Source: an uncultured Planctomycetota bacterium (GTDB lineage: Bacteria; Planctomycetota; B143-G9). From it: 64,000 bases of DNA. The notes beneath the pieces were generated by a model. That model was not told the DNA's origin and searched no databases. It saw only the letters and a list, made by a program, of their open reading frames with translations. How positions within the stretch are numbered: position 1 is the first letter of the stretch; each line of letters opens with the position of its first letter. The stretch is from NCBI GenBank assembly GCA_964571525.1, contig CAZNBY010000006.1, positions 13,773 to 77,772 of the forward strand, given 5' to 3'. Of the stretch, positions 1 to 64,000 are shown one piece after another. Position numbers and translations under genes: made by a program.

Positions 1-1
1 G

Positions 2-355
2 GAAGAGGTAAATGACAAGCTGAAGTCACCGGGGATGGCGCTTTCGGGAGGACAACAACAGAGGCTCTGTATCGCGCGGGCAGTAGCAGTCGAACCTGAA
101 ATTCTTCTGATGGATGAACCGACCTCAGCGATAGACCCGATTGCGACGGCGAAGATTGAGGAGCTTATTCGCGAGCTTAAAACGCAATACACGATCGTAA
201 TTGTTACGCACAATATGCAGCAGGCATCGCGAATTTCAGATTACACGGCTTTCTTCTATCAGGGAAGAATCATTGAATACGGGGTAACGAAGAGGCTGTT
301 CACGAAACCGCGTGAAAAGCAGACCGAGGACTATATCACAGGCAGATTCGGTTAG
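2..355 (+). CDS. pstB: Phosphate ABC transporter ATP-binding protein PstB, C-terminal part. The gene starts upstream of the window.
   Basis: ABC signature [14 protein letters not shown], Walker [14 protein letters not shown]-loop VTHNM. The C-terminal ...[10 protein letters not shown] is typical of PstB. The reading frame is open from base 2. Confidence 0.85.
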
Positions 356-378
356 TATCACCAACGAGTTCAACAAGA

Positions 379-1329
379 TTATTTGTCGGCGTATAACAAC
401 TTGAACACAATGCGGCCGATATCGCAGCGGCTTGGCTTGGTTGCCCTGTTAGTCAGGTACCAACGAATATCGTCGTAGGTAATAGAGGACAAGATTGAAA
501 GGGATTGCTCATCAGGGATTTCGGCAAAATATAGGTCGCGAAGCTCATCAATGAAATAGGCTTTAACCCCTTCCTCAGCATGAATTGGAATCGCGATGAA
601 CACGCATACAGTTGAGGTATGCTTGCCATCGTCATCAGCATCGTCCCCAAAGTAATAGAACTTATAGTCGTGCTTGACCTTTGTGTCTCCGAACTGGTAT
701 GTTCCGTTCTCCCAGTACATTCCTGAGTTGTTGCTGGCAAAATCGAACGCTATCACCCCGAGTTTCTTCATCGTGGCTTGGACATTTAGCTGACGGTTCT
801 CTCTGGCTATAGGAACAATGACCTTATAGTAGATCAATGCACCTGTGCCGATGACGATTGCGACCAATATGGTCCATAACAACACAGCAAGATAGGGAAA
901 TTTCGGCGGTGGAGCCTCGGTTGGTTCCGAAAGGTACATAGGCAACTTTGTGTTGCAGTTCTTGCAGTATTCGTCGTCGTAATCGTTCTTCCAATTGCAG
1001 GAGGGGCAAAGCTTAGGCAAGTTCGATTTCGCCAACACCGGTTTGACAATTCGAACCGAGTTTGAGCTGGTTCGTATTGTGTTCGATCCTATACGAACAG
1101 AGTCTGAAGTTTTTGTGGGAGGCGGGGCCATGTCCGCGCCACAAAGTGTACATTTTGTGGCGGTTGCATCGTTTTCGAAGCTACAGATCGGGCACAACTT
1201 AGAGGGGGAGCCTTCATCACCGGAAACAACAGGAGGGCCTTCCGAGACAAACGGAAGACCGCACTTTTCGCAGTTTTTCGCAAAGGGACTGCTTATAAAG
1301 CCACAGGTGGAGCACTTATTGGTCGTCAT
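379..1329 (-). CDS. Membrane protein with three N-terminal zinc-ribbon (CxxC...CxxC) modules, one TM helix and a C-terminal extracytoplasmic domain of unknown function
   Basis: CSTCG..CEKCG, CPICS..CTLCG and CPSCN..CKNCN pairs separated by Pro/Ser-rich linkers. Hydrophobic segment YLAVLLWTILVAIVIGTGALIYY. No recognisable catalytic motif. Confidence 0.5.
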   Translation of the reverse strand: MTTNKCSTCGFISSPFAKNCEKCGLPFVSEGPPVVSGDEGSPSKLCPICSFENDATATKCTLCGADMAPPPTKTSDSVRIGSNTIRTSSNSVRIVKPVLAKSNLPKLCPSCNWKNDYDDEYCKNCNTKLPMYLSEPTEAPPPKFPYLAVLLWTILVAIVIGTGALIYYKVIVPIARENRQLNVQATMKKLGVIAFDFASNNSGMYWENGTYQFGDTKVKHDYKFYYFGDDADDDGKHTSTVCVFIAIPIHAEEGVKAYFIDELRDLYFAEIPDEQSLSILSSITYDDIRWYLTNRATKPSRCDIGRIVFKLLYADK

Positions 1330-1554
1330 TACCCTCCATCCAGCCTTGCGCCTGTGTCAACTGCATATTTATACACGGTGCAGACAAAAACACAAGTAAA
1401 TCAAAACCGGATTATTAACTTATAGTCAAACAGCAGCAATCACTTCGATTTGCGCACTAAGGGGATTGTCAACCAAACTAAAACGCGCTAACGGCAGATA
1501 TAATGTTGCTTTGCGCGGCCGCGAAGAAACGCGGTAGTTCATAGGAGATCTAAA

Positions 1555-2967
1555 ATGAAAAGCACGGTAAGCATGTTGGCTTTGGTCTTGGCGATTTCGC
1601 TGCTCTTTGGCCTTTCTGCGGCCTGTGGCGGCGGTTCATCAACCGAGACTCCTGAAGAATCAGCATTTGACAAAAAGCTCGTTTTCACAAGCGCATACGG
1701 CGCTTCAATAACATCATCTTGTCCTGACGGAGCAGGTGGTATGTGGGTGGTTGGCTGGTTTAAGACAGATATCATCATCAACGCAGTCGCTTACATCGCT
1801 CAACACGATGTTGATATTTTTGCCGCACGCATTGCAGCGGACGGTACGATTATCGTTGTTGCTACCGCTGGTGGTGATGATGAAGATACCCCTTTGTATG
1901 TCTGCACTGATAACTCAGGTGGATGCTGGATCGCAGGCATGTTTGAATCAGACTGCAAATTCGACACCATAACAATAAATGCGTCAGGAACAGACGATGT
2001 CTTTCTTGCGCACCTTGATAATGCAGGTCTTTGGGTTTCAGCAGTGAGGGTAGGCTCAAATGCCACGGCAGTATCGTCTGAATTCGTGTATGGAATATGC
2101 AGTGACGGTGGCACTGGTTGCTGGTTGTCGGTAAGTCACAAAGCCGCATTGACGCTCGGTACAATAACGATCCCCGCCCCAACTGTCGCTAATTCTTTCG
2201 TGGCAAAGATCAATAATGCCGGCACATGGACGACTGCAACTGAGATAACATCAACTCACACCGCAAAAGTCGCCGCAATATGCACGGATGGCGCAGGTGG
2301 TTTCTGGGCAGCAGGTTTTTATAACCAGATACTTACACTCGGTGATGACACTCTTGTCGCCAACACCGATTTGACTGACACGACTGGAGACATATTCATC
2401 GCACGGGCTGACAACGATGGCGAATGGCTCAATTCCGTAAGCCCGTTGGGTACATTTAATCTGATCGGTGTAAATGTTAACCTCGCACTTACCCCCGCAA
2501 GCACCGGTGGAGTTGTCGTTGCGGGAGGATTCACCGGAACAGCAATGTTTGGCACAAACATCATCACTGCTGTTGGTTCAACGGGTAAGGATGCGTTTAT
2601 CGTGAAGTTGAACAACTCTTTCGAGTGGTCATTTGTTCGTTCGGTGCGAAATGTCATTACTACCGCGATATCCACTACTGCATCGGGCTCATATCTAATC
2701 ACCGGTCTGTATGACTCCACGACGGTGTTCGGCGATTACACGCTTTCGTCTTCATATCCTGAATTCTTCGCGGCGTTTATCACATCCACTGGCACATGGA
2801 CAGGAGCGGTAACATCCCGAGGAAGAGACTACGGCGACCCGTATGGCATCGTGGAAACCGGTGCAAACAATTGGATTTTAGGTACCTTTAAAGGTGCAGT
2901 GAATTTCGGAGATCAGTCTCTGTCATCGAACAGCAGATACTCCGCCTTCGCCGTCAGAACGAAGTAG
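1555..2967 (+). CDS. Secreted or lipoprotein beta-propeller-repeat protein (SBBP-like repeats)
   Basis: Signal peptide ending LSAACGGGSS. Repeated blades of the form C(P/T/S)DGxGG(x)W(V/I)xG(x)F, e.g. CPDGAGGMWVVGWF, CTDNSGGCWIAGMF, CTDGAGGFWAAGFY. Confidence 0.5.
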   Translation: MKSTVSMLALVLAISLLFGLSAACGGGSSTETPEESAFDKKLVFTSAYGASITSSCPDGAGGMWVVGWFKTDIIINAVAYIAQHDVDIFAARIAADGTIIVVATAGGDDEDTPLYVCTDNSGGCWIAGMFESDCKFDTITINASGTDDVFLAHLDNAGLWVSAVRVGSNATAVSSEFVYGICSDGGTGCWLSVSHKAALTLGTITIPAPTVANSFVAKINNAGTWTTATEITSTHTAKVAAICTDGAGGFWAAGFYNQILTLGDDTLVANTDLTDTTGDIFIARADNDGEWLNSVSPLGTFNLIGVNVNLALTPASTGGVVVAGGFTGTAMFGTNIITAVGSTGKDAFIVKLNNSFEWSFVRSVRNVITTAISTTASGSYLITGLYDSTTVFGDYTLSSSYPEFFAAFITSTGTWTGAVTSRGRDYGDPYGIVETGANNWILGTFKGAVNFGDQSLSSNSRYSAFAVRTK

Positions 2968-2986
2968 ATCTCATAGTGGAAATGCC

Positions 2987-3916
2987 GTGAATGAAGCGAT
3001 AAGGACGAGTTGCATAAAGAAATGGGCTGTCGCGGCGCGATTGCCTTTTGCGGCAGCCTCTGTTTCTCCCTTTTTATTAGGGTGCTTTGCCGCTTATCGC
3101 ACTGGTTATCTTATAGATATCGTGGCCGCGGGGCTTGGAGTGCTCGCGGCCTTTTTGATTCACATCTCGTGCAACATGCTCGGTGAGGCGACCGATACAA
3201 CGGAAGATACGCTTACTCTTATGTATGGGCGCACAAAATTCTCAGGTGGAACGCTTGCTGTCGTCAGCGGAAACCTGACAAAGCGTCAGATTTACTACGC
3301 TGTAACGATTGCGTTGGCCATCGCCGCGGTTCTTGGCGTTATCATCATTATCAGATTGCAAGATTTGATTTTGCTTTTGTTAGGTTCGATAGGTATTTTT
3401 TGTGCGGTTGCTTATTCACTTCCCCCAATCCGCCTTGCCAAGCGCGGTCTGGGCGAGCTTGCGATTGCAGTTTGCTTTGGTTGGCTGCCTGTCGCTGCTG
3501 GGTTCGCATGTTCGAGCGGGGTGCTGCCAATCGAGTCCATAATCCTTTCGCTTCCCGCGGCCATAACAATCTTCAATGTCATTTTCCTTAACGAGTTCCC
3601 CGATTATGAACCAGATCGGCAATCAGGAAAGCGGAACCTTGTAGTTCGAATGGGACGAAGAGCTTCTTCGTTGTTCTTTCTTGCGACATCCATTCTTGTT
3701 GCACTATCATTGTTTGCGATTTGGTTTCAATACAAGCAAGATGATGCTTGGTTTCTGTTTGCCGTTGCACCCGGCGCGCTTCTTGCGTTGTTTCTTAGTA
3801 TTCGCGTGGGATTGATGAGCGCGTGGAAGGATAACTCGAGCCTCGAACCGCTTATGGGGCTTGGTGTGCTGCTTAATTTAGTCGCTGTCGTCTCGACAGG
3901 AGCTTTGGTCTGGTAG
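2987..3916 (+). CDS. UbiA-family integral membrane prenyltransferase (MenA-like)
   Basis: Polytopic hydrophobic protein. Second Asp-rich motif NEFPDYEPDRQSGKRNLVVRMG resembles the MenA/UbiA N..D...D...GK.TL.V..G motif. The first motif is less canonical. Confidence 0.55.
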   Translation: MNEAIRTSCIKKWAVAARLPFAAASVSPFLLGCFAAYRTGYLIDIVAAGLGVLAAFLIHISCNMLGEATDTTEDTLTLMYGRTKFSGGTLAVVSGNLTKRQIYYAVTIALAIAAVLGVIIIIRLQDLILLLLGSIGIFCAVAYSLPPIRLAKRGLGELAIAVCFGWLPVAAGFACSSGVLPIESIILSLPAAITIFNVIFLNEFPDYEPDRQSGKRNLVVRMGRRASSLFFLATSILVALSLFAIWFQYKQDDAWFLFAVAPGALLALFLSIRVGLMSAWKDNSSLEPLMGLGVLLNLVAVVSTGALVW

Positions 3917-3919
3917 AAA

Positions 3920-4561
3920 TCAGAATATTGCCGAGTCCTTAGCCTTATTGGAGTATTCTGTCTCGTCCTCAAACGACTTTTCTATCATCGCAGAAAGCTG
4001 CTTTGCCAGCAAAGAAGCTGCTTTTTCGCGCAATCGTGCAATAGGATAAAACCCAACCACTCGAATAACAACTACCGAGCTTGCGTTTCGTGCAGCCATT
4101 TCGTCGTAGTATTTTGCGCGAAACCTCACCTTAAGCTCAATTTTGTATGTGCTTACAGCCCATGAACCGACAAGAGGCGGGTCACAGGTAATCTCACCCC
4201 CAATGTACAAGGCTGGCGCAATACCCTTCTTTGCTGATTCGGCTAATTCAGGTGGAAGGTCAGATAGAACATCATCGGTCAGCTTTTCAATCAGGTGCTC
4301 GGTAGCCGCTTCCTCACCCAATAGCAGTTGCTTTGGCCGAAGAGCGTAGAAATCGAGCTTCAGTTCCTCATTCAGGTCTCCAGATATTCCCCATTCAGGC
4401 AGATATCCCTTGCCCCGTCCGATTGCGTTCAGCCTTTCGCCTTGCTCAACATTTACCTCAACAACTTGAACGACCGCGTTGCCAAGCCATCCGCAAGAGA
4501 AACTGACAATCGTAAGCACAACAAGCAGCATTATCACCGCTACAGCGAAGAAGGTTCTCAT
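3920..4561 (-). CDS. Hypothetical secreted or membrane-anchored protein
   Basis: N-terminal hydrophobic signal/anchor MRTFFAVAVIMLLVVLTIVSFSCG. Its start overlaps the stop of the upstream gene by 4 nt (ATGA), suggesting translational coupling. Confidence 0.4.
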   Translation of the reverse strand: MRTFFAVAVIMLLVVLTIVSFSCGWLGNAVVQVVEVNVEQGERLNAIGRGKGYLPEWGISGDLNEELKLDFYALRPKQLLLGEEAATEHLIEKLTDDVLSDLPPELAESAKKGIAPALYIGGEITCDPPLVGSWAVSTYKIELKVRFRAKYYDEMAARNASSVVVIRVVGFYPIARLREKAASLLAKQLSAMIEKSFEDETEYSNKAKDSAIF

Positions 4562-5778
4562 TTATTCGCCCTTTCGAGGCAGTGCCTCGGTATGTACGGA
4601 CGACACAACACATCTAATACCTCATCCTCTCGCTTGACAGAGATAATGAACTCCTCAAGAGCTCCAGCGCCCCAAAGGGTTTCATCCATTTCAAAGTGAG
4701 TCGTTATTCGCCTTCCGTTTACGGCAAGAATCTCATCGCGCGGCTTCAATCCTGGCGCGTCAGCGGTTGAATATGATGTAGGAATTGCAAGTCTGCCAAG
4801 CTTCTCAGCACAGATAAGGTCAGGCAATGGCCTTCTAATAGACGATATAAACTGCCTTACGCTACAACCTAATACCTTCTCCATCTCACTTACACATTGA
4901 TTTGAATCGTGAGTTCCACTCTGAGCCAATGCGCCTAAAAAGCGGCTTGGGAACCTGCCACCAGTAGCATCATACACAGCCCCCATAAGACCTAACGAGG
5001 CAGCGTAACCCCGCTCCCAACCAGCGCCTGAAGTCTCGCGCCAATCAAGAAGCTCGGCCCCCATCTGCGAAACATAGTGATATTTGTGCTCAAGTTGGCT
5101 TCCCTTAAACGGGTTGCAGACAAAGAACCGCTTAAGAGACTGCTCGGCAAGATATGTTGAAAGCCCCTCGCGCAGCCATCTTAGTTTTGATTCGTCACCA
5201 TAGCCTATTGCGACACCGTCGCCGAACATGAAAGCTGCTTCTATCAGTTCGTGGAATATTCCAAGCAATTGCGATGCAACGAAATCATCAAGCCTCTTCC
5301 ACTTGCCAACTTCTTTGACCGCGTGAGTGCCGGTATAGTAAATGTCACAATGAAGTGTTCCGTCAACTAAAACGCCACGCCACTTTGCGGGTGTTTGCGC
5401 ATCCTGTATAAATGCAAGCCTCATGCTCGCAAGTGGGCGTATTTGCATGTCGGTAATGTACTTATAGGCAAATACAAAGTAATCGAGCAGAATATCAGCT
5501 TGAGGCTCGAACTCTGGGGAAAAGTAGAGAACAACATTGCCGTCAGGGGAATGCTTCTGCGCTTTGAAGTTTCGTTCTGGAACCGCGCCAACCTTGTTAA
5601 CTGTTGTTCGAACCTGTTTGAGCCTTCCCTTTTCAGTTGAAAACTCAAGAGTTGCGCCGTGCATCGTTTCGGGCATTTTTGCTTTGGGCGGAATGGTGCA
5701 TGCGGGGGCAAGCAATATCCACGCCACTACGAAAAACACCAAAGCAATTCTCACCGCTGCGGCTCTGCACAGATCCAA
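4558..5778 (-). CDS. Secreted protein with C-terminal PDZ domain (putative peptidase-associated)
   Basis: Signal peptide. C-terminal GLKPRDEILAVNGRRITT...ISVKREDEVLDV matches the PDZ fold pattern. N-terminal domain unassigned. Confidence 0.45.
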   Translation of the reverse strand: MDLCRAAAVRIALVFFVVAWILLAPACTIPPKAKMPETMHGATLEFSTEKGRLKQVRTTVNKVGAVPERNFKAQKHSPDGNVVLYFSPEFEPQADILLDYFVFAYKYITDMQIRPLASMRLAFIQDAQTPAKWRGVLVDGTLHCDIYYTGTHAVKEVGKWKRLDDFVASQLLGIFHELIEAAFMFGDGVAIGYGDESKLRWLREGLSTYLAEQSLKRFFVCNPFKGSQLEHKYHYVSQMGAELLDWRETSGAGWERGYAASLGLMGAVYDATGGRFPSRFLGALAQSGTHDSNQCVSEMEKVLGCSVRQFISSIRRPLPDLICAEKLGRLAIPTSYSTADAPGLKPRDEILAVNGRRITTHFEMDETLWGAGALEEFIISVKREDEVLDVLCRPYIPRHCLERANK

Positions 5779-8036
5779 TTCATCACCTCAAGGTCAAACG
5801 GGTCTTTTACGATGACTAACTCACGGTTGTCAACAAGAAGGAAATCTGAACCGCCGAAACCGAATGCTGCGCAGACCTGAGCGTCTTCAACAAGCCTTGC
5901 GCGCACTTTCTCGCTTCGTGCCTCTTTTTTAAGGATGTTTGGCTCTATTCCAGCCTTTATCGCAGCATCGTCCCAATAAGAAGAACCGGGATTTTCACAT
6001 ATTGCCGAAAGGTACTTAAGAGCCTTGTCAGGAAACACCAAGAACGCCGCAGCCAATCTTTCGCACTCCTCTAACTCGGCAACTCCACCCGCGCAAAACT
6101 GTCGCCCGTCCAGCCCCTTAAAGACAACAAAGCGAATTGTTATTGACCGGCTGATATTCCCTTTTGTGCATAGAGCTTTAAGAAGCTCGACCGACTGGGG
6201 CGAGTGGGGAGAAACAAACAGTTCGCTTCCCTTTGTTATCGCGCGGTCGCACTTGAAATTCGCATTGACAGAGGCCGGTTGAGCAAGAAAGCGACCATCT
6301 TTAAGTTCGGTAAGAGAACCGGATATTGCCTTAAAGCGATAGGCTTTCCTAATTTCAGGCTCGAAGATAAAGGCTGGTAGCCACGCAATGTTGTACTGGT
6401 TTATAAAAGTGCGCCCAGTTTGGGAGCTTGCGTCAATATCTTTAACGACAAGGCCCGGCATGAGATTCTTCATTCCGATAACTGCAGCATTGTATGGATC
6501 AGAGATATGGTTTGTGGCGCGGATAGCTGTTGCTCTCACTTCAATATCTCTAAACGAGCGACACTTAGCGTCCTTCGTGCCCGGATTTTCGCATATCGAG
6601 ATCATACCGGTCTGTGCGCAGTCGGCATCAGAATAGCACTTAGGTAACGACTTGCATGCATCTATGTTCGCGGCTGATTGCAGTCTTCGGCATATTCCGA
6701 AAAGCACCTCATCGCGGGTGTAATTGCCTTCAAAAGGAGCGTTCGAAATCATCAAAGTGGGAGACGCCTCTATTCCTGTAAGACGGCATCTGGCAGCGTG
6801 AAGTTTAAGCTCCGCGTCAATCTCTCCACTGTCTAACGAGGCTTTTATTCGAAAAGGATCAATTGAGTTTGCAGCAAGCCACTTTGCAAAGTTAAAATTC
6901 TCTATTGCCGACTCGGTCAAGTACTTGAGAAGCGCAGCGGGTTTATAAAGCCATATTGCTAACATCCGTCGGTTGTCTTCAAGTTCATCCTCGCCATGCA
7001 GCGAACGCAACTTGTCGTCTTTATCAATAGAAACCACAAAGTACAGGTTTAATTTCACCTTGTCTGCGATTGCAGACCAAGCATCAAGCACCGCTGTGGT
7101 CGCAGGTCTTCCATACGGGCATCGTGACATAGTATAGAAGTCGAGCGTGACCTTTTGCAGACCGCTTGAAGCGTATCCGTGACCAGAAAGAAACTTAACT
7201 GCATCTTGATCGTCATCAAGCGTTGCGTCAACAGAAATAGTGCTATATCCTTGGTTGGGAATCCACAGTCCCAACTCCCTGCCCTGCGGTTCGACAGAAG
7301 CAAATTGAACACCACGAATACGATAGTGTTTTCGCCCTGGGCGCTCCCTATTTGATAGAAAGACAAGGTCAACGCCCTCAAGCTCAAGCACAAGCTTGAC
7401 TGTATCCCGCTCTGACATAGAAGAGAGCATTACTACTCGTTCTGCGCCAGAAGCCTTTGCCTCAGCAATCTGGTTTTTCGCAAATTCGGCAGGATTCACG
7501 ATGCTTGTCATGCCCATTGATTTATACAAAGGGGTCATCAGGTTCTCGTTCGCAACACTGAAATAATACACTCCGCGAACTTTCGCTCCTGCAAGACCGC
7601 CAAGAGGTGTGTTGCCGGTGATGAATTTTGCCGCAGGGCTTTGTGCAGTCTTCTTAAGGACATCAGCGCCCAATGCAAGGTCGTCTTGAGCAATAGAAAT
7701 CACATCTGTTTTAGCGAAATCAAGCGTCTTGGCGATTACAGAAGCGCGCGAGACCTGTTCGTCACGCCCTCCGCTCATCTCGTCGAGAATACCGCCCGGC
7801 ATCCAACCGCCGGCGTTAATCACGGAGAGGTCATAGCGCTTTCGCAGGGAGTTGATTAAAGTGGCTTTTTTTGCGAACCCACCTTGCGGGTTCAACGGGC
7901 AGACGCAGGAAAACAAAGCGCCCTGCTCTTGTGCGCTAAACACTAATGCAACAGGGCGCGATTTAGTATCTTCTGCAAGTGAAATCGAAGCAACCGCGAG
8001 AACCATTAGCAACGCGGCCGCAGTGTATCGCCTCAT
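5751..8036 (-). CDS. Large secreted protein with two DsbA/thioredoxin-like domains whose CxxC is degenerate (CPYG)
   Basis: Signal peptide MRRYTAAALLMVLAVASISLA. DFYTMSRCPYGRPA ... GIEASPTLMISNAPFEG, and a second FGFGGSDFLLV-type thioredoxin-fold segment. N-terminal 250 aa unassigned. Confidence 0.4.
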   Translation of the reverse strand: MRRYTAAALLMVLAVASISLAEDTKSRPVALVFSAQEQGALFSCVCPLNPQGGFAKKATLINSLRKRYDLSVINAGGWMPGGILDEMSGGRDEQVSRASVIAKTLDFAKTDVISIAQDDLALGADVLKKTAQSPAAKFITGNTPLGGLAGAKVRGVYYFSVANENLMTPLYKSMGMTSIVNPAEFAKNQIAEAKASGAERVVMLSSMSERDTVKLVLELEGVDLVFLSNRERPGRKHYRIRGVQFASVEPQGRELGLWIPNQGYSTISVDATLDDDQDAVKFLSGHGYASSGLQKVTLDFYTMSRCPYGRPATTAVLDAWSAIADKVKLNLYFVVSIDKDDKLRSLHGEDELEDNRRMLAIWLYKPAALLKYLTESAIENFNFAKWLAANSIDPFRIKASLDSGEIDAELKLHAARCRLTGIEASPTLMISNAPFEGNYTRDEVLFGICRRLQSAANIDACKSLPKCYSDADCAQTGMISICENPGTKDAKCRSFRDIEVRATAIRATNHISDPYNAAVIGMKNLMPGLVVKDIDASSQTGRTFINQYNIAWLPAFIFEPEIRKAYRFKAISGSLTELKDGRFLAQPASVNANFKCDRAITKGSELFVSPHSPQSVELLKALCTKGNISRSITIRFVVFKGLDGRQFCAGGVAELEECERLAAAFLVFPDKALKYLSAICENPGSSYWDDAAIKAGIEPNILKKEARSEKVRARLVEDAQVCAAFGFGGSDFLLVDNRELVIVKDPFDLEVMNWICAEPQR

Positions 8037-8050
8037 TATTGGTTTGTCCG

Positions 8051-8659
8051 TTATTGTTCTGACTTTATGAGTTTGAGGAACTTTTCAGCATCTTCCTTTG
8101 TGCCTGCTACCACGCCGAAGTGCATGGGAAAAACGCCCTTCTTGGGGCGTATTAGCCGGTAAGCTTCGGCGGCCTCATTGGGATTCATCACATACACCCC
8201 GCTTACGGGAAGGCAAGCGTAATCAGGCTCTAACCCCTTCATCTCGGGAATCAGGTCTGAGTCGCCGGTATGATAAATCGTCTCACCGTCAATTTCGAGA
8301 AGATAGCCGACCCAGTTGTTTGCCTTAGGATGAAACTTCTTGTCAATGTTGTATGCCGGAATAGTCCGTATCTTTAGGTCTTCATACACATAGCTCTTGT
8401 TTGGCTCTACGACCTTATGAATAATCGCGGTGTGAATCTGACGAAGGGTATCTTCACAATCCTTTGTGGCAAACACAACTGTGCCGGGGGTGCATATAAT
8501 CGCAAGGTCAGTAGGTGAGCAATGGTCGAAATGATTGTGCGTGATAAGCACTACATCCGCCGGTGGTTGAGAGGCGGAAAGCTTAAAGGGGTCAATATAG
8601 ATCGTCTTGTTGCCTGTTATTCTAAAGGTTGCGTGTCCAAGATGTTCGATTTTGGCCAT
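8051..8659 (-). CDS. MBL-fold metal-dependent hydrolase (UPF0173-like)
   Basis: MAKIEHLGHATFRI...VLITHNHFDHC metallo-beta-lactamase motif. Confidence 0.75.
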   Translation of the reverse strand: MAKIEHLGHATFRITGNKTIYIDPFKLSASQPPADVVLITHNHFDHCSPTDLAIICTPGTVVFATKDCEDTLRQIHTAIIHKVVEPNKSYVYEDLKIRTIPAYNIDKKFHPKANNWVGYLLEIDGETIYHTGDSDLIPEMKGLEPDYACLPVSGVYVMNPNEAAEAYRLIRPKKGVFPMHFGVVAGTKEDAEKFLKLIKSEQ

Positions 8660-8668
8660 TGTAACCTC

Positions 8669-10018
8669 CTAAGCTTTCAGAGCATCGCCAGCGCTTCTGC
8701 GGCGTTCCCTGAAGATGATTCGGAACGGAATTTCTGTCGCCTTAAGTCGCTTTCTCATGTAGTTTACCAGAAAACGGCGATAGGTGTCAGGAATTTGCTT
8801 TGCCCGATTTACGAAGAACAGAAAAGTCGGAGGCGCGGTGCTCACTTGGGTAGCATAGAAGACCTTTGTGCGCTTGGTTGAGGAAGATAGAGGCACTTGT
8901 ATGTCCTTTGCCTCCTCGACTATCTTGTTAATCTCGGGCGTTGGCCAAGTACTGTGATATTGATTATACAAGTCTTCGGCGATTTTCAGAACGCTGCCAA
9001 CTCTTTGCCCATCTTTAACTGAGATGTAGGCAATTGGCGCATGGTCAAGCCCCGGAAGCGTCTTGTTTATATACTCTGTGTACTTGTCGGGGTCAAGATC
9101 GCCCGCAAGGTCCCATTTATTGACTGTGATTATTACTGGCTTAAATTCCTCTTCAACAGTTGATGCAAGGCGTTTTTCGATCGCCGAAATCCCCTGTTTC
9201 GCGTCTATCATCAGCACTACCACATCTGCACGGTGAATTGCTGACTCGGTGCGGCAAGTGCTATAGAACTCGACAGGATGGTTAATAGAGGATTTTTTGC
9301 GCACACCAGCCGTGTCAATTGCGACAAGCTTGTACTTCGGCGTTTCGATATACACATCAACTGCGTCGCGAGTAGTGCCCGGAACATCAGAGACTATAAC
9401 CCGTTCCTCGCCTGCAATTGCGTTCAAAAAGCTCGATTTGCCGACATTGCGTCGCCCCACAAGGGCAAGTTTTAGGCCGGTTTCAGGTTCGTATTCGCTT
9501 CCGGGGGGCAATATTTCGCATATCGCCTCAAGCAAGCGATCAAGCCCTCGCTTTTCAATAGCAGATATTGTAAAGACATCATTGAAGCCGAGCCTGTGAA
9601 ACAGATGTGCGTCGAACTCAAACTTGGGGACATCGCATTTGTTAACCACCACGAACACGCGCTTGCCGGTCTTTCTGAGGCTCTCGGCAACATTCAGGTC
9701 AAGGGGGGTTATCCCGTCACGGGCATCAACGGTAAAGAGAATTAGGTCGGCAATGCTTATACCGCTTTGTATTTGAAGCTCGACGAGATCTTCAAGGTCT
9801 TGCATGTCAACAATGCCGATGCCGCCTGTGTCCATTATGTCGAACGCATACTCTTTATGCGTGATAGTGCGAATTAGCCTGTCGCGTGTTACGCCAGGGG
9901 TTGGATCAACGATAGCAACCATTTTCCCAACAAGCGCATTGAACAGAGTTGATTTGCCGACATTTGGACGACCGACGATAGCAGCGAGAAATGGGGATTT
10001 CCAAAAGGGTTTAGTCAT
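8669..10018 (-). CDS. der: Ribosome-biogenesis GTPase Der (EngA), tandem G domains plus KH-like C-terminus
   Basis: Two P-loops GRPNVGKSTLFN and GRRNVGKSSFLN. DTGG/DTAG and NKCD/NKWD motifs. Confidence 0.9.
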   Translation of the reverse strand: MTKPFWKSPFLAAIVGRPNVGKSTLFNALVGKMVAIVDPTPGVTRDRLIRTITHKEYAFDIMDTGGIGIVDMQDLEDLVELQIQSGISIADLILFTVDARDGITPLDLNVAESLRKTGKRVFVVVNKCDVPKFEFDAHLFHRLGFNDVFTISAIEKRGLDRLLEAICEILPPGSEYEPETGLKLALVGRRNVGKSSFLNAIAGEERVIVSDVPGTTRDAVDVYIETPKYKLVAIDTAGVRKKSSINHPVEFYSTCRTESAIHRADVVVLMIDAKQGISAIEKRLASTVEEEFKPVIITVNKWDLAGDLDPDKYTEYINKTLPGLDHAPIAYISVKDGQRVGSVLKIAEDLYNQYHSTWPTPEINKIVEEAKDIQVPLSSSTKRTKVFYATQVSTAPPTFLFFVNRAKQIPDTYRRFLVNYMRKRLKATEIPFRIIFRERRRSAGDALKA

Positions 10019-10064
10019 ACTTGTATTGTAGCGTATAAGCCAGATTGGTCAACAGCACAAATGG

Positions 10065-10901
10065 TCATTCAACTATCTCAAATGATACTTTCCCCTCAAG
10101 CGCGGTAGCCCAATATCCACCGCCTCTTACACCGTGAAAGCATTCTTCGGTTAGGCGGATGATACAATTGTAGTGACCAGTAGTAAGGCGCGTTTTTCCG
10201 GCCGGAGGGCGATATCCTGACCACCTGTTCTCGCTCATAGCCCAGATGCGGGCGATCTTAGGCTCATGAAATCTATCGTAAGCAGGAGGTGAGAACCTGT
10301 TCACAAATACCACCTCGGTCCTTTCACCTTCCGGTGGAGGTGAATCTTCAAGGTTCGCGCTTACAATAACATGATATGATGAATCCAATGCAAACTCAAG
10401 CTGCGCGTCGCCGTTCGAATCGGTTGTGAACCAATCGAAAAGGATGTACCCTTCGGCCTTTGTCTTGTCTGCAAGCATTTGGTAGTCTGTATCGGAGAAG
10501 TTGGTCCCTCCGCCTGAGATAAGCCAACGGCCAGCGTAACCGATTCTCTCCATCGCAGTCATATCGGAATGGAGGCCAACCAGTTTAACCTGATATGTAA
10601 AGAAAGGCTTTAGCTTCTTCGCATAGAGCTTTCCGCGAAATGTGCTGTTCTTATCGTAATAGACGACTTCTACGCTTGAGGGCTGGGCGTAAGAAAAGCT
10701 CTCGATATATGACTGATTATAGTAATTACCGGCGATATCTGCGTATCGCTGGTTCTCGACGACTGGCGGTGGGTTGAGTGTGACTCTCTTCAAAACTGGA
10801 ATCTTGGCAGTGTCTGAAGAAATGAATGCGATAAACGCTGCTGCCAGAACGGTGAGCAGAAAGGTGAATCCCGCAATCCGAAATGCCGATGACCTGCGCA
10901 T
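10065..10901 (-). CDS. Hypothetical N-terminally anchored extracytoplasmic protein
   Basis: N-terminal TM/signal AFRIAGFTFLLTVLAAAFIAFI. No recognisable motifs. Confidence 0.4.
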   Translation of the reverse strand: MRRSSAFRIAGFTFLLTVLAAAFIAFISSDTAKIPVLKRVTLNPPPVVENQRYADIAGNYYNQSYIESFSYAQPSSVEVVYYDKNSTFRGKLYAKKLKPFFTYQVKLVGLHSDMTAMERIGYAGRWLISGGGTNFSDTDYQMLADKTKAEGYILFDWFTTDSNGDAQLEFALDSSYHVIVSANLEDSPPPEGERTEVVFVNRFSPPAYDRFHEPKIARIWAMSENRWSGYRPPAGKTRLTTGHYNCIIRLTEECFHGVRGGGYWATALEGKVSFEIVE

Positions 10902-10970
10902 AGGCTAATTATAAGGTGTTCGCAGCACGAGAAAACTCTGTTTGGCGCAAATGCACTTTGAACACAAAAA

Positions 10971-10997
10971 AACCGGCGCGAAGGCCGGTTTTTTTGT
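10971..10997 (-). terminator. Rho-independent terminator (bidirectional hairpin flanked by A7 and T7)
   Basis: aaaaaaAACCGGC-gcgaag-GCCGGTTttttttt lies immediately downstream of the minus-strand gene ending at 11016. Confidence 0.6.
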
Positions 10998-11015
10998 GCA
11001 TTGTCTGAATCAGAG

Positions 11016-12332
11016 TTAAGCCATGAACGGCGCTTTGCCGATTATGTCAGAAAGCGTCGGCGTGCCGAAATCATCAAGATCATAGCGGACACGGATATAT
11101 GGCTTCTTTATCGTAAGGATTCGCGCAAGATCAATCGGAGTTGCAACGATTACCGCATCGCATTCTGTTGAGTTTATCGTGCTTTCAAGGTCTTTGATCT
11201 GCTGCTTTGAATAGCCCATCGCGGGAAGCAGAATGCCGATTTCAGGATACTTGGCGAAGGTCTCAGCGATTGTCTTTACTGCCCAAGGGCGAGGATCAAC
11301 AGGCACTGCGCCATGGTTCTTTGCGAATACAATGCCAGCGCCGTACTTCATTTCACCATGGGTAAGGGTCGGACCATCTTCGACAACCAAGACCTTTTTG
11401 CCGCGCACAAACTCAGGATTGTCGCTCGTTACAGGTGAGTTTGCAAGTACGATTCGAGCCTTGCTGTTATACTGCTTGGCGTTTTCGATAATTGAATCAA
11501 TGTTCTTCTTTATCGCAGAATCAACCTTGTTGATTACGATCGTGTCGGCCATTGTGAAGTTCTCACGCCCTGGATAATATGAAAGCTCGTGACCCGGACG
11601 ATGAGGATCAGCGACGCAGATGTGAATATCGGGCTTGAAGAAAGGCGTATCGTTATTTCCACCGTCCCAAAGAACGACATCTGCCTCTTTTTCAGCTTCG
11701 CGCAGAATCGCCTCGTAATCAACACCGGCATAAACAACAACACCGTTTGCGATATGGGGTTCGTATTCTTCCATCTCCTCGATCGTGCATTTGTGCTTTT
11801 CCATATCCTCGATTGTGGCAAAGCGCTGCACGCGCTGTGCGACAAGGTCACCGTAGGGCATTGGATGGCGGACAACGACGACTTTAAGTCCTTTTGCCTG
11901 AAGGATCTGAACAACGCGACGGGTTGTCTGTGATTTTCCGCATCCAGTTCTTACAGCGCAGATAGCCACGACAGGTTTGCATGATTTCACCATGACATCC
12001 TTCGGGTCGGGGGTCAAAAAGACCGCACCGGCCGACTCAACGATCTTGCGCTTTGATTCGATGTAATCGTAGGAGACATCTGAATAAGCGAAGACGACGA
12101 ACTGCACATTGAACTTGCGGATCAGGTGCGGCAGCTCTGACTCGGGGTGAATGGGAATTCCATCCGGATAAAGCTTACCGGCGAGAGCGGCGGGGTAGAT
12201 GCGCCCCTCAATGCCCGGAATCTGCGTTGCAGTGAACGCTACGACCCGGAAGTTGGGATTATCGCGGTAAACTGTGTTGAAAGTGTGGAAATCCTTGCCT
12301 GCGGCACCCATAATGAGAACATTACGCTGCAT
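11016..12332 (-). CDS. P-loop NTPase-family protein, possibly cyclic 2,3-diphosphoglycerate synthetase-like (COG2403-type). Assignment uncertain.
   Basis: N-terminus LIMGAAGKDFHTFN. Internal Walker-A-like AVRTGCGKSQTT. Size about 440 aa. Confidence 0.4.
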   Translation of the reverse strand: MQRNVLIMGAAGKDFHTFNTVYRDNPNFRVVAFTATQIPGIEGRIYPAALAGKLYPDGIPIHPESELPHLIRKFNVQFVVFAYSDVSYDYIESKRKIVESAGAVFLTPDPKDVMVKSCKPVVAICAVRTGCGKSQTTRRVVQILQAKGLKVVVVRHPMPYGDLVAQRVQRFATIEDMEKHKCTIEEMEEYEPHIANGVVVYAGVDYEAILREAEKEADVVLWDGGNNDTPFFKPDIHICVADPHRPGHELSYYPGRENFTMADTIVINKVDSAIKKNIDSIIENAKQYNSKARIVLANSPVTSDNPEFVRGKKVLVVEDGPTLTHGEMKYGAGIVFAKNHGAVPVDPRPWAVKTIAETFAKYPEIGILLPAMGYSKQQIKDLESTINSTECDAVIVATPIDLARILTIKKPYIRVRYDLDDFGTPTLSDIIGKAPFMA

Positions 12333-12534
12333 AAAAACTCCTCTGTACTACTTCGCAGAACCTTATCGTTGGCGATGGTTTTGTTGCGAAAAGACAAGGC
12401 AATTCTAACCAGTTATACCATAAGGCAAGTTTTCAAATCGGCTGTTCTTCACCTTTTCACAATATGAACTGAGACAAATACGACCATCGTTCACCGCAGA
12501 ATGCGCATTTCCACAAACAGGATAAAATTACTGA

Positions 12535-13083
12535 ATGGCACAACCAGAACCCTTCAGCCCAGTGCAGTGCTTTTTTGCGATGCTGTATGTGAACTCAGAC
12601 TTATGCGACCGAGCCTTGTCAGTTATCGAGACACGGTTAGGCACGCTGTCACATAGGTTCGGCCCGATTCCTTTCACTTTCACAGATTATTATGATGCTG
12701 AGATGGGTAAACCTGCGCTGCGCATGCTCGTGCAAATGCGCGAACTTGTTTCACCAATTCAGCTTGCCGACATGAAGATCGAAACAAATCGAATCGAAAT
12801 GGAAATTGCACAAGGAACTGGGTTTGTGCGGCCAGTCAACATTGACCCCGGTTACATAGACAGATACAAGCTCGTGTTAGCATCGTGTAAAAACGGCCCG
12901 ATGCGCATACCATTAAAGGATGGAGTCTATGCCGAAGTTACAATGACATGGCGAAAAGACGGATTCACTGCACACGACCTGACTTATGCAGACTACCGGT
13001 CAGACGAAATACGCGGTTTTCTCGCTCAAATCCGGCAAGACTACTTGAAGAAGCTGAAAGACCTGCGAAACTCTTCTACATAA
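12535..13083 (+). CDS. Hypothetical cytoplasmic protein (DUF4416-like)
   Basis: 182-aa ORF with no TM. Family assignment from memory only. Confidence 0.35.
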   Translation: MAQPEPFSPVQCFFAMLYVNSDLCDRALSVIETRLGTLSHRFGPIPFTFTDYYDAEMGKPALRMLVQMRELVSPIQLADMKIETNRIEMEIAQGTGFVRPVNIDPGYIDRYKLVLASCKNGPMRIPLKDGVYAEVTMTWRKDGFTAHDLTYADYRSDEIRGFLAQIRQDYLKKLKDLRNSST

Positions 13084-13735
13084 ATCCATGTTCGCGCAGA
13101 AAGTCACCATCAACCTTTGAGCCTTTTTTCGCCCCCTGCTCCATCCCGCTCGATAGTATGCGCTTAACAAATTTACCCAACATATCGGTCTCGATATTAA
13201 CATGAGAACCGGCTCTTAATGTGCAGAGATTCGTGTTGCTCCAGGTATGGGGAATGACCGCGATTTCTACGCCCTGTTTCGTAAGCTTGGCAATAGTCAG
13301 CGACACACCATTGACTGCAATGCTGCCCTTTTCGATGCAAAGCACAAGCATCTCGTTTTGAAGCGCAATCGAAAGTGTATGTTGAAGACCATCGTCAGAT
13401 GCGCTAATAACCTTACCAACACCATCAATATGACCGGATACGAAATGCCCACCGATTCTATCACCGACCCGCAACGAACGCTCAAGATTGACCTTCTCAC
13501 CAATACTTCGACGGGATATAATTGACCGCGAAACCGTCTCTTCTACAGCATCGAAAGCGACTGATGTTCGTGCAACACTGACGGCTGTCAGACAACAACC
13601 ATCAACCGAGACACTGTCGCCTAAATTTACCCCTTGTGCAAATGCAGTTGAGCAGGAGACTTCAAGCGTCAACCCGCCTGCATTTGGCTTTATGCGTAAA
13701 AGAGCGCCCTGCTCCTCCACCAGACCTGTGAACAT
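13076..13735 (-). CDS. ribE: Riboflavin synthase alpha subunit
   Basis: MFTGLVEEQG N-terminus and duplicated lumazine-binding halves (GDSVSVDGCCLT / GSIAVNGVSLT). Confidence 0.85.
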   Translation of the reverse strand: MFTGLVEEQGALLRIKPNAGGLTLEVSCSTAFAQGVNLGDSVSVDGCCLTAVSVARTSVAFDAVEETVSRSIISRRSIGEKVNLERSLRVGDRIGGHFVSGHIDGVGKVISASDDGLQHTLSIALQNEMLVLCIEKGSIAVNGVSLTIAKLTKQGVEIAVIPHTWSNTNLCTLRAGSHVNIETDMLGKFVKRILSSGMEQGAKKGSKVDGDFLREHGFM

Positions 13736-13851
13736 CGTGCCCCCTTGTTTTCGTCTATTATATCGGGTAGTACCCTTTTTTCTATAAGCATCGCATCTGC
13801 GCTTATCACTGCAATTACCTGCTGCAATATTGCAGTATAATTCTGTATGAG

Positions 13852-15087
13852 GTGTTCATGAAAGCCACCACCAAACACATTTGCCGCACTCCCATCATCT
13901 TCCTATGCGTTTGCATGCTCCTCTTCTGTGCGCAAATCATCATTGCGGAAAAGGCAATTAGCGAGGACGACCGCAAGAAAGAGGCTCTTTCAATCCTTTC
14001 GGACATTGAGGCAAAGTACCCTTACTTCGATCTGAAGGGCATAAAGAACGACTGGAAGGCAAAATCGAAGGACTGGAAAAACCGTGCCAAGAGCCTTAAA
14101 TCAGACGAGCAGCTAATAGAACTTGTTCACGATTACCTATCCGCGTTACGGGATTGCTCAGCTCGTCTTTCAGGTACTAAGATACAAGTTGCGGAAAGCA
14201 AACCACAGTTTCACACTGGCCTTCGGTTCGCAATTGCAAAGGATAAGACCGTCTTTGTAATCGAAAACACAAGCGGAATCTATCCTGAAGCCTCAAAAGG
14301 ATCTGTTGTAACCAAGATAGACGGCAAGTCGGCACTCACTTGGATAAACGATCGGACAAATGAGCTGTGGAGCGAGGGTGGTCGCTTCTCAAGCCCCACG
14401 CAACTTATGGACATGGTCGTGCGCAACCCATTTGCTGGTGCGCAAGGAGATAAACACACGATTAGTGTAAAGGGAGATGGCGAAGAAACCGATATTGAGG
14501 TGACCAATACAATCGCATATGATGAAACGAGAGCCTCTGCTTCGCTATTATCGAATATGATGACAACCAAGGACAAATATGTTACCTTCAAAGAGCTTCC
14601 TGAACGAATCTGCTACATCTTTGTGCAACATATTTCTGAATGGTGTGAAAGCGCAATCGGTGAGATTATCGAGGACAAGTTATCAAATCCAAGGGCGATA
14701 ATAATCGACCTTTCAGCGGCATCGGGAGGTGACTTTGTCGCTTGGACTTGCCTTGGAAGACATGCCAGACGCATTGTGCTAATTGTGTCGGGACGCACAT
14801 CTGGCAACACAGAGCTTTTTGCGCGCAACATTGTCCGTTCTCTTGGCGCTCGAATGATCGGATCAAGAACAGCGGGAGTAGGCTCAAAGACGACCGAATT
14901 CGACCTTCCCCGCGGTCTTGGCAAGATGCACTTACCAACATCTTCTCACGATGGGCTTGCGGGTGTGCTTGAGTTCAACGGTATGAAACCGCATATTGAA
15001 ATTTTCCCAACAAGAGAGGATTGCGTTGCAGGAAAAGACAGCATGGTTGAGGAAGCTCTTAAGGCAATTAAGGCAAGCGTAAAATAG
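13852..15087 (+). CDS. Secreted S41-family (C-terminal processing) peptidase-like protein
   Basis: Signal peptide. AIIIDLSAASGGDFVAW resembles the S41 IIDLRNNPGG motif region. Compare the bona fide Ctp at 56996-58642. Confidence 0.45.
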   Translation: MFMKATTKHICRTPIIFLCVCMLLFCAQIIIAEKAISEDDRKKEALSILSDIEAKYPYFDLKGIKNDWKAKSKDWKNRAKSLKSDEQLIELVHDYLSALRDCSARLSGTKIQVAESKPQFHTGLRFAIAKDKTVFVIENTSGIYPEASKGSVVTKIDGKSALTWINDRTNELWSEGGRFSSPTQLMDMVVRNPFAGAQGDKHTISVKGDGEETDIEVTNTIAYDETRASASLLSNMMTTKDKYVTFKELPERICYIFVQHISEWCESAIGEIIEDKLSNPRAIIIDLSAASGGDFVAWTCLGRHARRIVLIVSGRTSGNTELFARNIVRSLGARMIGSRTAGVGSKTTEFDLPRGLGKMHLPTSSHDGLAGVLEFNGMKPHIEIFPTREDCVAGKDSMVEEALKAIKASVK

Positions 15088-15102
15088 GCTGCCATATAAA
15101 AG

Positions 15103-15124
15103 AACCCCGCGGGCGCGGGGTTCT
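15103..15124. terminator. GC-rich hairpin terminator between convergent genes
   Basis: GAACCCCGC-gggc-GCGGGGTTC is a perfect 9-bp stem. A T-rich tract follows on the minus strand (cttttatatgg), just downstream of the gene ending at 15146. Confidence 0.55.
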
Positions 15125-15145
15125 GCAAGTGCGATTTATAGACGA

Positions 15146-16072
15146 CTACTTCTTCTCGTCTATCTCACGAACCTCAAAATTGTCGAACTTCACCTGCTTG
15201 TCAGCGTAGAGTCCAACTTGCCCAACGGTGAACTGCTGGTCAGAAGTTGCAAGTACCTCTTTTCCGTCAACATACAGCACGAATCTGTCATTTTCAGCCT
15301 TAACTTCCATTGTGTGTGTTGCGCTCCAGTCGAAACCCTTCGGTATTGGTGCTTTGTCAAGCTCAATGTATTTGCCGTTGACTATTTCAGTGTAGATAAA
15401 TGCATTACGCCCGCGGTCTATCTCAAGGCCATATCCTGTTACAAGCTTAGTACCACTTGCAGTCGCTCGAAACACGATACCTGCGGAGCTTTGCGGATTT
15501 TGAAAATTGACATCCACCTTAATAGTATTGTTTGTAAGGTTCTTATCGTTGCGAAGTAATAGACTGTATTGCCCGGTAGGTGCGACAAGAGCACCGTTTT
15601 CAACTCGCCAAGAGCCATATATCTTGCTCCATGCCTCCATACCAGCGCTGAAGTCGTCAGATGCTAATATTCGCTCAAAGATTATTTCGTTTTCCTCTTC
15701 TGTTGTCGAAACTGCATGGATAGAGCAACCCATAATCGCCTGATACAGGTCTGAAGTAGGTTCGAAATCGAGCCAGAAATAGACTCCCGCTTTCGGACAT
15801 ACCGCACTATGGTAAAGATCTGCATTGCGAAGTTCATCTATCGAGTAGCTATGGCGATTAGTGTTCGCATAAAAAAGCTGCTCGGCGCGTGTGAGCGCTT
15901 GCCTGTTTGCAAAGCAGATGCTCGCATGTGACTTCTCACGAGCATGAAGCATGTTCGGTATAGCAATCGCGGCGACAACTGCAATTATCCCGACAACGAT
16001 TACGATTTCTAACAGCGTGAAGCCGCTGTTTCTCTTCGAGGAAAGGTGTGGTCTGATGTCTGTTTCTGCCAT
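15146..16072 (-). CDS. Prepilin-type N-terminal cleavage/methylation domain protein with C-terminal DUF1080/LamG-like domain
   Basis: GFTLLEIVIVVGIIAVVAAIAIP class-III signal motif. The C-terminus ...SWRVENGALVAPTG... is typical of DUF1080 (3-keto-disaccharide hydrolase-like) domains. Confidence 0.6.
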   Translation of the reverse strand: MAETDIRPHLSSKRNSGFTLLEIVIVVGIIAVVAAIAIPNMLHAREKSHASICFANRQALTRAEQLFYANTNRHSYSIDELRNADLYHSAVCPKAGVYFWLDFEPTSDLYQAIMGCSIHAVSTTEEENEIIFERILASDDFSAGMEAWSKIYGSWRVENGALVAPTGQYSLLLRNDKNLTNNTIKVDVNFQNPQSSAGIVFRATASGTKLVTGYGLEIDRGRNAFIYTEIVNGKYIELDKAPIPKGFDWSATHTMEVKAENDRFVLYVDGKEVLATSDQQFTVGQVGLYADKQVKFDNFEVREIDEKK

Positions 16073-16163
16073 GTTACCTCCAGCGTATGATTAGAGGATA
16101 GCAAATGTTATGCCAGTTTTCTGGGCATTTATCCACAGAAAAGCGCACATTATAGACCGCATG

Positions 16164-16220
16164 GTGACAATTTCTGTCACTTCACTGACAAATTTTGTCA
16201 CGCATGACAATTCGTGAACA
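16164..16220. promoter_or_regulatory. Three tandem TGACA-N5/6-TGTCA palindromic operator-like sites spaced about 21 bp apart, upstream of the pilin-like gene
   Basis: GTGACAATTTCTGTCAC (16164-16180), TGACAAATTTTGTCA (16186-16200), TGACAATTCGTGAACA (16205-16220). Confidence 0.35.
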
Positions 16221-16276
16221 CAGATTATACATGGCGTTGATATTAACCGAAAACACACTGCGGCATCTTAAGTGGT

Positions 16277-16858
16277 TCATTGTAAGTCGCCTGCTGATAG
16301 TAGCTTAGCAAGTTCAGGCTTGCCACGAGCGATAGCAAGATGCAGTGGTGTGCGACCGCGCGCATCTTCTATGTCCTTTCTCGCTCCAGCGCTTATAAGC
16401 AACTCGACAACCTTTGCGTTACCAGAAGAAACAGCACGATGTAAAGCTGTTGCTCCCGATTTGTCAGCGGTATTCAGTTCTACGCCATTATCTATCAGCG
16501 ATTTCACAATTTCCAAACGAGCGAGAAATGAAGCAATATGAAGTGGAGTCGCGCCAGCATCAGAGACGCAGTTCACCGAGCATCCTGCTTGTATTAGAAT
16601 CCGCATGGTCTCTATATCACCATTGAAGGCGGCAGGAAACAATGCATTGCCACCCTCAGAATTCCTACCGTCAGGTTCCGCTCCGCGTTGAAGCAAAAAG
16701 TGCACCATCTGCACATTCTTTGCTATCACAGCAAGCTGAAGTGGTGGAATCCCCTGCGGATTTTGCATATTGACAATCGCCGGTACCGCCTTGATTGACT
16801 GAGTAACAGCATCGAGGTCGCCACGAGAGACCGAATCGAAGAAATCTTTCTGTTCCAT
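16277..16858 (-). CDS. Ankyrin-repeat protein (cytoplasmic)
   Basis: At least four ankyrin repeats, e.g. DAGATPLHIASFLARLEIVKSLIDNGVELN and KSGATALHRAVSSGNAKVVELLISAGA. Confidence 0.85.
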   Translation of the reverse strand: MEQKDFFDSVSRGDLDAVTQSIKAVPAIVNMQNPQGIPPLQLAVIAKNVQMVHFLLQRGAEPDGRNSEGGNALFPAAFNGDIETMRILIQAGCSVNCVSDAGATPLHIASFLARLEIVKSLIDNGVELNTADKSGATALHRAVSSGNAKVVELLISAGARKDIEDARGRTPLHLAIARGKPELAKLLSAGDLQ

Positions 16859-17028
16859 AGTGTCAGTATATCAGATCGCAGGAGTCTGGAACAATGCGAT
16901 TGAATGCTGTGCTTCTTTCAACCGTATTTGCTGATGCGCGCGCTTGACCCTTAGCAAGCCACCGCTTGCATTCACTTGAAAATGAGTATTGAATGCACTT
17001 ATGTGTACGCATGAAAGTAGTGGCAGAT

Positions 17029-18162
17029 ATGCGTAAGACCTTGGCATATACTCTTACAGCAATCCTGCTTCTTGCAGCAATCGCCTGCGGTGGTAGCGAT
17101 GAGGATTCATCTTCAAAACCTCCTGTATTCAGCCCTACGAGAGTGATAGACATTGATGAACTGCCATTCACTCTGCTTGAAGGGAGTGAGCCATTTGTCT
17201 TCAACAACAAAGTGTGGATGAGGGGTACTGAAAAGCCAACTGGAAAAGCCGATAATCCTGCCTCTTCTATCTCGATATGGTCATCGGCAAACTGCTCAGT
17301 TTGGACAAAGATCGCTGAGGATGAAGCTTTGCCGTGGAAAATCGGAGGTTTAGGAAGGTTGTTTGTGTACGGCAAAAAAGCGCTGTACTTCGGTGAGGCA
17401 AAGATTGGAGAAGCAAAGTTATGGCAGACAACTGATTTTGTTCAGTGGAGTGAAGTCGCTGACATGAATGCCTTTCCGTTTGTCGTGGACTATAGTAGAG
17501 CCCCAGTTGAGTTTGCGGGCAAATCGTGGTGGTTGGGTGTTGAAAAGACGGAGCAGAAAGACGATGGAACTTCGGGCGGAAACAAATTGTGGTCAACTTC
17601 AGATTTCACCGAGTTTTACGATATTGTGTTGCTCGGTTCTCTGCCGATGGATATTGTGAACTCGGACCTGTTTGTCTTCAATCGTAAGTATTACTTCGAT
17701 GTCTATCAGCAGACTGTGGTGGTTGAGGACAGAAGGCTGTATGCATTTGCGTATCCAAATGAAACTGGTAAACTTGATCGTGATTTTTCCGAAGGGTTCT
17801 TATACAACACTCTTAACGGCATTGACTGGTCGCGCATCGAGGCATCTCCGTACTCTCAATTCAGGATGGTCGCAATACCGGTGCAGACCATGTTCCACTG
17901 TGTGGGCGATTATCTTGTCTGCCTTGCGCAATATGCGCCCGATGATGCAAAGAGCGATTCAGAAAAAGCGGAAGGGGGCTTGTACTTCTGGCGATCAAAG
18001 GATGCAGCGAGTTGGGTAAGAGCCTTTGCGTTGTCAACTGCTGAGTTTATCACTGACGACTCGACTTGCTTCTTTGTGATGAATAGGGCAATGTGGGCTA
18101 TCGCATCAACACAGGATGGTGTAATGAATGAGGGAAGGTGCATTTGGAAGATCACGAGGTAG
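17029..18162 (+). CDS. Secreted lipoprotein with BNR/Asp-box-like repeats (paralog 1 of a tandem pair)
   Basis: Start MRKTLAYTLTAILLLAAIACGGSDED; the six-frame ORF extends to 16993. Repeats IWSSANCSVWTKI, LWSTSDFTEF, YFWRSKDAASWVR. Collinear similarity to the ORF at 18421-19530. Confidence 0.5.
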   Translation: MRKTLAYTLTAILLLAAIACGGSDEDSSSKPPVFSPTRVIDIDELPFTLLEGSEPFVFNNKVWMRGTEKPTGKADNPASSISIWSSANCSVWTKIAEDEALPWKIGGLGRLFVYGKKALYFGEAKIGEAKLWQTTDFVQWSEVADMNAFPFVVDYSRAPVEFAGKSWWLGVEKTEQKDDGTSGGNKLWSTSDFTEFYDIVLLGSLPMDIVNSDLFVFNRKYYFDVYQQTVVVEDRRLYAFAYPNETGKLDRDFSEGFLYNTLNGIDWSRIEASPYSQFRMVAIPVQTMFHCVGDYLVCLAQYAPDDAKSDSEKAEGGLYFWRSKDAASWVRAFALSTAEFITDDSTCFFVMNRAMWAIASTQDGVMNEGRCIWKITR

Positions 18163-18420
18163 CTCTGAATTGCGCTGATGGTTCTGTCAATCGTTTGTAC
18201 TTTCTTCACGAAAGGCCATCCTTTTTGCATGGACGGGCGTATTGACAGCAATGAAGATCCGCTCTGCAATCAAAATACCAGATCGGCCTCAGAGCTTGAT
18301 TTTGAGCAATTTGAGGCTTCGGATTTCCATTCACTGTAAAAAATCCGTGAAAAATCAGTGTAATGGCTTGCAACTTCGAAAAAACTTGTATTTTAGAGGT
18401 GAATCCAAGATTTCTGAAAA

Positions 18421-19530
18421 GTGGAGGTAAACATGAGAAAAGCTTGGGCATTCCTGTTGGTTTCTATCCTTTTCTCCGTGGCGGTTGCTTGTGGAGGTGG
18501 AAGCAGTTCAACAACCGCTTCAGCACCTCAATTCGCACCGACAAGGGGAATCAGCGTTGACGACCTACCGTTTGATATCGGTGAAGGCGACGATCCCTTT
18601 ATTTTTGCCGGTAAAATGTGGATGGGTGGCCCTGAAAAGGTCGCCGCCAAGACTGATCATACCGCAAGCAACATCTGGATCTGGTCATCTTCCAACGGCA
18701 CATCGTGGACAAAAGTCGTGAATGCTGACGACCTTCCGTGGGATGTCGATGGTGATGGTGAAATCTTCATTTTTAACGGTAAGGCATATTATTATGGCGC
18801 TGCGAAGACCGGCCCTGACATGATCTGGTCAACAACTAACATGATCACATGGACAGAAGTCGCAGAGCTTGATGATTTCCCGTTCTACACGAATTTCGAT
18901 CAGGAACCTATCGAGTTCGGTGGCAAGGCTTGGTTCTTAGGCGAAGAGAAAGTGCCCGAAAAGGTTGATAGAGATTCAGGTGATATCTACCTTTGGTCAA
19001 CGACGAACTTCACTTCATTCACAAAGGGCGCGATGCTCAGCGAGCTTCCGATGAGCCTTGAGTATTCAAGCCCGTTTGTCTTTGACAACAAGCTGTATGT
19101 CTATGCGTATCCAAATACCGCTGACAAGTTAGACATGGGTTCATCCGATGCCCGTTTCTACTACACAACAAACGGCACACAGTGGATCCAGATGGCTATA
19201 GACATCTATACGGCTTTCCACATGTCTGCTTCACCGGGTTATACTGATTTCTTGTCCCTTGGAAGGTATCTCATTTGCCTCGCTTGGTACATGGGCTCTT
19301 CATCCACCAAGATGGACATGACAGACGACGATGACAGCGACGAAGGCCAGTATGTCTGGTATTCAAAAGACATCAACACGTGGGTTCGCGGTAAGTCAAC
19401 AGACGAGTTCGAGTTCGAGACATACTGCTCGACCTGCTGGTTTGTGTTCAACAACGCGCTTTGGGCAATCGCAGACACAAAGGAAGGTGCGACGAACCCG
19501 GGCAGGTACTTCTGGAAGGTAACTAAGTAA
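18421..19530 (+). CDS. Secreted lipoprotein with BNR/Asp-box-like repeats (paralog 2)
   Basis: MRKAWAFLLVSILFSVAVACGGGSS lipoprotein-like signal. WSSSNGTSWTKV, WSTTNMITWTEV, WSTTNFTSFTK. The ending ...YFWKVTK parallels ...IWKITR in paralog 1. Confidence 0.55.
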   Translation: MEVNMRKAWAFLLVSILFSVAVACGGGSSSTTASAPQFAPTRGISVDDLPFDIGEGDDPFIFAGKMWMGGPEKVAAKTDHTASNIWIWSSSNGTSWTKVVNADDLPWDVDGDGEIFIFNGKAYYYGAAKTGPDMIWSTTNMITWTEVAELDDFPFYTNFDQEPIEFGGKAWFLGEEKVPEKVDRDSGDIYLWSTTNFTSFTKGAMLSELPMSLEYSSPFVFDNKLYVYAYPNTADKLDMGSSDARFYYTTNGTQWIQMAIDIYTAFHMSASPGYTDFLSLGRYLICLAWYMGSSSTKMDMTDDDDSDEGQYVWYSKDINTWVRGKSTDEFEFETYCSTCWFVFNNALWAIADTKEGATNPGRYFWKVTK

Positions 19531-19550
19531 TTCGTTTCTCAGCACTTTTA

Positions 19551-19585
19551 CGGCGCACCGGAACAACCGGTGCGCCGTTTTTTAT
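19551..19585 (+). terminator. Rho-independent terminator after the paralog 2 gene
   Basis: CGGCGCACCGG-aacaa-CCGGTGCGCCG followed by TTTTTTAT. Confidence 0.7.
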
Positions 19586-19602
19586 CAGCCACAATGGATA
19601 CT

Positions 19603-19630
19603 GCGTATTTCCTTTACCGCGCGGCTATTC
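19603..19630 (+). promoter_or_regulatory. Candidate sigma70-type promoter for trkH
   Basis: TTTACC, 16-nt spacer, TATAAT. By eye only. Confidence 0.25.
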
Positions 19631-19714
19631 AGTGTATAATATCGGCTTCTAAGCTCATCTTTTCAGTTGTATTGCAGGTGAGTTAGATCAAACTGAAGCA
19701 AATACGCGAGTAAC

Positions 19715-21205
19715 ATGCGTAACCGTAACGAACGAATTCACAGCATGATTCACTTTCTCGGGCAGCTACTTCTGTTGCTCGGGTTCTTGTTGCTTACTCC
19801 CCTGACCTTCACTTTTTTCTATTGGGGCAGATTCGGTGAAGGTCTTGTCACTTTGCTCGCTTTCGTGCTGCCATCAGTCATCTCTTTTTCTGTTGGATAT
19901 GTACTAATACATAAATACGAGTACACAGACCTTGACCAGACGGGCTCGATGCTTGTCTGCGCATTAGCTTGGATTGTGCTATCCGCTTTCGGCGCAATCC
20001 CCTTCATCACCATATTGGATGCGAGCTTGATTGACGCTTATTTCGAGGCTGTTAGCGGCTTCACCACAACAGGTTTCACAGTGTTTGAGAACCTGATTGA
20101 TATGCCTCGCAGCATCTTGTTTTGGCGTTCGCTAACGCAATGGATCGGCGGTATTGGCATTTTGTCTTTCTTCTTGGCACTGGCAATTCGAGGTGGTGGC
20201 GAACACAAGATATATACGGCAGAGAGCCACAAAATCGCGTCAGAACGCCCTACGCCAGGGCTCTTTTATTCCGTTAAGATCTTGTGGGCGATATACCTTT
20301 TCGTGACAATTCTCTGCAGTGCGATCCTAACGCTTCAAGGCATGCCATTGTTCGAATCTATCTGCCATTCCCTATGTGCTCTTTCAACAGGTGGTTTTTC
20401 GACTCATGACGCAAGCATCGCATATTACGAACAGGCAGGATATACCAACTTTCGTGCATTTGAATACACTCTTGTCTTGTTCATGATGATCGGCGGCACA
20501 ACATTCATCATCCACTATCGAGTGCTAAAAGGTCAGTTCAAAGCGCTGTGGGATAACATCGAAGTGCGGGTCTGGTGGATATTTATTGCTGTGTTTACAG
20601 CAATCCTGATGCTTGATCATGTGTTACGGGCTGGTATGGATTTTCCGCTTGAGACAGTCTTTCGGAAATCTCTGTTTCAGGTTGTATCTCTGATCACCTC
20701 GACCGGATTCGGCACAGAGGATCTATCAAGCTCGTTCTTCCCAGCAGTGTCGCGGCAGATATTTCTTGTGCTAATGGTAATTGGTGCTTGCGTTGGTTCA
20801 ACTGGTGGTGGTATCAAAGTAATGCGCATAGTCATTCTATCAAAACAGATGGGACGCGAGCTTTTTAAAACGATGGTATCGCCAAAAGCATCAACTGGTT
20901 TGGTTCTCGACAAGAGGATTGTCCCGACGACAGAGGTTGACCGCGTTGCAGCTTTGTTCTTCACTTGGATGGCTCTAATTCTGATAGGTGGCGCGATAAC
21001 GGCCTTTTTCACGCACCATGGCGCATTTGAGTCTCTGTCTGTGATGTTCTCTGCTGTTGGAAATACCGGCCCGTCATTTGTCTCCGTGCGAGATATGATG
21101 GAAATGCCCGTTATAGCAAAACTGACTTACATTGTCGGTATGTTAGCGGGAAGGCTTGAGATTGTGCCGGTACTGCTATTGTTAACAAGAAAGGCGTGGC
21201 GATAA
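19715..21205 (+). CDS. trkH: Trk/Ktr-family potassium uptake membrane protein
   Basis: GFTTTGFTVFENL, LTQWIGGIGILSFF, TGGGIKVMR selectivity-filter-like repeats. The true start may be the Met at 19745. Confidence 0.85.
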   Translation: MRNRNERIHSMIHFLGQLLLLLGFLLLTPLTFTFFYWGRFGEGLVTLLAFVLPSVISFSVGYVLIHKYEYTDLDQTGSMLVCALAWIVLSAFGAIPFITILDASLIDAYFEAVSGFTTTGFTVFENLIDMPRSILFWRSLTQWIGGIGILSFFLALAIRGGGEHKIYTAESHKIASERPTPGLFYSVKILWAIYLFVTILCSAILTLQGMPLFESICHSLCALSTGGFSTHDASIAYYEQAGYTNFRAFEYTLVLFMMIGGTTFIIHYRVLKGQFKALWDNIEVRVWWIFIAVFTAILMLDHVLRAGMDFPLETVFRKSLFQVVSLITSTGFGTEDLSSSFFPAVSRQIFLVLMVIGACVGSTGGGIKVMRIVILSKQMGRELFKTMVSPKASTGLVLDKRIVPTTEVDRVAALFFTWMALILIGGAITAFFTHHGAFESLSVMFSAVGNTGPSFVSVRDMMEMPVIAKLTYIVGMLAGRLEIVPVLLLLTRKAWR

Positions 21206-21239
21206 GGCGCGATTTCCGCGCTCTTAACCGGAGGCCAAT

Positions 21240-21944
21240 ATGAGAGTTGTTATTTGTGGCGGCGGAATGGTCGGTGGAGAGCTTGCTCGCAAGCTTATTC
21301 GTGACCGTCATGATGTGGTTGTGGTTGATGACAACAAAGAAATATGCGACAAGCTATATGCGGATTTCGGTGTCGTCGCGGTTCACGGTGATGTTGCGTT
21401 GCTCGAAACTTTGACCGAAGCTCAGTTAGAGAAGGCTGATCTTGTGATCGCAGCAACAAACACAGACGCAGACAACCTATCTTGTGCTATATTAGCAAAA
21501 AGCCTCGGCGTACCGCAAATCATCGTGCGCGTGAATAATCCCGCATACGAAAAGGCATACAAGCTCGCTGGCGTAACTGCGCTTGTGTGGGGTACACAAT
21601 TAGTTGTGAATCAGATTATCATGGAGATCGAACACCCGCGCGCCAGAAACATTTCTTCTATCGGCGGCGGAAGAGCAAACATCTTCTCTGTCAAGTTGCC
21701 AAAGGGCTCTCCCTTCGACAAGAAACCCGTGAAGGAAATCGTTGGAGACAAGAAATTCCCCGCTGAGTGTGTATTCATCGCGATATTCAATCCTCGAAAC
21801 AACTCTGTCACAATACCGCGCGGCGACAATATCGTCGTTGAAGGTGACGAGCTGTTTCTCATTGCCACTTCAACTGTAATGGAGCGAGCGATTGACTTGC
21901 TTACATCAGTCAAGAAGGGCGCGGTCAAGCAGGAGGGGTCTTAA
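21240..21944 (+). CDS. trkA: Trk system NAD-binding regulatory subunit (TrkA-N plus TrkA-C)
   Basis: MRVVICGGGMVGGELARKL Rossmann motif. C-terminal RCK_C-like segment. Confidence 0.85.
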   Translation: MRVVICGGGMVGGELARKLIRDRHDVVVVDDNKEICDKLYADFGVVAVHGDVALLETLTEAQLEKADLVIAATNTDADNLSCAILAKSLGVPQIIVRVNNPAYEKAYKLAGVTALVWGTQLVVNQIIMEIEHPRARNISSIGGGRANIFSVKLPKGSPFDKKPVKEIVGDKKFPAECVFIAIFNPRNNSVTIPRGDNIVVEGDELFLIATSTVMERAIDLLTSVKKGAVKQEGS

Positions 21945-21974
21945 CAACTTTTGCGTGATCGGAATCACCATAAA

Positions 21975-23168
21975 TCACTGCGAATCGTCGGCAAGAATCA
22001 TCACCTTTATTGGCATTTGGCGATCGCGTATCGTCGCATCGCCAAGCTGGCCAGATGAATTGCATCCCCAAGCCCATACCACGCCGTTGGCATCAAGTGC
22101 AAGCGAGTACTTTCTCCCCGCGTCAATTTCGATTATGCTGCTAAGGCTCTCTATCTTGGAAGCCTCTCTATTTGGTAAAACCTGACCATTGCCTGTCTGA
22201 CCGTGCATGTTCTCACCCCATGCGAAGACAAATCCTTTTTTGTCAAGCGCAAGATAATGAGAGTCACAAGATACTTTTACGATTCCGCTCAATCCGCCAA
22301 CCTGTTGCGGTTCGCCTTTGTAAAAGGCCTTGCGCGCATCTGTGCCGTCGCCAGTTTGTGAAAGCGAATTCCATCCCAAAGCCCACACGCTGCCGTTCTT
22401 TCGTACGACCAAAGTGATATCACCAGCCGATGCAGACACAGGTTCATCAAGCTCAACCCTATACACATCGAATGGATCTGGCACAGCACCCTCAGTAATC
22501 TTGCCCAACTGCATCTGCTTGTTTTCACCCCAAACATATATGCTGCCGTTTCGGCTCAAAGCCACAACATGCCGGTTATTGCATGATACAGAGCGAACTG
22601 GACTTATCTTTCCTATTCGGGCTGGGAGATTTCTGTTGATGAAACTGCCAATGCCTATCTGCCCCTCGCTGTTTGCGCCCCATGCGTATAATGTGCCGTC
22701 GGACTTTATAGCATAAGCTGAGACCGCACCCGCGCAGATGGCGACTATCTCTGTAAGGCCCTTTACCATCACAGGTACATCTCTCTTTTCGTAAGTCGCA
22801 TCGCCAAGCTGCCCAAGGTCATTTGTACCCCACGCCCAAACGGTTCCGTCAGTCTTCAATGCAAGCGAATAGTACATGCCTGCTGAAATTGCCTTTACAT
22901 CGCTAATGGACTGCACCTGAACCGGAACAAGCGTCTTTTCACCTGCCACAACTCCCAACTGACGGTACTCATTTCCACCCCATACCCATATTCTGCCGTC
23001 GGTCTTAAGCGCAAGCGAATGATTGTATCCCGCTGCAATGGCGCAGACAACCGGTGGTTTTGTGGGGGACGGGGAAGGTTGAGGCGTGGAGTTTTCACCC
23101 GATGCGGATACAGAGATCAGAAAGGTGATAACGAATATCGCGCTGATAAACAATGTAGATTTTGTCAT
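21975..23168 (-). CDS. Secreted RCC1-repeat (beta-propeller) protein
   Basis: Signal peptide. Repeated HSLALKTDGxVWAWGxNxxGQLG blades. Confidence 0.8.
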   Translation of the reverse strand: MTKSTLFISAIFVITFLISVSASGENSTPQPSPSPTKPPVVCAIAAGYNHSLALKTDGRIWVWGGNEYRQLGVVAGEKTLVPVQVQSISDVKAISAGMYYSLALKTDGTVWAWGTNDLGQLGDATYEKRDVPVMVKGLTEIVAICAGAVSAYAIKSDGTLYAWGANSEGQIGIGSFINRNLPARIGKISPVRSVSCNNRHVVALSRNGSIYVWGENKQMQLGKITEGAVPDPFDVYRVELDEPVSASAGDITLVVRKNGSVWALGWNSLSQTGDGTDARKAFYKGEPQQVGGLSGIVKVSCDSHYLALDKKGFVFAWGENMHGQTGNGQVLPNREASKIESLSSIIEIDAGRKYSLALDANGVVWAWGCNSSGQLGDATIRDRQMPIKVMILADDSQ

Positions 23169-23301
23169 AGCTCCCTATATCTTGATGCTTTGCGTATTGT
23201 AGCGGCCTTGCGGATCATGCCATTTTTCGTATTCTGGTTAGCATGTCGGCAAAATCCGACCGTGTTTGAAGCAAAAACCGGAACATCGGCTATACTTGAA
23301 G

Positions 23302-23321
23302 TCAAACAAACGTTTGATTGA
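23302..23321. promoter_or_regulatory. Imperfect 20-bp palindrome just upstream of tetR. Candidate TetR operator.
   Basis: TCAAACAAACGTTTGATTGA has a perfect AAACGTTT core and 5/6 flanks. It lies 24 bp upstream of the tetR start. Confidence 0.3.
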
Positions 23322-23344
23322 GTTGTTAATCAGTCGGAGGTAGT

Positions 23345-23980
23345 GTGCTTCGAAGTTCAGACACGCGCGAACGGTTAGTTGATGCTGCGGGCAAGATTTT
23401 CGCCAGCGTTGGCTATGATAAGGCCTCTGTACGCGAAATCTGCCGGGCCGCAAATGCGAATATTTCTGCGGTAAGCTATCACTTTGGAGACAAAGCTGGT
23501 CTTTATGAGAGTGTTGTTCATCATGTGATGAGCGACATAATCGAAGACCGGAAGTCATTTCTATCAAGTGTCAGTGAATCTCCGCAAGAAGTACTGGAAC
23601 GATTTGTCGCGATGCATGCTGATAGAGCCGAGAAGACCCCACATCGAAAGTGGTTCAAAGGCATAATCATGCATGAGCTTGACTCGCCTCGATGCAAGCT
23701 AAGCCTTGAGTTTCGCGAAATGAACAAACAGATTGAGCAAAAACTGCAAAACGCTGTCTCACAACTTCTGCCTAAAGGCACACCAGCAATTGGGATCGCG
23801 CTTGTTACCGAAAGCCTCATCGCCCAATGCATATCCTTCTTCAAGCATCAGCGGTTTTTCGATGTGCATATCAGTTCTACTCAGAAACGGAGTGCACTTG
23901 CCCAGATTATCAAAAAGCACATTCTGAGCTTCTCCATGACTGGGATGACATATCTATGTAAAGCAGAGGACAAGCAATGA
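23345..23980 (+). CDS. TetR/AcrR-family transcriptional regulator
   Basis: RERLVDAAGKIFASVGYDKASVREICRAANANISAVSYHFGDK helix-turn-helix signature. The stop overlaps the next gene's start (ATGA). Confidence 0.8.
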   Translation: MLRSSDTRERLVDAAGKIFASVGYDKASVREICRAANANISAVSYHFGDKAGLYESVVHHVMSDIIEDRKSFLSSVSESPQEVLERFVAMHADRAEKTPHRKWFKGIIMHELDSPRCKLSLEFREMNKQIEQKLQNAVSQLLPKGTPAIGIALVTESLIAQCISFFKHQRFFDVHISSTQKRSALAQIIKKHILSFSMTGMTYLCKAEDKQ

Positions 23981-25299
23981 AGTACTTGAAAATTGCGCTA
24001 TTCTTCGTGTTCGTTGCCGCCGGAATTCTCTTCTACCAGTTCTTTGTTAAGACAGCACAGCAACCCAAGAAGAATCCGATCACCGAGACGGCGATCAATG
24101 TCGAATTACTTGAGGTTAAGCATTCCAACTTCACCCCCGCGATTCGCGGATACGGATATGTCAAACCTTTGAAATCATGGAAACTCGTGCCCCGTATCGA
24201 GGGGCGTGTTGAATATATCGCCCCTGACCTGCTTGCTGGCAAGATTGTTAAGAAGGATTCGCTGCTTGTGCGGTTAGACAAGAAGGAGCTGGAGCTTGAC
24301 AAGCTCGCATTGCTTAACAACATCAAGTCTGTTGAGCTTGAACTTCAGCAGCTTGATGTTCAGCAGGCAAATCTTGAAAAAGACCTTGCCCTTCAAAAGG
24401 AGTATCTTGAACTTGTTAGGAAAGATCTGACCAGAATCGGTGACCTGTTGCAGCGGGGTTCTGTCTCTGAGCAGCACTACGATACTGCCTACCTGAATTA
24501 CATCAATGCTCAGGCAAAGATTCGCAGCATCGAAAACAGCATGGCACTTATACCAATTCAGCGGAGCCTTGCTGAATCCAAGAAGCAACAGCATTCGATT
24601 CAGCTTGAAGACCTTGCGTTGAGAATTTCGTATTGCGAGATCACCCTGCCCTTCGACGCCATTGTCATATCAAAGAGCGTTGAGGAAGCTGAGTATGTGA
24701 GAATCGGAGCAACCTTGGCAGAGTTCGACGCGATATCCGAAGCCGAAGTTCATGCGCAGTTTCCCATAGACCAACTTTCGCGCATTATTGAAGACGCAGA
24801 GGGTGACACAAGCAAGGTGATTGCCTATGTTGATGTCGAGTTGTTTGGGCAGAAGTACACTCGCAGTGCGAAATTTTCGCGCACTTATCCAGTGGCAAAT
24901 CGAGCAACAAGAACGGTCAATGTAATCCTTCTTGTCAGTGATCCCTTCAGCATTTCAGAATCCTCAGGCTCGCCTTCACTTATCCGCGAGCTTTTTTGCC
25001 ATGTTCGCCTTGAAAGCCAACCACAATCTGGCAAGCTAATAATACCAAGGCTTTCTGTGTATGATGGAGTAGTTTATCTGTCGGTAAACGATAGACTTAA
25101 GCAGCAGACTGTTGAAGTTGAGCGTTTTCAAGAGGATGTCGCAGTTATTCGTTCAGGATTGAATGTCGGCGACAAGGTGATCATATCGCGAGTTGTCTCT
25201 GCAATTGAGGGGTTGTTGCTTAATGATGTGAATGCCCCGAAAAAAGGCAAGAAATCCGAAAAAGCCGATGCTGACAAGGCAAAACAGGCCCAGCAATAA
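23977..25299 (+). CDS. Efflux RND periplasmic adaptor (membrane fusion protein)
   Basis: N-terminal anchor, long coiled-coil, beta-barrel/MP domains. Positioned between tetR and the RND permease. Confidence 0.75.
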   Translation: MKYLKIALFFVFVAAGILFYQFFVKTAQQPKKNPITETAINVELLEVKHSNFTPAIRGYGYVKPLKSWKLVPRIEGRVEYIAPDLLAGKIVKKDSLLVRLDKKELELDKLALLNNIKSVELELQQLDVQQANLEKDLALQKEYLELVRKDLTRIGDLLQRGSVSEQHYDTAYLNYINAQAKIRSIENSMALIPIQRSLAESKKQQHSIQLEDLALRISYCEITLPFDAIVISKSVEEAEYVRIGATLAEFDAISEAEVHAQFPIDQLSRIIEDAEGDTSKVIAYVDVELFGQKYTRSAKFSRTYPVANRATRTVNVILLVSDPFSISESSGSPSLIRELFCHVRLESQPQSGKLIIPRLSVYDGVVYLSVNDRLKQQTVEVERFQEDVAVIRSGLNVGDKVIISRVVSAIEGLLLNDVNAPKKGKKSEKADADKAKQAQQ

Positions 25300-25314
25300 G
25301 AGAAAGGAACAGCC

Positions 25315-28300
25315 ATGATCCGATTCTTTGCAGGGCATCCTACAGCATCTAATCTTCTTGTCATATGCATGTTCATACTTGGCCTTATGGCCTTGCCAAA
25401 GCTTGAGCGCGAGACCTTTCCCGAGTTCGAACCGACCGTAGTGGCAATATCAGCAAACTATCGGGGTGCCTCTGCCCAAGAAGTTGAAGAGGCCTTAGCC
25501 CAGCGCATTGAGAACTCGCTTGAAGGTATTTCCTTTGTGAGCGAAGTGCGTGCAACATGCGTTGAAGGAAGGCTCTCCATGCGCGTCGAGATGGACTCGA
25601 AGGGCAATATAAGGACATTCCTCGACGACATCAAATCGGCGGTTGACACAATCACCGATTTTCCCGCAGAAGTTGAGGATATCAAGGTAGAGGTTTCTGA
25701 AAGAATGGAAAGGGTGGTCTCGATCGCTGTAACTGGCCCGATGGACGACCGAAGCCTTAAGAACTACTGCGATGATTTTAAGGATAGACTTTTAAGCTTA
25801 TCTAAGGTATCACAAGTGACTGTGTCGGGGTTCCCCGATCGTCAGATAAAGATTGAAGTCACCGACGATACCCTTGCCGCATTTGGTCTCACGATATCAA
25901 GCCTTACAAAGCAAATATCCTCGCAGAGTCTCAATCTACCTGCCGGAACAATGAAGACAAAGGGCAGAACCTTTCTTCTGCGATTTGATGATGACAGGAA
26001 GAGCGTCAGCGAATTTGAAAGCCTTGTTGTGATTTCAGACAGTGGTGCTGAACGCAAGTTAGGAGAGATTGCGGTTATAACAGAAGGCTTTGTTGATGAT
26101 GATAGTATGTCGCAGTTCAATGGCAGGCGAGCTGGTATTATCACCGTCTTTAAATCCAAGACTGAGGACGCGCTTGTTGTCTATGATCAGGTAATGGAGT
26201 TTTTAGAACGAGTTAAGAAGACTGCGACGCCTGGCGTGGAGCACTTTATCACCGACGACTTTTCGTCTATTATCCGCGATCGCATTGAAATGATCTCTGT
26301 AAACGCGGTTCAGGGACTGGTGTTGGTATTCTTGGCAATGTGGTTCTTCTTTGGCCTGAAATACGCCTCCTGGGTAGCCCTTGCTCTGCCTGTTGCGTTT
26401 ATGGGCACATTCTTCATCTTCCCGCTGTTCGATATCTCGATAAACATGTACACCACAATGGCGCTTCTGATGGCGACTGGCATATTGATGGATTCTGCAA
26501 TTGTGCTTTCGGAAAACATGGCGACGCAGTTTGCCAAAGGGAAGAAGTCGCTTGACGCGATTGTTGACGGCATATCAGAGGTTTGGATAGGTGTGCTGTA
26601 CTCGTTTCTTACAACAGTTGTGGTCTTCGTCCCGCTAATGATGATAGAAGGCCGAATGGGACAAGTCCTTAAGTACCTGCCCATTGCGCTAATTATTGTA
26701 ATCACGGTCAGTTTCGTTCATTCATTCCTTATTCTGCCCCACCATATAAGGGGGACACTTGAGAAGAGACGGACCACAAAACCGTTCATCGTTCAGAGAT
26801 TTTCTAACTGGCTGATTGAGTATGTTCGCGAGAAGGTTGTGGGCAGAATTGTTGATATCGCAGTGGAATGGCGATACGCAGTGATCGGCTTTATGATACT
26901 GCTTCTTTGCCTTGCGTTCGCGATGATCGCTGGTGGAAAGCTGAAATATGAGGCTTTTCCCGGGCTTGAGGGCGACAACATAAAATGCTCGATACTCATG
27001 CCACAAGGCACACCGGTTGAGGAGACGCAGAAGGTTGTGGACAGGGCACTAAAGGGGCTTGAAGCAATCAAGCCGATGTTCAACGACCGCAGCAAGACTG
27101 GGCAGATTGTCGAAAGCACTTCATGCGTGATCGGTGAAAACAACTCTGTCGGAGAAAGCGGGCCGCATGTCGCAACACTGACCGTTGACCTTGTTGATAA
27201 CGACTCGCGCACCGTTCGTAACACTGAAATTATTCGCGAATGGCGCGCAGCAACCGGAGAAGTTGCTGGTGCGCTTGCATTGCAGTTCGATGAAGCAACA
27301 TCAGGCCCAGCGGGAAGGCCATTCGAAATACGCATTTCAGGAACAGACTTAAATGAGCTAAAGCAGGCATCTTACGAAATACAAAACTGGCTCAGCACCT
27401 ATGATGGCGTATATGATGTGATTGACGATCAAAGGCTCGGAAAGCCAGAGATAACGATGAAACTCAAGGAAGGAGCCAGAACACTCGGACTGACTATGCT
27501 CGACATATCATCGCAGGTTCGATCCTCTTTCAGTGGAAGTCGAATACCTGACATTATCGTAAACAACCGCACATACGAAATCCAAGTGGAGCTTATCCGT
27601 GGCGCGATAGAGACGATTTCGGATCTTGAGGAGCTTTCGATAGTAGCACCTTCTGGACTTTCGATTCCATTAAGAAACCTTGTATCGTTTGAACAAACGA
27701 TCGGCTGGGCGAAGATTTCGCGCGTAAACGGACGCAGAACCACCACTGTTCAAGGCGCAGTTGACCGTACCCGCGCAAACTCGCTCGAAATAACAATGCA
27801 GTTTCGGCGCGAGCTAATGCCGCTTCTTGTTCAGAAGTACCCTTCTCTAACGACTTCGATTGAGGGACAGGCGCGAAGATCGCAAGAGACGGGTATGTCG
27901 CTTCTAAATGCATTCATAATGGGAGTAATAGGAATATTCCTGCTATTGGCGTTTCAGTTCAAGAGCTATATCGAGACCTCCGTAGTGCTGATCTCGATAC
28001 CGCTTGCGATCGTGGGTGTGGTATTCGGTTACATGGTGATGCGAACAAATCTGTCTATGCCGGGCTTAATGGGTTTCGCCTCGTTGTGCGGTATCGTGGT
28101 GAACAACTCGATTCTTCTTATGGAATTTGTAAGGTTACGCGTCAAGACAATGGATTTGAAGTCTGCGGCAAAACAGGCGAGCCGCGACCGTTTTCGAGCG
28201 ATAACCCTTACAACAATCACGACAATATTCGGCATAGCGCCGATAATAATGGAGCGCAGCTTCCAAGCTCAGATGGTCAAACCTATAGCCATAAGTATCG

Positions 28301-28416
28301 CGTTTGGACTCGCAATCGCAACAGTGCTTGTGCTGTTCATTGTGCCGTGTTTGTATGTGATACTTGCTGACTTTGGCCTTGCACGCTTGAAACACGACGG
28401 CTCGCGTGCTGAATGA
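25315..28416 (+). CDS. Efflux RND transporter permease (AcrB/CzcA superfamily)
   Basis: 1033 aa with 12-TM architecture and two large periplasmic loops. Conserved RND segments. Confidence 0.9.
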   Translation: MIRFFAGHPTASNLLVICMFILGLMALPKLERETFPEFEPTVVAISANYRGASAQEVEEALAQRIENSLEGISFVSEVRATCVEGRLSMRVEMDSKGNIRTFLDDIKSAVDTITDFPAEVEDIKVEVSERMERVVSIAVTGPMDDRSLKNYCDDFKDRLLSLSKVSQVTVSGFPDRQIKIEVTDDTLAAFGLTISSLTKQISSQSLNLPAGTMKTKGRTFLLRFDDDRKSVSEFESLVVISDSGAERKLGEIAVITEGFVDDDSMSQFNGRRAGIITVFKSKTEDALVVYDQVMEFLERVKKTATPGVEHFITDDFSSIIRDRIEMISVNAVQGLVLVFLAMWFFFGLKYASWVALALPVAFMGTFFIFPLFDISINMYTTMALLMATGILMDSAIVLSENMATQFAKGKKSLDAIVDGISEVWIGVLYSFLTTVVVFVPLMMIEGRMGQVLKYLPIALIIVITVSFVHSFLILPHHIRGTLEKRRTTKPFIVQRFSNWLIEYVREKVVGRIVDIAVEWRYAVIGFMILLLCLAFAMIAGGKLKYEAFPGLEGDNIKCSILMPQGTPVEETQKVVDRALKGLEAIKPMFNDRSKTGQIVESTSCVIGENNSVGESGPHVATLTVDLVDNDSRTVRNTEIIREWRAATGEVAGALALQFDEATSGPAGRPFEIRISGTDLNELKQASYEIQNWLSTYDGVYDVIDDQRLGKPEITMKLKEGARTLGLTMLDISSQVRSSFSGSRIPDIIVNNRTYEIQVELIRGAIETISDLEELSIVAPSGLSIPLRNLVSFEQTIGWAKISRVNGRRTTTVQGAVDRTRANSLEITMQFRRELMPLLVQKYPSLTTSIEGQARRSQETGMSLLNAFIMGVIGIFLLLAFQFKSYIETSVVLISIPLAIVGVVFGYMVMRTNLSMPGLMGFASLCGIVVNNSILLMEFVRLRVKTMDLKSAAKQASRDRFRAITLTTITTIFGIAPIIMERSFQAQMVKPIAISIAFGLAIATVLVLFIVPCLYVILADFGLARLKHDGSRAE

Positions 28417-28462
28417 TTAGGCTCATTGTTTGAAAGGCGGTCGCGGACAATCCGTAACCGCC

Positions 28463-29896
28463 TTACTCCCGCACAAACTTGTTATAAACAACGATTTCAT
28501 CGAACTCAAACAGCGAACAACCGCCCTCAAACACATCTGCAAAGGCGCACCTTCTGCCCTTTCTAATGATCATGTATCTATCAGCGATAATCTCCAAAGA
28601 GTCACATGCTTGCGCAAGTTCGATCGCAGTTCCTTTATCCTTGACAACAATCACCTTTTTGTTCTTCAGAAACACGATTATGCCTTCGAAACAATCAACA
28701 AAGTCCTTTAGAATTGCACCTTTTTCAGTATAGACTGGCGTGCCGTCAGCCTTGATGAGCACAACGCCTTCATCACTTTGCGCGGCAAATATGATTGGAT
28801 CTCGCGTTCGGACTATCTTCTTGTATCGTTTCTCAAACGCTGGTGTACCATCATGAAGCACAATATAGTACTTTCCGGCTTTTTGGCACACACAAGCGTA
28901 TCCAAATAGGCTGTCGGACCCCTCAAGATACATGTTTTCGCTTATCTTTTTCAACTCAGCATCAATGTAGTAGCAGCCCTTCGATGTGACGACTCGTGCT
29001 ATATTAGCACTAAATGGATAGACATAGCCGTCAACCACCTGGAATGCACCCGTCATTATGTTACTAATCTCGTACACATCTTCACGCTTTAGGAACAGCA
29101 ATTGGTTGCCAAGGTAACGAATCTGCTTTGCACAGTATAGGGATTTGCCTTGTGAATCGAGAACGCAATACTCATTGTCAGACTTTGCAAGATAGTAACC
29201 CTCAAGATACTGGTGCGGTAGCTTACTGTCTGAAATTGCCTTATCATCATACTTAACCATCAGCTTTTCTACTGCCTTGTATGCGGTATCCGAAATCCTT
29301 TTGCCGTCGAATCCATACAAATACCACTTTCCGTTCTCGACGACATAGACCGTCTCGTTCCAGCCGAAACCCACAACCTTGCCCGGGTAAGCGACATAGA
29401 GAGTTCCATCTTGATTCAACAGTGTTGATGCATTTCCAGTTGTCTGCACAAAGACAGTCTTGTTGCCCTTTAACTCCTCGTGGCAATGGAGTATTCCCTG
29501 CGCATCGCCGAGCACGATGTCTAACTGAAAATCAAAGACATCTGTAAGCCACTTCTTGTCCACGCTCTTCGCCATGTACAAGTACTTGTCATCGTACACA
29601 ATGCTATCGTAGGTTATACCGACGGCTTCCTTTGCGTTTCTGCCTAATAGACCGTATTTGCCCTTCTGCTTGACGATCGCGAACTTACTTCTCATTATCT
29701 CGCATAGCTTTATCTCCTCGTACTCAACATGTTTCGCTGGATAACTATCACCGGTACCCAATTGCCATCGGTTACCGACTTTTCCGGCAAACTTCACATC
29801 CAGTTCATTCTCCTCAGAGTATCCGATGGAAGTGAGTAGCACACACAGCAACGCAGCAACAATCACCAACGCAGAATACCTTGTCAATTGCGGCAT
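28463..29896 (-). CDS. Secreted WG-containing (KWG) repeat protein
   Basis: Signal peptide. Repeated K(Y/W)G(L/Y)xxxxG motifs, e.g. KGKYGLLGRNAKE and NGKWYLYGFDGKR. Lower GC than the flanks. Confidence 0.5.
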   Translation of the reverse strand: MPQLTRYSALVIVAALLCVLLTSIGYSEENELDVKFAGKVGNRWQLGTGDSYPAKHVEYEEIKLCEIMRSKFAIVKQKGKYGLLGRNAKEAVGITYDSIVYDDKYLYMAKSVDKKWLTDVFDFQLDIVLGDAQGILHCHEELKGNKTVFVQTTGNASTLLNQDGTLYVAYPGKVVGFGWNETVYVVENGKWYLYGFDGKRISDTAYKAVEKLMVKYDDKAISDSKLPHQYLEGYYLAKSDNEYCVLDSQGKSLYCAKQIRYLGNQLLFLKREDVYEISNIMTGAFQVVDGYVYPFSANIARVVTSKGCYYIDAELKKISENMYLEGSDSLFGYACVCQKAGKYYIVLHDGTPAFEKRYKKIVRTRDPIIFAAQSDEGVVLIKADGTPVYTEKGAILKDFVDCFEGIIVFLKNKKVIVVKDKGTAIELAQACDSLEIIADRYMIIRKGRRCAFADVFEGGCSLFEFDEIVVYNKFVRE

Positions 29897-29938
29897 AATT
29901 CACTCCTTGGTGCATGGTGAACCATCAACCATGCTTAA

Positions 29939-31072
29939 TCAGTCAACCAATATCCCGCCTCGGAAATCAGTATTAGGGGATACCTTCAGGAGTTCCCTGT
30001 TCTGTAAGTCAAAACCGACTTCGATTATCTTGCCAGACGCATCTTGATAGATGATCGAGTCTTCAGCTTCAAACGCAAGATCATGACTACCCATGTTATG
30101 CTTAAAGCTATGTCGGATTTCATATTTGTAATAATAATAGATGTTTTCTTCATTAAGCAGCAACAAATCACCATTATCATATTTAAATATGCATATTCGA
30201 TTATACGAAACTTCTTCTAAAGGCTCAGCATACCAACTATGAACTTCCTCGAAGGTATGGGAAAACAATTTTAATCCCTGATACTCGCGCAAAAGCACAT
30301 ATTCTGAAGATACATACAATAGTGGCCAACTATGACAGTGCGGAGCATAATAAGCGTTCCTTTTAGTAATAGAAATACTATCATCTGAGATTTGATAGAC
30401 ACTGAATACATCAGCCCTTTCAGATATAATAACGCCTAAAACAGGATTGAAGTGATATATATTAGGATCATCCTCATCCTCATCCTCATCCTCATCCTCA
30501 TGATCTATATTATACTTTGTTGGTAGTTTTTCATGCAATTTTATCGAGACCAGTTCTCCATCGTTGATATTTATTAAGTGAAGCAAATTGCTCCCAAGAC
30601 GACAATCTTCGTCAGAAAGCCAAATGTTGCCCGACTTGTCTATGCCTTCATTTCTGCAATGGCGCAGTTCGCCCGCTCGTTCTTTATCGTAGATCGTTGT
30701 GAGGCAATCAGCCCCATATTTACAGACGACATCATGTCTCTTAATACCCTTTGTTACCATATACATCACATAGGGGTGCTGGTATCTAATATCGTCGCCT
30801 TTCACCTCATACTCATTGAAGTTTTCAGGCGATGCCTTTTGCGCAAAGCGTATCTTGTTCTGCACACTTGAGTGTAATACAAGCCGATCACCTGCAACGC
30901 CAATCAACTTAAAGCTTTTGTACAAGGTTTCGGTGCAGACAGGCGGCTTTGGTGGTTCTAATGGTACAAACGGAAGCATTTGTTTACCGAGCAGAGTATA
31001 GGCATATATGCTCAGACACGCCACCGCCAGCCATATCGAGGCCTCAAGAACAACGACTGATTGTCTTCTCAC
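29939..31072 (-). CDS. Hypothetical N-terminally anchored protein with an acidic (ED)n tract
   Basis: TM anchor IWLAVACLSIYAYTLL. DHEDEDEDEDEDD encoded by a hexanucleotide repeat. Markedly AT-rich. Confidence 0.4.
   Translation of the reverse strand: MRRQSVVVLEASIWLAVACLSIYAYTLLGKQMLPFVPLEPPKPPVCTETLYKSFKLIGVAGDRLVLHSSVQNKIRFAQKASPENFNEYEVKGDDIRYQHPYVMYMVTKGIKRHDVVCKYGADCLTTIYDKERAGELRHCRNEGIDKSGNIWLSDEDCRLGSNLLHLININDGELVSIKLHEKLPTKYNIDHEDEDEDEDEDDPNIYHFNPVLGVIISERADVFSVYQISDDSISITKRNAYYAPHCHSWPLLYVSSEYVLLREYQGLKLFSHTFEEVHSWYAEPLEEVSYNRICIFKYDNGDLLLLNEENIYYYYKYEIRHSFKHNMGSHDLAFEAEDSIIYQDASGKIIEVGFDLQNRELLKVSPNTDFRGGILVD
30468..30500. repeat. In-frame hexanucleotide microsatellite (CATCCT)x5 encoding (ED)n on the minus strand
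   Basis: ggatcatcctcatcctcatcctcatcctcatcctcatga. Confidence 0.8.
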
Positions 31073-31180
31073 AGTTCCTCCTCGATGCGTCTTGCTGAGG
31101 ACAACAATCTTTGCTTCGCTTGGGATTCCGTGTTTTTAATGCTCAAAGATTTCTGCGATGTGAAAGCTAAAAACTGCTAA

Positions 31181-31216
31181 GCGAGGCAGGCGGCAGTAGG
31201 TTGCCGCCTGCTTCGC
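31181..31216 (-). terminator. GC-rich hairpin downstream of the flotillin gene
   Basis: GCGAGGCAGGCGGCA-gtaggt-TGCCGCCTGCTTCGC, a 15-bp stem with 1 mismatch. A T-run lies 7 nt downstream on the minus strand. Confidence 0.45.
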
Positions 31217-31244
31217 ATAAAGACTCAAATTAACAAGCGATGCT

Positions 31245-32756
31245 TTATCGTTTCTTTAAATCATCCGGTTTGATCAGCGTAGGCTCTTCGCCTTCGCTCT
31301 TCTTATTCTCATCTGGCACCGCTTTGCCAAGGAACTCAGGCAGTTCGAGACCGACCATCTTTGCAAGCTGATGCATTGGAGGAAGCGTACCCATCAACCT
31401 CTTTCCAAGGTTGTTCAGGCCACCTTCGCCACCACCATCCCAGACAAATACCTTTTCGATAGGCAGATCCTTGATTGCCTGAGCTTGGATGCCAGCGATA
31501 TCGGTAAGCTTTTCGATGAGCAGCAACGCCGCAGTGAGTGAAGGTTCTGAATTGCATGCCTGAACAAGCGCGCGGTATCCTGCAGCTTTAGCGTCGAGGA
31601 TAGCCTGTATGCCTCGGGCTTCGGCCTGCATTTTAAGTACAACGGCTTCAGCTTGGCCAGTTGCGATGCGAATCGCGCGTTCCTTTTCAGCATCAGCATT
31701 GATGATTGTTTTCTGCTTTTCGGCTTCTGCTGGAACAACAATTTCAGCCTTATACCGGGAGGCCTCGCGCAGTGCTCGCGCATCTTCTGCCTCTTTCTCG
31801 GCCAACTCCTGTGCAACGCGAATGGCTCCATCGGCCTTTTTCTGCGCTGAAAAACCCTTTTGACGGGCATCTTCCTCGGCAACTTTCTGATCTGCGCGAT
31901 ATGCAGCTTTCTTCGCCTCTGCTTGAGTTTCTGACTCAACAGCTTCTGCGTCAAGGCCCGCGACATTCTGACGGCGGTCCCTATCGGCTTTAGACTCGCC
32001 GATTACAGCAAGAGCATTTGCCTCAGCAACTGCCTTTCTGCGGTCGCGCTCGCGCTCAGCTACACCGGTTTTTCCGCGCTTTTCCTGTTCAGCAACATCA
32101 ACCAGAGCCTGATTTATAGCCTCAGCAGCAGCCTTTCTACCAAGAGCCTGTATATAACCACTCTCGTCCTCGATGTCCTTTATGTTAACATTGATAACAG
32201 AGAGGCCAATCTTTTCAAGCTCGTACGATACAGCTTCGTTCACCTTAAACATAAAGGCTTGGCGGTCGCGGTTAATCTCCTCGATTTGCATTGTGGCGAT
32301 AACAGCGCGCATCTGGCCGAGAATAATATCCTCAGCCTGCTTGCGTATCTCCTGCTCTTTCAGACCAAGAAGACGAATCGAGGCATTTTCGATGATTCCC
32401 GGCTCAATGCTAACTGCCGCGGTAACAGTTGTAGGAACAGAGACGCGAATGTTCTCTTGAGAAAGTGCGCTTGTAAGCTCGATTGGGACAACGAATGGCT
32501 CAAGATCAAGCCAAGCATATGACTGGATGATAGGCCACACAAATGCTGCACCTCCATGAATGCACTTTGCTGCCCCCTTCCCCGTTTTGCCGTATATAAC
32601 AAGCACCTTGTTCGAGGGGCATCGCTTGTATCTGCGCACAAGCGTTATGAAGACAACAAACGCCACAATGACGACAATGACACCAAGCAGGAACTGGATT
32701 GGCACATTGGACTCATATGCGGCTGAAAGACGCAGAAAACTAAGGTAACCACTCAT
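31245..32756 (-). CDS. Flotillin-like SPFH/band-7 protein (YqiK/FloT type)
   Basis: N-terminal TM, SPFH domain, long EA-rich coiled-coil (AEEDARQKG...EAEKQKTI...), C-terminal flotillin tail. Confidence 0.85.
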   Translation of the reverse strand: MSGYLSFLRLSAAYESNVPIQFLLGVIVVIVAFVVFITLVRRYKRCPSNKVLVIYGKTGKGAAKCIHGGAAFVWPIIQSYAWLDLEPFVVPIELTSALSQENIRVSVPTTVTAAVSIEPGIIENASIRLLGLKEQEIRKQAEDIILGQMRAVIATMQIEEINRDRQAFMFKVNEAVSYELEKIGLSVINVNIKDIEDESGYIQALGRKAAAEAINQALVDVAEQEKRGKTGVAERERDRRKAVAEANALAVIGESKADRDRRQNVAGLDAEAVESETQAEAKKAAYRADQKVAEEDARQKGFSAQKKADGAIRVAQELAEKEAEDARALREASRYKAEIVVPAEAEKQKTIINADAEKERAIRIATGQAEAVVLKMQAEARGIQAILDAKAAGYRALVQACNSEPSLTAALLLIEKLTDIAGIQAQAIKDLPIEKVFVWDGGGEGGLNNLGKRLMGTLPPMHQLAKMVGLELPEFLGKAVPDENKKSEGEEPTLIKPDDLKKR

Positions 32757-32807
32757 TCTCCATCCTCCTTATTTGTATGAAGTAAGTGTGACCGTTGAGG
32801 CCGTAGT

Positions 32808-33413
32808 TTACAGCTTGACCACTTCGACAGTCTTGGCGTCAATTATCTTTTTGACCAAGACCTTGGTGCCTGCGGGTAGGCTTTCATTATTTGCGCTCCG
32901 TGCAGCGACACAGCATAGCCTTCCGCTCATCATGATGCGGACCTGGCCCAGTTTTCCATCCTTGATGTCCATGTACACTTCACCATGGGTGTTAAGAGAG
33001 GTCTGAATTGAAGCATTACCGGTCTCCTGCATTCTGAGAAGTTGCCAGAACAACCAGGACACAAGGACCATTGCGACAATACCCCAAAGAGCGCTGTATA
33101 GCATAGCTTTGATGTAGGAAAAATGTATTGAACCTTCGTCTGCGAGGAAAAGGAAACCGGCCCAAGAAAAAAGAAGCAGAAAGGCCACAATCGAGCGGAT
33201 TGAAAACAGCTTGAAGGCAATCATGGTGCCTTCGCCTGCATGGTCGGCAGAATCGCCAGCAGTATGCGAGGTTTCGGAAGCGTCAAAATCGGCATCTGCG
33301 GTTAGGCCAATCAAAGCCATGATGAACTGCCAAGCAAATATCAACGAGAAAAAAATCGCCAGGCAGAAGAACACCTGACGCATTAAGCTCAAGCCTTCCC
33401 AAAACTCTTGCAT
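32808..33413 (-). CDS. NfeD-like (YqiJ-type) membrane protein partner of flotillin
   Basis: Multi-TM N-terminus plus C-terminal OB-fold-like GEVYMDIKDGKLGQVRIMMSG...VLVKKIIDAKTVEVV. Lies directly upstream of the flotillin gene. Confidence 0.65.
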   Translation of the reverse strand: MQEFWEGLSLMRQVFFCLAIFFSLIFAWQFIMALIGLTADADFDASETSHTAGDSADHAGEGTMIAFKLFSIRSIVAFLLLFSWAGFLFLADEGSIHFSYIKAMLYSALWGIVAMVLVSWLFWQLLRMQETGNASIQTSLNTHGEVYMDIKDGKLGQVRIMMSGRLCCVAARSANNESLPAGTKVLVKKIIDAKTVEVVKL

Positions 33414-33635
33414 GCTTCCTCCACGATATTGGCTTGAACAGGCGGTTCAAGCGGTTATACACGGCAACGATTCAGCAAGATAGCATAGCGATTTTCGTGT
33501 TATCAATATATGAAACACCGATAATACTACAACACTTTGAGAAAAAAAGTTGATGTTTTTTCTTCAAAAGATATTACGAGAATTATTCAGTTTGCATTAC
33601 GCTGCCTGAATAAACTGCAGATATTTGTTTCGCGG

Positions 33636-34736
33636 TTAGTCACCTTTCCCGAACAACCTTAGCAACCAGGCGAAGAATCCAGCTTTTTTAGGCCTTGATG
33701 CATCAACCTTGATTATCTGAGATTCACCCGTTACTGCGCGACGGCAGTAGATTGAGAAGCGACCAAGAAGTATCTCGTCTCCGGGTCGCACCATGCGCCC
33801 CGTTACTACCTTCTCAAGATTCACATAAACGCCTGATGCTGTGCCCATGTCGTCTATTAAAAGGCTGGTGCCGTCGAACGAAATTCTCGCGTGCTGGGGG
33901 GATACTCCGTCATCTTCGATGACAACATCGCAGTTTTTATCTTTGCCAAGCGTTACGGTGCCGTATGGAAGCTCGAATTTTCGCTCAGCGCCTTTTATAT
34001 TGAAGCACAGAACATAAGGAGACTTGCGGGTGTCGGTGTTCTTTTTAGCTGCAACCGGTGGAGCGGTGGGAGGTGGTGGAGGAGAGGAAGCTCTTCTTGC
34101 GTTCTCAACCTGCTGCATCATCTCAGACATGTCAATAAATGATGTTGAGCCTGAATCGGGTTGTTGAAGCTCGGGTGGAAGCTCCTTTTCTTCGTGCTGC
34201 GACAGGTCGGCTTTGTCCTGCTGGGTTACGATGTTTCGCATGTCAACATATTCTGTTGACGGTGCTTTTTGCTCGGGGGGCTTTCCACCGAACAATTTGC
34301 CCATATCAACATATTCTGTTGAGGGGGCTGATTTTTTGGCCTGAGGAGCCGACGAAACTGCAGCATTCATATCAATGAATGCTGTTGCCTCACTTGCGTC
34401 AACATCATCAGGTGCGGATTGCGGTTGAACCTGCACTGGTGCTGCAGTCGGAGCGACGAACAGAAATTCTGCTTCGCCAACGCGAATCTTCTCACCGCCT
34501 TTAAGCTCGCGAGTGATAATCTGTTCGCCGTTCACATTCGTGCCATTTGCCGAGCCAAGGTCTTTGACAATGACCTTACCGATTTGCACGACGATTTCAG
34601 CATGATGACGAGACATGCCAGATTGCTTGATGACAAGGTTGTTGTCATCTGACCTGCCGATAGAAAGTCGGGTGGTGAACTTGATAACCCGGCCCTCAAA
34701 ACCGGCACTGATACCGATGAGTTTGTACTCTTCCAT
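33636..34736 (-). CDS. Dual FHA-domain protein with internal [ST]x[YF][VI]DM repeat region
   Basis: N-terminal FHA (GRSDDNNLVI...SRHHAEI...DLGSANGTNVNGE). C-terminal FHA (GKDKNCDVVI...SPQHARI...DMGTASGVYVN). Four TEYVDM/FIDM motifs lie between them. Confidence 0.8.
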   Translation of the reverse strand: MEEYKLIGISAGFEGRVIKFTTRLSIGRSDDNNLVIKQSGMSRHHAEIVVQIGKVIVKDLGSANGTNVNGEQIITRELKGGEKIRVGEAEFLFVAPTAAPVQVQPQSAPDDVDASEATAFIDMNAAVSSAPQAKKSAPSTEYVDMGKLFGGKPPEQKAPSTEYVDMRNIVTQQDKADLSQHEEKELPPELQQPDSGSTSFIDMSEMMQQVENARRASSPPPPPTAPPVAAKKNTDTRKSPYVLCFNIKGAERKFELPYGTVTLGKDKNCDVVIEDDGVSPQHARISFDGTSLLIDDMGTASGVYVNLEKVVTGRMVRPGDEILLGRFSIYCRRAVTGESQIIKVDASRPKKAGFFAWLLRLFGKGD

Positions 34737-34839
34737 CCAGACTCCCGTTTGGTATATTGTTGCACAAAATGCTGAGATGTCAAGCAGACCGATTTGAATT
34801 GTTCTGGAAAGCCGTTAGAATGGGCTTTCGGGAGGTTTT

Positions 34840-35979
34840 ATGGATTTCGTTACAACGCTTTTAGAGCGCATAGAAAATGCACTTGAAACGCTTGTTGTCG
34901 GCGTACCAGTATGGCGTTTTGTGCTTGCCGCACTTATAATCACGGTTGCATTGATCGCCCGCAGACTAATTGCGACGCTGCTAAGCAAGCTGATGTCCAA
35001 CTTCGCCGCAAAGACAGACACAAATCTTGACGATTACATTCTCGAGGCTGCCTATCGCCCAATGCAGTGGGCAATCGTGGTCATTGGTACAGAGATCGCG
35101 GTTCTTACTTTCCCGTGGCTGACAATCGCGGGTTCTGAAGAAGCCCATGTTGCGCTCGAGAAGAGCTTTATGAACATATTCGCGCTGTTCTATATATGGA
35201 TAGGCGCGTTTTTCTTATGGCAGCTTGTCGAGAAACTTGGTCTTCTGTTCTTAGAGAAGCGCACGGAGGAGGAAAAAAAGACCAACATCTCGATTGTCGT
35301 TGTTACGATGCGGAAGTTCTTAAGGATTCTGATCATTGTGATCGCCGCTGCAATGACACTCGAACGGCTTGGGCAGGACATAAAGATGATCCTCGCCTCA
35401 TTCACTGTCATTTCTGCCGCCCTTGCGTTTGCGGGTCGAGATGCGATCGCGAATGTATTTGCCGCTATTGTGCTGAGCGTAGATCGTCCGTTTTCGATAG
35501 GCGATTGGGTAGTTGTCGGTGGCACAGAGGGAACAATAGAAGAGTTGGGTATGCGTTCAACAAAGATCCGTACATTTGCCAAATCTCTTGTGCATATTCC
35601 CAACAATCAACTTATGAACATGACCATAGAGAACATGTCGGCGAGGCCTATGCAGCGTGTACGGGCTAATTTCGGCATAACCTATGACAGCGACCCCGAG
35701 AAAGTCGAACAACTTGTCGCCGGTATTCGCAAGATCATCGAGTCGAATCCACGAACTTACAAAGACTACATTCAGGTCTGGTTCACAGAACTTGCGAGCG
35801 ATAATCTGTCAATAATGCTCTATTTCTTCATCGAATCGAAGGTGTGGGCCGAATTTCTTGAGGAACGCCAGCGGATTTACATTGATATTATGAAGCTTGT
35901 AAAGCGCATGGATCTCGAATTCGCCTTCCCGACCCAGACTATCTTTCTGCACGAGGATCAGAAGGAGCTTCCAAAGTAG
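34840..35979 (+). CDS. Mechanosensitive ion channel (MscS family)
   Basis: Three TMs followed by SIGDWVVVGGTEGTIEELGMRSTKIRT, the conserved MscS beta-domain. Confidence 0.85.
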   Translation: MDFVTTLLERIENALETLVVGVPVWRFVLAALIITVALIARRLIATLLSKLMSNFAAKTDTNLDDYILEAAYRPMQWAIVVIGTEIAVLTFPWLTIAGSEEAHVALEKSFMNIFALFYIWIGAFFLWQLVEKLGLLFLEKRTEEEKKTNISIVVVTMRKFLRILIIVIAAAMTLERLGQDIKMILASFTVISAALAFAGRDAIANVFAAIVLSVDRPFSIGDWVVVGGTEGTIEELGMRSTKIRTFAKSLVHIPNNQLMNMTIENMSARPMQRVRANFGITYDSDPEKVEQLVAGIRKIIESNPRTYKDYIQVWFTELASDNLSIMLYFFIESKVWAEFLEERQRIYIDIMKLVKRMDLEFAFPTQTIFLHEDQKELPK

Positions 35980-35985
35980 CGGGCG

Positions 35986-38844
35986 TCAGAATTCTGTATC
36001 GCTTTCAACCTTGGGTTCAAGCGGCAGTTTTATTGTGAATGCTGCGCCCATTCCGACCCCTTCGGAATGGGCAGTTATCGAACCGCCCATCGCCTTCATC
36101 AGATTAAAGGATGAATGGAGACCGAAACCGGAACCACCCTTGGCTTTCTTGGTGCTAAAACCGAAGCCGAACAACTGAGCACCAGTCTCTTTTGAAAAAC
36201 CAATTCCGCTGTCGGTCACCCTTATCTCAATCATGCGAGTCGTTGGGTCAAAGCTCGTCTCGACCTTGATCTCTTTGTTTTCGCTTTGGGCAGCGTCAAT
36301 TGCCTCGATTGCGTTTTTCACCACATTTACAAGAACTTGCAGCAGTTTGTTCTTTTCGACCTTAACCTCGGGGACCTGCCCGAACTGGTAAGAATGCGAT
36401 ATCTTGCGCTTTGACATGGTCTCGCGATTCATCTCAATTGCATCAAGCACAAGCTTGGAAATCTGAATTGTCTCAATTATGCCTCGGATCATCGCGAAAG
36501 TGGCATGAAGCGAGATTATTTCTGTGATGTGCGATAGCTTCTCGCGGATGAATAGAGTGTTTTCTGTAATCTTCATGCGAGATTCAGCAAGTGCTTGCAC
36601 AAGGCTGAGCAGATAGTTGTGATACCTTTCCCAATTTTGCACCAACTCCTGTGCATCCAATTCTGCGATGTAACTCAGCTTTTTGTCGAACTGCACCGAA
36701 TTGAGCATGTCAGAAGCCTCGTTGAGTCGAACTCCGACAGAATTGATCGCATTTCCGATGTTATGCAATACCTCACCCGCGACTTGTACCATGCCTGCGC
36801 TGTGAGCATATTCAATCAACTGCTGTCGCGTTTCCCTCATGTCGCGCTCATGCTCTGCAAGCAATGTCGCCGTCTCGCGGCGAATGCTGGCGATCTCATG
36901 GTGAAGGCGCGAAATTACCGATGTATCGGTAAGGAACAGATATGTCTCGCCACTTGTTTTGTCCGACCTGATGCACTTAACATCTGCGCTTCCCGAACTT
37001 CCGTCAAACCGAATAAAGCTCACAGACCCTTTCCATATTTCACTTGTGCTGGCAAGAAACTGCCGCAGTTTCTTGTCGCTCGAATCGGCGAAGCCCAAGC
37101 CACTGAATATGTTGATGCCGAAAAGCTCGCGAGGGTCTGGGTATAAAAACAGGTCTGAGGCTGCCGAGTTGCAAAAAATTATGTTGCCCGCACCGTCAAG
37201 CCGCAAAACTCCTTCGAGCAACGATTGCATCATGTCTCGGGAATATTGCCGAAAACCTTCAAGCTCTTTTGAAGAGTCATGGCGTTGAGTATCGAGCTGT
37301 GCGTTTAAGCTGAGAACGCTTTGCTTAAGATCATCCTCAAGGCTCATGTCACGAACAAGTGTGATGCGAAAGTTCTCGTATCCAATTGTAATCTGCCGTT
37401 CGATTACTCCGACTGGTATTGTGGTCTCGTCCTTTTGCACCAATAACGGGCGAAATGTGTTGAATGAGGAATCGCCGGAAATATCCTTCTCTCGTTGTTC
37501 GCGTCGAAGCAAAGAGGTAATCTTCATCGAGTTCAGCTCATCGTGACTGTATCCTGATATGCTTACGATGGCTTTGTTACACTCGACAATGGTACCGTCC
37601 TCTCGTGACAACAAATAGCCATCAGGCAATAGGTCGGTAAGCTCTGTGAGCTTTAGGATGGTGCTTCTGTATTCTGCTTCCTTTTCATCAGAATATAGCA
37701 GGCGCAGGTTGTAGTCATGAAAGTAGTTATCGAACTCGTGCCAAAGCTCATCTGCCTCTGCAGGAAGAGATGCGGGTTTAACAGCATTCTCATCACCCTG
37801 AGAAATTGTGCGCACGCTTAATGTCAATTCTGAGAAAGCGTTTCGCAACCAAGATGCATAGAAGAAAGCGAGCAAGGCAAGAAGAATGATGAATGCAAGC
37901 AACATTAGAGTCTGTACGATAGAAAAGGGAGGAACAGACGCCAAGAGCTTTGCCTGATCGAAAAAGAGCACAAGCTTAAGGTTGCCTGATTTCATCTTAT
38001 TCACGAAGGCAATGAACTCGTTAGCTTTGACCTCGACGGTTGTTCCGACCGCGTTTTCCTGTAGTAATGTCTTAAGCTTCCATTCTATCTCCTCTCGAAC
38101 CGCAGCATCGTGCTTAACCGCGCTGAAAAGGCTTGAGAACACATGTCCATCAGAATCAAGGTCAAACCAGAGCTTTTTAGATACATCGTCAATAATCAAT
38201 GCACCAGACAAGCTGGGGTAGGAATACGCGACATCGAGAATGTCCTCTGAAAGGTCTGCAAGTGACAAAACGACTCCGAGCGAATTGCTTGTTGTCGGCG
38301 ACGAAATGCGCCAAAACCCCGCAACAGCGGGCACATTTGCGCGCCAAATGAAGGGTCTTGACCAGCAGAAACCTTCCTTGTTTTCTTCGCAGTTAAGAAC
38401 ATCCCACATCACGCTCTCTTCGAATATCTCAGAATCACGAGGAGGCAAAGGGTCGGGTATTATCTTGCCCCCAAAAACCACATACACCATAAGTGTGTTG
38501 GGAAGAAGACGGTTGATCTCTCCCTTTATGGTTCGAAGTGAGTCCACTGCTCTACTAATATCAACCTGCTCCGTTGCAAGAATTGTCTGCTGAAGCTCGG
38601 TTCGATACGCCATGGTCTTAAGCAGCGTCTCATACTTGCTCACATTTGCATTGAGCTGTGAGAGAATTGCAGAATTGCAGTGAGATGCAGATTCATTTAT
38701 GCTTGAGGTAACTCGTTCGCGCTGGTACTTGATGGAGTAGATAAAGAACCCAGTCAACACGACCAGAATTGGCACGACGAGCATTATCAATGCCCGCGAA
38801 AGTATATGGCGGTGATTGAACTTAAATATTGACAAATACACCAC
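35986..38844 (-). CDS. Membrane sensor histidine kinase with periplasmic sensor region and PAS domains
   Basis: Two TMs bracketing an extracytoplasmic domain. PAS segments. H-box region HNIGNAINSV. HATPase_c G-boxes DSGIGF / GGSGFGL. Confidence 0.85.
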   Translation of the reverse strand: MVYLSIFKFNHRHILSRALIMLVVPILVVLTGFFIYSIKYQRERVTSSINESASHCNSAILSQLNANVSKYETLLKTMAYRTELQQTILATEQVDISRAVDSLRTIKGEINRLLPNTLMVYVVFGGKIIPDPLPPRDSEIFEESVMWDVLNCEENKEGFCWSRPFIWRANVPAVAGFWRISSPTTSNSLGVVLSLADLSEDILDVAYSYPSLSGALIIDDVSKKLWFDLDSDGHVFSSLFSAVKHDAAVREEIEWKLKTLLQENAVGTTVEVKANEFIAFVNKMKSGNLKLVLFFDQAKLLASVPPFSIVQTLMLLAFIILLALLAFFYASWLRNAFSELTLSVRTISQGDENAVKPASLPAEADELWHEFDNYFHDYNLRLLYSDEKEAEYRSTILKLTELTDLLPDGYLLSREDGTIVECNKAIVSISGYSHDELNSMKITSLLRREQREKDISGDSSFNTFRPLLVQKDETTIPVGVIERQITIGYENFRITLVRDMSLEDDLKQSVLSLNAQLDTQRHDSSKELEGFRQYSRDMMQSLLEGVLRLDGAGNIIFCNSAASDLFLYPDPRELFGINIFSGLGFADSSDKKLRQFLASTSEIWKGSVSFIRFDGSSGSADVKCIRSDKTSGETYLFLTDTSVISRLHHEIASIRRETATLLAEHERDMRETRQQLIEYAHSAGMVQVAGEVLHNIGNAINSVGVRLNEASDMLNSVQFDKKLSYIAELDAQELVQNWERYHNYLLSLVQALAESRMKITENTLFIREKLSHITEIISLHATFAMIRGIIETIQISKLVLDAIEMNRETMSKRKISHSYQFGQVPEVKVEKNKLLQVLVNVVKNAIEAIDAAQSENKEIKVETSFDPTTRMIEIRVTDSGIGFSKETGAQLFGFGFSTKKAKGGSGFGLHSSFNLMKAMGGSITAHSEGVGMGAAFTIKLPLEPKVESDTEF

Positions 38845-38929
38845 CCATTAAACAGAGGGCGGAATAGCTAATTGCTATAGCATAATACTATCGAGGGCGA
38901 TAATTCTATCCGGCTTTGTCGTCTGTCGT

Positions 38930-40183
38930 TCAAATCCAGTTTTCAAGCCATTTACGCACACGGGAACTTATTGGCGCATCCCCTTCTGCAGGAGTTGTCA
39001 TTGAATGGGCACGATGCGCGAAAGTTAGCCGCAGCAAACCTGTCAAACGGGATGATAATGGGTCTTTACGCCCTGATTTGCTGACTTCAACGCGACCGGT
39101 TCTTACTGACGACTTGAACACGCCTCTGCATAGCTCAACAAGACCAGTAACATTCGATGAATAACCGCCAAGCACAACGGAATCAATGCCAGCGATTAGG
39201 TCGCGGGATTCAAGGCTCTTGCGCACGGATTCAATAAAGCCACGATAGTGCTCATCAACAATATCCCAGATTGCACCAAGAGTGATTTTCGCAGGTGGAA
39301 ATCCCTCTGCTGCATCAAACGACACCTCAATGCCTCTTTCGAGCATAAAATCGCCACGAACATTTACTGAGGCATGGGCATCAAGTATGCATTCCGCAGT
39401 TAGATGAGATACATTGAACTCGCGCGCAATTTTGGCTACAAGCTCTTTTTGACCAAACGGAAACATAGCAGTATAGCGTGGTTTACCCTTTGAAAGCAGC
39501 ATCACATCTGTGCATCGCTCTGCGACATCAATGATCAGAGTAGTTACGGATAAGTCGGATTGCGAAAGCAATGAGATAGTGTTCGCCCAACCATCATAGA
39601 AAACTGTCTCTACTTTCCATCCAGATTTTGTTACGCTTCTAACAAGATTGTCAAATGCCTCTGTTCTGCATGTGATGATGTGAGATTCGCATTCAAGCCG
39701 TGTACCTTCAAGTCCCTCAGGATTATCGAGTCGCCTTTTGTCGTCAACCGCAAAGCTGACGGGGATCACATTAAGTACCTTTCGATCTGACGGCAGTTCA
39801 ATCTTCCCCGATGCGGCAATTGCCTTAGAAAGGTCTTCTGAGTTGATCGTTTTCGGTGAAGAGCCTAATATGACGGCACCACGCGAATTAAGACCCACCA
39901 CGGGGCCTCCGCTTAGCCCAATGGTAAGCGAAAATATCTCAGCAACTTCGGCTTTTTTAGCTGCCTCGCTGACTGATTCACGCACAGACTCGACGAATCG
40001 GGGAAAGTCTGTTGGAATGCCGTCATCAATATCGCAAGAGCGTACTGAGGCAAAGGAAAGCTGCTTGAAATCCTCGCCCTTTTGCACCGCGATTCCCGCA
40101 ATCACTCGCCCCTGCAATGGTAGCACTGCGGCCGCAATCTGAATCGTTGGTTCTTTAGTTTTTATCTCACCGTTTTCCGGCAT
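38930..40183 (-). CDS. ftsA: FtsA-like actin-fold cell division protein (divergent)
   Basis: Position after ftsQ. RLECESHIITC and VVLGGYSSNVTGLVELCRGVF correspond to the FtsA RLEVEVHLITC and IVLTGGGAQLPGL motifs. The DIGGGT phosphate-2 motif is replaced by DVAERCT. Confidence 0.55.
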   Translation of the reverse strand: MPENGEIKTKEPTIQIAAAVLPLQGRVIAGIAVQKGEDFKQLSFASVRSCDIDDGIPTDFPRFVESVRESVSEAAKKAEVAEIFSLTIGLSGGPVVGLNSRGAVILGSSPKTINSEDLSKAIAASGKIELPSDRKVLNVIPVSFAVDDKRRLDNPEGLEGTRLECESHIITCRTEAFDNLVRSVTKSGWKVETVFYDGWANTISLLSQSDLSVTTLIIDVAERCTDVMLLSKGKPRYTAMFPFGQKELVAKIAREFNVSHLTAECILDAHASVNVRGDFMLERGIEVSFDAAEGFPPAKITLGAIWDIVDEHYRGFIESVRKSLESRDLIAGIDSVVLGGYSSNVTGLVELCRGVFKSSVRTGRVEVSKSGRKDPLSSRLTGLLRLTFAHRAHSMTTPAEGDAPISSRVRKWLENWI

Positions 40184-41126
40184 CTTTGCTCCCCTTAAGG
40201 CTCAAAGTCGCATTCTCGTAAGAAAGGTCAATGTATGATATGTCGTTGATGTCCCCCACCCTCTTCAGTGCATCCTTGAGGTTCTGGAGTTTATGTGCGC
40301 TACCGGGTCTGCCGAAGGCAGATTCCTCTTCAAAATACATATCCCAGATTATTGCTCCGCCCGAAAGCAAGCGCATTGTTATCGCGGGCTTGCCCGTTGT
40401 AATGCTCTGGTTCGCAGGCGCACATTCAAAGCGTTCGACAGTGCTAAGTAGATTGATAAAGCCCTCTTTGTCGAGCATGTTATTCGTAATGTACTTCATC
40501 AAGCCGAGCGAGTCCTCCACATACTTTGTCTTCCAAATCTCTCCGCTGCGCGACGGTGGAGGTTCTTGCACACCAGTGATAGTAATAAGGTGGATGCCAA
40601 GATCGGTGTCAGGTTTAAGAGGCAGAAGCACACCCTGCCTGTCAATGATGTACTTCTTCCCTTTCCACGCCACCGCGGAAAAGGGCCTTCTTAGGCTAAG
40701 ATTTACCCATACTATATTGGGAAAACGCCTTTGAATGCTGAGAACTTTTTCAACCCAGGGATTGTCGAGGAACGCAGTGCGAAGAGTTGAGAACAGCCTA
40801 TCATCCCATATCTTCATACCTTCAACACGCCTTCCAGACGCAAGAATTGAGACGAAGTGATCGGCGGGTATATGAGGAGGACGGTATTTGGCAGAAGTTT
40901 CGAGTATGAAGGAGTTTGAACTGTTAACAGTGAACACCATCTTAGCGCAGTCACAGTTATATAGGCTGTTAGAGGAAGCCATAGAACCGGATGCGACTAT
41001 GAAAAAGATCAATAAAGAGACAAGGCCCGCCGTTTTGAGAAATGTTGGGGATAGCATAATAATAAGAAGGGTCGAGCCAAGTTTGCTCCAGAATTTGCTC
41101 GAACCGGTTTCGTTCGGTTTAGCCAT
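40167..41126 (-). CDS. ftsQ: FtsQ/DivIB-like cell division protein
   Basis: Single TM followed by POTRA-like and beta domains. Canonical position between ddl/SLT and ftsA. Start chosen at the internal Met (MAKPNET); the six-frame ORF extends to 41234. Confidence 0.5.
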   Translation of the reverse strand: MAKPNETGSSKFWSKLGSTLLIIMLSPTFLKTAGLVSLLIFFIVASGSMASSNSLYNCDCAKMVFTVNSSNSFILETSAKYRPPHIPADHFVSILASGRRVEGMKIWDDRLFSTLRTAFLDNPWVEKVLSIQRRFPNIVWVNLSLRRPFSAVAWKGKKYIIDRQGVLLPLKPDTDLGIHLITITGVQEPPPSRSGEIWKTKYVEDSLGLMKYITNNMLDKEGFINLLSTVERFECAPANQSITTGKPAITMRLLSGGAIIWDMYFEEESAFGRPGSAHKLQNLKDALKRVGDINDISYIDLSYENATLSLKGSKDAGKR

Positions 41127-41694
41127 TGTCGCGTCTCCCGTAATACTCGCGTTCTTTCTCCAAGTAACGCGAGGCGCGCTGTATGTATGTTCGAGTCTCA
41201 GCAATTGGGCAGTTTCTAACGACCTCTTCCCCATCTCTTCCTTGATTTGCAGAAAGCCAGCGGTAAACCCTTGCTGGGCCAGCGTTGTATGAAGCCATTA
41301 AAACTTGGGGCTGTGACCCAAACTGCTCTTTTAGCCAAGACAGGTAGAATGTTCCATATCGAATATTGAGATCGGGCTCTTTCAAAGCTGAAATGCTCGG
41401 AGTAGGCTCTTTGAGAAGTTTGGCTATCATCTCCGCAGTCGCTGGCATGACTTGCATCAACCCAATTGCCCCTGCCCTTGAGACTGCGGCTGGATTACCA
41501 CCGCTTTCTGCGCGTATGACAGCCATAACAAGAGCGGGTTCAACATCGTAGATATCACAGTATTTTTCAGCAATGGGACGAAGCATTTCGATGGATTGCT
41601 GGCTGCTTTCGAATAAGCCGTAAAGAAAGGCAGCGATAAGACCCAACGCAAGCGCTGATATAACTGTCGCCGCGTTTGATCTTTTCTTTCTCAT
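41119..41694 (-). CDS. Lytic transglycosylase (SLT domain), membrane anchored
   Basis: ESGGNPAAVSRAGAIGLMQVMP catalytic signature. Confidence 0.8.
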   Translation of the reverse strand: MRKKRSNAATVISALALGLIAAFLYGLFESSQQSIEMLRPIAEKYCDIYDVEPALVMAVIRAESGGNPAAVSRAGAIGLMQVMPATAEMIAKLLKEPTPSISALKEPDLNIRYGTFYLSWLKEQFGSQPQVLMASYNAGPARVYRWLSANQGRDGEEVVRNCPIAETRTYIQRASRYLEKEREYYGRRDNG

Positions 41695-41696
41695 TT

Positions 41697-42752
41697 CTAC
41701 CTTCCAAAGCCGGCTGACATGATTCTGTTAAGCTCAGACCCCGCCCTTCTGCCCTCTGGTGTGTCGCTGAATTCCGAAGTAAGTTGGGTAAGGGTTGCAG
41801 ATGCATCGCTTGCCTTTTGTAAAGCGAACTCAAGCTCATATTTGCGCCACAATATAGGTGGCTGCTTTGCATGAGGCAACCCCTCGTTTAACATGGCAAT
41901 TATGTAACGCAACTCCGTTGCTTCAAGACCACCGCTAAACGCAGTTTCAATCGCGGCCTGAAGCACAAGGCGTCTTGCTTCCCCACCACGAATAAGGCAG
42001 AAATATGCATCGAACTCCACTAAAGCATCCTTGCTGCCACACGCCTTCGCGCGATTTACGAGCCATTCAGACAAGGCTTGAGCAGACTTGACGCTCGAAT
42101 GGCGGCTTCCTGCCTCAAGCAACGCGATTCGGGCGGCATGTTCATATTCGCCATTCTCGCGCAACAAGCTGCATGCGATTGAAGCAGCACGGGAGGATTG
42201 TGGAGAAGATGGAGATTCACGGAATATCTGCTCAAGTATGGCGCAGCAACGGTCTGAATCTCCGTTATCACGATGGTGAAGAGCGATGTACATCAATGCG
42301 GCGGGTCTGCGCCACGAATTTGGGTATTTTGCCACAAATAGTTCAAGCGCGCTTAATCCGCTTTCTTCCTCACCCGCATTCATCCTTGCAAGGCCGCATT
42401 CGAATAAGGCACCAGCGGAAATTGAGGTCGAAGGAAACTCGCGAAGCACTCGTTCGAAGCATGAAATTGCCTCTTGAGGCTCCTCACGAAGATATGAGTA
42501 GTACATGCCCAGAGAATAAATCGCAAGAGGCGTATCTGGGGTGTCGAGCTGTGCGCAGGTTTTCCAGTTATCAACCTGAGAACCGCTTATTGGCTCGTTT
42601 CTTATAAAGCAGAAAGCATCGGTTGGGTATGTCAACGATTTATCTGTAAATCGCGTTTTCACCGCATCGAATGCGCGAAAATAAGCACGCTCTGCGAATA
42701 GCCCGCAGACAAATGCAATGGTGAAAAACACGACAAACAGGACTGTCTTCAT
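41697..42752 (-). CDS. Secreted TPR-repeat protein
   Basis: Signal peptide. Multiple TPR-like helical repeats (AISCFERVLREFPSTS..., AAILEQIFRESPSSP...). Confidence 0.5.
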   Translation of the reverse strand: MKTVLFVVFFTIAFVCGLFAERAYFRAFDAVKTRFTDKSLTYPTDAFCFIRNEPISGSQVDNWKTCAQLDTPDTPLAIYSLGMYYSYLREEPQEAISCFERVLREFPSTSISAGALFECGLARMNAGEEESGLSALELFVAKYPNSWRRPAALMYIALHHRDNGDSDRCCAILEQIFRESPSSPQSSRAASIACSLLRENGEYEHAARIALLEAGSRHSSVKSAQALSEWLVNRAKACGSKDALVEFDAYFCLIRGGEARRLVLQAAIETAFSGGLEATELRYIIAMLNEGLPHAKQPPILWRKYELEFALQKASDASATLTQLTSEFSDTPEGRRAGSELNRIMSAGFGR

Positions 42753-43693
42753 TTTCTTTTCGCCGCGGTTATCTTTGGCCGTAAAGCCTGATGTATCGCC
42801 ATCTCGCAGAGCTGAGGCAGCTTGATGCCGAGCTTTGACGCCGCAAGAGGTACAAGGCTATGGTCAGTCATGCCCGGCACTGTGTTCACTTCAAGCACAT
42901 AGGGGATGTCATCTTGACCAAGAATAATGTCAACACGGGCAATCCCGCTGCATTCGAGCACATTGTAGGCATCACGAGCACATTGTACCAGAGTTGATAT
43001 CTTGCGCTCGTTTAGGCCATGGTCGAACGAAAATTCAACCAAATTATCGCCGTACTTGCATTTGAAGTCGAAAATTTCATGCTTAGGTTTGATTTCGATA
43101 ACGGGCAGTGCCATGTTGTCAATAATGCCAACTGTGAATTCACGCCCCTTTATGAACTTCTCGACCAATACAACATCATCATGCAAAAAGGCGTTGCTGA
43201 GTGCTTCTTCAAATTCAACGGGATTGTGCGCAACAGAGATACCAAGCGTAGAGCCTTCACGCGAGGGCTTAACGACAAGTGGATATTCAAGAGCATTCGA
43301 ATTGACTTTCGAACTTTCGCCACTTTTCACAACAAATCCTGCGGCAACACGCAAACCAGCACGCTCGAATAGCCTTCTCGATTCTACCTTATCCATCCCC
43401 CGTTTGGATGCAAGACTTGATGAACCTGTAAATGGGATACCCCGTTTTTCCAGTATCTCTTGCAGTCTGCCATCCTCACCAAATTTTCCATGCAAGGCGA
43501 TGAAGACAATATCGCATTCGATTTCAGGCACACTGCTGACAAAACCTTCGTCAACATCAATAAGTGAAACCCGATACCCAAGGTGTTGAAGCGCCTTAGC
43601 GACATTACTACCTGTTTCAAGGGATATATTGCGTTCTGCCGATATGCCACCGTACAAAACTGCAACATGAAATCTACATCTATCGCAAGCCAT
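42749..43693 (-). CDS. ddl: D-alanine--D-alanine ligase
   Basis: VAVLYGGISAERNISLETG N-terminus and ATP-grasp motifs (EVNTVPGMT). Confidence 0.85.
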   Translation of the reverse strand: MACDRCRFHVAVLYGGISAERNISLETGSNVAKALQHLGYRVSLIDVDEGFVSSVPEIECDIVFIALHGKFGEDGRLQEILEKRGIPFTGSSSLASKRGMDKVESRRLFERAGLRVAAGFVVKSGESSKVNSNALEYPLVVKPSREGSTLGISVAHNPVEFEEALSNAFLHDDVVLVEKFIKGREFTVGIIDNMALPVIEIKPKHEIFDFKCKYGDNLVEFSFDHGLNERKISTLVQCARDAYNVLECSGIARVDIILGQDDIPYVLEVNTVPGMTDHSLVPLAASKLGIKLPQLCEMAIHQALRPKITAAKRK

Positions 43694-44579
43694 TCATCAC
43701 CTCCAGCGCATTTGCGCCGAATCCCCAAAGCTTAAGCTCAGGTTCAAGTCTTACACCGAACTTGGCAAACACGGCGATTTGGCACTCATTGATTAGTGTC
43801 ATGATGTCATCGGCATTATTGCCGTCATTAACTATGAAATTTGCGTGCTTTGGCGATATATAGGCATCGCCGCAACGCCTTCCTTTCAAGCCAGCCGCCT
43901 CGATCAGCTTACCAGCGAACAAGGGCTGGGGATTTTTGAACACCGATCCCGCAGTTCTCCCCCGCGGGTGATTGAGCCTCTTTTTAAGCACATCAAGGCA
44001 ACTTTCGCGCACGCTTACCTTATCTGTCTTCCTTAGTGCAAGCTCGCACTCAAGAATTATAAAACGCGCAAGGTTCGATCTTCTGTAACCAAAACCGCAT
44101 TTTTCGGCGGGAATACTGAGAAAACGACCGCCGTCAAAAACAGTAACGGATGTAACTACATCACTGATTGTCCCAAGTGGGGTGCCTGCATTGCCGACTA
44201 TCGCTCCACCAATTGTCCCCGGAACACCCATGCAACCTTCAAGCCCTGATAGTCCATTTCGAATGCAGCCAATCTGCAAAGCGCCCATCATAGTACCTGC
44301 GCCTGCACGAACGGTACAGCCGTCGAAGTCCAGTCGAGCAAGTGTACCTTTCAAGCATATCACCATACCGCGCACGCCTTCATTCGCGACGAGTAAATTC
44401 GTGCCTCGTCCGAGTAATAAGATTGGAAAACCATTTCTATATGCGAATTCGCAGCACTCGGCGAGCTGATCCCGGTCGTTAACCTCGGCGTAAAACCGCG
44501 CAATACCGCCTGCGTGAAAGGATGTCTTTTCAGCAAGGCTGACATTCTCAAGGATAAGATTACTCGCCGCTTCTATCAA
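43680..44579 (-). CDS. murB: UDP-N-acetylenolpyruvoylglucosamine reductase
   Basis: FAD-binding domain GRGTNLLV, GGAIVGNAG. Confidence 0.85.
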   Translation of the reverse strand: MIEAASNLILENVSLAEKTSFHAGGIARFYAEVNDRDQLAECCEFAYRNGFPILLLGRGTNLLVANEGVRGMVICLKGTLARLDFDGCTVRAGAGTMMGALQIGCIRNGLSGLEGCMGVPGTIGGAIVGNAGTPLGTISDVVTSVTVFDGGRFLSIPAEKCGFGYRRSNLARFIILECELALRKTDKVSVRESCLDVLKKRLNHPRGRTAGSVFKNPQPLFAGKLIEAAGLKGRRCGDAYISPKHANFIVNDGNNADDIMTLINECQIAVFAKFGVRLEPELKLWGFGANALEVMNGLR

Positions 44580-45960
44580 CGAAACGCTCTCCTAACTTTC
44601 TGATATCGCCAGCACCCATCGTAACTAATAAGTCACCCGGTTTGCACATTGTTTTCAGGTGCTTAAGGATCAGCTCGTTTTTAGAGATGTACTGATAGTT
44701 AGTAAAGCCCAAGTCATTAAGATGACGAGCGACAAGATATGATGTGACGCCCGTTATCGGGGTCTCGTTTGCCGAATAAATCTCTGCAAGGACAACATAA
44801 TCAGCCGCGGTTAGAGCTGTGGCAAGTTCTTTTGCCAACGCCGCTGTGCGTGTATATCGGTGAGGTTGGAAGACGATAACAAGCCGCTCAGCCTTTAGCT
44901 CACGCAGAGCTTTGATTGTCTCACGAATCTCGGTTGGATGGTGGGCATAGTCGTCAACAACGCGAATGCCACCAACTTCACCAAGTGCATCTTGCCTTCT
45001 GATGACACCACGCAGTTTTGCTGTGGATTTTGCCATGCCTTTAGGGTCAAGCCCTAACAGCGAGCATAGAGTAAGCGCGCCAACGCAATTTGACAAATTG
45101 TGTTCGCCAAGAAGCGGGCAATCGAACTCACCGATGCTTTTTCCACGAACCTCAAGCGTAAATGTGCGCTTAATGCCGTTCATTACGACATTCTTCGGAC
45201 AGGCGTCGTTGCTGCCTTTTAAGCCATAAAACACGACATCACGGTTTATCCCTTCGAGCGCAGATCGGATGTTCTGATCATCACCGCAAGCCACGATGTA
45301 CCCGCCATCCGTGTTTTCTGCATATTCCCTGAATACCGCTTTGACATGGTTTATGTCACGATAGTAATCAAGGTGCTCAAGGTCAATGTTAGTGATAATG
45401 GAGTTGTTTTGATTCAACATCAGCAGAGAGCCGTCACTTTCATCAACTTCTGAGATGAAGTACTTGCCCTTGCCAATGTGAAAACTCGCGTGCCATTCGT
45501 TGACGCGACCGCCAACCATAACAGCAGGATCGTAATCTTGATCGCTGAACAACTGCGAGACAATGTAAGTTGTGGTCGTCTTGCCGTGCGAACCAGCAAT
45601 TCCGATGCTGGTGCGTGAACGAAGCAACCGCGCAAGCATAAGCGCGCGAGGCACAATTGTTATGTTGCTTTCGCGTGCGGTAATCATCTCGAGATTATGC
45701 AGTGGAATCGCGGACGAATAAACAACGATATCTGTGTTCTTTACATGCTCTGGGCTGTGACCAACACACACTTTCACGCCTGCCTGTACACAGGTCTTTG
45801 TCGCCTCGCTTTCGCATACATCGCAACCTGATACAATCGCGCCCTCCTTATGCGCCATTATGGCAATCGAGCTCATAGATATTCCGCCGACCCCGATGAA
45901 GTGGATGCGCTTGCCTTTTATCTCAAGATTATCAACAGTGGCACCCTGCGAGAAAATCAT
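44560..45960 (-). CDS. murC: UDP-N-acetylmuramate--L-alanine ligase
   Basis: IHFIGVGGISMSSIA and GSHGKTTTT P-loop. Start at the Met immediately abutting the murG stop; the ORF extends to 46008. Confidence 0.9.
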   Translation of the reverse strand: MIFSQGATVDNLEIKGKRIHFIGVGGISMSSIAIMAHKEGAIVSGCDVCESEATKTCVQAGVKVCVGHSPEHVKNTDIVVYSSAIPLHNLEMITARESNITIVPRALMLARLLRSRTSIGIAGSHGKTTTTYIVSQLFSDQDYDPAVMVGGRVNEWHASFHIGKGKYFISEVDESDGSLLMLNQNNSIITNIDLEHLDYYRDINHVKAVFREYAENTDGGYIVACGDDQNIRSALEGINRDVVFYGLKGSNDACPKNVVMNGIKRTFTLEVRGKSIGEFDCPLLGEHNLSNCVGALTLCSLLGLDPKGMAKSTAKLRGVIRRQDALGEVGGIRVVDDYAHHPTEIRETIKALRELKAERLVIVFQPHRYTRTAALAKELATALTAADYVVLAEIYSANETPITGVTSYLVARHLNDLGFTNYQYISKNELILKHLKTMCKPGDLLVTMGAGDIRKLGERFVDRSGE

Positions 45961-47051
45961 CTTTTGCTCCCCGAGCTTATACGCTCTATTAATTCTTTTG
46001 CGACGCAATCAGCCGCGTCTGGCTTTGCAACTGCTTTCATTGCATTTGTCATATCCTCGCGCTCCGCTGGATCGTGGGAAATGCTTTTCAATTCCTCTAT
46101 CAGCTTGGCCGAGGTAAGGTGTTTTTCGTTTAGCACTTTGACTGCCGACTTCGCACGCAGCACTTCTGCATTTGCAGCCTGATGGTTGTCTGCAGCGGTC
46201 GGCAGTGGAACAACGACTGATGGCACGCCTGCCAATGCTAATTCTGCAAGCGTGACTGCGCCAGCTCGCGTCAGTGCCACAGTCGAACAGCGATATATGT
46301 CAGCCATTTGGTCGGTATAGGCATAAACCTCGCAGTTAGGTTTTCCCGAATAAAACTGCTTGGCTGCATCATAATCGAGCTTGCCGGTGATGTGTATTAA
46401 TCTAAAGCCCGGAAATTCAAGCTGCAACTGCGGATACGCTGCTACAATAGCCTTGTTGAGAGCGCGAGCACCTTGCGAACCGCCCAAGACCAACAAACAT
46501 TCGCCCTTACCGAGGTCTCGGGTATGTTCGCGAGCTAACTCACCGACTATCTTCGAACGCAACGGCACACCTGTTTTTACAAAAAAGGCGCGCTTCGAAA
46601 GATAATCTCGCGCCTCTGAAAAGTTTGAAAACACGCACTTGGCTTTGGATGCAAACCACCTTGTTACTGAACCCGGTATCGCGTTAAGCTCAAGCAGAAA
46701 GTACGGAATCCCCTTGATTCTTGCTGCGACCAAGGTCGGAACTGATGCGTAACCGCCAAGCCCAAACACAGCGTCCGGCTTTCGTTCGTTGAACATCTTC
46801 AGCACTGCGGGGACAGATACAACAGCTCCAAATCCACGACGCACCACTGGAAGAAGGCCTCCAGATACTCGCTTCATGCCATTCGATTTGTATGTAATCC
46901 CCTCGCGCGGGACAAGTTCGCTTTCAAGTCCTCCCTCTGCGCCAATCCACATTACATCACAGCCTTGCTTCACGAGGCTCTCTGCAATAGCAATACCAGG
47001 GGTGATATGCCCCCCAGAACCTCCTCCAGCAAGGACAATCAGCTTGTTCAC
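45957..47051 (-). CDS. murG: UDP-GlcNAc:lipid I N-acetylglucosaminyltransferase
   Basis: MNKLIVLAGGGSGGHITPGIAIAESL. Confidence 0.9.
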   Translation of the reverse strand: MNKLIVLAGGGSGGHITPGIAIAESLVKQGCDVMWIGAEGGLESELVPREGITYKSNGMKRVSGGLLPVVRRGFGAVVSVPAVLKMFNERKPDAVFGLGGYASVPTLVAARIKGIPYFLLELNAIPGSVTRWFASKAKCVFSNFSEARDYLSKRAFFVKTGVPLRSKIVGELAREHTRDLGKGECLLVLGGSQGARALNKAIVAAYPQLQLEFPGFRLIHITGKLDYDAAKQFYSGKPNCEVYAYTDQMADIYRCSTVALTRAGAVTLAELALAGVPSVVVPLPTAADNHQAANAEVLRAKSAVKVLNEKHLTSAKLIEELKSISHDPAEREDMTNAMKAVAKPDAADCVAKELIERISSGSKR

Positions 47052-48157
47052 AACTGCACTCCCGAATTGAGCCGTGCGCCTAATTGTTCAGGTGCGCTTT
47101 CAAGCTCACTTACTCTGTCAATAGACATAAGTATTCCAACACCGACAAGCATAAAGGCCATTGCACTGCCTCCAGCAGATACGAATGGCAACGCAATGCC
47201 CTTATTTGGCAGAATTCCGGTAACGACACCAAGATTTACAAAAGCCTGCAATCCAATCATTGTCGTAATACCACAGGCAACAAGCATGCCATACATATCT
47301 CGTGCCCTGGTTGCAATTGAGATGCCTGTCAAAACAAAAGCTATGTAGCAAAAGACGATTATCAAGGTGCCAATAAGACCGGCCTCCTCACCGACTACCG
47401 CTAAGGCGAAGTCTGTGGTGGCAAGAGGAACATAGTGCAGCTTTTGTATCCCGTCACCAAGACCAGTGCCTGTTACACCACCAGAGCCAAGCGCGATCAG
47501 AGCCTGCTGTACCTGATAGTCGTGTCCGCCACCCACAAATGTTTTAAGTCTCTCACTGACATGTCCGAAATTCATCAGCATGAAGGCACCGGCAACAACA
47601 AGCAAGACCACAAAGGTTGGCAAGAGATGCATTACTCTGAAACCAGCGACAAGCAACATGCCAAGTATCACGGTTCCTAACAGAATCGTTGTACCAAGAT
47701 CAGGTTCGACTGCAATGCAGGCAAGAAGCACTGTCGCCCAGGCGACAGCGGGAACAAGACCATGCCAATACTCCCTTACGCGCTCTTGCTTTCTGCAAAA
47801 GAAATCGGCAAAAAAGAGAATAAAGACCACCTTAGCCAATTCAGATGGTTGAAATGAAAGAGGACCCAATAGGATCCAACGCTTTGCGCCATTAATGCGG
47901 GCACCAAAGATAAGGACGCCGACAAGCAGAATCACCGCGACAATAATCATTGGGATTACATAGGGGCGTATGTTGCGATAGTCAACAAACGACAATGCGA
48001 TCATCGCACCAAGCCCGACAAGCAGGCTTATCACATGCTTTGCGACAAGCCATAGCTGACTTGATGAATCGGCAGTTGAAGAAAAGGCGAAAACGATACT
48101 AATCGCCAGCAGGAACGAGACTATTAAGAATATCTTATGCCGGGATTGAATCGTCAT
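47048..48157 (-). CDS. ftsW: SEDS-family peptidoglycan glycosyltransferase FtsW
   Basis: 10-TM SEDS architecture, PNKGIALPFVSAGGSAM. Confidence 0.85.
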   Translation of the reverse strand: MTIQSRHKIFLIVSFLLAISIVFAFSSTADSSSQLWLVAKHVISLLVGLGAMIALSFVDYRNIRPYVIPMIIVAVILLVGVLIFGARINGAKRWILLGPLSFQPSELAKVVFILFFADFFCRKQERVREYWHGLVPAVAWATVLLACIAVEPDLGTTILLGTVILGMLLVAGFRVMHLLPTFVVLLVVAGAFMLMNFGHVSERLKTFVGGGHDYQVQQALIALGSGGVTGTGLGDGIQKLHYVPLATTDFALAVVGEEAGLIGTLIIVFCYIAFVLTGISIATRARDMYGMLVACGITTMIGLQAFVNLGVVTGILPNKGIALPFVSAGGSAMAFMLVGVGILMSIDRVSELESAPEQLGARLNSGVQL

Positions 48158-48161
48158 GATT

Positions 48162-49271
48162 TCACCTTATCTTCAGCGTTCCCAACGCCAAAAGAGCGAG
48201 AAAGATGCCGATTATATATGCGCGCGTGACAATCTGTGACTTGCTCCACCCTACTCGTTCAAGGGTGTGATGTATAGGCGCAATAGGGAAAAAGCGTTCA
48301 TGCGTTATTTTGTACATGCCGCGCTGGATAAGGGATGACAAGAACTCGATGATGAACAGTGTGCCGATTATCAGCATCACTACCTCGAGTTTTGAGACAA
48401 GCCCAGCAAAACCGAACAGGGCACCGAGCGTAAGCGAACCCGTGTCGCCCATATAGACAGCGGCAGGCGATGCGTTATGCCATAAGAAGCCAAGACAGGC
48501 TCCAGAGATTGCAGCCATCAACACAGCGACCTCTCCTACGCCCGGAACGAAGACAATATACAGGTAAGATGCATAATCCGCACGACCCGCTATGTAACAA
48601 GCGACTCCGAGCGCAAGCGCGCCAATGGCGATAAGACCTGATGCAAGACCATCAACACCATCAGTTATGTTGACGGAATTCGACATAAGGAAGATTATTA
48701 CAAGGAAGACAATCGCATAGAAGCCGCCGAGATATATACCAAGGTCTTTTTTGAACGGAAGCCATATTGTGTTAAGCTCGCGCATTGAACCGAGGAATTG
48801 GTACAGGTATGCAAGGACTATGGCGGTTACAAGAAGCCCGAGAAAGATCTTAGAGAACTCTGACATGCCTTTCTTAGTGCGCAGCTTTTTAAGATCATCA
48901 GCAAAACCAAGAGCGCCAGTCAACAGCATGAGCAACAAACCTGCAATAATGTACTGGTTGGATAAGTCACCTGCTAACAGCATTGCACCAAGTATGCCAG
49001 CAATAATCGCAAGTCCACCCATCGGGGCTACATTGTGAGGTTTCTTTTCGGCTGCAGTTGCGCTGCCATCCTTTACGAATTGCTGAATGTGCTCAAAATC
49101 CTCCCAGTTATGCTTTTCTGCAAGGGAGCGACGACGGAAGAATTGAACCAGCAAATTGGTTAAGAATACCGAGACGAGGAAGGCCACCACAGCCGCAATT
49201 ATCATGCGGAAGGTGATGTAGCTGAAAAGCGCTTGTTTAAGTATGCCGATGTCGTGCAGCCAAGCCAGCAT
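48162..49271 (-). CDS. mraY: Phospho-N-acetylmuramoyl-pentapeptide transferase
   Basis: Polytopic. DDLKKL and NSVNITDGVDGLA motifs. Confidence 0.9.
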   Translation of the reverse strand: MLAWLHDIGILKQALFSYITFRMIIAAVVAFLVSVFLTNLLVQFFRRRSLAEKHNWEDFEHIQQFVKDGSATAAEKKPHNVAPMGGLAIIAGILGAMLLAGDLSNQYIIAGLLLMLLTGALGFADDLKKLRTKKGMSEFSKIFLGLLVTAIVLAYLYQFLGSMRELNTIWLPFKKDLGIYLGGFYAIVFLVIIFLMSNSVNITDGVDGLASGLIAIGALALGVACYIAGRADYASYLYIVFVPGVGEVAVLMAAISGACLGFLWHNASPAAVYMGDTGSLTLGALFGFAGLVSKLEVVMLIIGTLFIIEFLSSLIQRGMYKITHERFFPIAPIHHTLERVGWSKSQIVTRAYIIGIFLALLALGTLKIR

Positions 49272-49291
49272 TTTACCCCCCGAACGCTACC

Positions 49292-50686
49292 CTATTCCTG
49301 CCCGTATTGCTTTTTAAGAGCCCTGATGAGAAGAGAGACCGTGTCTTCAAGCTTCATAAAGCGCGAGCCTTTTACAAGAACCGCACCGCCACCCTCAATA
49401 CTCTCTACGATATGATTGACCAATTCAGTTCGATCTGTCGCCTCGAAATGCAGCGCAGTCTTGCCCTCGACCTTTTTGAATGCTTCAAGTGTAGCTTTAA
49501 CCTCGCTGCCCACACCAATAAGGGTATCAATAGAGGACTCGGCAAGCTTGTCACCAATTTCTGTATGATACCGCGCACTCTCGCTACCAAGCTCGTTCAT
49601 ATCGCCCATAATCACGATTTTGTTCGGTGAAGGAATCTCTGAGAAATATCGGACTGCCGCTGCCATACTTGAAGGATTTGAGTTGTAGCAATCGCTTATT
49701 ACTACCACTGGCCCAACATAGAAAAGGTTGCTGCGCATAGGTGGCGGAGTGAAGCCACGCAGGCGACGGGCAGAACGAGCCACATCAAGGTCAAGCCCCT
49801 TCACAACAGTAAGAGCGGCAAGCGCGTTGTAGATGTTGTGCACACCGCCCATCGGCAAAGCTGTTTGTACATCTGAAATGGTAAAATAAGTTGATGCCGT
49901 TTGCGATGCGACTTCAAGCGGTTTCATGTCAAGTTCTTCGCGGTTGATTCCGAATGTGAAAACTGGCACTTTAGACATCGCCTTAAGCTCTTCGAAGTTC
50001 GGATCATCACCGTTCAATACCGCAAATCCATCGCTGTTGACGGACTTTAGGAGCTCACCTTTCGTTGCGACTATGTTGGCTTGACTTTTGAATCCTTGCA
50101 AATGAGCAATGCCGATGTTTGTTATAACAGCGACATCCGGCGCTACTACTTTCGCAAGGGATGCAATCTCGCCGGGATTAGAGGCGCCAATCTCAATTAC
50201 GGCGAAATGATGGTATCCGCGAATTTCAAGCAAGGACAGAGGAACACCGACATCGTTGTTATAGCTTTTAACCGAAGCAACTGTTGGCCCGACAGCAGAT
50301 AGTAACCAGCGGAGTATTTCCTTTGTTGTTGTCTTGCCATTCGTGCCAGTAACGGCTATCACTTTTAAGTCTTTGTGTTTACGCCGCCAGAAGCCAGCGA
50401 GGTTCATCAGCGCCTTGCGTGTATCATCAACCTTGATTATAAAGAAATCAGAATCATCAACATCCACATCTTTCGAAACCACAGCACCCAAGGCGCCCTT
50501 TTCATGGGCTTCCTTTACATAGTCGTGGCCATCGTAGTTTGCGCCCTTTAGAGCAACAAATAATTGGCCGGGTCCCATTGCGCGCGTGTCTGTTGCGATG
50601 CCGAAGAAGGTGCAAAGGCACCCGTCGAGCATCTTACCACCGGTTGCTTCAAGGACTTCGTCAACGGTTATTTCAAATCTTTCCAC
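49292..50686 (-). CDS. murF: UDP-MurNAc-tripeptide--D-Ala-D-Ala ligase
   Basis: GTNGKTTTKE P-loop. DCYNSNPSSM matches the MurF DxYNANP motif. Confidence 0.85.
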   Translation of the reverse strand: MERFEITVDEVLEATGGKMLDGCLCTFFGIATDTRAMGPGQLFVALKGANYDGHDYVKEAHEKGALGAVVSKDVDVDDSDFFIIKVDDTRKALMNLAGFWRRKHKDLKVIAVTGTNGKTTTKEILRWLLSAVGPTVASVKSYNNDVGVPLSLLEIRGYHHFAVIEIGASNPGEIASLAKVVAPDVAVITNIGIAHLQGFKSQANIVATKGELLKSVNSDGFAVLNGDDPNFEELKAMSKVPVFTFGINREELDMKPLEVASQTASTYFTISDVQTALPMGGVHNIYNALAALTVVKGLDLDVARSARRLRGFTPPPMRSNLFYVGPVVVISDCYNSNPSSMAAAVRYFSEIPSPNKIVIMGDMNELGSESARYHTEIGDKLAESSIDTLIGVGSEVKATLEAFKKVEGKTALHFEATDRTELVNHIVESIEGGGAVLVKGSRFMKLEDTVSLLIRALKKQYGQE

Positions 50687-50689
50687 AGC

Positions 50690-52135
50690 TCAACTCCTGC
50701 CGTTTATCGCTTCTAAAGCGACTTCGCGGTCATCGAAATGGATTGTTTTGTCAGAGAATATCTGATAGTTCTCGTGCCCTTTACCAGCAACAAGAACGAT
50801 ATCGTCTTCACCTGCGTTCCTCACCGCATGCATGATTGCATCGGCTCGAGATACGACTGTTTCAATTCGCGATCTATCGGTTATACCGGTCAGAATCTCG
50901 GCGATGATTGCTTCCGGATCTTCACTTCGAGGATTATCTGATGTAATAACGACCTTATCCGCTAATTTTTCTGCCGCTGCACCCATCATCGGGCGCTTGC
51001 CTCTATCGCGATCTCCTCCACAGCCAAAAACCACATGGAGCTTATTGTGCGGCAGTTCCTTCAAAGCTCTGAGAGCGTTGGAAAGCGCGTCGTCGGTATG
51101 CGCATAGTCAACATACACACGCGGACGGCGCGGCGCAACGCGTTCGAGACGACCGGGCACGCGATGCATATTTTCAATGCCATTCTTTACAGCATCGGAT
51201 GAAACACCAAAACCGTATGCAAGCGTCGCGACACCCAACACATTGAAAGCGTTAAAGCGACCAACAAGTGGGCAGTGTATTTCGACCCGCCGTTCGCCGT
51301 ACAACATGGTCAGCTTTGTGAAGTCGGCATCAAGTACAACTCCATCAAGCTGTACTGGACCTTTAAGTCCAAGCCCGAACGGGATAACGCTGCCGGAAGC
51401 CCTGCTCGATATAAAGGGGCCCCATTTGTCCGTCATATTTATTGCCACAATGCCGTCAGGTTTTACCAGTTCGAAAAGCTTCGCCTTTGCCGCTGCATAA
51501 TTTTCCATCGTCTTGTGGTAGTCAAGATGATCGCGTGTCAGATTGGTGAAGATCGCGCCGTCGTAGTTTATTCCGCCAATTCTCTCTTGTTCAAGCGAAT
51601 GTGAGGAAACCTCCATCACCACCCACTTATCGCCTTCAGCAACCATCTGTGATAGAAGCTCATAGAGCCTTATTGGATCGGGTGTGGTGAGTTTTGAAGG
51701 AAACGATTTTCCGCCAACGGTGTAGGAAATTGTTCCTAACAATCCTGCGTTTGCGCCAGAGGCTTGAAGCACTGACGCGAGCAGGTATGTTGAAGTGGTT
51801 TTTCCATTTGTACCTGTTATTCCTGCTGACTTAAGCGTCTTTTCAGGATGACCATAATATGCGGATGCAGCCTGCCAGACAGCACGACGAACATTCGGCA
51901 CAATCACACGGGTAACTCCGTTGATCGGTATCGGCTTACTTGAAACAAGACATGTGGCACCGTTCTTGACCGCGTCGGCGAAGTAAGACGCGCCATCAAG
52001 CCGAGTGCCCTCAACGCCGAAAAAGACGAAATCACGCCCGACAAGACGCGAATCGGTCGCAAGACCCTTCACGACTGAGTCGGGACACTCAGTTACACAC
52101 GCGTCTGCGTGACTGAAAAGCTCCGAGATACGCAT
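50690..52135 (-). CDS. murE: UDP-MurNAc-L-Ala-D-Glu--2,6-diaminopimelate ligase
   Basis: TGTNGKTTSTYL, TNLTRDHLDYH, VDYAHTDDAL. Confidence 0.85.
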   Translation of the reverse strand: MRISELFSHADACVTECPDSVVKGLATDSRLVGRDFVFFGVEGTRLDGASYFADAVKNGATCLVSSKPIPINGVTRVIVPNVRRAVWQAASAYYGHPEKTLKSAGITGTNGKTTSTYLLASVLQASGANAGLLGTISYTVGGKSFPSKLTTPDPIRLYELLSQMVAEGDKWVVMEVSSHSLEQERIGGINYDGAIFTNLTRDHLDYHKTMENYAAAKAKLFELVKPDGIVAINMTDKWGPFISSRASGSVIPFGLGLKGPVQLDGVVLDADFTKLTMLYGERRVEIHCPLVGRFNAFNVLGVATLAYGFGVSSDAVKNGIENMHRVPGRLERVAPRRPRVYVDYAHTDDALSNALRALKELPHNKLHVVFGCGGDRDRGKRPMMGAAAEKLADKVVITSDNPRSEDPEAIIAEILTGITDRSRIETVVSRADAIMHAVRNAGEDDIVLVAGKGHENYQIFSDKTIHFDDREVALEAINGRS

Positions 52136-52150
52136 GTTGTTTGCCTGTTG

Positions 52151-53866
52151 CTAATCTGTTAAAGCACGAGCGTCTGGAGGAACGCCCAAGTATCGAAGGG
52201 TTCGGCACACTACTTCGCGGACGGCTGTCCCTGCAACTGTTCCGCCGTACTGCGCCTTCTTTGGTTCGTCAAGGCTCACTAAGACAACAATCCTCGGATT
52301 TTGTAGAGGTGCAAACCCGATGAAAGAACTGAGCGTTTTGCTCCAGTCGTAGCGACCATTGACTACCTTTATCGCCGTACCGGTCTTGCCTGCAATCGCG
52401 TAATCTTTGTTCAACGCGTTTTTACAAGTACCGTCGGTTACCACCAGTCGCAATATTTTCCGCATTTTTTCGGCTGTCTCTTGTGAAATTGCCCGGCTCC
52501 TGCCACGCCCATCCTTATGAACTGGAATCTTGTTGCCCGAGCTATCAACAATGTAGTTGACCAGCGAAGGGTCAGGCAATGTGCCATCCGTCGCAATCGC
52601 GCCGTATGCGCGAACAAGAGCCATAGGAGTTACAGAAATCTCATAGCCGAAGGAAATAGAAGCGACCGATTTTTTAGACCATTTTGAAGGCGGGTAGAGC
52701 CATGAAATCTGCTCTCCCCTTAGACCGAGCTCTGTCTTTTGTGTGAAGCCGAAGTTGACAAGCGTTTCATATAGAGCCTGTGCACCCAAAGCCTCACCAA
52801 TCTTCGCTGCACCAACATTTGATGATTTCGCTATGACTTCACCAACAGTAAGATTTCCATAACGATGATTGCCAGCATCCTTAATAACGCGTCCGTGAAG
52901 TGCATAAGCGCCATTCTCACAATAAATAACTGTATCTGGCGACATTACACCACGCTCGATTGCGCCTGCTGCGCAAAACGCTTTTGCCATCGAGCCTGGT
53001 TCATATATATCGCTGATCACGCGGTTGCGGAAATTAGCAGTCGGGTAGAGATTGTACTTGTTAGGATCGAAGAAAGGCCATGAAGCCATAGCAAGGACCT
53101 CGCCCGTACGAACATCCATAACAGCTGCCACACCACCGGAAGGACGGAACTCCTCACAGGCCTTTTCAAGTTCTTCTTCAAGTATATTCTGAATCCACAG
53201 GTCCAGCGTGGTGACAATGTCATATCCCTTGCGTGGATCAACAGAGGATTCTTTAGGAGAGCTTATCAACTTGCCAGTCGCATCGCGAAGCATCTCCACA
53301 TAACCATCCTTGCCCTTAAGATATCGGTTGTATTGTAGCTCAATGCCTTCACCACCATCTCCATCACCGTTGCAAAATCCAAGGAGTTGGCAGGCGGCTC
53401 TTCCGTTTGGATAGAATCTTTTAGGGTCATGCGAAAAGTCAATGCCCGGAATGTTCGCCGCACGCAACTTTCTTGCGGTTTCACCGTCGAGGTGGCGAGC
53501 GATTCTCACATATTTGGGACCGGTTACAATCATGCGATAGAAATCAGCGGTCTTGCCTTCAAGAACCGTTGCTAACTTAACGGCAATTTCGTCGTACTTC
53601 TTCTCGTCAACGGCGGGTTTGTAAAGCCAAACTGATTCTGCATCAATGGAATCAGCAAGTGGTCGAAGGTTACGGTCGAGGATTCTTCCACGAGGTGCAG
53701 GCACAACACGATTGCTGTTGTGTTGCTGTGCAGCAATACGCGCATACTCGTCAGACTGAACAAGTTGTATACGAACAAGCTGCGCGGCGATCAGAAGAAA
53801 CGCCGCGCAGAGTAGTATCTTATAGAAAAGCAGCCAGTATTTTGGCTTAGAGGCATCAATAGACAT
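52151..53866 (-). CDS. ftsI: Division-specific transpeptidase (class B PBP, FtsI-like)
   Basis: N-terminal TM. SxxK (GSMAK), SSN (KSSNVG), KTG (GKTGTA) motifs. Confidence 0.85.
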   Translation of the reverse strand: MSIDASKPKYWLLFYKILLCAAFLLIAAQLVRIQLVQSDEYARIAAQQHNSNRVVPAPRGRILDRNLRPLADSIDAESVWLYKPAVDEKKYDEIAVKLATVLEGKTADFYRMIVTGPKYVRIARHLDGETARKLRAANIPGIDFSHDPKRFYPNGRAACQLLGFCNGDGDGGEGIELQYNRYLKGKDGYVEMLRDATGKLISSPKESSVDPRKGYDIVTTLDLWIQNILEEELEKACEEFRPSGGVAAVMDVRTGEVLAMASWPFFDPNKYNLYPTANFRNRVISDIYEPGSMAKAFCAAGAIERGVMSPDTVIYCENGAYALHGRVIKDAGNHRYGNLTVGEVIAKSSNVGAAKIGEALGAQALYETLVNFGFTQKTELGLRGEQISWLYPPSKWSKKSVASISFGYEISVTPMALVRAYGAIATDGTLPDPSLVNYIVDSSGNKIPVHKDGRGRSRAISQETAEKMRKILRLVVTDGTCKNALNKDYAIAGKTGTAIKVVNGRYDWSKTLSSFIGFAPLQNPRIVVLVSLDEPKKAQYGGTVAGTAVREVVCRTLRYLGVPPDARALTD

Positions 53867-53873
53867 AATTCGC

Positions 53874-54788
53874 CTAACGGCGCTCGAAGAAGTTGATCAC
53901 CTCAACATCGTTCGTCGCCGGCTTTTTTGCTGCTGGTTTTACGGGAGTAGTCGAGCCAGAATCCTTCTTAGCTTCCGCCTGAACCGGTGCCGGTTTGCCA
54001 TCGAGGGGCGGTATGATGAGCTTCATACCTGTCTTTAAAGCATCGGGCTTGGGCAGTACTTTGCGGTTTGCCTCGTAAATGGCATTCCATTTTTTGCCGT
54101 TACCATACACTTTCTCGGCGATCTTCCATAGGCTGTCTCCAGCGACAACTGTATATGTCTCTTGCTTTGGATCAGCATTCTGCATAGCTGGCTTTGCATC
54201 GTTGTTTGTCTTTGCGGTATCAGTAGAGGCTGATTTTTGGTCAGTATTCGATGCAACTTTCGGTGCACTTTCACCCTTCGGTGCGTCAGGAATAATTAGG
54301 GTTTGACCGACCTTTAGCTGGCTATTCTGCGTAAGGCCGTTTGCCTCTGCGATCTTGTTCCACATCGAAGCGCGACCGTAGTACTTCTGAGCTATTACGC
54401 TTAAACTGTCGCCCTTTTGTACTGTGTGCTTAGTTGCAGGTTGCGGCAGGTTTTCGATTGCCTTCGCTGCATCTGCCTCGGGATTCGAGGTTATTGCGGG
54501 TTTATCAGATGGAAGCAAAACTTCGTCGTCATCAATAAGTGACGGCACAGGTGTTACGCCCGAAACAAAGTATGGGTTGTCACGCTTGATTTCAGGAGGC
54601 AGCTTGTAATCATTTGATGGTGTTGAAGCCTCAATGGGCACAAGCACCTCGTCGTTGTCCTCAACAGGAATCTGAGCAACATCTTCAGTATTGCGTCCAG
54701 AATCGCCACTGCCGATGATCACAACAACAGCGATTACCACAAGCACCAATACAAAGACTACCAGCTTATAAACTCTTCCGACATTCAT
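53874..54788 (-). CDS. Membrane-anchored protein with two LysM domains, inserted between ftsL and ftsI
   Basis: HTVQKGDSLSVIAQKYYG...LKVGQTLIIP and YTVVAGDSLWKIAEKVYG...LKTGMKLIIP. Start placed at Met32 to avoid overlapping ftsL; the ORF extends to 54881. Confidence 0.65.
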   Translation of the reverse strand: MNVGRVYKLVVFVLVLVVIAVVVIIGSGDSGRNTEDVAQIPVEDNDEVLVPIEASTPSNDYKLPPEIKRDNPYFVSGVTPVPSLIDDDEVLLPSDKPAITSNPEADAAKAIENLPQPATKHTVQKGDSLSVIAQKYYGRASMWNKIAEANGLTQNSQLKVGQTLIIPDAPKGESAPKVASNTDQKSASTDTAKTNNDAKPAMQNADPKQETYTVVAGDSLWKIAEKVYGNGKKWNAIYEANRKVLPKPDALKTGMKLIIPPLDGKPAPVQAEAKKDSGSTTPVKPAAKKPATNDVEVINFFERR

Positions 54789-54807
54789 AGCTACCTCCGA
54801 AATACCC

Positions 54808-55110
54808 CTACTTACGGACAAAACCCTCGATCTGCGCACCGCTTGACGCATCGAGGAAGTTCTTATCAACCGGACGGACATACGAAGCTGACTTGTCGCC
54901 TAATACGGCCATAATTCGCATCGGTCGTAATTCAGCAGCGACTTCGCTCTTAATCTGCATGTTCGACTTTGAAACATCGTTGATCTCTGCACGCAGACGG
55001 GCGATGTCGTAACCTTGCCGTAGGATCGTGCTGCGTTGGGCAACATAGACCACGGCAAGCAACACGAGCACGACAATCACGATTATGTAGCCGAGCATAA
55101 ATGTTTTCAT
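54808..55110 (-). CDS. ftsL: FtsL-like small bitopic division protein
   Basis: 100 aa, single TM (YIIVIVVLVLLAVVYVA), coiled-coil. Position between rsmH and ftsI. Confidence 0.55.
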   Translation of the reverse strand: MKTFMLGYIIVIVVLVLLAVVYVAQRSTILRQGYDIARLRAEINDVSKSNMQIKSEVAAELRPMRIMAVLGDKSASYVRPVDKNFLDASSGAQIEGFVRK

Positions 55111-55114
55111 TGCA

Positions 55115-56029
55115 TCAGCCTTTCCGAATCGCCCTCAGCATAGCGCTGCGGCTTCTGGGGTTTCTGCGAAGCTCTTCGTCTTTCGCACGGACAGGTTTGC
55201 GGGTGAGTATCTTGGCGCTTTCAAGCGACCCCAAGCGCTTGTTGAACTTCTTTACTATCCTGTCCTCGAGAGAATGAAAAGTTATCGTCACGAGGCACCC
55301 GCCTTTCGATAGCATCTTGTAAGCAATGGGAAGGACTGTTTCGATGTTGCGAAGCTCGTTGTTGACTGCGATTCTCAGCGCCTGAAACACGCGTGTGGCG
55401 CCGGATATCCTTCCCGCTCTCCTTCCTGTAACCGACTCGACTATCTCGCGGAGCTGTGAGGTTGTCGTTATCGGCGTATCTTCGCGCCGTTCGACTATCC
55501 TCGCAGCGATCCTCCTTGACCTCCGCTCATCGCCGAGCGTGTAAAAGATGTCGGCAAGCTCTTGCTCATTACACGAAGCGATAAAATCTGCGGCAGATGG
55601 CGAATCGCTTTGCGGATTGAATCTCATGTCAAGTGGACCCTCTTTTATAAAAGAAAATCCGCGTTCGGGCGTATCAAGTTGAAGGCTTGAACATCCGAAA
55701 TCAAGCAGAATTCCATCGGCCAGACCGTTCGGCAAGAGACTTGCAACCGATTCGATGTCGGTGTAACAGGAATGAACGAGTTTCCAAGGAGCTATGGAGT
55801 CTGAAGACTCCAGTCGCTGAAGTCTATCTTCAGCTATTTGTAAAGCGGCTGCGTCAAGATCGCAGCCGATGACGAAACCTGTTTTGCCTGCCCGCTTGGC
55901 GATTTCTGCCAAGTGGCCGCCTGTGCCCGCTGTGCAATCGAGGTATATTCCTCCCGGTTTAATCCCGAGATGCTCAAGAACCTCGCTGAGTAGCACAGGC
56001 TCGTGATAGCGCTCATTTTGTGTCAACAA
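55115..56029 (-). CDS. rsmH: 16S rRNA (cytosine1402-N4)-methyltransferase
   Basis: HEPVLLSEVLEHL...YLDCTAGTGGH. Confidence 0.9.
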   Translation of the reverse strand: MLTQNERYHEPVLLSEVLEHLGIKPGGIYLDCTAGTGGHLAEIAKRAGKTGFVIGCDLDAAALQIAEDRLQRLESSDSIAPWKLVHSCYTDIESVASLLPNGLADGILLDFGCSSLQLDTPERGFSFIKEGPLDMRFNPQSDSPSAADFIASCNEQELADIFYTLGDERRSRRIAARIVERREDTPITTTSQLREIVESVTGRRAGRISGATRVFQALRIAVNNELRNIETVLPIAYKMLSKGGCLVTITFHSLEDRIVKKFNKRLGSLESAKILTRKPVRAKDEELRRNPRSRSAMLRAIRKG

Positions 56030-56187
56030 ATCGAACCTTAGAACTGAAGACGAATGTATCGCCCTTGACGATTACAGTCGGCTTGAGAATCAGGCCGTTT
56101 TTAACAGCCGTTACGCTTTCGATTACCGCTTGTGTCCTTGTTCTTGCCATAAATCAACTCCCGATATGTCTAAGCCCTTGCTTGGTA

Positions 56188-56751
56188 TCAGTCAGAGTTT
56201 GGATGACGGGAGGGTGGTGATGACCCCCTCCCGTCAAATCCGTCAGCATAGGGCAGGGATTGCATAAGTTTGCCAGCCATCTCTTCTTGATTGAAGTTCT
56301 TGGCCAGATTCTCTTGCTCGATCTGAAAACGCTTCGGTTCCCATGCTTCGAGGAAGAATATCTTGCCTGCAATTAGCAGCTCATCTTGTATATCGGCATA
56401 AGCAAGCAGTTCTTTGGGTACAGTGAACTTGCCAGCCTTGTCAATTCTGGCCGTTACAGCGGAAGGTCCGATATACGAGAACCAGGCGTATCTTTCTTGT
56501 CCGTCAAGCTCGCGAGTGGCGCGCATCACTGTGTGCGCCCAGAGAGAACGCCAGTAGATTGAGAGAGAACGGTTGAAATTCTTTGTGATGACAAGCTCAT
56601 TAGGCTCGCCAGCATCTTCGAGAGAACGGCGTACCGATGCCGGAAGCACGATGCGACCTTGCTCATCGAGCTTTAGTTTCCAGCAACCACTGACAATGAC
56701 CGGAGCCGTTTCTGTCATCTTCTTCTCAACACTTATTGATACTTTAGCCAA
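56188..56751 (-). CDS. mraZ: Transcriptional regulator MraZ (with a C-terminal tail of about 30 aa)
   Basis: Two SpoVT/AbrB-like halves. KLDEQGRIVLPASVRRSL and IDKAGKFTVPKELLAYADI correspond to the MraZ DxxGR motifs. The start may be Met12 (56718). Confidence 0.7.
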   Translation of the reverse strand: MAKVSISVEKKMTETAPVIVSGCWKLKLDEQGRIVLPASVRRSLEDAGEPNELVITKNFNRSLSIYWRSLWAHTVMRATRELDGQERYAWFSYIGPSAVTARIDKAGKFTVPKELLAYADIQDELLIAGKIFFLEAWEPKRFQIEQENLAKNFNQEEMAGKLMQSLPYADGFDGRGSSPPSRHPNSD

Positions 56752-56945
56752 CTTTTTCTTGCAGGTACGCGACTATGATATCACACCACCTTCACTTGTC
56801 AAGAGAATTCCCGAAAAATTTCTTAGTGCACCCACGAAATTTCGAAAGCGGCAAGAGCCCTATCGCAGAAATTTTCAGATATATAGTTTAATTAAGATAT
56901 TGATGCTTATTCTTGGGGAAATTTCGCGCAAAATCACGCAATGAA

Positions 56946-56977
56946 AAGACCGAGCGTGTTAGCGCTCGGTCTTATAT
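56946..56977 (-). terminator. Terminator hairpin downstream of ctp, separating it from mraZ
   Basis: AAGACCGAGCG-tgtta-CGCTCGGTCTT is a perfect 11-bp stem, followed on the minus strand by TTTTCATT. Confidence 0.55.
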
Positions 56978-56995
56978 GACAAACGAAATGGGAAA

Positions 56996-58642
56996 TTAGC
57001 GGGAAATCTGAGGCTTAGATGCGCGACTTTCGAGTTCGAGGCGCATAATTGCTGCTTTGACAACCTCGTCTTCGCGGTCCAGAGCAGGTCTGATGCGGGA
57101 TTGACGGCAATATTCGTAAATAATCGCATGGCGAATCGCGGGCTCAAAGCAATCAGAATTGAACCATTTTTCGCGCGCTGCGCGTTTTTTAAGCGAGGAT
57201 AAGCCTTTAACTGAGCTTATCGAAATCTCGCTTAAAGCGAGGTTTTTGGCGGCTTTCGGCTCTTTCTTTACGAATTTCTGGGCGAATTTGACGGCTTCAG
57301 GCCAATTCGCCGTGCGGGCAAAGGAATTGGTGTTCGAAAGCCGATGGCCATCTTGAATCTGAATATCTGGAAAAACACCAGTTTTGTGAATCGAGCGACC
57401 ACTTGGAAGGTAATATTTCGCCGATGTTAGATACAAGAAGCGCGTGCCCCTTGATGCGGGAATTCCCAAAGGAACCTGCGCGCAACCCTTTCCGTATGAG
57501 GTCGTGCCGATGATAGTTGCGCGATGATGATCTTGAAGCGCTCCGCTTGTCATTTCAGAAGCTGACGCGCTTGCGCGATTTATAAGGCAGACGAGCGGCG
57601 AGTCTTCGAAATCGCTCGGTTTGCCTGGAATAAGCATCGGCACTGCCGTTCCATATTGCTCATTGAACATCTTGAAAATTGTAGCCACCTTCTGCCCTCG
57701 CAAGAACAGGTCGCAGAGATTTACCGCTATACCAGCGTTTCCACCAGGATTGTTCCTAAGGTCAAGAATGAAGGAATTCGCACCCTGCGCTTTCAGCCTC
57801 TTTAGCGCTGAATGTACCATGTTGTCCATGTCGCCACCGAAGATAATGCCACGCACATATCCGATCTCGGGTGTGAGCATCTCTGACATGACCGGTGAGA
57901 TCAACTCCTCATTAGCGTACAGAGTAAATTCGACAGGATATTCCCATCCCTTTCGCAAGACGATTAACCTGAGATCGGTTGGCTTATCTGGCGCAATTGT
58001 TCGAACAAGATCATCTCTTTCGTAATCGGCAACAAGCCTTCCGTTTATTGCGAGTATCTCATCTTCATTTCTAAGGCCAGCATAATAGGCGGGTGAACCG
58101 AAGTTGACCTGAGCAATTGAAATATTGCCATTTGCCATGCGCTGCGGCATGAGACCATATAAGTCGCGCTCACCTGCGTCAATCATGCCGATCAGCCTTC
58201 GGTATTCCTCGATCGTGAAATAGCGTGAAAACGGGTCGTTAAGTGCATGAACAGCAGCCTCAATCAGGGCATCAACCGCGTCGAGCCAGTTTATATCAGC
58301 ATTGCTTACAGCATTCCTAAGTTCAGAAAGCTCTGTCAAGCTTTGAAAATCTGCGGAAAGTAGAGGTTGGAGGGTTGTTTGAGCAAGCTCGCCATTCTTA
58401 TCTGCCCAGGCCTTTAATGCCCTTAAACCTGATTGAGCAAGCAAGGGTTGAGCGGCAGCCTCGTCACCGCGGAAGGTTTGATTGATGAGCCTTATCGAGT
58501 CTGCAACAATATCGAAGAACGAGTCTTTATCGAACTTAACAGTGTGTGTTGGTTTAGTGGTTGTATCAGCTTCTTCTGCTGGTATAGCACAACAGAAGAA
58601 CAGCAGAGCGATCGCAATGAAAATGACAAAAACACCTCGCAT
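56996..58642 (-). CDS. ctpA: C-terminal processing peptidase (S41) with PDZ domain
   Basis: GLRNEDEILAINGRLV PDZ. SFILDLRNNPGGNAG S41 motif. Signal peptide. Confidence 0.85.
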   Translation of the reverse strand: MRGVFVIFIAIALLFFCCAIPAEEADTTTKPTHTVKFDKDSFFDIVADSIRLINQTFRGDEAAAQPLLAQSGLRALKAWADKNGELAQTTLQPLLSADFQSLTELSELRNAVSNADINWLDAVDALIEAAVHALNDPFSRYFTIEEYRRLIGMIDAGERDLYGLMPQRMANGNISIAQVNFGSPAYYAGLRNEDEILAINGRLVADYERDDLVRTIAPDKPTDLRLIVLRKGWEYPVEFTLYANEELISPVMSEMLTPEIGYVRGIIFGGDMDNMVHSALKRLKAQGANSFILDLRNNPGGNAGIAVNLCDLFLRGQKVATIFKMFNEQYGTAVPMLIPGKPSDFEDSPLVCLINRASASASEMTSGALQDHHRATIIGTTSYGKGCAQVPLGIPASRGTRFLYLTSAKYYLPSGRSIHKTGVFPDIQIQDGHRLSNTNSFARTANWPEAVKFAQKFVKKEPKAAKNLALSEISISSVKGLSSLKKRAAREKWFNSDCFEPAIRHAIIYEYCRQSRIRPALDREDEVVKAAIMRLELESRASKPQISR

Positions 58643-58666
58643 ACGGTCTCTCCATTAAGGCATCGT

Positions 58667-59425
58667 CTATGAGACGCCAGCAAGCTCAAGCAGTTTTTCC
58701 ATGTTTTCAGGATGTTCTAATCTAAGCGCACCGTACTTGCATTTCGCCAATCCACCAGCAACGAAATGCCGAATTTCAACCTCGCGGTTGCGGTATTTGA
58801 CCAACCTTGTCAACTCACCTGATACTTCAATGTGCCTTGGGGTTCTGTTATGAGCCACCCTGCCCTGCATCAGTTCAAGCGGAAAAGCAGTCTGAAGGTC
58901 AAAGAAGCTTACACCATACATGCAGGCAAGCTGCTCGAATGTTATCGGCGCACACATAAGACCAAACAAACCAAGTGATCTTGCAGTACATTCTATCATG
59001 GCTCCATCTTCTGCCTCTATCTCGACATAGTCAGGAATCAGTGGACTCGACAACCTATCAATAACTACTTTGACTCCGGTAGGCAATGACCACTGCTCTC
59101 TCCAGCGTTCTTCGTAGCTTCCAGCAACTGAGAAGCCCGCTTCTTGCATGAATTTCTGCGCAAGCTCCATTGAGTCAACTATTGTCTCGAACTCATCACG
59201 GCTCTTCAGATCACCGACATGGCGCTTGCCTTTTGCAGTTATTGAGGCTTGACCGCCAACATCCCGAAGTCGGAACAGCAAATCTGGGCTTTTACCGGTG
59301 TAATCGAAGTATAGGGTTTTTACCAAGGATGAATAATCAAGCGATGCATTTGCGGAAGCGAGTTTTTCGCGAAGGATTTGGCTATTTACAGGCCAGTACT
59401 TTAGCTCTCGTTCAATCATCAGCAC
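58667..59425 (-). CDS. CYTH-domain protein (class IV adenylate cyclase / triphosphatase-like fold)
   Basis: N-terminal IERELKY matches the CYTH ExExK signature. About 250 aa. The start abuts the stop of the upstream gene. Confidence 0.6.
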   Translation of the reverse strand: MLMIERELKYWPVNSQILREKLASANASLDYSSLVKTLYFDYTGKSPDLLFRLRDVGGQASITAKGKRHVGDLKSRDEFETIVDSMELAQKFMQEAGFSVAGSYEERWREQWSLPTGVKVVIDRLSSPLIPDYVEIEAEDGAMIECTARSLGLFGLMCAPITFEQLACMYGVSFFDLQTAFPLELMQGRVAHNRTPRHIEVSGELTRLVKYRNREVEIRHFVAGGLAKCKYGALRLEHPENMEKLLELAGVS

Positions 59426-59426
59426 A

Positions 59427-62400
59427 CTATTGAAACGCCAGCGCTACGCCGCGTTCTGTGACATAGACAACGAGATCAGGTGAAAACAGGGGATCGCAGA
59501 TTATGCGTGAATCAGAATCGTATTTCCATTGTAGGTCGAGCGCTCCGGTATCAGTAAGCTTGAAACAGATAATCGCGCCTGTTGAGGAAGCGCAGTATAG
59601 CTCGTTGTTGAATATGATAGGCTGTGAAGACGCTTTACCGTTGAACGAGAAAGTTGCAGCTATTTTGCTCTCCACAAGATTGATCATTATGATGCGCCCT
59701 GGTTCGCGGTCATCACCCTTCTGCGCTGTGGTTGCAACAATGACGAAGTTGCCAAACTTCACCGGCCTACCCACCACCATTGCTGTTGCAAGACGAATAA
59801 CCTTTACAACAGACAGATCGGCTTTGTTTAGAAGATAGAAGTCGCCAAGCTCGTTGCCAAAGCAAATCGTGTCGCCGAAGATCTCGGGTGTTGCTGAGAT
59901 TGCCGCAGATGATGTCAGCTTTTTCGCGATTGAACCGTCAATCACTGACACCTTATATATGCTAAAATCGCGGCTCGTAAAGTAAATGAATCCTGATTCA
60001 TAAACTGGTGATGACAACACGGGACCCTTGGTTTGTGTGCTCCAAAGCAGTTCGCCTTTGTCTGCGGAAAGACAATACAAGTTGCCGTTCTCGGCTCCAA
60101 ACGCAATTACCTTTTTGCCGTGCTTGGGGCTGTCGAAGATTGCAGGCTCAGACCTAATGAAGTCCTTCACTTCATAATGCCATGCAAGGGTGCGTTTTGA
60201 AATATCAACAGCATATAGATTGCCATCAAGTGAAGGAATGTAAAGCAAACCGCTTGAATAGACTGAGTTTGCTGTTACATCGTGAACTTGTGACTTGTTG
60301 CCGGTAAGCTCTTCGATTGAATATGTCTGCTTTGTCGCTCCGCTGTTGCGATCGAGCACATAGATCGTGCCATTTCTTGTTACGCAATACACATCGTTGT
60401 TGATAAGCAGCGGGCGGGATTCAAATGAGCCTGTCGAGGTCGCTTTCACTCGCCATAAGTGCATTCTTTCAAGTGTAATCCTGTATGTTGGTTTCTCCTC
60501 TGGCATTAGCCGAATCGTAAGAGGCGCAAAACCTCGCGCGGAGACGACGACATCCACCGCTATCTTCTGCTGCAACAATAGCAGTTGCGGAACTTTGCCG
60601 ATCAGCTTGCCGTCAACAGAAACATCAGCATCACTTGGCAAGTTGCAGTCAACATAGACAGGTATGCGGATTTCTGATACCCGCTTGCTTTGCGTGTATG
60701 TGGAAGCCAATGCGGTGACAATGCTATGCGCCTCAGCATGCTTACCGTTTTTCAATGAGTCTTCGAACTGCGATATCATGTCAGTAATAGTCTTGTTAAT
60801 GTTCTTGATACGAGACTCGACTTGGACATAGATACGCTTTTCTTCTTCGAATTCAGACTCCTTCATCAACAAGGCAAGCTGCTCTTCCACCTCTTCGACT
60901 TTCATCCTGCTATCCTCAGCGGGAAGTGAATTCTTAAAGTCATTTGCCTTTTTTATTGCTGCGTTAGTCTTCTTCTTAAGGTCATCCGCAATCCTTTCGC
61001 GACGGTTTCTCTCAAGCTCAGAAAACTCGGTCATTCGCTCCTTTGCTTTTGAGAAAGTTGGGGCAAGCGGATAGTTGAGGATGAACTCCTCAATGCGGTT
61101 CGTTGCCTCAAGGTACTTGCCTTCTTCAACAAACTTCAACGCTTCTTTTTCCGCTTTCGCAAACTCTACGCGGGTATGTACTACATAACCCAGTGCAAGT
61201 CCAGCGACAGAAAACAGCAGAACAAGAAGCACACAGACACGCACGATTTGAAGCTTGCGCTTACGGCGCTTGCCCTCCAAATCAACCAGTTTTTCGAGCT
61301 TGCCGCGGAATTCTTGGTTCTCAGGTGCAATCTGCACCATGCGGTGATATATGTCTATTGCAGCCTTGTAGTTGCCTTGGGATGAGTGAAGAACAGCCAG
61401 TTCTGAAAGGTGGGCAAGCGCAACTTCCTTGCGATTTATGCGAAGCAGTGTCTCAACTAATTCCTCGCGAACACGGATGTCTGACTTGACTGTCTTGATC
61501 AGCTTCTCTGATACCTCGATAAAGAGGTCAGGCTCGTTTTTAGAGTTTATTGACTTAAGTGCAGTACGATATTCCTCGGCGGCTTTATTGGCAGATTTGC
61601 CAGCGACATAAAGGTCTGCCAGCAATACCCTTTCATTGTAATCGCGGGTATCGAGATTGAGTATTTCGGTCTGAACTTCGACAGCCTTCGGATATTCGCC
61701 ACGATCAAAGTAGTACTTCACGACCTCTTTGAAGCGCTCTTTCGATTTGTCTGAATCTCCAATCGCCCGGTATGCCTCTGCGAGCCTTTCGACGACATCC
61801 GGTTGCCAAGCATCGTTTATCAGTACCAGTGTCAGTATAGAGATGCCGTCTTCATAAAATCCGTTGCGTAGGCAATCGTAACCGGTTTGAATCAGTTCGT
61901 TGGTTTCCTTAAGCCGCACATAACCGGTTTTGATAAGGTCTGCAAGAATCTGGCTCGCGATAAAATTGCCGAGAAAAGAGAGAGTGCATATCTTCTTAGC
62001 GTTATTTATGCCGTTTATAAGGCTTACGATTGTCTTCTGTGACTCGTCGAGAACATCATCTTCTGGTTTAACTATAAGGACCGGTATCTCGCGTTCCGAC
62101 GGCAGATATTGGCGAATTCGCGACCATTCGTCAAGGCGCCGCATAGCCTCCATAAGGATGGAGTTTGTATTAAATAGCAAGTTGTACTTGGATATATCCG
62201 CGTCGAAAACTGTATCTACGGGGAATTGCTCGGAGAACTCGAATAGAGCCTCTTGCCATGCAAAAAGCTCGTATAGAGTCTCTTCTTGTTGGAAGCGGAG
62301 CGTCTCGAGAATCTGCTCGCGTGTAAGCAGGTTTGTTCGGACAAGGATGTCACCTAACAGCTCTTTAGTTGTTCTCTGAACAGCAAGGCTTCGCTCAAGA

Positions 62401-62624
62401 TCCTCGCTCGACATCATTCCGGTGCGAAGGAGTATCTCGCCAAACCGTACTTTTGCAGACTTAGTTAAGGCGACTTGACGGATTAGACCGTCTTCGAACA
62501 AGACAAAACCTTCAGAATTTGACTTCTTATTGTAAATAGCAAGAGTACCCGTCTGCCGGTTCATGGAGAGGGTCTGGAAGATGTTGGCAAGATTGAATGT
62601 GTTTAGATCACCTTTAAAGCCCAT
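59427..62624 (-). CDS. PATAN/DUF4388-TPR-TM-PQQ-like beta-propeller protein (bitopic signalling scaffold)
   Basis: N-terminus GDLNTFNLANIFQTLSMNRQTGTLAI...GFVLFEDGLIRQ is a DUF4388/PATAN hallmark. TPR-like helices follow. TM helix VCVLLVLLFSVAGLALGYVV. C-terminal repeats GTIYVLDRNSGATKQ / GNLYAVDISKRTLAW / GNLYCLSADKGELLW are typical of PQQ/BamB-like propellers. Confidence 0.6.
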   Translation of the reverse strand: MGFKGDLNTFNLANIFQTLSMNRQTGTLAIYNKKSNSEGFVLFEDGLIRQVALTKSAKVRFGEILLRTGMMSSEDLERSLAVQRTTKELLGDILVRTNLLTREQILETLRFQQEETLYELFAWQEALFEFSEQFPVDTVFDADISKYNLLFNTNSILMEAMRRLDEWSRIRQYLPSEREIPVLIVKPEDDVLDESQKTIVSLINGINNAKKICTLSFLGNFIASQILADLIKTGYVRLKETNELIQTGYDCLRNGFYEDGISILTLVLINDAWQPDVVERLAEAYRAIGDSDKSKERFKEVVKYYFDRGEYPKAVEVQTEILNLDTRDYNERVLLADLYVAGKSANKAAEEYRTALKSINSKNEPDLFIEVSEKLIKTVKSDIRVREELVETLLRINRKEVALAHLSELAVLHSSQGNYKAAIDIYHRMVQIAPENQEFRGKLEKLVDLEGKRRKRKLQIVRVCVLLVLLFSVAGLALGYVVHTRVEFAKAEKEALKFVEEGKYLEATNRIEEFILNYPLAPTFSKAKERMTEFSELERNRRERIADDLKKKTNAAIKKANDFKNSLPAEDSRMKVEEVEEQLALLMKESEFEEEKRIYVQVESRIKNINKTITDMISQFEDSLKNGKHAEAHSIVTALASTYTQSKRVSEIRIPVYVDCNLPSDADVSVDGKLIGKVPQLLLLQQKIAVDVVVSARGFAPLTIRLMPEEKPTYRITLERMHLWRVKATSTGSFESRPLLINNDVYCVTRNGTIYVLDRNSGATKQTYSIEELTGNKSQVHDVTANSVYSSGLLYIPSLDGNLYAVDISKRTLAWHYEVKDFIRSEPAIFDSPKHGKKVIAFGAENGNLYCLSADKGELLWSTQTKGPVLSSPVYESGFIYFTSRDFSIYKVSVIDGSIAKKLTSSAAISATPEIFGDTICFGNELGDFYLLNKADLSVVKVIRLATAMVVGRPVKFGNFVIVATTAQKGDDREPGRIIMINLVESKIAATFSFNGKASSQPIIFNNELYCASSTGAIICFKLTDTGALDLQWKYDSDSRIICDPLFSPDLVVYVTERGVALAFQ

Positions 62625-62662
62625 TCATACCTGCCGTAACTATTAGTGGCAAGCCACTTTTG

Positions 62663-63157
62663 CTATTCGTTGAACAACTCGTCGAGATGGTTTTTTGCCT
62701 CCGCAGCCATGTCACCAGCAAATTGAGGTTCTTCAGAAGAGCCTCTTGCCAGCACTTCTTCAATCTTACGGGAAACCTCGTTTGCGTATAACCTAACCAT
62801 TCCAATCGTTGTATTGTCATTGAAGAGGATGACGAGCATCGTTCTTTCAGCAATGAGGCTAATATGAATAGATTCTTGCTTGCCCTGATGGAAGAGGACC
62901 GAGAACTCTGGCTCACCAAGCAATGAGGCAACTTGCTTTGTAGAGGCAAAGCTGCCAGCGACAAGCGCGGCAACTGAGGTAATGTCAATGTTCTTGGTTT
63001 CGCCTTTTTTCGTAACAAGATGTCCGTCCACATCAATCAGCAGCGCCGCTGAGGAGCGGGATGCCTCGAGAAAATTAGTGAGAATGCTGTTGATTTCGCG
63101 GATATCGTTTTCGTAGAAGATCAGCCGTCTTTTGCGAAGTTTTTCGGCGTCTTTCAT
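62663..63157 (-). CDS. Roadblock/LC7-domain protein (MglB-like)
   Basis: 164 aa. AALLIDVDGHLV...ITSVAALVAGSFAS pattern typical of Roadblock/LC7. Adjacent to the MglA-like GTPase. Confidence 0.5.
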   Translation of the reverse strand: MKDAEKLRKRRLIFYENDIREINSILTNFLEASRSSAALLIDVDGHLVTKKGETKNIDITSVAALVAGSFASTKQVASLLGEPEFSVLFHQGKQESIHISLIAERTMLVILFNDNTTIGMVRLYANEVSRKIEEVLARGSSEEPQFAGDMAAEAKNHLDELFNE

Positions 63158-63178
63158 ATCTCGCTCCTTTATACCAAA

Positions 63179-64000
63179 TTACAAAGACTTTAACAGGATG
63201 AGACCGAGCAGCGCGAGAATACCGACGGCTGCAACGATGATAACAATCCAAAGCCACTTTTTGCTTGAGGGTGCGCTTTGAGCAGCAGGTTGATTTGCTG
63301 GTTGCGCAGCTTGCTTTGGTTTCTGCGGTACTGATGGCTTTGGTGCCGCTTTAGGCGGAGGTGGAGGCGGAGGTGGCGCAGACGGTCTTGGTGATGCAGG
63401 AAGAGGAGTCTGCTTTGGCTGCTCGGGCTTAGGCGGTGCAGGAGCCTTTGGCGCTTCGGGCTTTGAAGTTGCATCAGAAGGTGGTGCAGGAGGTGGTGGA
63501 GCTGAAGGCCTTGGCGGTGGTGGAGCGGAGGCAGGTTTTACTGGCGCACCGGTGGAAGAAGCCTCTTCCTCTTTCGCCTTTCCACCATACTCTTTGTTGA
63601 GCTTGTCGAGCACTAAAACTGCGATTTTCTTAAGGCTTTCAAAAACACCCTTTCCGTTTATCGCGACAGCCCCGCTTGTCGGCACCCCTCTTGGATTCAG
63701 AGTCTTTTGAAGCTCTTCATCCGAAGAAAGGTCTGGCAAGTCCTGCTTATTCCACTGCAATACAAGAGGCAAAGACTCTGGGTCGTATCCGTTCTCTCTG
63801 AGATTCTCATAGAGGTTGTTAAGCGATTCAACATTCTCTTCCATCATCGTGCGCTGGGAATCTGCGACGAACACAACTCCGTCAACTCCCTGCAACACGA
63901 GCTTTCGTGTCGCATTGTAATACACCTGTCCGGGGACGGTATAAAGTTGGAAACGCACCTGCATGCCGGCAACCTTGCCGATTTCGAGCGGAAGAAAGTC
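63179..64000 (-). CDS. MglA-like Ras-family small GTPase with proline-rich linker and C-terminal TM tail. The N-terminus lies beyond the window.
   Basis: [49 protein letters not shown] aligns with MglA FDFLPLSLGE...[34 protein letters not shown]. NKQD G4 motif. Then about 100 aa Pro-rich ([15 protein letters not shown]...) and a terminal TM [22 protein letters not shown]. The frame is open to the window edge. Confidence 0.7.
   Translation of the reverse strand, partial: [273 protein letters not shown]

Follow-up and report, generated by a model that had tools for sequence, protein, structure and literature searches.

A planctomycetal protein with two FHA domains and a repeated threonine motif: a candidate for phosphorylation-driven self-association at the membrane

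A gene of an uncultured member of the Planctomycetota encodes a protein in which a linker with four copies of one short threonine-containing motif joins two FHA domains. The question raised by this locus is what such a protein does with a repeated motif of its own, that is, whether the copies are substrates of a Ser/Thr kinase and, once phosphorylated, ligands of the FHA domains of the same protein, or whether they serve another partner or no partner at all. The reading which had been made from the sequence alone (hereafter the sequence-only reading) suggested that the protein could self-associate or be a multi-site kinase substrate. By analogy with Rv1747, GarA and DgcB as precedents this appears to be the best supported interpretation, since the motifs are conserved, FHA1 retains its binding residues and the motif places Val or Ile at pT+3. 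Positions given below are those of the window, the whole 64-kb stretch of DNA analysed. The features of the gene and its product are as follows.

33636..34736, minus strand: dual-FHA gene, ORF of 366 aa with an ATG start (FHA1, linker, FHA2, C-terminal helix)
34756..34783, minus strand: candidate sigma-70-like promoter of the gene, TTGACA-16-AACAAT with TG (consensus scan)
34443..34736, minus strand: FHA1, aa 1–98, pLDDT 77–91 per 10-residue block; canonical phosphothreonine-binding domain as judged by its residues
34032..34442, minus strand: linker, aa 99–235 (~137 residues), predicted disordered (pLDDT <50 over most of it); holds the four motifs
34368..34385, minus strand: motif 1, T118-A-F-I-D-M; E-[AQ]-T-A-F-I-D-M is invariant in six aligned orthologues
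34302..34319, minus strand: motif 2, T140-E-Y-V-D-M, inside the DNA repeat copy 34297–34329
34239..34256, minus strand: motif 3, T161-E-Y-V-D-M, inside the DNA repeat copy 34234–34266
34128..34145, minus strand: motif 4, T198-S-F-I-D-M, inside a weak third DNA copy, 34123–34155 (61% identity)
33732..34031, minus strand: FHA2, aa 236–335, pLDDT 84–92 per block; FHA fold with degenerate phosphopeptide-binding residues
33639..33692, minus strand: basic and hydrophobic C-terminal segment, aa 349–366, RPKKAGFFAWLLRLFGKGD; putative membrane-targeting helix

The architecture proposed earlier, two FHA domains with four motifs in the intervening linker, is borne out by the ORF, the Pfam matches and the motif positions, and the peptide quoted in support of it (APSTEYVDMGKLFGGKPPEQKAPSTEYVDMRNIV) matches the translated ORF exactly. 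Pfam PF00498 recognizes two FHA stretches in the 366-aa protein (E = 9.9e-33, the top one at aa 25–87) and its score of 112.8 bits, against a gathering cut-off of 20.7, assigns the protein to the FHA family; PF16697 also gives two matches (top stretch aa 252–328), and the fold matches to solved FHA domains have TM values of 0.8–0.9 (on target). According to the ORF and Pfam the protein, whose 366 aa terminate in a short helix, contains no ABC domain. Upstream of the gene, the elements CTTGAC...TGnnnACAATA and GGAGG are kept in five lineages.

The family to which this protein belongs comprises 8 clusters among 1.84 billion representatives, and its named sources are all Planctomycetota or Ca. 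Brocadiia MAGs. Five orthologue clusters were found at 43–46% identity and a profile search added two more members. A wider family was considered and discarded, as the profile search of the 1.84 billion representatives returned five full-length proteins followed by generic multi-FHA proteins; a gammaproteobacterial candidate with 28% identity (locus L010) was likewise rejected, being a three-FHA transmembrane protein without the motif. The family occurs in two genomes in a GTDB scan, and a metagenome scan gave no additional members among the matches listed.

The Arg, Ser and His on which the earlier proposal was made to depend are present in FHA1, where they form part of the canonical G-R, S-x-x-H and N-G residues of the binding loops. 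Its closest solved relative is FHA-1 of Rv1747 (6cah, E = 8e-9). G27-R28, S42 and N64-G65 occur in 8/8 members and H45 in 7/8, the exception being P0004, a near-identical copy of which (at locus L173) does have the His. From these retained phosphate- and peptide-contacting residues FHA1 is predicted to be a competent phosphothreonine reader. FHA2, which matches the FHA domain of GarA in sequence (6i2q, the entry of a complex with KGD; E = 2.8e-8), keeps S-x-x-H in the eight members and has K, R or S at the Arg position (G-[KRS]); N-G-T is replaced by [SA]-G-V in 8/8, the Asn being lost to Ser or Ala. As judged by residues, the label of "dual FHA reader" is doubtful for this protein: it suits FHA1, with its canonical residues, but not FHA2, and since the Asn, and frequently the Arg, is missing from the latter, a single reader domain would be available. 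FHA2 probably serves as a phospho-independent interaction domain or as a spacer.

Conservation of the motif was counted over 8 proteins that are 38–60% identical between lineages. These contain 39 copies in total, 4–7 per member, with the consensus [ED]-[AQS]-T-x-[FY]-[VI]-D-M-x-x-hydrophobic-hydrophobic-G. Thr and Met(+5) are present in 39/39 copies and Asp(+4) in 38/39, position +2 is aromatic or His in all 39, and Val or Ile occupies +3 in 37. The conserved footprint extends over 12–15 residues (acidic at -2, D at +4, M at +5, hydrophobic at +8/+9, G at +10) and mean conservation is 0.79 in the motif cores versus 0.41 in the non-motif columns of the linker. On these counts the motif is evidently under strong selection, and loss of the motifs from orthologues, which the sequence-only reading had named as evidence against itself, is not what is found, every orthologue having its 4–7 copies. 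Its description of the first motif position as [ST] has to be narrowed to Thr, as Ser is never seen there; the linkers contain at least as many Ser as Thr, yet Ser never replaces the motif Thr, and in the linker of P0003 the 4 Thr are all motif Thr, versus 17 Ser. This preference is consistent with the specificity of FHA domains for phosphothreonine (PMC10470591). The pT+3 specificity that had been invoked agrees with the motif as well, which places V/I at +3, a documented FHA preference; pTXX(V) is among the FHA-binding motifs given for FHA-1 of Rv1747 (PMC5549992).

In six-frame translations of 1.34 Mb (the window and 88 loci) the pattern T.[FY][VI]DM is confined to the dual-FHA gene family, where its occurrence is far beyond chance, and the search for it in further proteins of the same genomes gave zero matches over that sequence. 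Literature searches for the motif strings, or for FHA together with MscS, returned nothing relevant. FHA binding alone is not expected to need conservation as far as +4, +5, +8, +9 and +10; as the motif is conserved out to +10, a second constraint must act on it, for instance kinase docking or another partner.

At the DNA level, a 63-bp tandem duplication had been described, which does not hold in that form: Tandem Repeats Finder detects none, and 63-nt units compared in register are <=60% identical. The repeat consists of a 33-nt core at 63-nt spacing (34234–34266 and 34297–34329, 85% identity), the similarity being limited to this core, and the 17-nt cores TCAACATATTCTGTTGA noted at 34243 and 34306 do lie inside the two copies. 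Within the 27 nt coding APSTEYVDM the copies differ at three sites, all of them synonymous. The comparison of copy number that had been proposed gives a range of 4–7 across family members. P0002 and P0004 are 94% identical, yet have 6 versus 5 motif copies, and the gene of P0002 contains a 69/138-nt array. Motif copy number thus changes through tandem duplication, as would be expected if valency matters.

The C-terminal segment is also conserved. All members (8/8) terminate in a K/R-rich stretch followed by GFFxWLxxLFG, and K351, G353-F354-F355, L358-L359 and F362 are invariant in six aligned orthologues. A helix is predicted at aa 354–361, with a hydrophobic moment of 0.30–0.98, which suggests that the protein binds the membrane through this conserved C-terminal helix.

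The genes that surround the dual-FHA gene are the following.

34840..35979, plus strand: MscS-family channel, conserved partner, divergent from the FHA gene (Pfam MS_channel domains)
35986..38844, minus strand: PAS-PAS-HATPase sensor histidine kinase (Pfam), conserved neighbour in all loci
38930..40183, minus strand: FtsA, the last dcw gene (TIGR01174, 176.6 against a cut-off of 175.85)
31245..33413, minus strand: 201-aa membrane protein (NfeD-like by position only) and flotillin, downstream in this species only

In each lineage examined the MscS-like gene lies beside the FHA gene in divergent orientation, and its subfamily is as narrowly distributed as the FHA family; the nearest MscS outgroup (37% identity) has no FHA gene close by. 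An alignment of the partner MscS revealed no convincing conserved FHA-ligand-like Thr motif specific to it. Together with the PAS kinase, the channel and the dual-FHA protein form a three-gene block directly after ftsA, at the end of a dcw cluster (mraZ ... ftsA) that spans about 38930–56751, and loci L004 and L088 share the gene order of this locus (ftsA/dcw end). In classical dcw clusters it is ftsZ that sits right after ftsA. The loss of ftsZ has been reported for all Planctomycetota (PMC12673574).

No Hanks-type kinase or PP2C phosphatase, which had been suggested as a check on the proposal, is encoded by the window (64 kb), nor at a distance of up to 10 kb from any of the orthologues (Pfam on about 50 window ORFs, regex on the window and seven loci), the Pkinase / HRDxKxxN signature being absent from window and loci. 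The adjacent PAS kinase was considered as an atypical Ser/Thr kinase and rejected, as its conserved H-box (SEVLHNIGNA) is like that of ordinary histidine kinases. Secretion-system genes are absent from the vicinity of the dual-FHA gene. The pair of NfeD and flotillin genes to which the sequence-only reading drew attention is confirmed in part: the ORF at 31245–32756 is a Band_7/flotillin protein by Pfam (a FloT-like match falls under its cut-off), but the 201-aa "NfeD" ORF has no Pfam or NCBIfam match and the linkage is seen in this species only. The flotillin slot is filled by TPR, Big_7 or DUF3108-like genes in the loci of other lineages, and a gap of 222 nt with a separate promoter-like site (33506–33477) lies between the FHA gene and the downstream genes. 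Membership of a flotillin/NfeD operon was rejected, as the linkage is missing from the orthologous loci of other lineages.

On balance, the motifs are probably both kinase acceptor sites and, as pT-x-x-V/I, ligands of FHA1, so that phosphorylation would drive self-association at the membrane. The protein would be a peripheral-membrane signalling scaffold. A Hanks-type Ser/Thr kinase whose gene lies in another part of the genome most likely phosphorylates the invariant motif Thr, which would turn each copy into a pT-x-x-[V/I] ligand for FHA1. Binding of FHA1 to a motif of the same molecule would produce a closed or auto-inhibited protein, and binding between molecules would assemble them head to tail into multivalent clusters at the cytoplasmic side of the membrane, held there by the C-terminal helix. 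The module would most likely regulate or organise the co-inherited MscS-like channel and/or the PAS histidine kinase, at the distal end of the cell-wall/division cluster. The sequence data show the domain architecture, the conserved motif, the state of the binding residues in the two FHA domains, a linker predicted to be disordered, the gene order and the distribution among taxa; phosphorylation, binding of the motifs by the FHA domain, membrane binding and the functional partner are what we infer. Counting against this reading are the absence of a kinase or phosphatase gene from the window and from the surroundings of the orthologues, where Rv1747 has PknF beside it, the conservation of the motif out to +10 and the single reader domain. 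In the AlphaFold model the linker has pLDDT <50 and the unphosphorylated motifs make no ordered contact with either FHA domain; such a missing contact is expected for phospho-dependent binding and uninformative about it, yet the model lends it no support.

A footprint of 12–15 residues, longer than expected for an FHA peptide and docking-motif-like, can also be read in another way, namely that the repeats are phospho-independent short linear motifs which recruit several copies of another protein (for example the cytoplasmic domain of MscS, the PAS kinase, or a divisome or envelope protein such as FtsA). FHA1 would then read the phosphothreonines of other proteins and the protein would be an adaptor, not a self-associating switch. 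The gene is strictly co-inherited with a single MscS subfamily and a single histidine kinase, which fits this account, as does the lack of a kinase gene in the vicinity (window and loci). We consider it rather unlikely, however: a capping or hydrogen-bond role would not readily explain why the residue is Thr in every copy and never Ser, the window and the loci contain no further protein with the motif, and AlphaFold shows no stable secondary structure at 3/4 motifs, with a low-confidence helix after motif 4. Another possibility, which we consider improbable, is that unphosphorylated motifs dock on the degenerate FHA2 (or on FHA1) and that their invariant Asp mimics the phosphate. The closest solved relative of FHA2 is the GarA FHA domain (6i2q), for which phospho-independent interactions offer a precedent (Nott et al., 2009, cited in PMC5448819), and Asp(+4) is kept in 38/39 copies; this Asp is, however, at +4 and not at the Thr position, a mimic would make the invariant Thr needless, and no motif is docked on either FHA domain by AlphaFold.

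Two further explanations carry still less weight. The flotillin and small membrane protein genes lie directly downstream on the same strand and a membrane-binding tail is plausible, both of which would suit a component or regulator of a flotillin/NfeD membrane microdomain; such a role is very improbable given that, among the lineages examined, the adjacency is confined to this species, and that the downstream genes are preceded by the 222-nt gap and their own promoter-like site. That the repeats are a neutral low-complexity expansion without function is hardly credible, for although the variable copy number (4–7) and the recent tandem duplications are compatible with it, six positions of the motif hardly vary, if at all, among proteins only 38–50% identical, and the duplicated copies show only synonymous differences, in a linker that is free to vary.

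Should the motifs be phospho-acceptors read by FHA1, the protein would represent a compact, free-standing form of the Rv1747 clustering principle in a phylum unrelated to Actinobacteria, in which valency is tuned through simple gain or loss of repeats (4–7 copies), and would provide a clean model of phosphorylation-controlled multivalent assembly on bacterial membranes; phospho-independent docking sites would constitute a new short linear motif. The strict pairing with a single MscS subfamily and a single PAS kinase at the end of a division/cell-wall cluster, in a lineage that lacks FtsZ, makes the protein a concrete, testable candidate for a connection between Ser/Thr signalling, membrane mechanics and envelope growth. 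A bolder proposal, which we regard as quite improbable, is that the FHA protein forms a phosphorylation-driven multivalent condensate or polymer, bound to the membrane, and that, with FtsZ missing, this assembly organises the division/cell-wall machinery or ties it to the tension of the membrane.

Several known systems share part of these properties. Secretion-system families were rejected by score (T6SS TagH/Fha, TIGR03354, 68.7 against a cut-off of 120.25; T3SS SctD/YscD, TIGR02500, 30.7 against 86). The C-terminal segment is like the targeting helices of MinD and FtsA, in which the chain ends in an amphipathic, hydrophobic helix preceded by a short basic stretch (KKGFLKRLFGG in E. coli MinD), although the dual-FHA protein has no homology to these proteins outside this segment. 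The mycobacterial FhaB/FipA (Rv0019c) and FhaA (Rv0020c) are FHA proteins encoded beside cell-wall/division genes; FhaB/FipA is the top NCBIfam match, rejected under the cut-off (NF049868, 105.9 against 125), and the fold matches include structures of FhaA FHA domains. These proteins differ in having one FHA domain and no repeated motif, and FhaB has a transmembrane segment as its anchor in place of a C-terminal helix.

GarA and OdhI of Actinobacteria, the top structural matches of the dual-FHA protein, are FHA proteins with an unstructured N-terminal extension of their own that carries a conserved Thr phosphorylation motif (ETTS), and phosphorylation switches the protein off intramolecularly (PMC5448819, citing Nott et al., 2009). 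GarA is, however, a soluble metabolic regulator with one FHA domain and one motif, the sequence of which is different, and assignment to OdhI/GarA was rejected (NCBIfam NF041660, 69.8 against a cut-off of 200). The FHA domains of Bdellovibrio DgcB and human MDC1 have been solved with a phospho-Thr peptide of their own protein (6hc1, 6hc0, 3unn and 3uot are among the fold matches), that of DgcB being bound to its own phosphorylated tail; these proteins show self-recognition of the kind proposed here, but have one site each, other partner domains and an unrelated biological context.

The likeness to Rv1747, an ABC transporter of M. tuberculosis, extends to the whole arrangement: two FHA domains separated by a disordered linker of ~100–140 residues with Thr acceptor sites (putative in the present protein), positioned at the membrane (as we infer here). 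Phosphorylation of the Rv1747 module at linker pT152/pT210 leads to intra- and intermolecular association, oligomers, clustering and phase separation (PMC8339232). Whereas that module is a fusion with the ABC transporter and adjoins its own kinase, PknF, in the same operon, the planctomycetal protein is free-standing, with a putative membrane helix and no kinase nearby. Its FHA2 is without the Asn and, frequently, the Arg; the conserved partner genes encode an MscS-like channel and a histidine kinase, and its sites are 4–7 copies of one stereotyped motif of 12–15 residues.

The ORF at 33636-34736 (minus strand) encodes a protein of 366 aa, the FHA protein, in which Pfam places two PF00498 FHA stretches (E = 9.9e-33; the best at aa 25-87) and two matches to the related model PF16697 (best stretch aa 252-328). 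In an AlphaFold2 model built from six family sequences, aa 1-98 and 236-335 form confident beta-sandwich domains (pLDDT 77-92 per 10-residue block), aa 354-361 a short C-terminal helix, and pLDDT is <50 across most of aa 99-235, a linker predicted to be disordered. Foldseek retrieved only FHA domains from the PDB (GarA/OdhI, EmbR, DgcB, FhaA, MDC1, YscD). In all family members the C-terminus consists of K/R-rich sequence and then GFF-x-W-L-(L/F)-x-L-F-G, a segment that is predicted to be helical and is hydrophobic to amphipathic in character; from what is known of MinD and FtsA, we infer a putative membrane-targeting helix.

The sequence-only reading described a dual-FHA protein and took a lack of the conserved Arg/Ser/His phosphopeptide-binding residues as grounds for refutation, a check that FHA1 passes and FHA2 passes only in part. 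In FHA1, G27-R28, S42 and N64-G65 are invariant across the eight family proteins, and H45 is present in seven of them, all but the family protein P0004, of which a near-identical copy (locus L173) has the His; its closest relative of solved structure is FHA-1 from the Mycobacterium tuberculosis transporter Rv1747 (6cah, E = 8e-9). FHA2 retains G264, S279 and H282, but carries K, R or S where the Arg is expected and [SA]-G-V instead of N-G-T in 8/8 proteins, substitutions that make standard phosphothreonine reading by this domain improbable.

The four linker motifs reported earlier were recovered, all within the linker (TAFIDM at aa 118, TEYVDM at 140 and 161, TSFIDM at 198), and they are conserved in orthologues: each of the eight family proteins carries 4-7 copies, 39 in total. 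Of the Thr or Ser then proposed for the first position, Thr alone occurs.

Residues of the repeated motif, counted from the Thr (position 0), in the 39 copies
Position -2: E or D, 26/39
Position 0: Thr, 39/39
Position +2: F 30, Y 8, H 1, 39/39
Position +3: V or I, 37/39
Position +4: Asp, 38/39
Position +5: Met, 39/39
Positions +8 and +9: hydrophobic, most copies
Position +10: Gly, 19/39

Ser is as common as Thr or commoner in the linkers, yet never occupies position 0; in the family protein P0003 all four linker Thr are motif Thr, alongside 17 Ser. Mean conservation is 0.79 for motif cores, 0.73 for FHA1, 0.69 for FHA2 and 0.41 for non-motif linker columns. The motif is absent from the remaining ~240 fetched FHA proteins and from all other reading frames of 1.34 Mb (window and orthologous loci).

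The family is small. A word-indexed search of 5.8 billion proteins gave five orthologue clusters (P0002-P0006, 43-46% identity), below which scores fall from 285 to 84 bits and matches share only the FHA domain. A profile search reading all 1.84 billion representatives found five full-length ones (P0001, P0003, P0004, P0104, P0105), then generic multi-FHA proteins. Among one genome per GTDB species there are two carriers, Planctomycetota bacterium B143_G9 and Candidatus Brocadiia bacterium SO_2017_LW4_91, and a metagenome scan showed no further family members among the matches listed. The profile search also returned an unrelated protein encoded outside the window (P0185, 556 aa), with three FHA domains, a C-terminal transmembrane segment and a linker of three tandem units of ~27 aa (DDITADFSL once, DDITADLDM twice), a second instance, apparently independent, of T-x-x-L-D-M repeats in the linker of an FHA protein.

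Tandem duplication alters the number of motifs: at 94% identity to each other, P0002 has 6 copies and P0004 has 5, and a 69/138-nt array is present in the P0002 gene. Within the window species, the full gene is always 1101 nt with unchanged motif cores in three more metagenome assemblies (99.3-100% DNA identity to the window over the fetched loci). At the DNA level, the 17-nt cores lie where first located, at 34243 and 34306, each inside a 33-nt copy; the two copies share 85% identity at a spacing of 63 nt, and motif 4 is spanned by a third, weak one at 61% identity. The clean 63-bp tandem duplication once proposed did not survive. Tandem Repeats Finder detected no 63-nt array, and 63-nt units compared in register are <=60% identical because their spacers are unrelated; the repeat is therefore a conserved core within diverged units. 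Between the copies, the 27 nt encoding APSTEYVDM show three differences (gcc/gca, ccc/ccg, gat/gac), each of them synonymous, a sign that purifying selection acts on the peptide. The S-T-E-Y-V-D codons also create a perfect 6-bp palindrome, TCAACA...TGTTGA, at 34241-34261 (plus strand), with a sister copy near 34304-34324; on the antisense strand this gives a hairpin with a T-rich run behind it that scores as terminator-like, probably an incidental by-product of the coding sequence.

The gene lies beyond a complete dcw cluster (minus strand, about 38930-56751); the genes of the cluster and the two that lie between it and the FHA gene are:

56188-56751, minus: mraZ, first gene of the cluster
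minus, in order after mraZ: rsmH, LysM protein, ftsI, two Mur ligases, mraY, ftsW
minus, in order after ftsW: murG, murC, murB, ddl, TPR protein, SLT lytic transglycosylase, 355-aa ORF
38930-40183, minus: ftsA, closing the cluster (TIGR01174 score 176.6, barely passing the cut-off of 175.85)
35986-38844, minus: PAS-PAS-HATPase histidine kinase, directly after ftsA
34840-35979, plus: MscS-family channel, on the opposite strand between the kinase and FHA genes

The LysM protein (53874-54881, minus; 335 aa, two LysM domains) occupies a slot which we take to be that usually held by ftsL. The order ftsA, kinase, divergent MscS and FHA gene is shared by the P0002 group and P0105 where contigs reach that far, and the kinase-MscS-FHA part also adjoins P0003, P0004 and its relative, and a P0104-type gene. 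The MscS subfamily is equally narrow in distribution, scores dropping from 374 to 262 bits after the FHA-linked members, and the nearest outgroup channel has neither FHA gene nor kinase alongside. The PAS kinases (930-950 aa) are only 36-45% identical between lineages; an H-box-like GMxxVA[GS]EVLHNIGNA is kept in all five, with no HisKA match in Pfam and no adjoining response regulator. The best NCBIfam matches of the kinase include the Myxococcus kinases EspA and EspC, and the FHA protein also matches the EspA model.

The 103-nt FHA/MscS intergenic region (34737-34839) holds conserved back-to-back promoter-like elements: on the FHA side CTTGAC, about 17 nt, TGnnnACAATA and then GGAGG, and on the MscS side GATTTTAC, which is TAAAAT on the MscS strand. 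They recur in five lineages between which protein identity is only 36-50%, and they suggest that the FHA gene is driven by a promoter of its own, under shared regulation with MscS, rather than transcribed with dcw. An association with flotillin and NfeD, whose adjacency was pointed out earlier, is not supported, since the downstream genes vary (flotillin in the window; TPR, Big_7 or DUF3108-like elsewhere), the window pair lies beyond a 222-nt gap with its own promoter-like site, and the 201-aa membrane protein called 'NfeD' (32808-33413, minus) matches no Pfam or NCBIfam family and may have an NfeD-like OB fold towards its C-terminus. On the other flank of the flotillin gene, a 377-aa ORF (29939-31072, minus) has an acidic run, DEDEDEDEDD, and no Pfam/NCBIfam match. 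Elsewhere in the window are two repeat proteins of kinds known chiefly from eukaryotes, one all-ankyrin (16277-16858, minus; 193 aa) and one of RCC1 repeats (21975-23168, minus; 397 aa), and three consecutive genes (59427-63964, minus). One of the three encodes a 1065-aa protein that combines DUF4388, TPR and PQQ/beta-propeller; the products of the other two, Roadblock/LC7 (62663-63157) and a small GTPase of Ras/Arf-like type (63179-63964), recall the MglA/MglB pairing.

In the reading that we find best supported, and to which we lean slightly, each motif Thr would be phosphorylated by a kinase and would in that state serve FHA1 as a pT-x-x-[V/I] ligand; with a single reader domain, 4-7 such ligands and a membrane anchor, the protein would then be expected to show either auto-inhibition or multivalent clustering on the membrane. 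The absolute choice of Thr over Ser fits the specificity of FHA domains for phosphothreonine (PMC10470591), and V/I at pT+3 is a documented FHA preference (PMC5549992); the predicted disorder of the linker, the intact FHA1 and close precedents lend further support. The main rival, which we hold to be rather unlikely, makes the motif a phospho-independent docking site for another protein. In its favor, the conserved footprint extends to +10, beyond the expected need of FHA binding, and no kinase gene is linked: the Hanks-type kinase or phosphatase genes that had been thought worth seeking were not found in the window and orthologous loci, either as Pkinase or PP2C domains in Pfam-scanned window ORFs and genes called in those loci or as regex matches to HRDxKxxN, DFG...APE and PP2C signatures. 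Phospho-ligand and docking site could both be true at once. Planctomycetes are reported to have lost ftsZ in all cases and ftsA in most (PMC12673574, a 2025 review); relatives of the window lineage are labelled Planctomycetota or Ca. Brocadiia, and the window and orthologous loci lack a tubulin/FtsZ signature. That the FHA protein, driven by phosphorylation, organises division or envelope growth in a lineage without FtsZ has a low probability.

The literature searched contained no mention of the motif or the FHA-MscS pairing, and the FHA protein scores below the cut-off of the NCBIfam equivalogs FhaB/FipA, OdhI, TagH and SctD. In its working it may resemble the regulatory module of Rv1747, where two FHA domains flank a disordered linker phosphorylated by PknF at Thr152 and Thr210, leading to association within and between molecules, to clustering and to phase separation (PMC8339232); however, it is not a member of the Rv1747 family and, unlike Rv1747, has neither an ABC fusion nor a linked kinase in the window and loci. 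Precedent for self-recognition comes from DgcB and MDC1, whose FHA domains were solved with a bound phospho-peptide of their own protein. What is new relative to these systems is that the protein stands alone and ends in a helix, that its motif is stereotyped and expanded by repetition, that its second FHA domain is degenerate, and that its gene keeps company, after ftsA, with those of one MscS subfamily and a PAS kinase.

Follow-up and report, generated by a model that had tools for sequence, protein, structure and literature searches.

A strongly diverged FtsA with degenerate nucleotide-loop motifs and no ftsZ downstream in a putative Planctomycetota lineage

The last gene of the dcw cluster carried by a 64-kb stretch of DNA from an uncultured bacterium (hereafter the window) encodes a genuine, strongly diverged FtsA homologue. 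As judged from alignments, all three of its nucleotide loops (phosphate-1, phosphate-2 and adenosine) have lost their Asp and Gly signatures, and this holds throughout the small subfamily to which the protein belongs. No ftsZ follows the gene. We think it probable that this is a vertically retained, diverged FtsA of uncultured, deep-branching Planctomycetota, which would serve as a nucleotide-independent, membrane-tethered adaptor for FtsQ, FtsL, FtsW and FtsI where no FtsZ is present.

Table 1. Position of the genes and protein segments described in the text (window coordinates; residue numbers are those of the FtsA-like protein).
Feature	Coordinates	Strand	Remarks
PAS sensor histidine kinase	35986..38844	-	PAS and HATPase_c matches; probable start 38784; lies where ftsZ is normally found
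ftsA-like gene, 417 aa	38930..40183	-	Member of the degenerate-motif FtsA subfamily
C-terminal amphipathic helix ISSRVRKWLENWI, residues 405-417	38933..38971	-	Follows a low-confidence linker
Adenosine-motif equivalent SVVLGGYSS, residues 335-343	39155..39181	-	G340 kept in 10/10
2B subdomain, about residues 244-312	39248..39454	-	FtsZ-tail-binding subdomain in ordinary FtsA
Phosphate-2 equivalent DVAERCTD, residues 219-226	39506..39529	-	Hairpin loop 221-224
1C (SHS2) subdomain, residues 95-171, including NPxGLxGxRLECxxH	39671..39901	-	PF02491, E = 3.6e-16
Phosphate-1 equivalent VLPLQGR, residues 20-26	40106..40126	-	End of beta-1, hairpin loop, start of beta-2
Divergent ftsQ-like gene, 319 aa from Met37 of the ORF	40167..41126	-	One TM helix and a periplasmic domain
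SLT lytic transglycosylase	41119..41694	-	Pfam SLT, E = 3.9e-31; between ddl and the ftsQ-like gene
TPR protein	41697..42752	-	TPR matches; between ddl and the ftsQ-like gene
Rest of the dcw cluster	42749..56751	-	ORF translations; Pfam labels of the equivalents in loci L001 and L004
ftsL-like, 100-aa ORF	54808..55110	-	FtsL_2, E = 1.3e-4; DivIC, E = 1.7e-3

The window ORF belongs to the FtsA family

The ftsA-like ORF begins with an ATG, and the sequence AAGGGGAG located 6 nt 5' of this start provides a good ribosome-binding site. When its product was compared with family models, TIGR01174 gave 176.6 bits, a narrow pass of the 175.85 cut-off, and the Pfam SHS2_FTSA model (PF02491) matched with E = 3.6e-16; the Pfam FtsA model (PF14450) reached 23.8 bits, under its cut-off of 31.8. 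Across the subfamily the TIGR01174 scores ranged from 125 to 193 bits with three of the ten members above the cut-off (an ordinary FtsA scores 393.5). Among PDB sequences, FtsAs matched best (E about 1e-29 to 1e-30), namely those of Vibrio, E. coli and Xenorhabdus. The AlphaFold2 model of the protein (pLDDT 92.7) found FtsA structures as its top Foldseek matches (7q6i, 7q6f and 7q6d, TM 0.76-0.86), and the TM values ranged from 0.73 to 0.87 over the FtsA structures (0.67 for one incomplete chain), from 0.55 to 0.73 for PilM and from about 0.5 to 0.65 for MreB, the latter with an rmsd of 6-10 Å and thus far behind FtsA. The whole FtsA architecture is present, that is, an actin-like 1A/2A core, the 1C (SHS2) and 2B subdomains, a flexible linker and a C-terminal amphipathic helix. 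The first-pass annotation, made from the sequence alone, had called the protein FtsA-like, and both the TIGR01174 model and the predicted fold agree with it and disfavour PilM, MreB and ParM; no model of another actin-fold family scored above its cut-off and FtsA scored best.

Two other identities were considered and rejected. The PilM models remained far from their cut-offs (TIGR01175, 18.9 bits versus 133; PF11104, 17.4 versus 27), the neighbouring genes are those of a dcw cluster with no pilN, pilO, pilP or pilQ among them, and the structural match was weaker than that to FtsA. As for MreB or ParM, there was no HMM match, and the fold match to MreB came well behind that to FtsA. A weak similarity to the PilM family was also observed (PF11104, E = 0.002; Amuc_1101, E = 1.4e-6).

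The subfamily consists of ten full-length members that are 34-59% identical to each other (mean 42%). Their identity to ordinary FtsAs averages 22%, compared with a mean of 35% for ordinary FtsAs among themselves. It is also rare, with 6 close matches among 5.8 billion clusters. When 1.84 billion representatives were searched with a profile, seven full-length proteins scored 363 bits or more, a fragment came next (P0022, 202 aa, 261 bits), and the following full-length protein did not exceed 194 bits. With the family alignment as query, a scan of the representative genomes of GTDB gave a single locus, in a Candidatus Brocadiia MAG, and the same scan of metagenomes gave this Candidatus Brocadiia contig again plus one ordinary FtsA locus, which served as a positive control. 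Since ten intact full-length ORFs are found at 34-59% identity and share 49 invariant columns, the subfamily appears to be under selection.

Nucleotide loops, 1C and 2B subdomains and the C-terminal helix

Motifs and conserved columns were counted in 139 ordinary FtsAs and in the ten family members. At phosphate-1, the segment VLPLQGR aligned to L-D-I-G-T-[TS]-K with both the Asp and the Gly missing, and the hairpin loop of the AlphaFold2 model lies at residues 24-25; translation confirmed the coordinates of the segment. The [DE]xG signature is found in 137 of the 139 ordinary FtsAs versus none of the ten family proteins. At phosphate-2, DVAERCTD takes the place of DIGGGTTD, and the ordinary pattern D-I-G(137/139)-G/A-G(116/139)-T-T-D becomes D-V-[ACTGSE]-[EDS]-x-[HCYG]-[TS]-D in the family, where the first Gly is present in one member out of ten and the third in at most one. 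This loop is fairly variable in ordinary FtsAs too, only 100 of 139 having the strict pattern DxG[GAS]G[TS]. At the adenosine motif, GVVLTGGG of ordinary FtsA corresponds to SVVLGGYS in the window protein. In the GG pair, the second Gly (133/139 in ordinary FtsAs) is found in 0/10 and gives way to Y, E, F, K, A or W, and the first Gly of GVVLTGG (125/139) is S, C or A in the family. The replacements are themselves conserved: P22 and E/D222 in nine members, G25 and R/K26 in all ten and H224 in seven. The residues that survive are D219 and T225-D226 of phosphate-2 and G340 of the adenosine motif.

A misalignment of the motifs was rejected, since each loop falls on a predicted hairpin and the neighbourhood contains no DxG[ST] motif. 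Nor is the degeneration a matter of chance, because the degenerate form is conserved in 10/10 members. These alignments suggest that the FtsA-like protein has lost ATP binding; a non-standard ligand or nucleotide mode may be considered, since D219, the T-D of phosphate-2 and one adenosine Gly survive. The first-pass annotation had read phosphate-1 as replaced by IQIAAAV. The loss of the motif stands and its position does not, residues 14-20 (IQIAAAV) being the beta-1 strand and VLPLQGR the equivalent of the motif. The replacement of phosphate-2 by DVAERCT was correctly read, and the RLExExH segment described as retained is indeed there (RLECESH). The adenosine motif, also described as retained, is so for G340; its second Gly is gone.

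We then compared the subdomains by means of the columns conserved in at least 80% of ordinary FtsAs. The family keeps 12 of 14 such columns in 1C (counted over residues 93-172), 2 of 9 in 2B, 3 of 10 in the N-terminal 1A part and 4 of 10 in the N-terminal 2A part. The secondary-structure elements of 2B are still predicted in the AlphaFold2 model. In ordinary FtsA, 2B is required for the interaction with FtsZ (PMC4281207; title of PDB 4A2A), and 1C binds FtsN, sits near the membrane and may contribute to the binding of FtsQ and other divisome proteins (PMC7613929). The C-terminal amphipathic helix, for which the first-pass annotation had proposed a check, was found at residues 405-416 of the model. 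All ten members share the tail pattern [WYF]-[LFI]-x-D-x-[FLI], which resembles the W-[FL]-[KR]-[ED]-F-F tails of ordinary FtsAs, and the hydrophobic moments of the family helices range from 0.51 to 0.87; this helix is probably the membrane-targeting sequence.

If the gene were a functionless leftover that has been decaying since FtsZ was lost, one would expect catalytic motifs to disappear, as they have here, and the rarity of the family (6 close matches among 5.8 billion clusters) as well as the loss of ftsA from most Planctomycetota (PMC12283558) would be in line with it. We hold such a decay to be very unlikely, given ten intact full-length ORFs at identities down to 34% with 49 invariant columns, degenerate motifs that are conserved as such, the selective retention of 1C and of the amphipathic tail, a start that overlaps the ftsQ-like gene behind a good ribosome-binding site, and a confident AlphaFold model.

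Gene neighbourhood and the missing ftsZ

Upstream of the ftsA-like gene, the dcw cluster contains mraZ, rsmH, ftsL-like, a gene for a LysM protein (identified by LysM matches), ftsI, murE, murF, mraY, ftsW, murG, murC, murB and ddl; murD is absent from the part between 42749 and 56751. The SLT and TPR genes occupy the equivalent place in four related loci (L001, L004, L005 and L006), and so does the ftsQ-like gene, whose orthologues are 31-39% identical. The latter gene overlaps the start of the ftsA-like gene by 17 nt, and the two genes overlap in the window, L001 and L005. Its product is bitopic, with about 270 aa in the periplasmic domain. At the sequence level its assignment is weak: Pfam had no match for the window copy, POTRA_1 matched one of the four orthologues only (E = 0.005), and hhalign against E. 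coli FtsQ covered the POTRA motif with a weak 1.6% probability. A PDB profile search gave chance matches only, a word-indexed homologue search returned only a near-identical copy, and the single-sequence AlphaFold2 model (pLDDT 41.6) was uninformative. We refer to this gene, with due caution, as divergent ftsQ-like.

Neither tblastn with E. coli FtsZ nor a tubulin-signature regular expression detected an ftsZ gene in the 64 kb of the window. L009, which of the ordinary FtsA loci found is the closest, served as a control; there, ftsZ directly follows ftsA and was detected by the same tblastn query with E = 6e-63. No ftsZ was found after the ftsA-like gene in L001, L002, L004, L005, L006 and L007 over the 1.3-10 kb seen downstream. 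A substitute partner of FtsA was also sought among the window ORFs, and none of them carries in its last 30 residues a peptide like the C terminus of FtsZ ([DE][IVLF]Px[FWY][LIMV]). The sequence covered amounts to 64 kb of the genome of the window and to about 10 kb or less per side in the relatives; ftsZ may well be absent genome-wide, but it or a second ordinary ftsA could still be encoded outside this sequence.

All named homologues of the Der GTPase of the window belong to Planctomycetota, and the single named relative bears the NCBI label Candidatus Brocadiia; on the basis of the named matches of this one marker protein and of this one label, the lineage appears to lie in Planctomycetota. 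In this phylum, ftsZ is reported to be lost from all members and ftsA from most, with 'few exceptions' (PMC12673574, PMC12283558). Within the PVC group, Chlamydia and Planctomycetota in general divide without FtsZ and retain proteins of the FtsQ, FtsL, FtsW and FtsI type (PMC5147048, PMC12283558, PMC7613929).

These data bear on the alternative that the protein is an ordinary, working FtsA with a non-standard mode of nucleotide binding, tethering an FtsZ whose gene lies elsewhere in the genome, so that ftsZ would be relocated and not lost. Only a fraction of each genome is visible, the fold is intact including the secondary structure of 2B, D219, T225-D226 and G340 are kept, and phosphate-2 varies among ordinary FtsAs as well. 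We nevertheless consider it unlikely, since the [DE]xG of phosphate-1 and the GG of the adenosine motif, almost invariant in ordinary FtsAs (137/139 and 133/139), are absent from all ten family members, 7 of the 9 conserved 2B columns are replaced, ftsZ is missing from every family locus that reaches past ftsA and present in the control, and those relatives that carry a name belong to Planctomycetota, from which ftsZ is reported to be missing (PMC12673574).

The place of ftsZ is occupied by the PAS sensor histidine kinase, whose H-box (EVLHNIGNA) and N and G boxes are conserved. In L005 and L006, kinase orthologues (37-45% identity) lie directly 3' of the ftsA-like gene, so that in three lineages the two genes are on the same strand and separated by 45-145 nt; no such kinase is present downstream in L001. 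Scans for promoters and terminators around the two genes gave no more sites than shuffled sequence. The conserved adjacency and the lack of a terminator-like site between the genes might indicate a use outside division, either as the membrane partner of the PAS kinase or, in view of the weak PilM-family similarity mentioned above, as a PilM-like platform for another envelope machine. This is quite unlikely in our opinion: at every locus a full dcw cluster ends with this gene, translationally coupled to the ftsQ-like one, there are no pilN, pilO, pilP or pilQ neighbours, the PilM models score far under their cut-offs with a structural match weaker than that to FtsA, and the kinase is missing in L001.

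Altogether, the neighbourhood described by the first-pass annotation is borne out. The paired genes are present and overlapping, even if the ftsQ-like partner is weakly assigned by its sequence, the next gene is a histidine kinase (PAS and HATPase_c matches) and not ftsZ, and ftsZ is missing from the locus, both in the window and in the 1.3-10 kb seen downstream in the related loci. The suggested affiliation to the PVC group agrees with the Der homologues and the Candidatus Brocadiia label.

Comparison with known systems and division without FtsZ

With ordinary FtsAs (E. coli, Vibrio maritimus, Thermotoga maritima and S. aureus; 7Q6D, 7Q6F, 1E4F/4A2A, 3WQT) the window protein shares the fold and the domain order, including the 1C/SHS2 subdomain found only in FtsA, the NPxGxxGxRLExxxH segment, and the linker followed by a C-terminal amphipathic helix; its gene likewise closes the dcw cluster, behind ftsQ or, here, the weakly assigned ftsQ-like gene. 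In contrast, it is without the three ATP-loop signatures, the conserved residues of 2B are mostly changed and no ftsZ lies downstream. Chlamydia, whose division is organised by MreB, and Planctomycetota in general are free of FtsZ and devoid of FtsA, whereas the lineage of the window keeps a remodelled FtsA. FtsA of Deinococcus radiodurans is reported to have no ATPase activity, so hydrolysis is not universal in the FtsA family, yet it binds ATP, polymerises in an ATP-dependent manner and has FtsZ as a partner (PMC4281207). The family described here differs from it in that the binding motifs themselves are missing.

The cytoplasmic domain of GspL/EpsL of type II secretion, actin-like and related to FtsA and PilM, has lost nucleotide binding, and its sole role at the inner membrane is that of a protein-protein adaptor. 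The domain belongs to a bitopic secretion-system protein and is not known to contain a 2B-type subdomain. By its role it offers a precedent for a nucleotide-free actin-like adaptor. PilM is not known to have a C-terminal amphipathic helix. It resembles the window protein in its actin fold of the FtsA kind, which includes a 1C-type domain (2YCH, 5EOU); the PilM structures contain ATP or ADP according to their PDB titles, whereas the window protein is without the nucleotide-loop signatures. The cleft between 1A and 1C of PilM binds the short cytoplasmic tail of the bitopic protein PilN (PMC7613929), and we propose that the adaptor mechanism of the FtsA-like protein could be comparable to that of PilM and PilN.

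In the explanation that we favour, namely a retained FtsA acting as a membrane-tethered adaptor, the protein would be a nucleotide-independent 'pseudo-ATPase' whose conserved 1C holds or organises the septal peptidoglycan proteins encoded in the cluster (FtsQ-like, FtsL-like, FtsW and FtsI), all within a mode of division that would have dispensed with FtsZ. The conservation of 1C and of the tail is in keeping with this putative adaptor role. Since the polymerisation of FtsA needs ATP in some species, a protein that no longer binds ATP might be unable to self-assemble, which would take away part of the scaffold idea. A bolder proposal, which we put forward tentatively and regard as rather doubtful, is that division in this lineage is peptidoglycan-based and independent of FtsZ, with a nucleotide-free FtsA as its main organiser in the cytoplasm; this FtsA would need no ATP to self-assemble at the membrane, its 1C would recruit FtsQ, FtsL, FtsW and FtsI, and the PAS kinase might supply the spatial or temporal control otherwise exerted by the Z-ring.

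Division without FtsZ in Planctomycetota still awaits an explanation, and surveys score ftsA as present or absent by orthology call. As the subfamily straddles the TIGR01174 cut-off (3/10 members pass), its genes are easily missed, and this may account for the 'few exceptions' of the surveys. The family looks like a natural separation-of-function variant, in which the nucleotide loops and 2B were let go and the membrane anchor and 1C have long been kept. If ftsZ is truly absent from these genomes, the variant would reveal which activities of FtsA serve without FtsZ, and the FtsA-like protein would be a concrete candidate for a component of FtsZ-free binary fission.

Identity and nucleotide-binding motifs of the FtsA-like protein

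The FtsA-like protein scored 176.6 bits with the ftsA equivalog model NCBIfam TIGR01174, barely above the 175.85 cut-off, and contained the FtsA-specific Pfam SHS2/1C domain (E = 3.6e-16); the Pfam model of the C-terminal 'FtsA' ATPase domain gave 23.8 bits, under its 31.8 threshold. By sequence, the nearest solved structures were the FtsA proteins of Vibrio, E. coli and Xenorhabdus (E about 1e-29 to 1e-30). An AlphaFold2 model from 73 sequences was confident (pLDDT 92.7, pTM 0.89), and the top Foldseek matches in the PDB were all FtsA (TM 0.73-0.87; one incomplete chain, 0.67), followed by PilM (0.55-0.73) and then MreB (about 0.5-0.65). Another actin-fold family with intact motifs was rejected, as the PilM model TIGR01175 gave 18.9 against a cut-off of 133 and the PilM and MreB folds matched less well. 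The first-pass annotation had called the protein an FtsA, and sequence and predicted fold both bear this out.

We then compared the motifs of the window protein and nine full-length relatives (the family) with those of 139 ordinary FtsA representatives (see Table). The phosphate-1 signature [DE]xG, present in 137/139 ordinary FtsAs, was found in none of the ten family members, and the first glycine of phosphate-2 (137/139) in only one; position 222 of the latter motif was acidic in nine of the ten. The degeneration of the phosphate motifs noticed at first pass is thus real, but the stretch IQIAAAV, taken there as the phosphate-1 replacement, is the strand before phosphate-1. The adenosine motif had been described as retained; it is degenerate too, with its GG pair in 0/10 family members versus 133 of the 139 ordinary FtsAs. 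In the AlphaFold2 model, hairpin loops lie at residues 24-25 and 221-224, and a strand (335-340) is followed by a helix; since the motif loops coincide with these β-hairpins and the helix start, the alignment is structurally sensible. The strict phosphate-2 pattern was matched by just 100/139 ordinary FtsAs, so this motif is variable there too, and the losses of phosphate-1 and of the GG pair appear to be the stronger signal. A few motif residues survive. The protein might bind ATP in a non-standard way with ftsZ relocated, but we consider this less likely than a true loss of ATP binding, which we infer from the motif comparison.

Table. Features of the window, loci of relatives and protein motifs (strand in the third column)
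Feature	Position	Strand	Remarks
Phosphate-1	residues 20-26		VLPLQGR; ordinary L-D-I-G-T-[TS]-K; family [VIA]-[ILV]-P-[LMF]-x-G-[RK]
Phosphate-2	residues 219-226		DVAERCTD; ordinary D-I-G-[GA]-G-T-T-D; family D-V-[ACTGSE]-[EDS]-x-[HCYG]-[TS]-D
Adenosine	residues 335-343		SVVLGGYSS; ordinary G-V-V-L-T-G-G; family [SCA]-V-V-L-[GASC]-G-[YEFKAW]
dcw cluster	56751 to 38930	-	long; ftsA-like gene last
ftsA-like ORF	38930..40183	-	417 aa, ATG start
TPR protein and SLT-domain lytic transglycosylase	41119..42752	-	between ddl and ftsQ-like
mraY-ftsW	47048..49271; L001 861..3088	- (window)	abutting
Bitopic LysM protein	53874..54881	-	between FtsL-like ORF and ftsI
Probable divergent FtsL	54808..55110	-	100 aa; N-terminal TM helix, coiled-coil-like segment
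1065-aa protein	59427..62624	-	four genes upstream of mraZ
PAS sensor histidine kinase	35986..38784/38844; L005 8011..10806; L006 11343..14262	- (window)	next same-strand gene after ftsA-like
Genes beyond kinase	33636..34736; 34840..35979; L006 14217..17346	-; + (window)	
Small membrane protein	32808..33413		
Flotillin/SPFH protein	31245..32756		
Two adjacent proteins	29939..31072; 28463..29896	-; -	neither with a Pfam match; one with acidic run DEDEDEDEDD
Der GTPase	8669..10018		

Subfamily boundaries and retained regions

A word-indexed search of 5.8 billion clusters returned just six close relatives. In an exhaustive profile search of 1.84 billion representatives, seven full-length proteins scored at least 363 bits, followed by a sharp break; below it came one fragment (P0022, 202 aa, 261 bits), and the next full-length protein scored 194 bits or less, the level at which ordinary FtsAs start. 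Family members share 34-59% identity (mean 42%); their mean identity with ordinary FtsA is 22%, versus 35% among ordinary FtsAs. A decaying relic is the less likely reading of such a divergent gene, since all ten members are intact, full-length and share 49 invariant columns, which favours purifying selection. Only three of the ten pass the TIGR01174 cut-off (range 125-193 bits, versus 393.5 for an ordinary FtsA), and the NCBI copy of the gene, from a MAG, carries the annotation 'hypothetical protein'. Surveys that rely on orthology would thus record the gene as absent in most cases.

Among columns at least 80% conserved in ordinary FtsA, the family keeps 12/14 in 1C, 7/13 in C-terminal 2A, 4/10 in N-terminal 2A, 3/10 in N-terminal 1A and 2/9 in 2B. 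The C-terminal tail is predicted to form a helix (405-416) after a low-confidence linker, and its amphipathic pattern [WYF]-[LFI]-x-D-x-[FLI], found in 10/10 members, is also that of ordinary FtsA membrane-targeting sequences. In FtsA, the tail of FtsN binds to the 1C domain at the 1A-1C cleft; this domain also forms the lateral contacts of double filaments and is located near the membrane, a position in which it may contribute to the binding of FtsQ, for example (PMC7613929). The retention pattern therefore fits a protein that needs neither ATP nor FtsZ and still needs the membrane and late divisome proteins.

The dcw cluster and its surroundings

The cluster reads mraZ, rsmH, FtsL-like ORF, LysM protein, ftsI, murE, murF, mraY, ftsW, murG, murC, murB, ddl, TPR protein, SLT transglycosylase, ftsQ-like and ftsA-like. 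The end of the ftsQ-like ORF (40167) overlaps the start of the ftsA-like ORF by 17 nt, and AAGGGGAG lies 6 nt upstream of the latter's ATG. The 100-aa ORF at the ftsL position is probably a divergent FtsL (weak matches: FtsL_2, E = 1.3e-4; DivIC, E = 1.7e-3). In ordinary dcw clusters nothing stands between ftsL and ftsI, where we found a protein in which a single TM helix is combined with an acidic Pro-rich linker and two LysM peptidoglycan-binding domains. Because the ORF of this protein overlaps with the FtsL-like one, its true start is probably Met32. Its general layout is loosely like that of FtsN. As murD is absent between mraY and ftsW in both the window and L001, it must be elsewhere or missing. 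The 1065-aa protein combines an N-terminal DUF4388, TPR repeats, a probable TM segment and a C-terminal PQQ/BamB-like β-propeller.

Relatives' loci came from JBAZOJ010000036, a 'Candidatus Brocadiia bacterium' (L001/L002/L003/L008; 45% identity), a Logan contig identical to the window (L004), GCA_053988915.1 (L005), a 348-kb contig of GCA_034521065.1 (L006) and a short Logan contig with the L006 protein (L007). The order murC-murB-ddl-TPR-SLT-ftsQ-like-ftsA-like occurs in every locus with upstream flank (all but L007). The TPR-SLT insertion is kept in every related locus spanning it (L001, L004, L005, L006), and a peptidoglycan-cleaving enzyme is therefore part of this dcw cluster. In L006 (JAXHMW010000001.1, 1..8000 and 11343..14262), the dcw genes murF, ftsW, murG, murC and ddl are in fragments, as is the kinase gene; this suggests assembly frameshift errors, not real pseudogenes; its ftsA-like gene is intact.

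As first noticed, a histidine kinase occupies the usual ftsZ position; it has PAS and HATPase_c domains. Its orthologues in three divergent lineages (window, L005, L006; 37-45% identity) follow the ftsA-like gene in the same orientation at a distance of 45-145 nt; none was found downstream of that gene in L001. About 260 periplasmic residues are flanked by its two TM helices. Pfam HisKA does not match the window copy; the H-box is EVLHNIGNA[IV]NS, and the conserved H, N and G boxes make the kinase look functional. We noticed no response regulator in Pfam scans of nearby ORFs. Reuse of the FtsA-like protein with this kinase, or in a PilM-like role, seems less likely than a role in division. Beyond the kinase lies an MscS channel gene on the opposite strand (window, L005, L006), then a double-FHA protein gene (window, L006); the C-terminal end of the window FHA protein, GFFAWLLRLFGKGD, looks like an amphipathic membrane helix. 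The flotillin and small membrane protein genes adjoin the two without Pfam matches.

Absence of ftsZ from the loci covered and proposed role

Neither tblastn with E. coli FtsZ (which detected ftsZ in control locus L009 at E = 6e-63) nor a six-frame tubulin-signature scan revealed an FtsZ coding sequence across the 64 kb, and none followed the ftsA-like gene in the relatives' downstream sequence, which spans 1.3-10 kb except in L007. In L009, a typical ftsZ directly follows an ordinary ftsA whose product has RLECEAH, as in the family, but intact DLGAGTTD and GVVLTG. From the 64 kb and the relatives' flanks of about 10 kb or less, we infer that ftsZ and an ordinary ftsA are missing genome-wide.

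All named homologues of the window Der GTPase are from Planctomycetota (Planctomycetota bacterium, Gemmataceae, Phycisphaerae, Sedimentisphaerales, Telmatocola; closest 57% identity, bulk about 46-51%), and the only relative in the set of GTDB representative genomes carries the label Candidatus Brocadiia, which is one of the classes in this phylum. A 2025 survey mentions 'few exceptions' for ftsA (PMC12283558); the papers that we consulted on ftsA in Planctomycetota do not describe an FtsA of this kind with degenerate nucleotide motifs. The family is known and the phylum was already known to lack FtsZ; what is new is the variant FtsA with degenerate motifs.

The original observation is therefore real and its interpretation supported, with the phosphate-1 position and the adenosine motif corrected. 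The best-supported explanation is a remodelled FtsA that would work independently of nucleotides as an adaptor, tethered to the membrane and serving the septal FtsQ/L/W/I machinery of a planctomycete lineage that divides without FtsZ. The variant can serve as a naturally occurring separation-of-function FtsA, and it offers a concrete handle for studying FtsZ-free division.

What the first reader, a model, noticed from the sequence alone, without database searches (positions are those of the whole stretch)
63179..63560. MglA-like GTPase carries a ~100-aa polyproline linker and a C-terminal tail anchor
Canonical MglA is a soluble protein of about 195 aa ending shortly after the NKxD/SA(K) motifs. 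This ORF continues with [15 protein letters not shown]...[14 protein letters not shown]. The DNA shows a GGN-rich repeat on the plus strand. It ends in [25 protein letters not shown], a predicted single C-terminal TM helix. A rigid PPII spacer plus a tail anchor would hold the G domain at a fixed distance from the membrane. That is an unusual solution compared with the lipidated eukaryotic small GTPases.
Basis: seen in the sequence. Interest (0 to 1): 0.75.

Follow-up and report, generated by a model that had tools for sequence, protein, structure and literature searches.

The report
Membrane-anchored MglA-type small GTPase
This gene encodes a bacterial Ras-like switch protein (MglA type) that, unlike the well-studied soluble MglA, ends in a long floppy proline-rich tether and a membrane-spanning helix; this form is conserved across Planctomycetota and I found no description of it in the literature I could search.

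Summary
The minus-strand ORF 63179..>64000 is cut by the window edge. The full protein is 330 aa. It has a complete group-1 MglA G domain, a 109-aa Pro/Ala/Lys-rich disordered linker and a C-terminal TM helix followed by KSL. It is not a frameshift artefact. Three independent assemblies give the same 330-aa frame, and one aligns at the DNA level with no indels. All 120 best homologs and all 150 best 50%-identity representatives are longer than canonical MglA.

In species-representative genomes, all 13 complete Planctomycetota homologs carry linker plus TM. Ignavibacteria, Zixibacteria and Fibrobacterota homologs carry a linker plus a MinD-like polybasic amphipathic C-terminus. Myxococcota, Geobacter relatives and Gemmatimonadota are canonical at about 190-211 aa. 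The extended forms make one clade and share a gene order: extra Roadblock upstream, mglB downstream, and a PATAN protein nearby.

The "rigid PPII ruler at fixed distance" idea is not supported. Linker length (81-410 aa) and Pro content (4-40%) vary widely. Only length of at least about 80 aa, P/A richness and net positive charge are conserved.

Best reading: a permanently membrane-tethered MglA/MglB switch working with a membrane-spanning PATAN-TPR-beta-propeller protein. It is a new variant of a known kind.

The parts
63569..64000 (-). C-terminal 144 codons of the MglA-type G domain. The first ~57 codons lie beyond the window end. It contains G3 TVPGQ, G4 NKQD and the last helix ...LDKLNKEYG.
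   Evidence: Translation. Alignment to M. xanthus and T. thermophilus MglA structures (E 1.5e-70 and 9e-65). Pfam Arf hit. Full-length sequence is P0267.
63257..63568 (-). Disordered Pro/Ala/Lys-rich linker, protein residues ~197-300 (about 35% Pro, net charge +9).
   Evidence: AlphaFold2 gives no secondary structure and pLDDT 45-68. Sequence is not conserved but the linker is always present in homologs.
63179..63256 (-). Juxtamembrane KK, the TM helix [22 protein letters not shown], a 3-residue tail KSL, and the stop codon (tail anchor).
   Evidence: KD 19-mer mean 3.29. AF2 helix 304-329 with pLDDT 94-97. Positive-inside charge bias across 137 homologs: +1.83 on the N side against +0.50 on the C side.
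62663..63157 (-). mglB: a Roadblock/LC7 GAP, 164 aa. It starts 21 nt after the mglA stop and is preceded by AAGGAG.
   Evidence: Pfam Robl_LC7 and a similarity to the NCBIfam MglB model that is far below its curated cut-off (80 against 200 bits). Full-length match to M. xanthus MglB structures, E 5.8e-26. Sequence.
59427..62624 (-). 1065-aa membrane-spanning partner. Order: PATAN (DUF4388) with two MshEN-type c-di-GMP motifs (residues 60-83 and 89-112), TPR repeats, a TM helix (~460-490), then a PQQ-like beta-propeller.
   Evidence: Pfam and NCBIfam hits (NF053729 scores 48.5 against a cut-off of 38). TM and motifs. The same 1065-aa gene follows mglB in L084 and L085. PATAN proteins lie near extended mglA genes in many loci.

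Best explanation
The gene encodes a catalytically complete group-1 MglA-type small GTPase. It is permanently tethered to the cytoplasmic face of the cytoplasmic membrane.

Topology and tether:
- A C-terminal tail-anchor TM helix holds it (N-in, with only KSL outside).
- A roughly 110-aa disordered, P/A-rich, polycationic linker joins the anchor to the G domain.
- It is the Planctomycetota form of a large extended MglA subfamily. In other phyla of that subfamily a MinD-like polybasic amphipathic helix replaces the TM.

Partners:
- It appears to be co-transcribed with its GAP MglB and with a membrane-spanning PATAN-TPR-TM-beta-propeller protein that carries c-di-GMP-binding motifs.
- Just upstream, outside the window, lie a second Roadblock protein and a TPR protein.

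Inferred mechanism:
- The GTP/GDP switch works in two dimensions at the membrane.
- The tether keeps the G domain within a few to about 30 nm of the bilayer. This range is a calculation from 109 residues at about 0.31 nm each when fully extended.
- The G domain can therefore meet membrane-bound regulators and effectors.
- It cannot relocate through the cytosol as M. xanthus MglA does.

Shown: the architecture, its conservation, the taxonomic split of anchor types, and the synteny.
Inferred: membrane insertion, topology, the role of the tether, and the partners.
For: Identity of the G domain:
- 62-64% identical to solved MglAs over the full domain.
- Invariant P-loop GK[T], R53-T54, T78-V-P-G-Q82, and N141-K-x-D144 in alignment A1.

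Frame:
- 0 gaps against an independent assembly.
- Three 330-aa alleles.

TM and linker:
- KD mean 3.29, AF2 helix at pLDDT 94-97, and an unstructured linker.
- Positive-inside bias: the N side is more positive in 99 homologs and the C side in 12, out of 137.

Conservation:
- 115 of the 120 best homologs are at least 300 aa.
- 86-87 of the 120 have a hydrophobic segment.
- The 150 best 50%-identity representatives found with a G-domain-only query are all at least 244 aa.

Taxonomic split and a single clade:
-.

Alternative anchor:
- 49 homologs end in a polybasic stretch plus GFFxRLF.
- This closely resembles the E. coli MinD membrane-targeting sequence KGFLKRLFGG (PMC5471200).

Operon:
- Gaps of 21 and 38 nt, with no minus-strand promoter or terminator between the genes.
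- Synteny is conserved in L001 and L082-L085, and in Planctomycetota and FCB loci.
Against: - No experimental localisation or topology data exist, and no dedicated TM predictor was available.
- The functional output is unknown.
- 77 of 263 extended homologs have neither a TM nor a recognisable amphipathic C-terminus. Some have another C-terminal beta-rich region, so membrane binding may not be universal in the subfamily.
- 26 of 137 TM-bearing homologs have more than 35 residues after the TM. They are single-pass proteins with an outside tail rather than strict tail anchors.
- The NJ tree has no bootstrap support.
Confidence: 0.8

Rival explanations
1. The extension is an artefact. A frameshift or mis-assembly in the G-rich tract fused a normal ~195-aa mglA to out-of-frame sequence.
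For: The tract has biased composition (GC skew up to +0.42). It contains short 12-nt repeats. Alternative-frame ORFs overlap it.
Against: - An independent Logan assembly aligns over 1488 nt with 17 substitutions and no indel.
- Three alleles all give 330 aa.
- Every close and distant homolog has an in-frame linker followed by a TM or an amphipathic helix.
- Pro codons are mixed.
Confidence: 0.01
2. One reading: the Pro-rich segment is a rigid polyproline-II rod that sets a defined distance between the G domain and the membrane.
For: The window protein's linker is 35% Pro, with PPPP and P8 runs. Such runs favour PPII locally (general knowledge).
Against: - Linker length is 81-410 aa and Pro content 4-40% across TM-bearing homologs.
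- Close relatives with 80-87% identical G domains differ in linker length (88-136 aa) and Pro content (16-38%).
- Net positive charge, conserved in 122 of 137, suggests the linker may lie on anionic lipid rather than stand off it (inference).
- AF2 confidence for the linker is low.
Confidence: 0.1
3. The linker is mainly a docking platform for proline-recognition modules and not a passive tether. A precedent is the bacterial GYF domain of GltJ, which binds the AglZ proline-rich sequence in the M. xanthus MglA pathway.
For: - GltJ GYF binds the AglZ proline-rich sequence.
- Bacterial GYF proteins are over-represented in Planctomycetes-Verrucomicrobia (PMC11135422).
- The linker is Pro-rich in most homologs.
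Against: - No conserved short motif was seen in the TM-class linkers.
- Identity among close relatives is only 24-36%.
- Some homologs have 4-12% Pro.
- That paper found no correlation between ZnR-GYF proteins and MglA-MglB operons outside Myxococcales.
- No GYF gene turned up among the neighbours scanned.
Confidence: 0.12
4. The C-terminal hydrophobic segment is a sorting signal of an exported protein (PEP-CTERM, LPXTG or similar) and not a membrane anchor of a cytoplasmic GTPase.
For: The layout of a C-terminal hydrophobic helix followed by a basic residue superficially resembles such signals. Planctomycetota encode many PEP-CTERM proteins (general knowledge).
Against: - There is no N-terminal signal peptide. 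The N-terminus [21 protein letters not shown] is collinear with cytoplasmic MglA from residue 3.
- No PEP or LPXTG motif precedes the helix.
- The basic cluster lies on the N-terminal side of the helix.
- Sister lineages use a MinD-like amphipathic helix, which is a cytoplasmic-face device.
Confidence: 0.02

Closest known systems
MglA (group 1 MglA family; M. xanthus MXAN_1925, T. thermophilus MglA) with its GAP MglB
   Same: - The G domain is 62-64% identical over its full length.
- It has TVPGQ in G3, the intrinsic Arg finger next to the switch-I Thr, Gln82 and NKxD.
- A cognate Roadblock MglB is encoded adjacent, and a PATAN protein is nearby (PMC4316618).
   Different: - The protein is 330 aa, not 195. 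It has a 109-aa disordered linker and a C-terminal TM helix.
- mglB lies downstream, not upstream, and an extra Roadblock gene lies upstream.
- Canonical MglA is soluble and moves between poles. This one should be confined to the membrane (inference).
Extended MglA homologs of Ignavibacteria, Zixibacteria and Fibrobacterota (uncharacterised; same subfamily)
   Same: Same clade of G domains. Same gene order: Roadblock, mglA, mglB, with a PATAN protein nearby. A long P/A-rich linker is present.
   Different: They end in a polybasic stretch plus GFFxRLF, an amphipathic helix like the MinD membrane-targeting sequence. That implies peripheral and potentially reversible binding, not an integral TM anchor.
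Eukaryotic small GTPases with protein-encoded anchors: SR-beta (N-terminal TM), Miro/Gem1 (C-terminal tail anchor), Arf/Sar1 (N-terminal amphipathic helix)
   Same: The logic is the same: a Ras-superfamily G domain held at a membrane by a TM or an amphipathic helix rather than by a lipid. JGI even labels many homologs 'SRP receptor subunit beta'.
   Different: No specific sequence relationship beyond the G-domain superfamily (Pfam Arf hit at only 33 bits). The anchor is at the opposite end from SR-beta and Arf. There is a long disordered linker and an MglB-type GAP. These comparisons rest on general knowledge and were not tested here.
Actinobacterial conservon (CvnA-D)
   Same: An MglA-family GTPase plus a Roadblock protein works with a membrane-spanning sensor protein as a membrane-associated complex (PMC4316618).
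   Different: There the GTPase (group 2, without the Arg finger) is itself soluble and the membrane partner is a histidine kinase. Here the GTPase carries its own anchor and the partner is a PATAN-TPR-beta-propeller protein.

Membership tests
MglA family, group 1 (Wuichet & Sogaard-Andersen 2014) | G1 P-loop GxxxxGK[ST] | tested here: met
   GPGRSGKT in the full-length P0267/P0001. G19, G21, G24, K25 and T26 are invariant in A1. This part lies outside the window.
MglA family, group 1 (Wuichet & Sogaard-Andersen 2014) | Intrinsic arginine finger adjacent to the conserved switch-I threonine | tested here: met
   ETDRTLFFDF is present. R53 and T54 are invariant in 33 sequences. Criterion taken from PMC4316618.
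MglA family, group 1 (Wuichet & Sogaard-Andersen 2014) | G3 motif TVPGQ (Thr in place of the Ras Asp) with a catalytic Gln | tested here: met
   YTVPGQVYY is in the window translation. T78 to Q82 are invariant.
MglA family, group 1 (Wuichet & Sogaard-Andersen 2014) | G4 NKxD and overall G-domain similarity to characterised MglA | tested here: met
   NKQD is present. Matches 5ymx at E 1.5e-70 and 3t12 at E 9.4e-65 over residues 3-196.
MglA family, group 1 (Wuichet & Sogaard-Andersen 2014) | Cognate MglB (Roadblock/LC7) encoded alongside | tested here: met
   A 164-aa Robl_LC7 protein starts 21 nt downstream. It matches M. xanthus MglB at E 5.8e-26.
MglA family, group 1 (Wuichet & Sogaard-Andersen 2014) | Single-domain small protein (150-240 aa was the census cut-off) | tested here: not met
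   The protein is 330 aa. The census excluded sequences longer than 240 aa, so this is a size criterion of that study rather than a biochemical one.
MglA family, group 1 (Wuichet & Sogaard-Andersen 2014) | GTP binding and hydrolysis stimulated by MglB | not testable with these tools
   Requires biochemistry.
Tail-anchored membrane proteins | Single TM segment within about 30 residues of the C-terminus, no N-terminal signal peptide, bulk of the protein cytoplasmic | tested here: met
   The TM covers residues 306-327 of 330. The N-terminus is collinear with cytoplasmic MglA. Charge bias is positive-inside. Actual insertion was not tested.
SRP receptor beta subunit (the JGI label on many homologs) | N-terminal TM anchor, SRPRB-type G domain, partner SR-alpha | tested here: not met
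   The anchor is C-terminal. Pfam gives only a generic Arf hit and no SRPRB hit. The best structural relatives by sequence are MglA proteins.

The most novel reading that the evidence does not exclude
Planctomycetota and several FCB-group phyla run a previously unrecognised, membrane-resident MglA/MglB G-protein system. In it the GTPase carries its own anchor, either an integral TM or a MinD-like amphipathic helix. It is wired to a c-di-GMP-binding, periplasm-sensing PATAN-TPR-beta-propeller receptor. This would be a prokaryotic analogue of receptor-coupled, membrane-bound small-GTPase signalling. In this lineage it sits directly upstream of the dcw cluster, so it could act in envelope growth or division-site polarity.
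Probability: 0.2. Interest if true: 0.8.

Novelty: new variant of a known kind. Interest (0 to 1): 0.6.

Why it matters
MglA is the model bacterial Ras-like polarity switch. Current models of how it works rest on a soluble protein that exchanges between the cell poles through the cytosol.

A large, phylum-wide subfamily with a built-in membrane anchor means many bacteria use the same switch in a different spatial regime. The anchor is a TM helix in one lineage and a MinD-type amphipathic helix in others.

The reference census of prokaryotic small GTPases discarded everything longer than 240 aa (PMC4316618). That cut-off would have removed this class, and I found no description of it in the papers I could search.

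It also bears on how small GTPases acquired membrane attachment before or without lipidation. And it gives experimentalists a defined five-gene module to test in Planctomycetota, whose cell biology is poorly understood.

Tried and rejected
- **Frameshift artefact.** Rejected by the gap-free DNA alignment to an independent assembly and by conserved architecture.
- **Long DNA tandem repeat.** TRF finds only two 24-nt spots.
- **Dedicated family models.** Pfam and NCBIfam have none for the extended architecture. Only generic Arf and small_GTP hits came back.
- **Literature.** I searched for MglA with Planctomycetes, transmembrane, tail-anchored, membrane-anchored, PATAN and SofG. No description of an anchored MglA turned up. 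The library lacks most subscription papers, so absence is not proof.
- **The window's own contig.** The look-up of encoding contigs on P0267 returned nothing.
- **dcw adjacency across the phylum.** It was not found in the 80 genome loci within 6 kb. It is conserved only in the close clade.
- **Sorting-signal reading of the C-terminus.** Rejected because there is no signal peptide and no motif.
- **Third C-terminal class.** The beta-rich ...VVLKLRI...RAA region in some homologs gave no Pfam hit and was not pursued.

Full report
**1. What is there**

On the minus strand, window 63179-64000 is one open frame that runs off the window end.
- It reads [28 protein letters not shown]...LQWNKQDLP...[19 protein letters not shown].
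- A low-complexity stretch follows: [35 protein letters not shown]...[14 protein letters not shown]...APSSKK.
- It ends [25 protein letters not shown].
- The complete protein was recovered from the protein collection. P0267 is 330 aa, from an NCBI contig of 106 kb. Its last 273 residues read the same as the window translation.
- Two further alleles (P0001, P0268) are also 330 aa and differ only by substitutions.

**2. Identity of the G domain**

- Residues 3-196 align without gaps to the crystal-structure sequences of M. xanthus MglA (5ymx, E 1.5e-70) and T. thermophilus MglA (3t12, E 9.4e-65). The M. xanthus protein ends at residue 195.
- All hallmarks of group-1 MglA are present and invariant in a 33-sequence alignment. 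They are the P-loop GPGRSGKT, the Arg finger next to the switch-I Thr (R53-T54), TVPGQ in G3, and NKxD. The criteria come from PMC4316618.
- Pfam and NCBIfam give only generic Arf and small_GTP hits. No model exists for the long form.

**3. The extension is real coding sequence**

- A Logan assembly from another sample (L001) is 98.86% identical to the window over 1488 nt. It has 17 mismatches and no gap across the whole Pro-rich tract.
- Pro codons are mixed (CCA 19, CCT 15, CCG 8, CCC 4).
- TRF finds only two 24-nt repeats.
- The G-richness of the plus strand is simply CCN codons read backwards (GC skew up to +0.42).

**4. Anatomy of the extension**

- The linker is 109-112 aa, 35% Pro, 54% Pro+Ala, with net charge +9. 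The longest Pro run is 8.
- The best 19-residue window has a Kyte-Doolittle mean of 3.29. It is followed by only three residues (KSL) and preceded by KK.
- AlphaFold2, run with a 33-sequence alignment, models the G domain at pLDDT above 90.
- It leaves residues 203-303 without secondary structure at pLDDT 45-68. It builds a helix at 304-329 with pLDDT 94-97.

**5. Conservation**

- The 120 best hits in the 5.8-billion-protein collection are all longer than canonical MglA, and 115 of them are at least 300 aa. Of the 120, 86-87 have a strongly hydrophobic segment after the G domain.
- A search with the G domain alone against 1.84 billion 50%-identity representatives gave 6566 hits. The best 150 are all at least 244 aa, mostly 300-700 aa.
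- One caveat applies here. Variable tails split the long forms into many clusters, so this count over-represents them relative to canonical MglA.
- Pooling the 263 long homologs gives three groups:
  - 137 have a TM segment.
  - 49 end in a polybasic stretch plus GFFxRLF-type motif.
  - 77 have neither.
- The second type closely resembles the E. coli MinD membrane-targeting sequence KGFLKRLFGG (PMC5471200).
- Two unrelated membrane-binding devices at the same position are the strongest argument that membrane attachment is the selected function.
- For TM-bearing homologs the 12 residues on the N-terminal side carry +1.83 net charge on average, against +0.50 on the C-terminal side. The N side is more positive in 99 and the C side in 12. 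That fits a cytoplasmic G domain.

**6. Taxonomic pattern**

In 80 loci from species-representative genomes:
- All 13 complete Planctomycetota genes have linker plus C-terminal TM.
- The following have a long linker, in most cases ending in the polybasic amphipathic tail, and none has a TM: Ignavibacteria, Zixibacteria, Fibrobacterota/Chitinivibrionales and one Terriglobales MAG.
- The following are 190-211 aa: Gemmatimonadota, Myxococcota, Desulfuromonadota, Acidobacteriota and Bacteriovoracaceae.
- In a neighbour-joining tree of G domains the long forms make a single clade, with the Planctomycetota TM forms as one sub-clade. There is no bootstrap, so this is indicative only.

**7. Gene context**

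- In the window, mglA is followed after 21 nt and an AAGGAG by a 164-aa MglB. That MglB matches M. xanthus MglB at E 5.8e-26 over its full length.
- After a further 38 nt comes a 1065-aa protein. It has an N-terminal PATAN/DUF4388 domain, and its helical insert carries two MshEN-type c-di-GMP motifs. These are RFGEILLRTGMMSSEDLERSLAVQ and LLGDILVRTNLLTREQILETLRFQ. NF053729 scores 48.5 against a cut-off of 38.
- The rest of that protein is TPR repeats, one TM helix near residue 460-490, and a PQQ-like beta-propeller.
- No minus-strand promoter-like or terminator-like site separates these genes.
- Upstream of mglA, outside the window, related contigs carry a TPR protein and a second 115-aa Roadblock protein.
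- Across the 80 loci the long forms share this layout: Roadblock upstream, mglB downstream, and usually a PATAN protein within 6 kb. Canonical forms have mglB upstream.
- The PATAN-MglA/MglB neighbourhood as such is already known (Makarova 2006, cited in PMC4316618).

**8. The linker is not a ruler**

- Among TM-bearing homologs the linker is 81-410 aa (median 140), Pro is 4-40% and P+A is 8-70%.
- Relatives with G domains 80-87% identical to the window protein have linkers of 88-136 aa. These are 24-36% identical, with Pro 16-38%.
- What is kept is a minimum length of about 80 aa, P/A-rich composition and net positive charge (median +9, positive in 122 of 137).
- I read it as an extended, flexible, cationic tether. 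Fully stretched it would span about 34 nm (109 x 0.31 nm), and the average reach should be much shorter. This is a calculation and an inference.
- A second possible role is docking of proline-recognition domains. The bacterial GYF domain of GltJ binds the AglZ proline-rich sequence in the M. xanthus MglA pathway, and GYF proteins are common in Planctomycetes (PMC11135422). I found no conserved motif that supports this.

**9. How it most likely works**

- Shown: the architecture, its conservation, the alternative anchors and the operon.
- Inferred: the protein inserts as a tail-anchored protein with the G domain in the cytoplasm.
- Inferred: it cycles between GTP and GDP under control of MglB, and perhaps of the extra Roadblock and TPR proteins.
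- Inferred: it acts on or with the membrane-spanning PATAN-TPR-beta-propeller protein. That protein could couple periplasmic and c-di-GMP inputs to the switch.
- A covalently anchored MglA cannot hop between poles through the cytosol. Any spatial patterning would have to use lateral diffusion and capture.

**10. Comparison with what is known, and novelty**

- By every sequence criterion this is a group-1 MglA. The only criterion it fails is size.
- The reference census excluded sequences longer than 240 aa and lists no Planctomycetes in group 1. This class would have been removed by that cut-off.
- Seven full-text searches found no description of an anchored MglA. The library is incomplete, so prior mention elsewhere cannot be excluded.
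- I rate it a new variant of a known kind: real, widespread and seemingly undescribed.
- Its mechanism is a straightforward extension of known principles, namely tail anchors, MinD-type membrane-targeting sequences, and eukaryotic SR-beta, Miro and Arf (general knowledge).

Noticed in passing
window 62289-62447 (minus strand; residues 60-112 of the 1065-aa protein at 59427-62624): The helical insert of the PATAN/DUF4388 domain carries two tandem MshEN-type c-di-GMP-binding motifs: RFGEILLRTGMMSSEDLERSLAVQ and LLGDILVRTNLLTREQILETLRFQ. NCBIfam NF053729 scores 48.5 against a cut-off of 38. The MglA partner protein may therefore be a c-di-GMP receptor.
   Followed up: partly
window 38930-58642, minus strand: The mglA-mglB-PATAN operon sits directly upstream, on the same strand, of a CYTH protein, an S41 peptidase and a full dcw cluster. 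The cluster runs mraZ, rsmH, a small ftsL-like ORF, a LysM protein, ftsI, murE, murF, mraY, ftsW, murG, murC, murB, ddl, TPR and an ftsA-like gene. The adjacency is kept in the close clade, where L084 shows it as far as ftsI before the contig ends. It is not kept in the other 80 loci.
   Followed up: partly
window 35986-40183, minus strand: The dcw cluster ends with an ftsA-like gene (SHS2_FTSA hit, 38930-40183). The next gene is a PAS histidine kinase (35986-38844), not ftsZ. No ftsZ was seen at the usual position. I did not check whether one exists elsewhere in the genome.
   Followed up: no
L001 1556-2965; also L082-L085 (upstream of mglA, outside the window): A TPR protein of 348-364 aa and a second small Roadblock/LC7 protein (115 aa) always precede the anchored mglA. 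The Roadblock's best PDB matches are archaeal or bacterial Robl proteins, not MglB. The TPR protein's C-terminal third looks Roadblock-like by eye (LRFLQGVVIADLDGNVLG...). The module may therefore hold three Roadblock-fold proteins.
   Followed up: partly
homologs P0010, P0012, P0033-P0035, P0042, P0063, P0066, P0072, P0074, P0116, P0119, P0151: A subset of TM-bearing homologs has a conserved KKKGC or KKGGC motif immediately before the TM helix. A juxtamembrane cysteine on the cytoplasmic side could be a modification or disulfide site. Its significance is unknown.
   Followed up: no
homologs P0040, P0048, P0104, P0115, P0164, P0200, P0212, P0226, P0231 and others: A third class of long MglA homologs lacks any membrane element. 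It ends instead in a conserved beta-rich region (...VPV.L.PE.L..G.VLKL.I...RAA) with no Pfam match. This is possibly an undescribed C-terminal domain.
   Followed up: partly
amphipathic-tail homologs (e.g. P0169, P0171, L019, L028, L042, L055, L068): Just upstream of the polybasic MinD-like tail there is a recurring P.MAPS.+R or PxPSLKR motif. It may be a conserved short linear motif in the FCB-type linkers.
   Followed up: no
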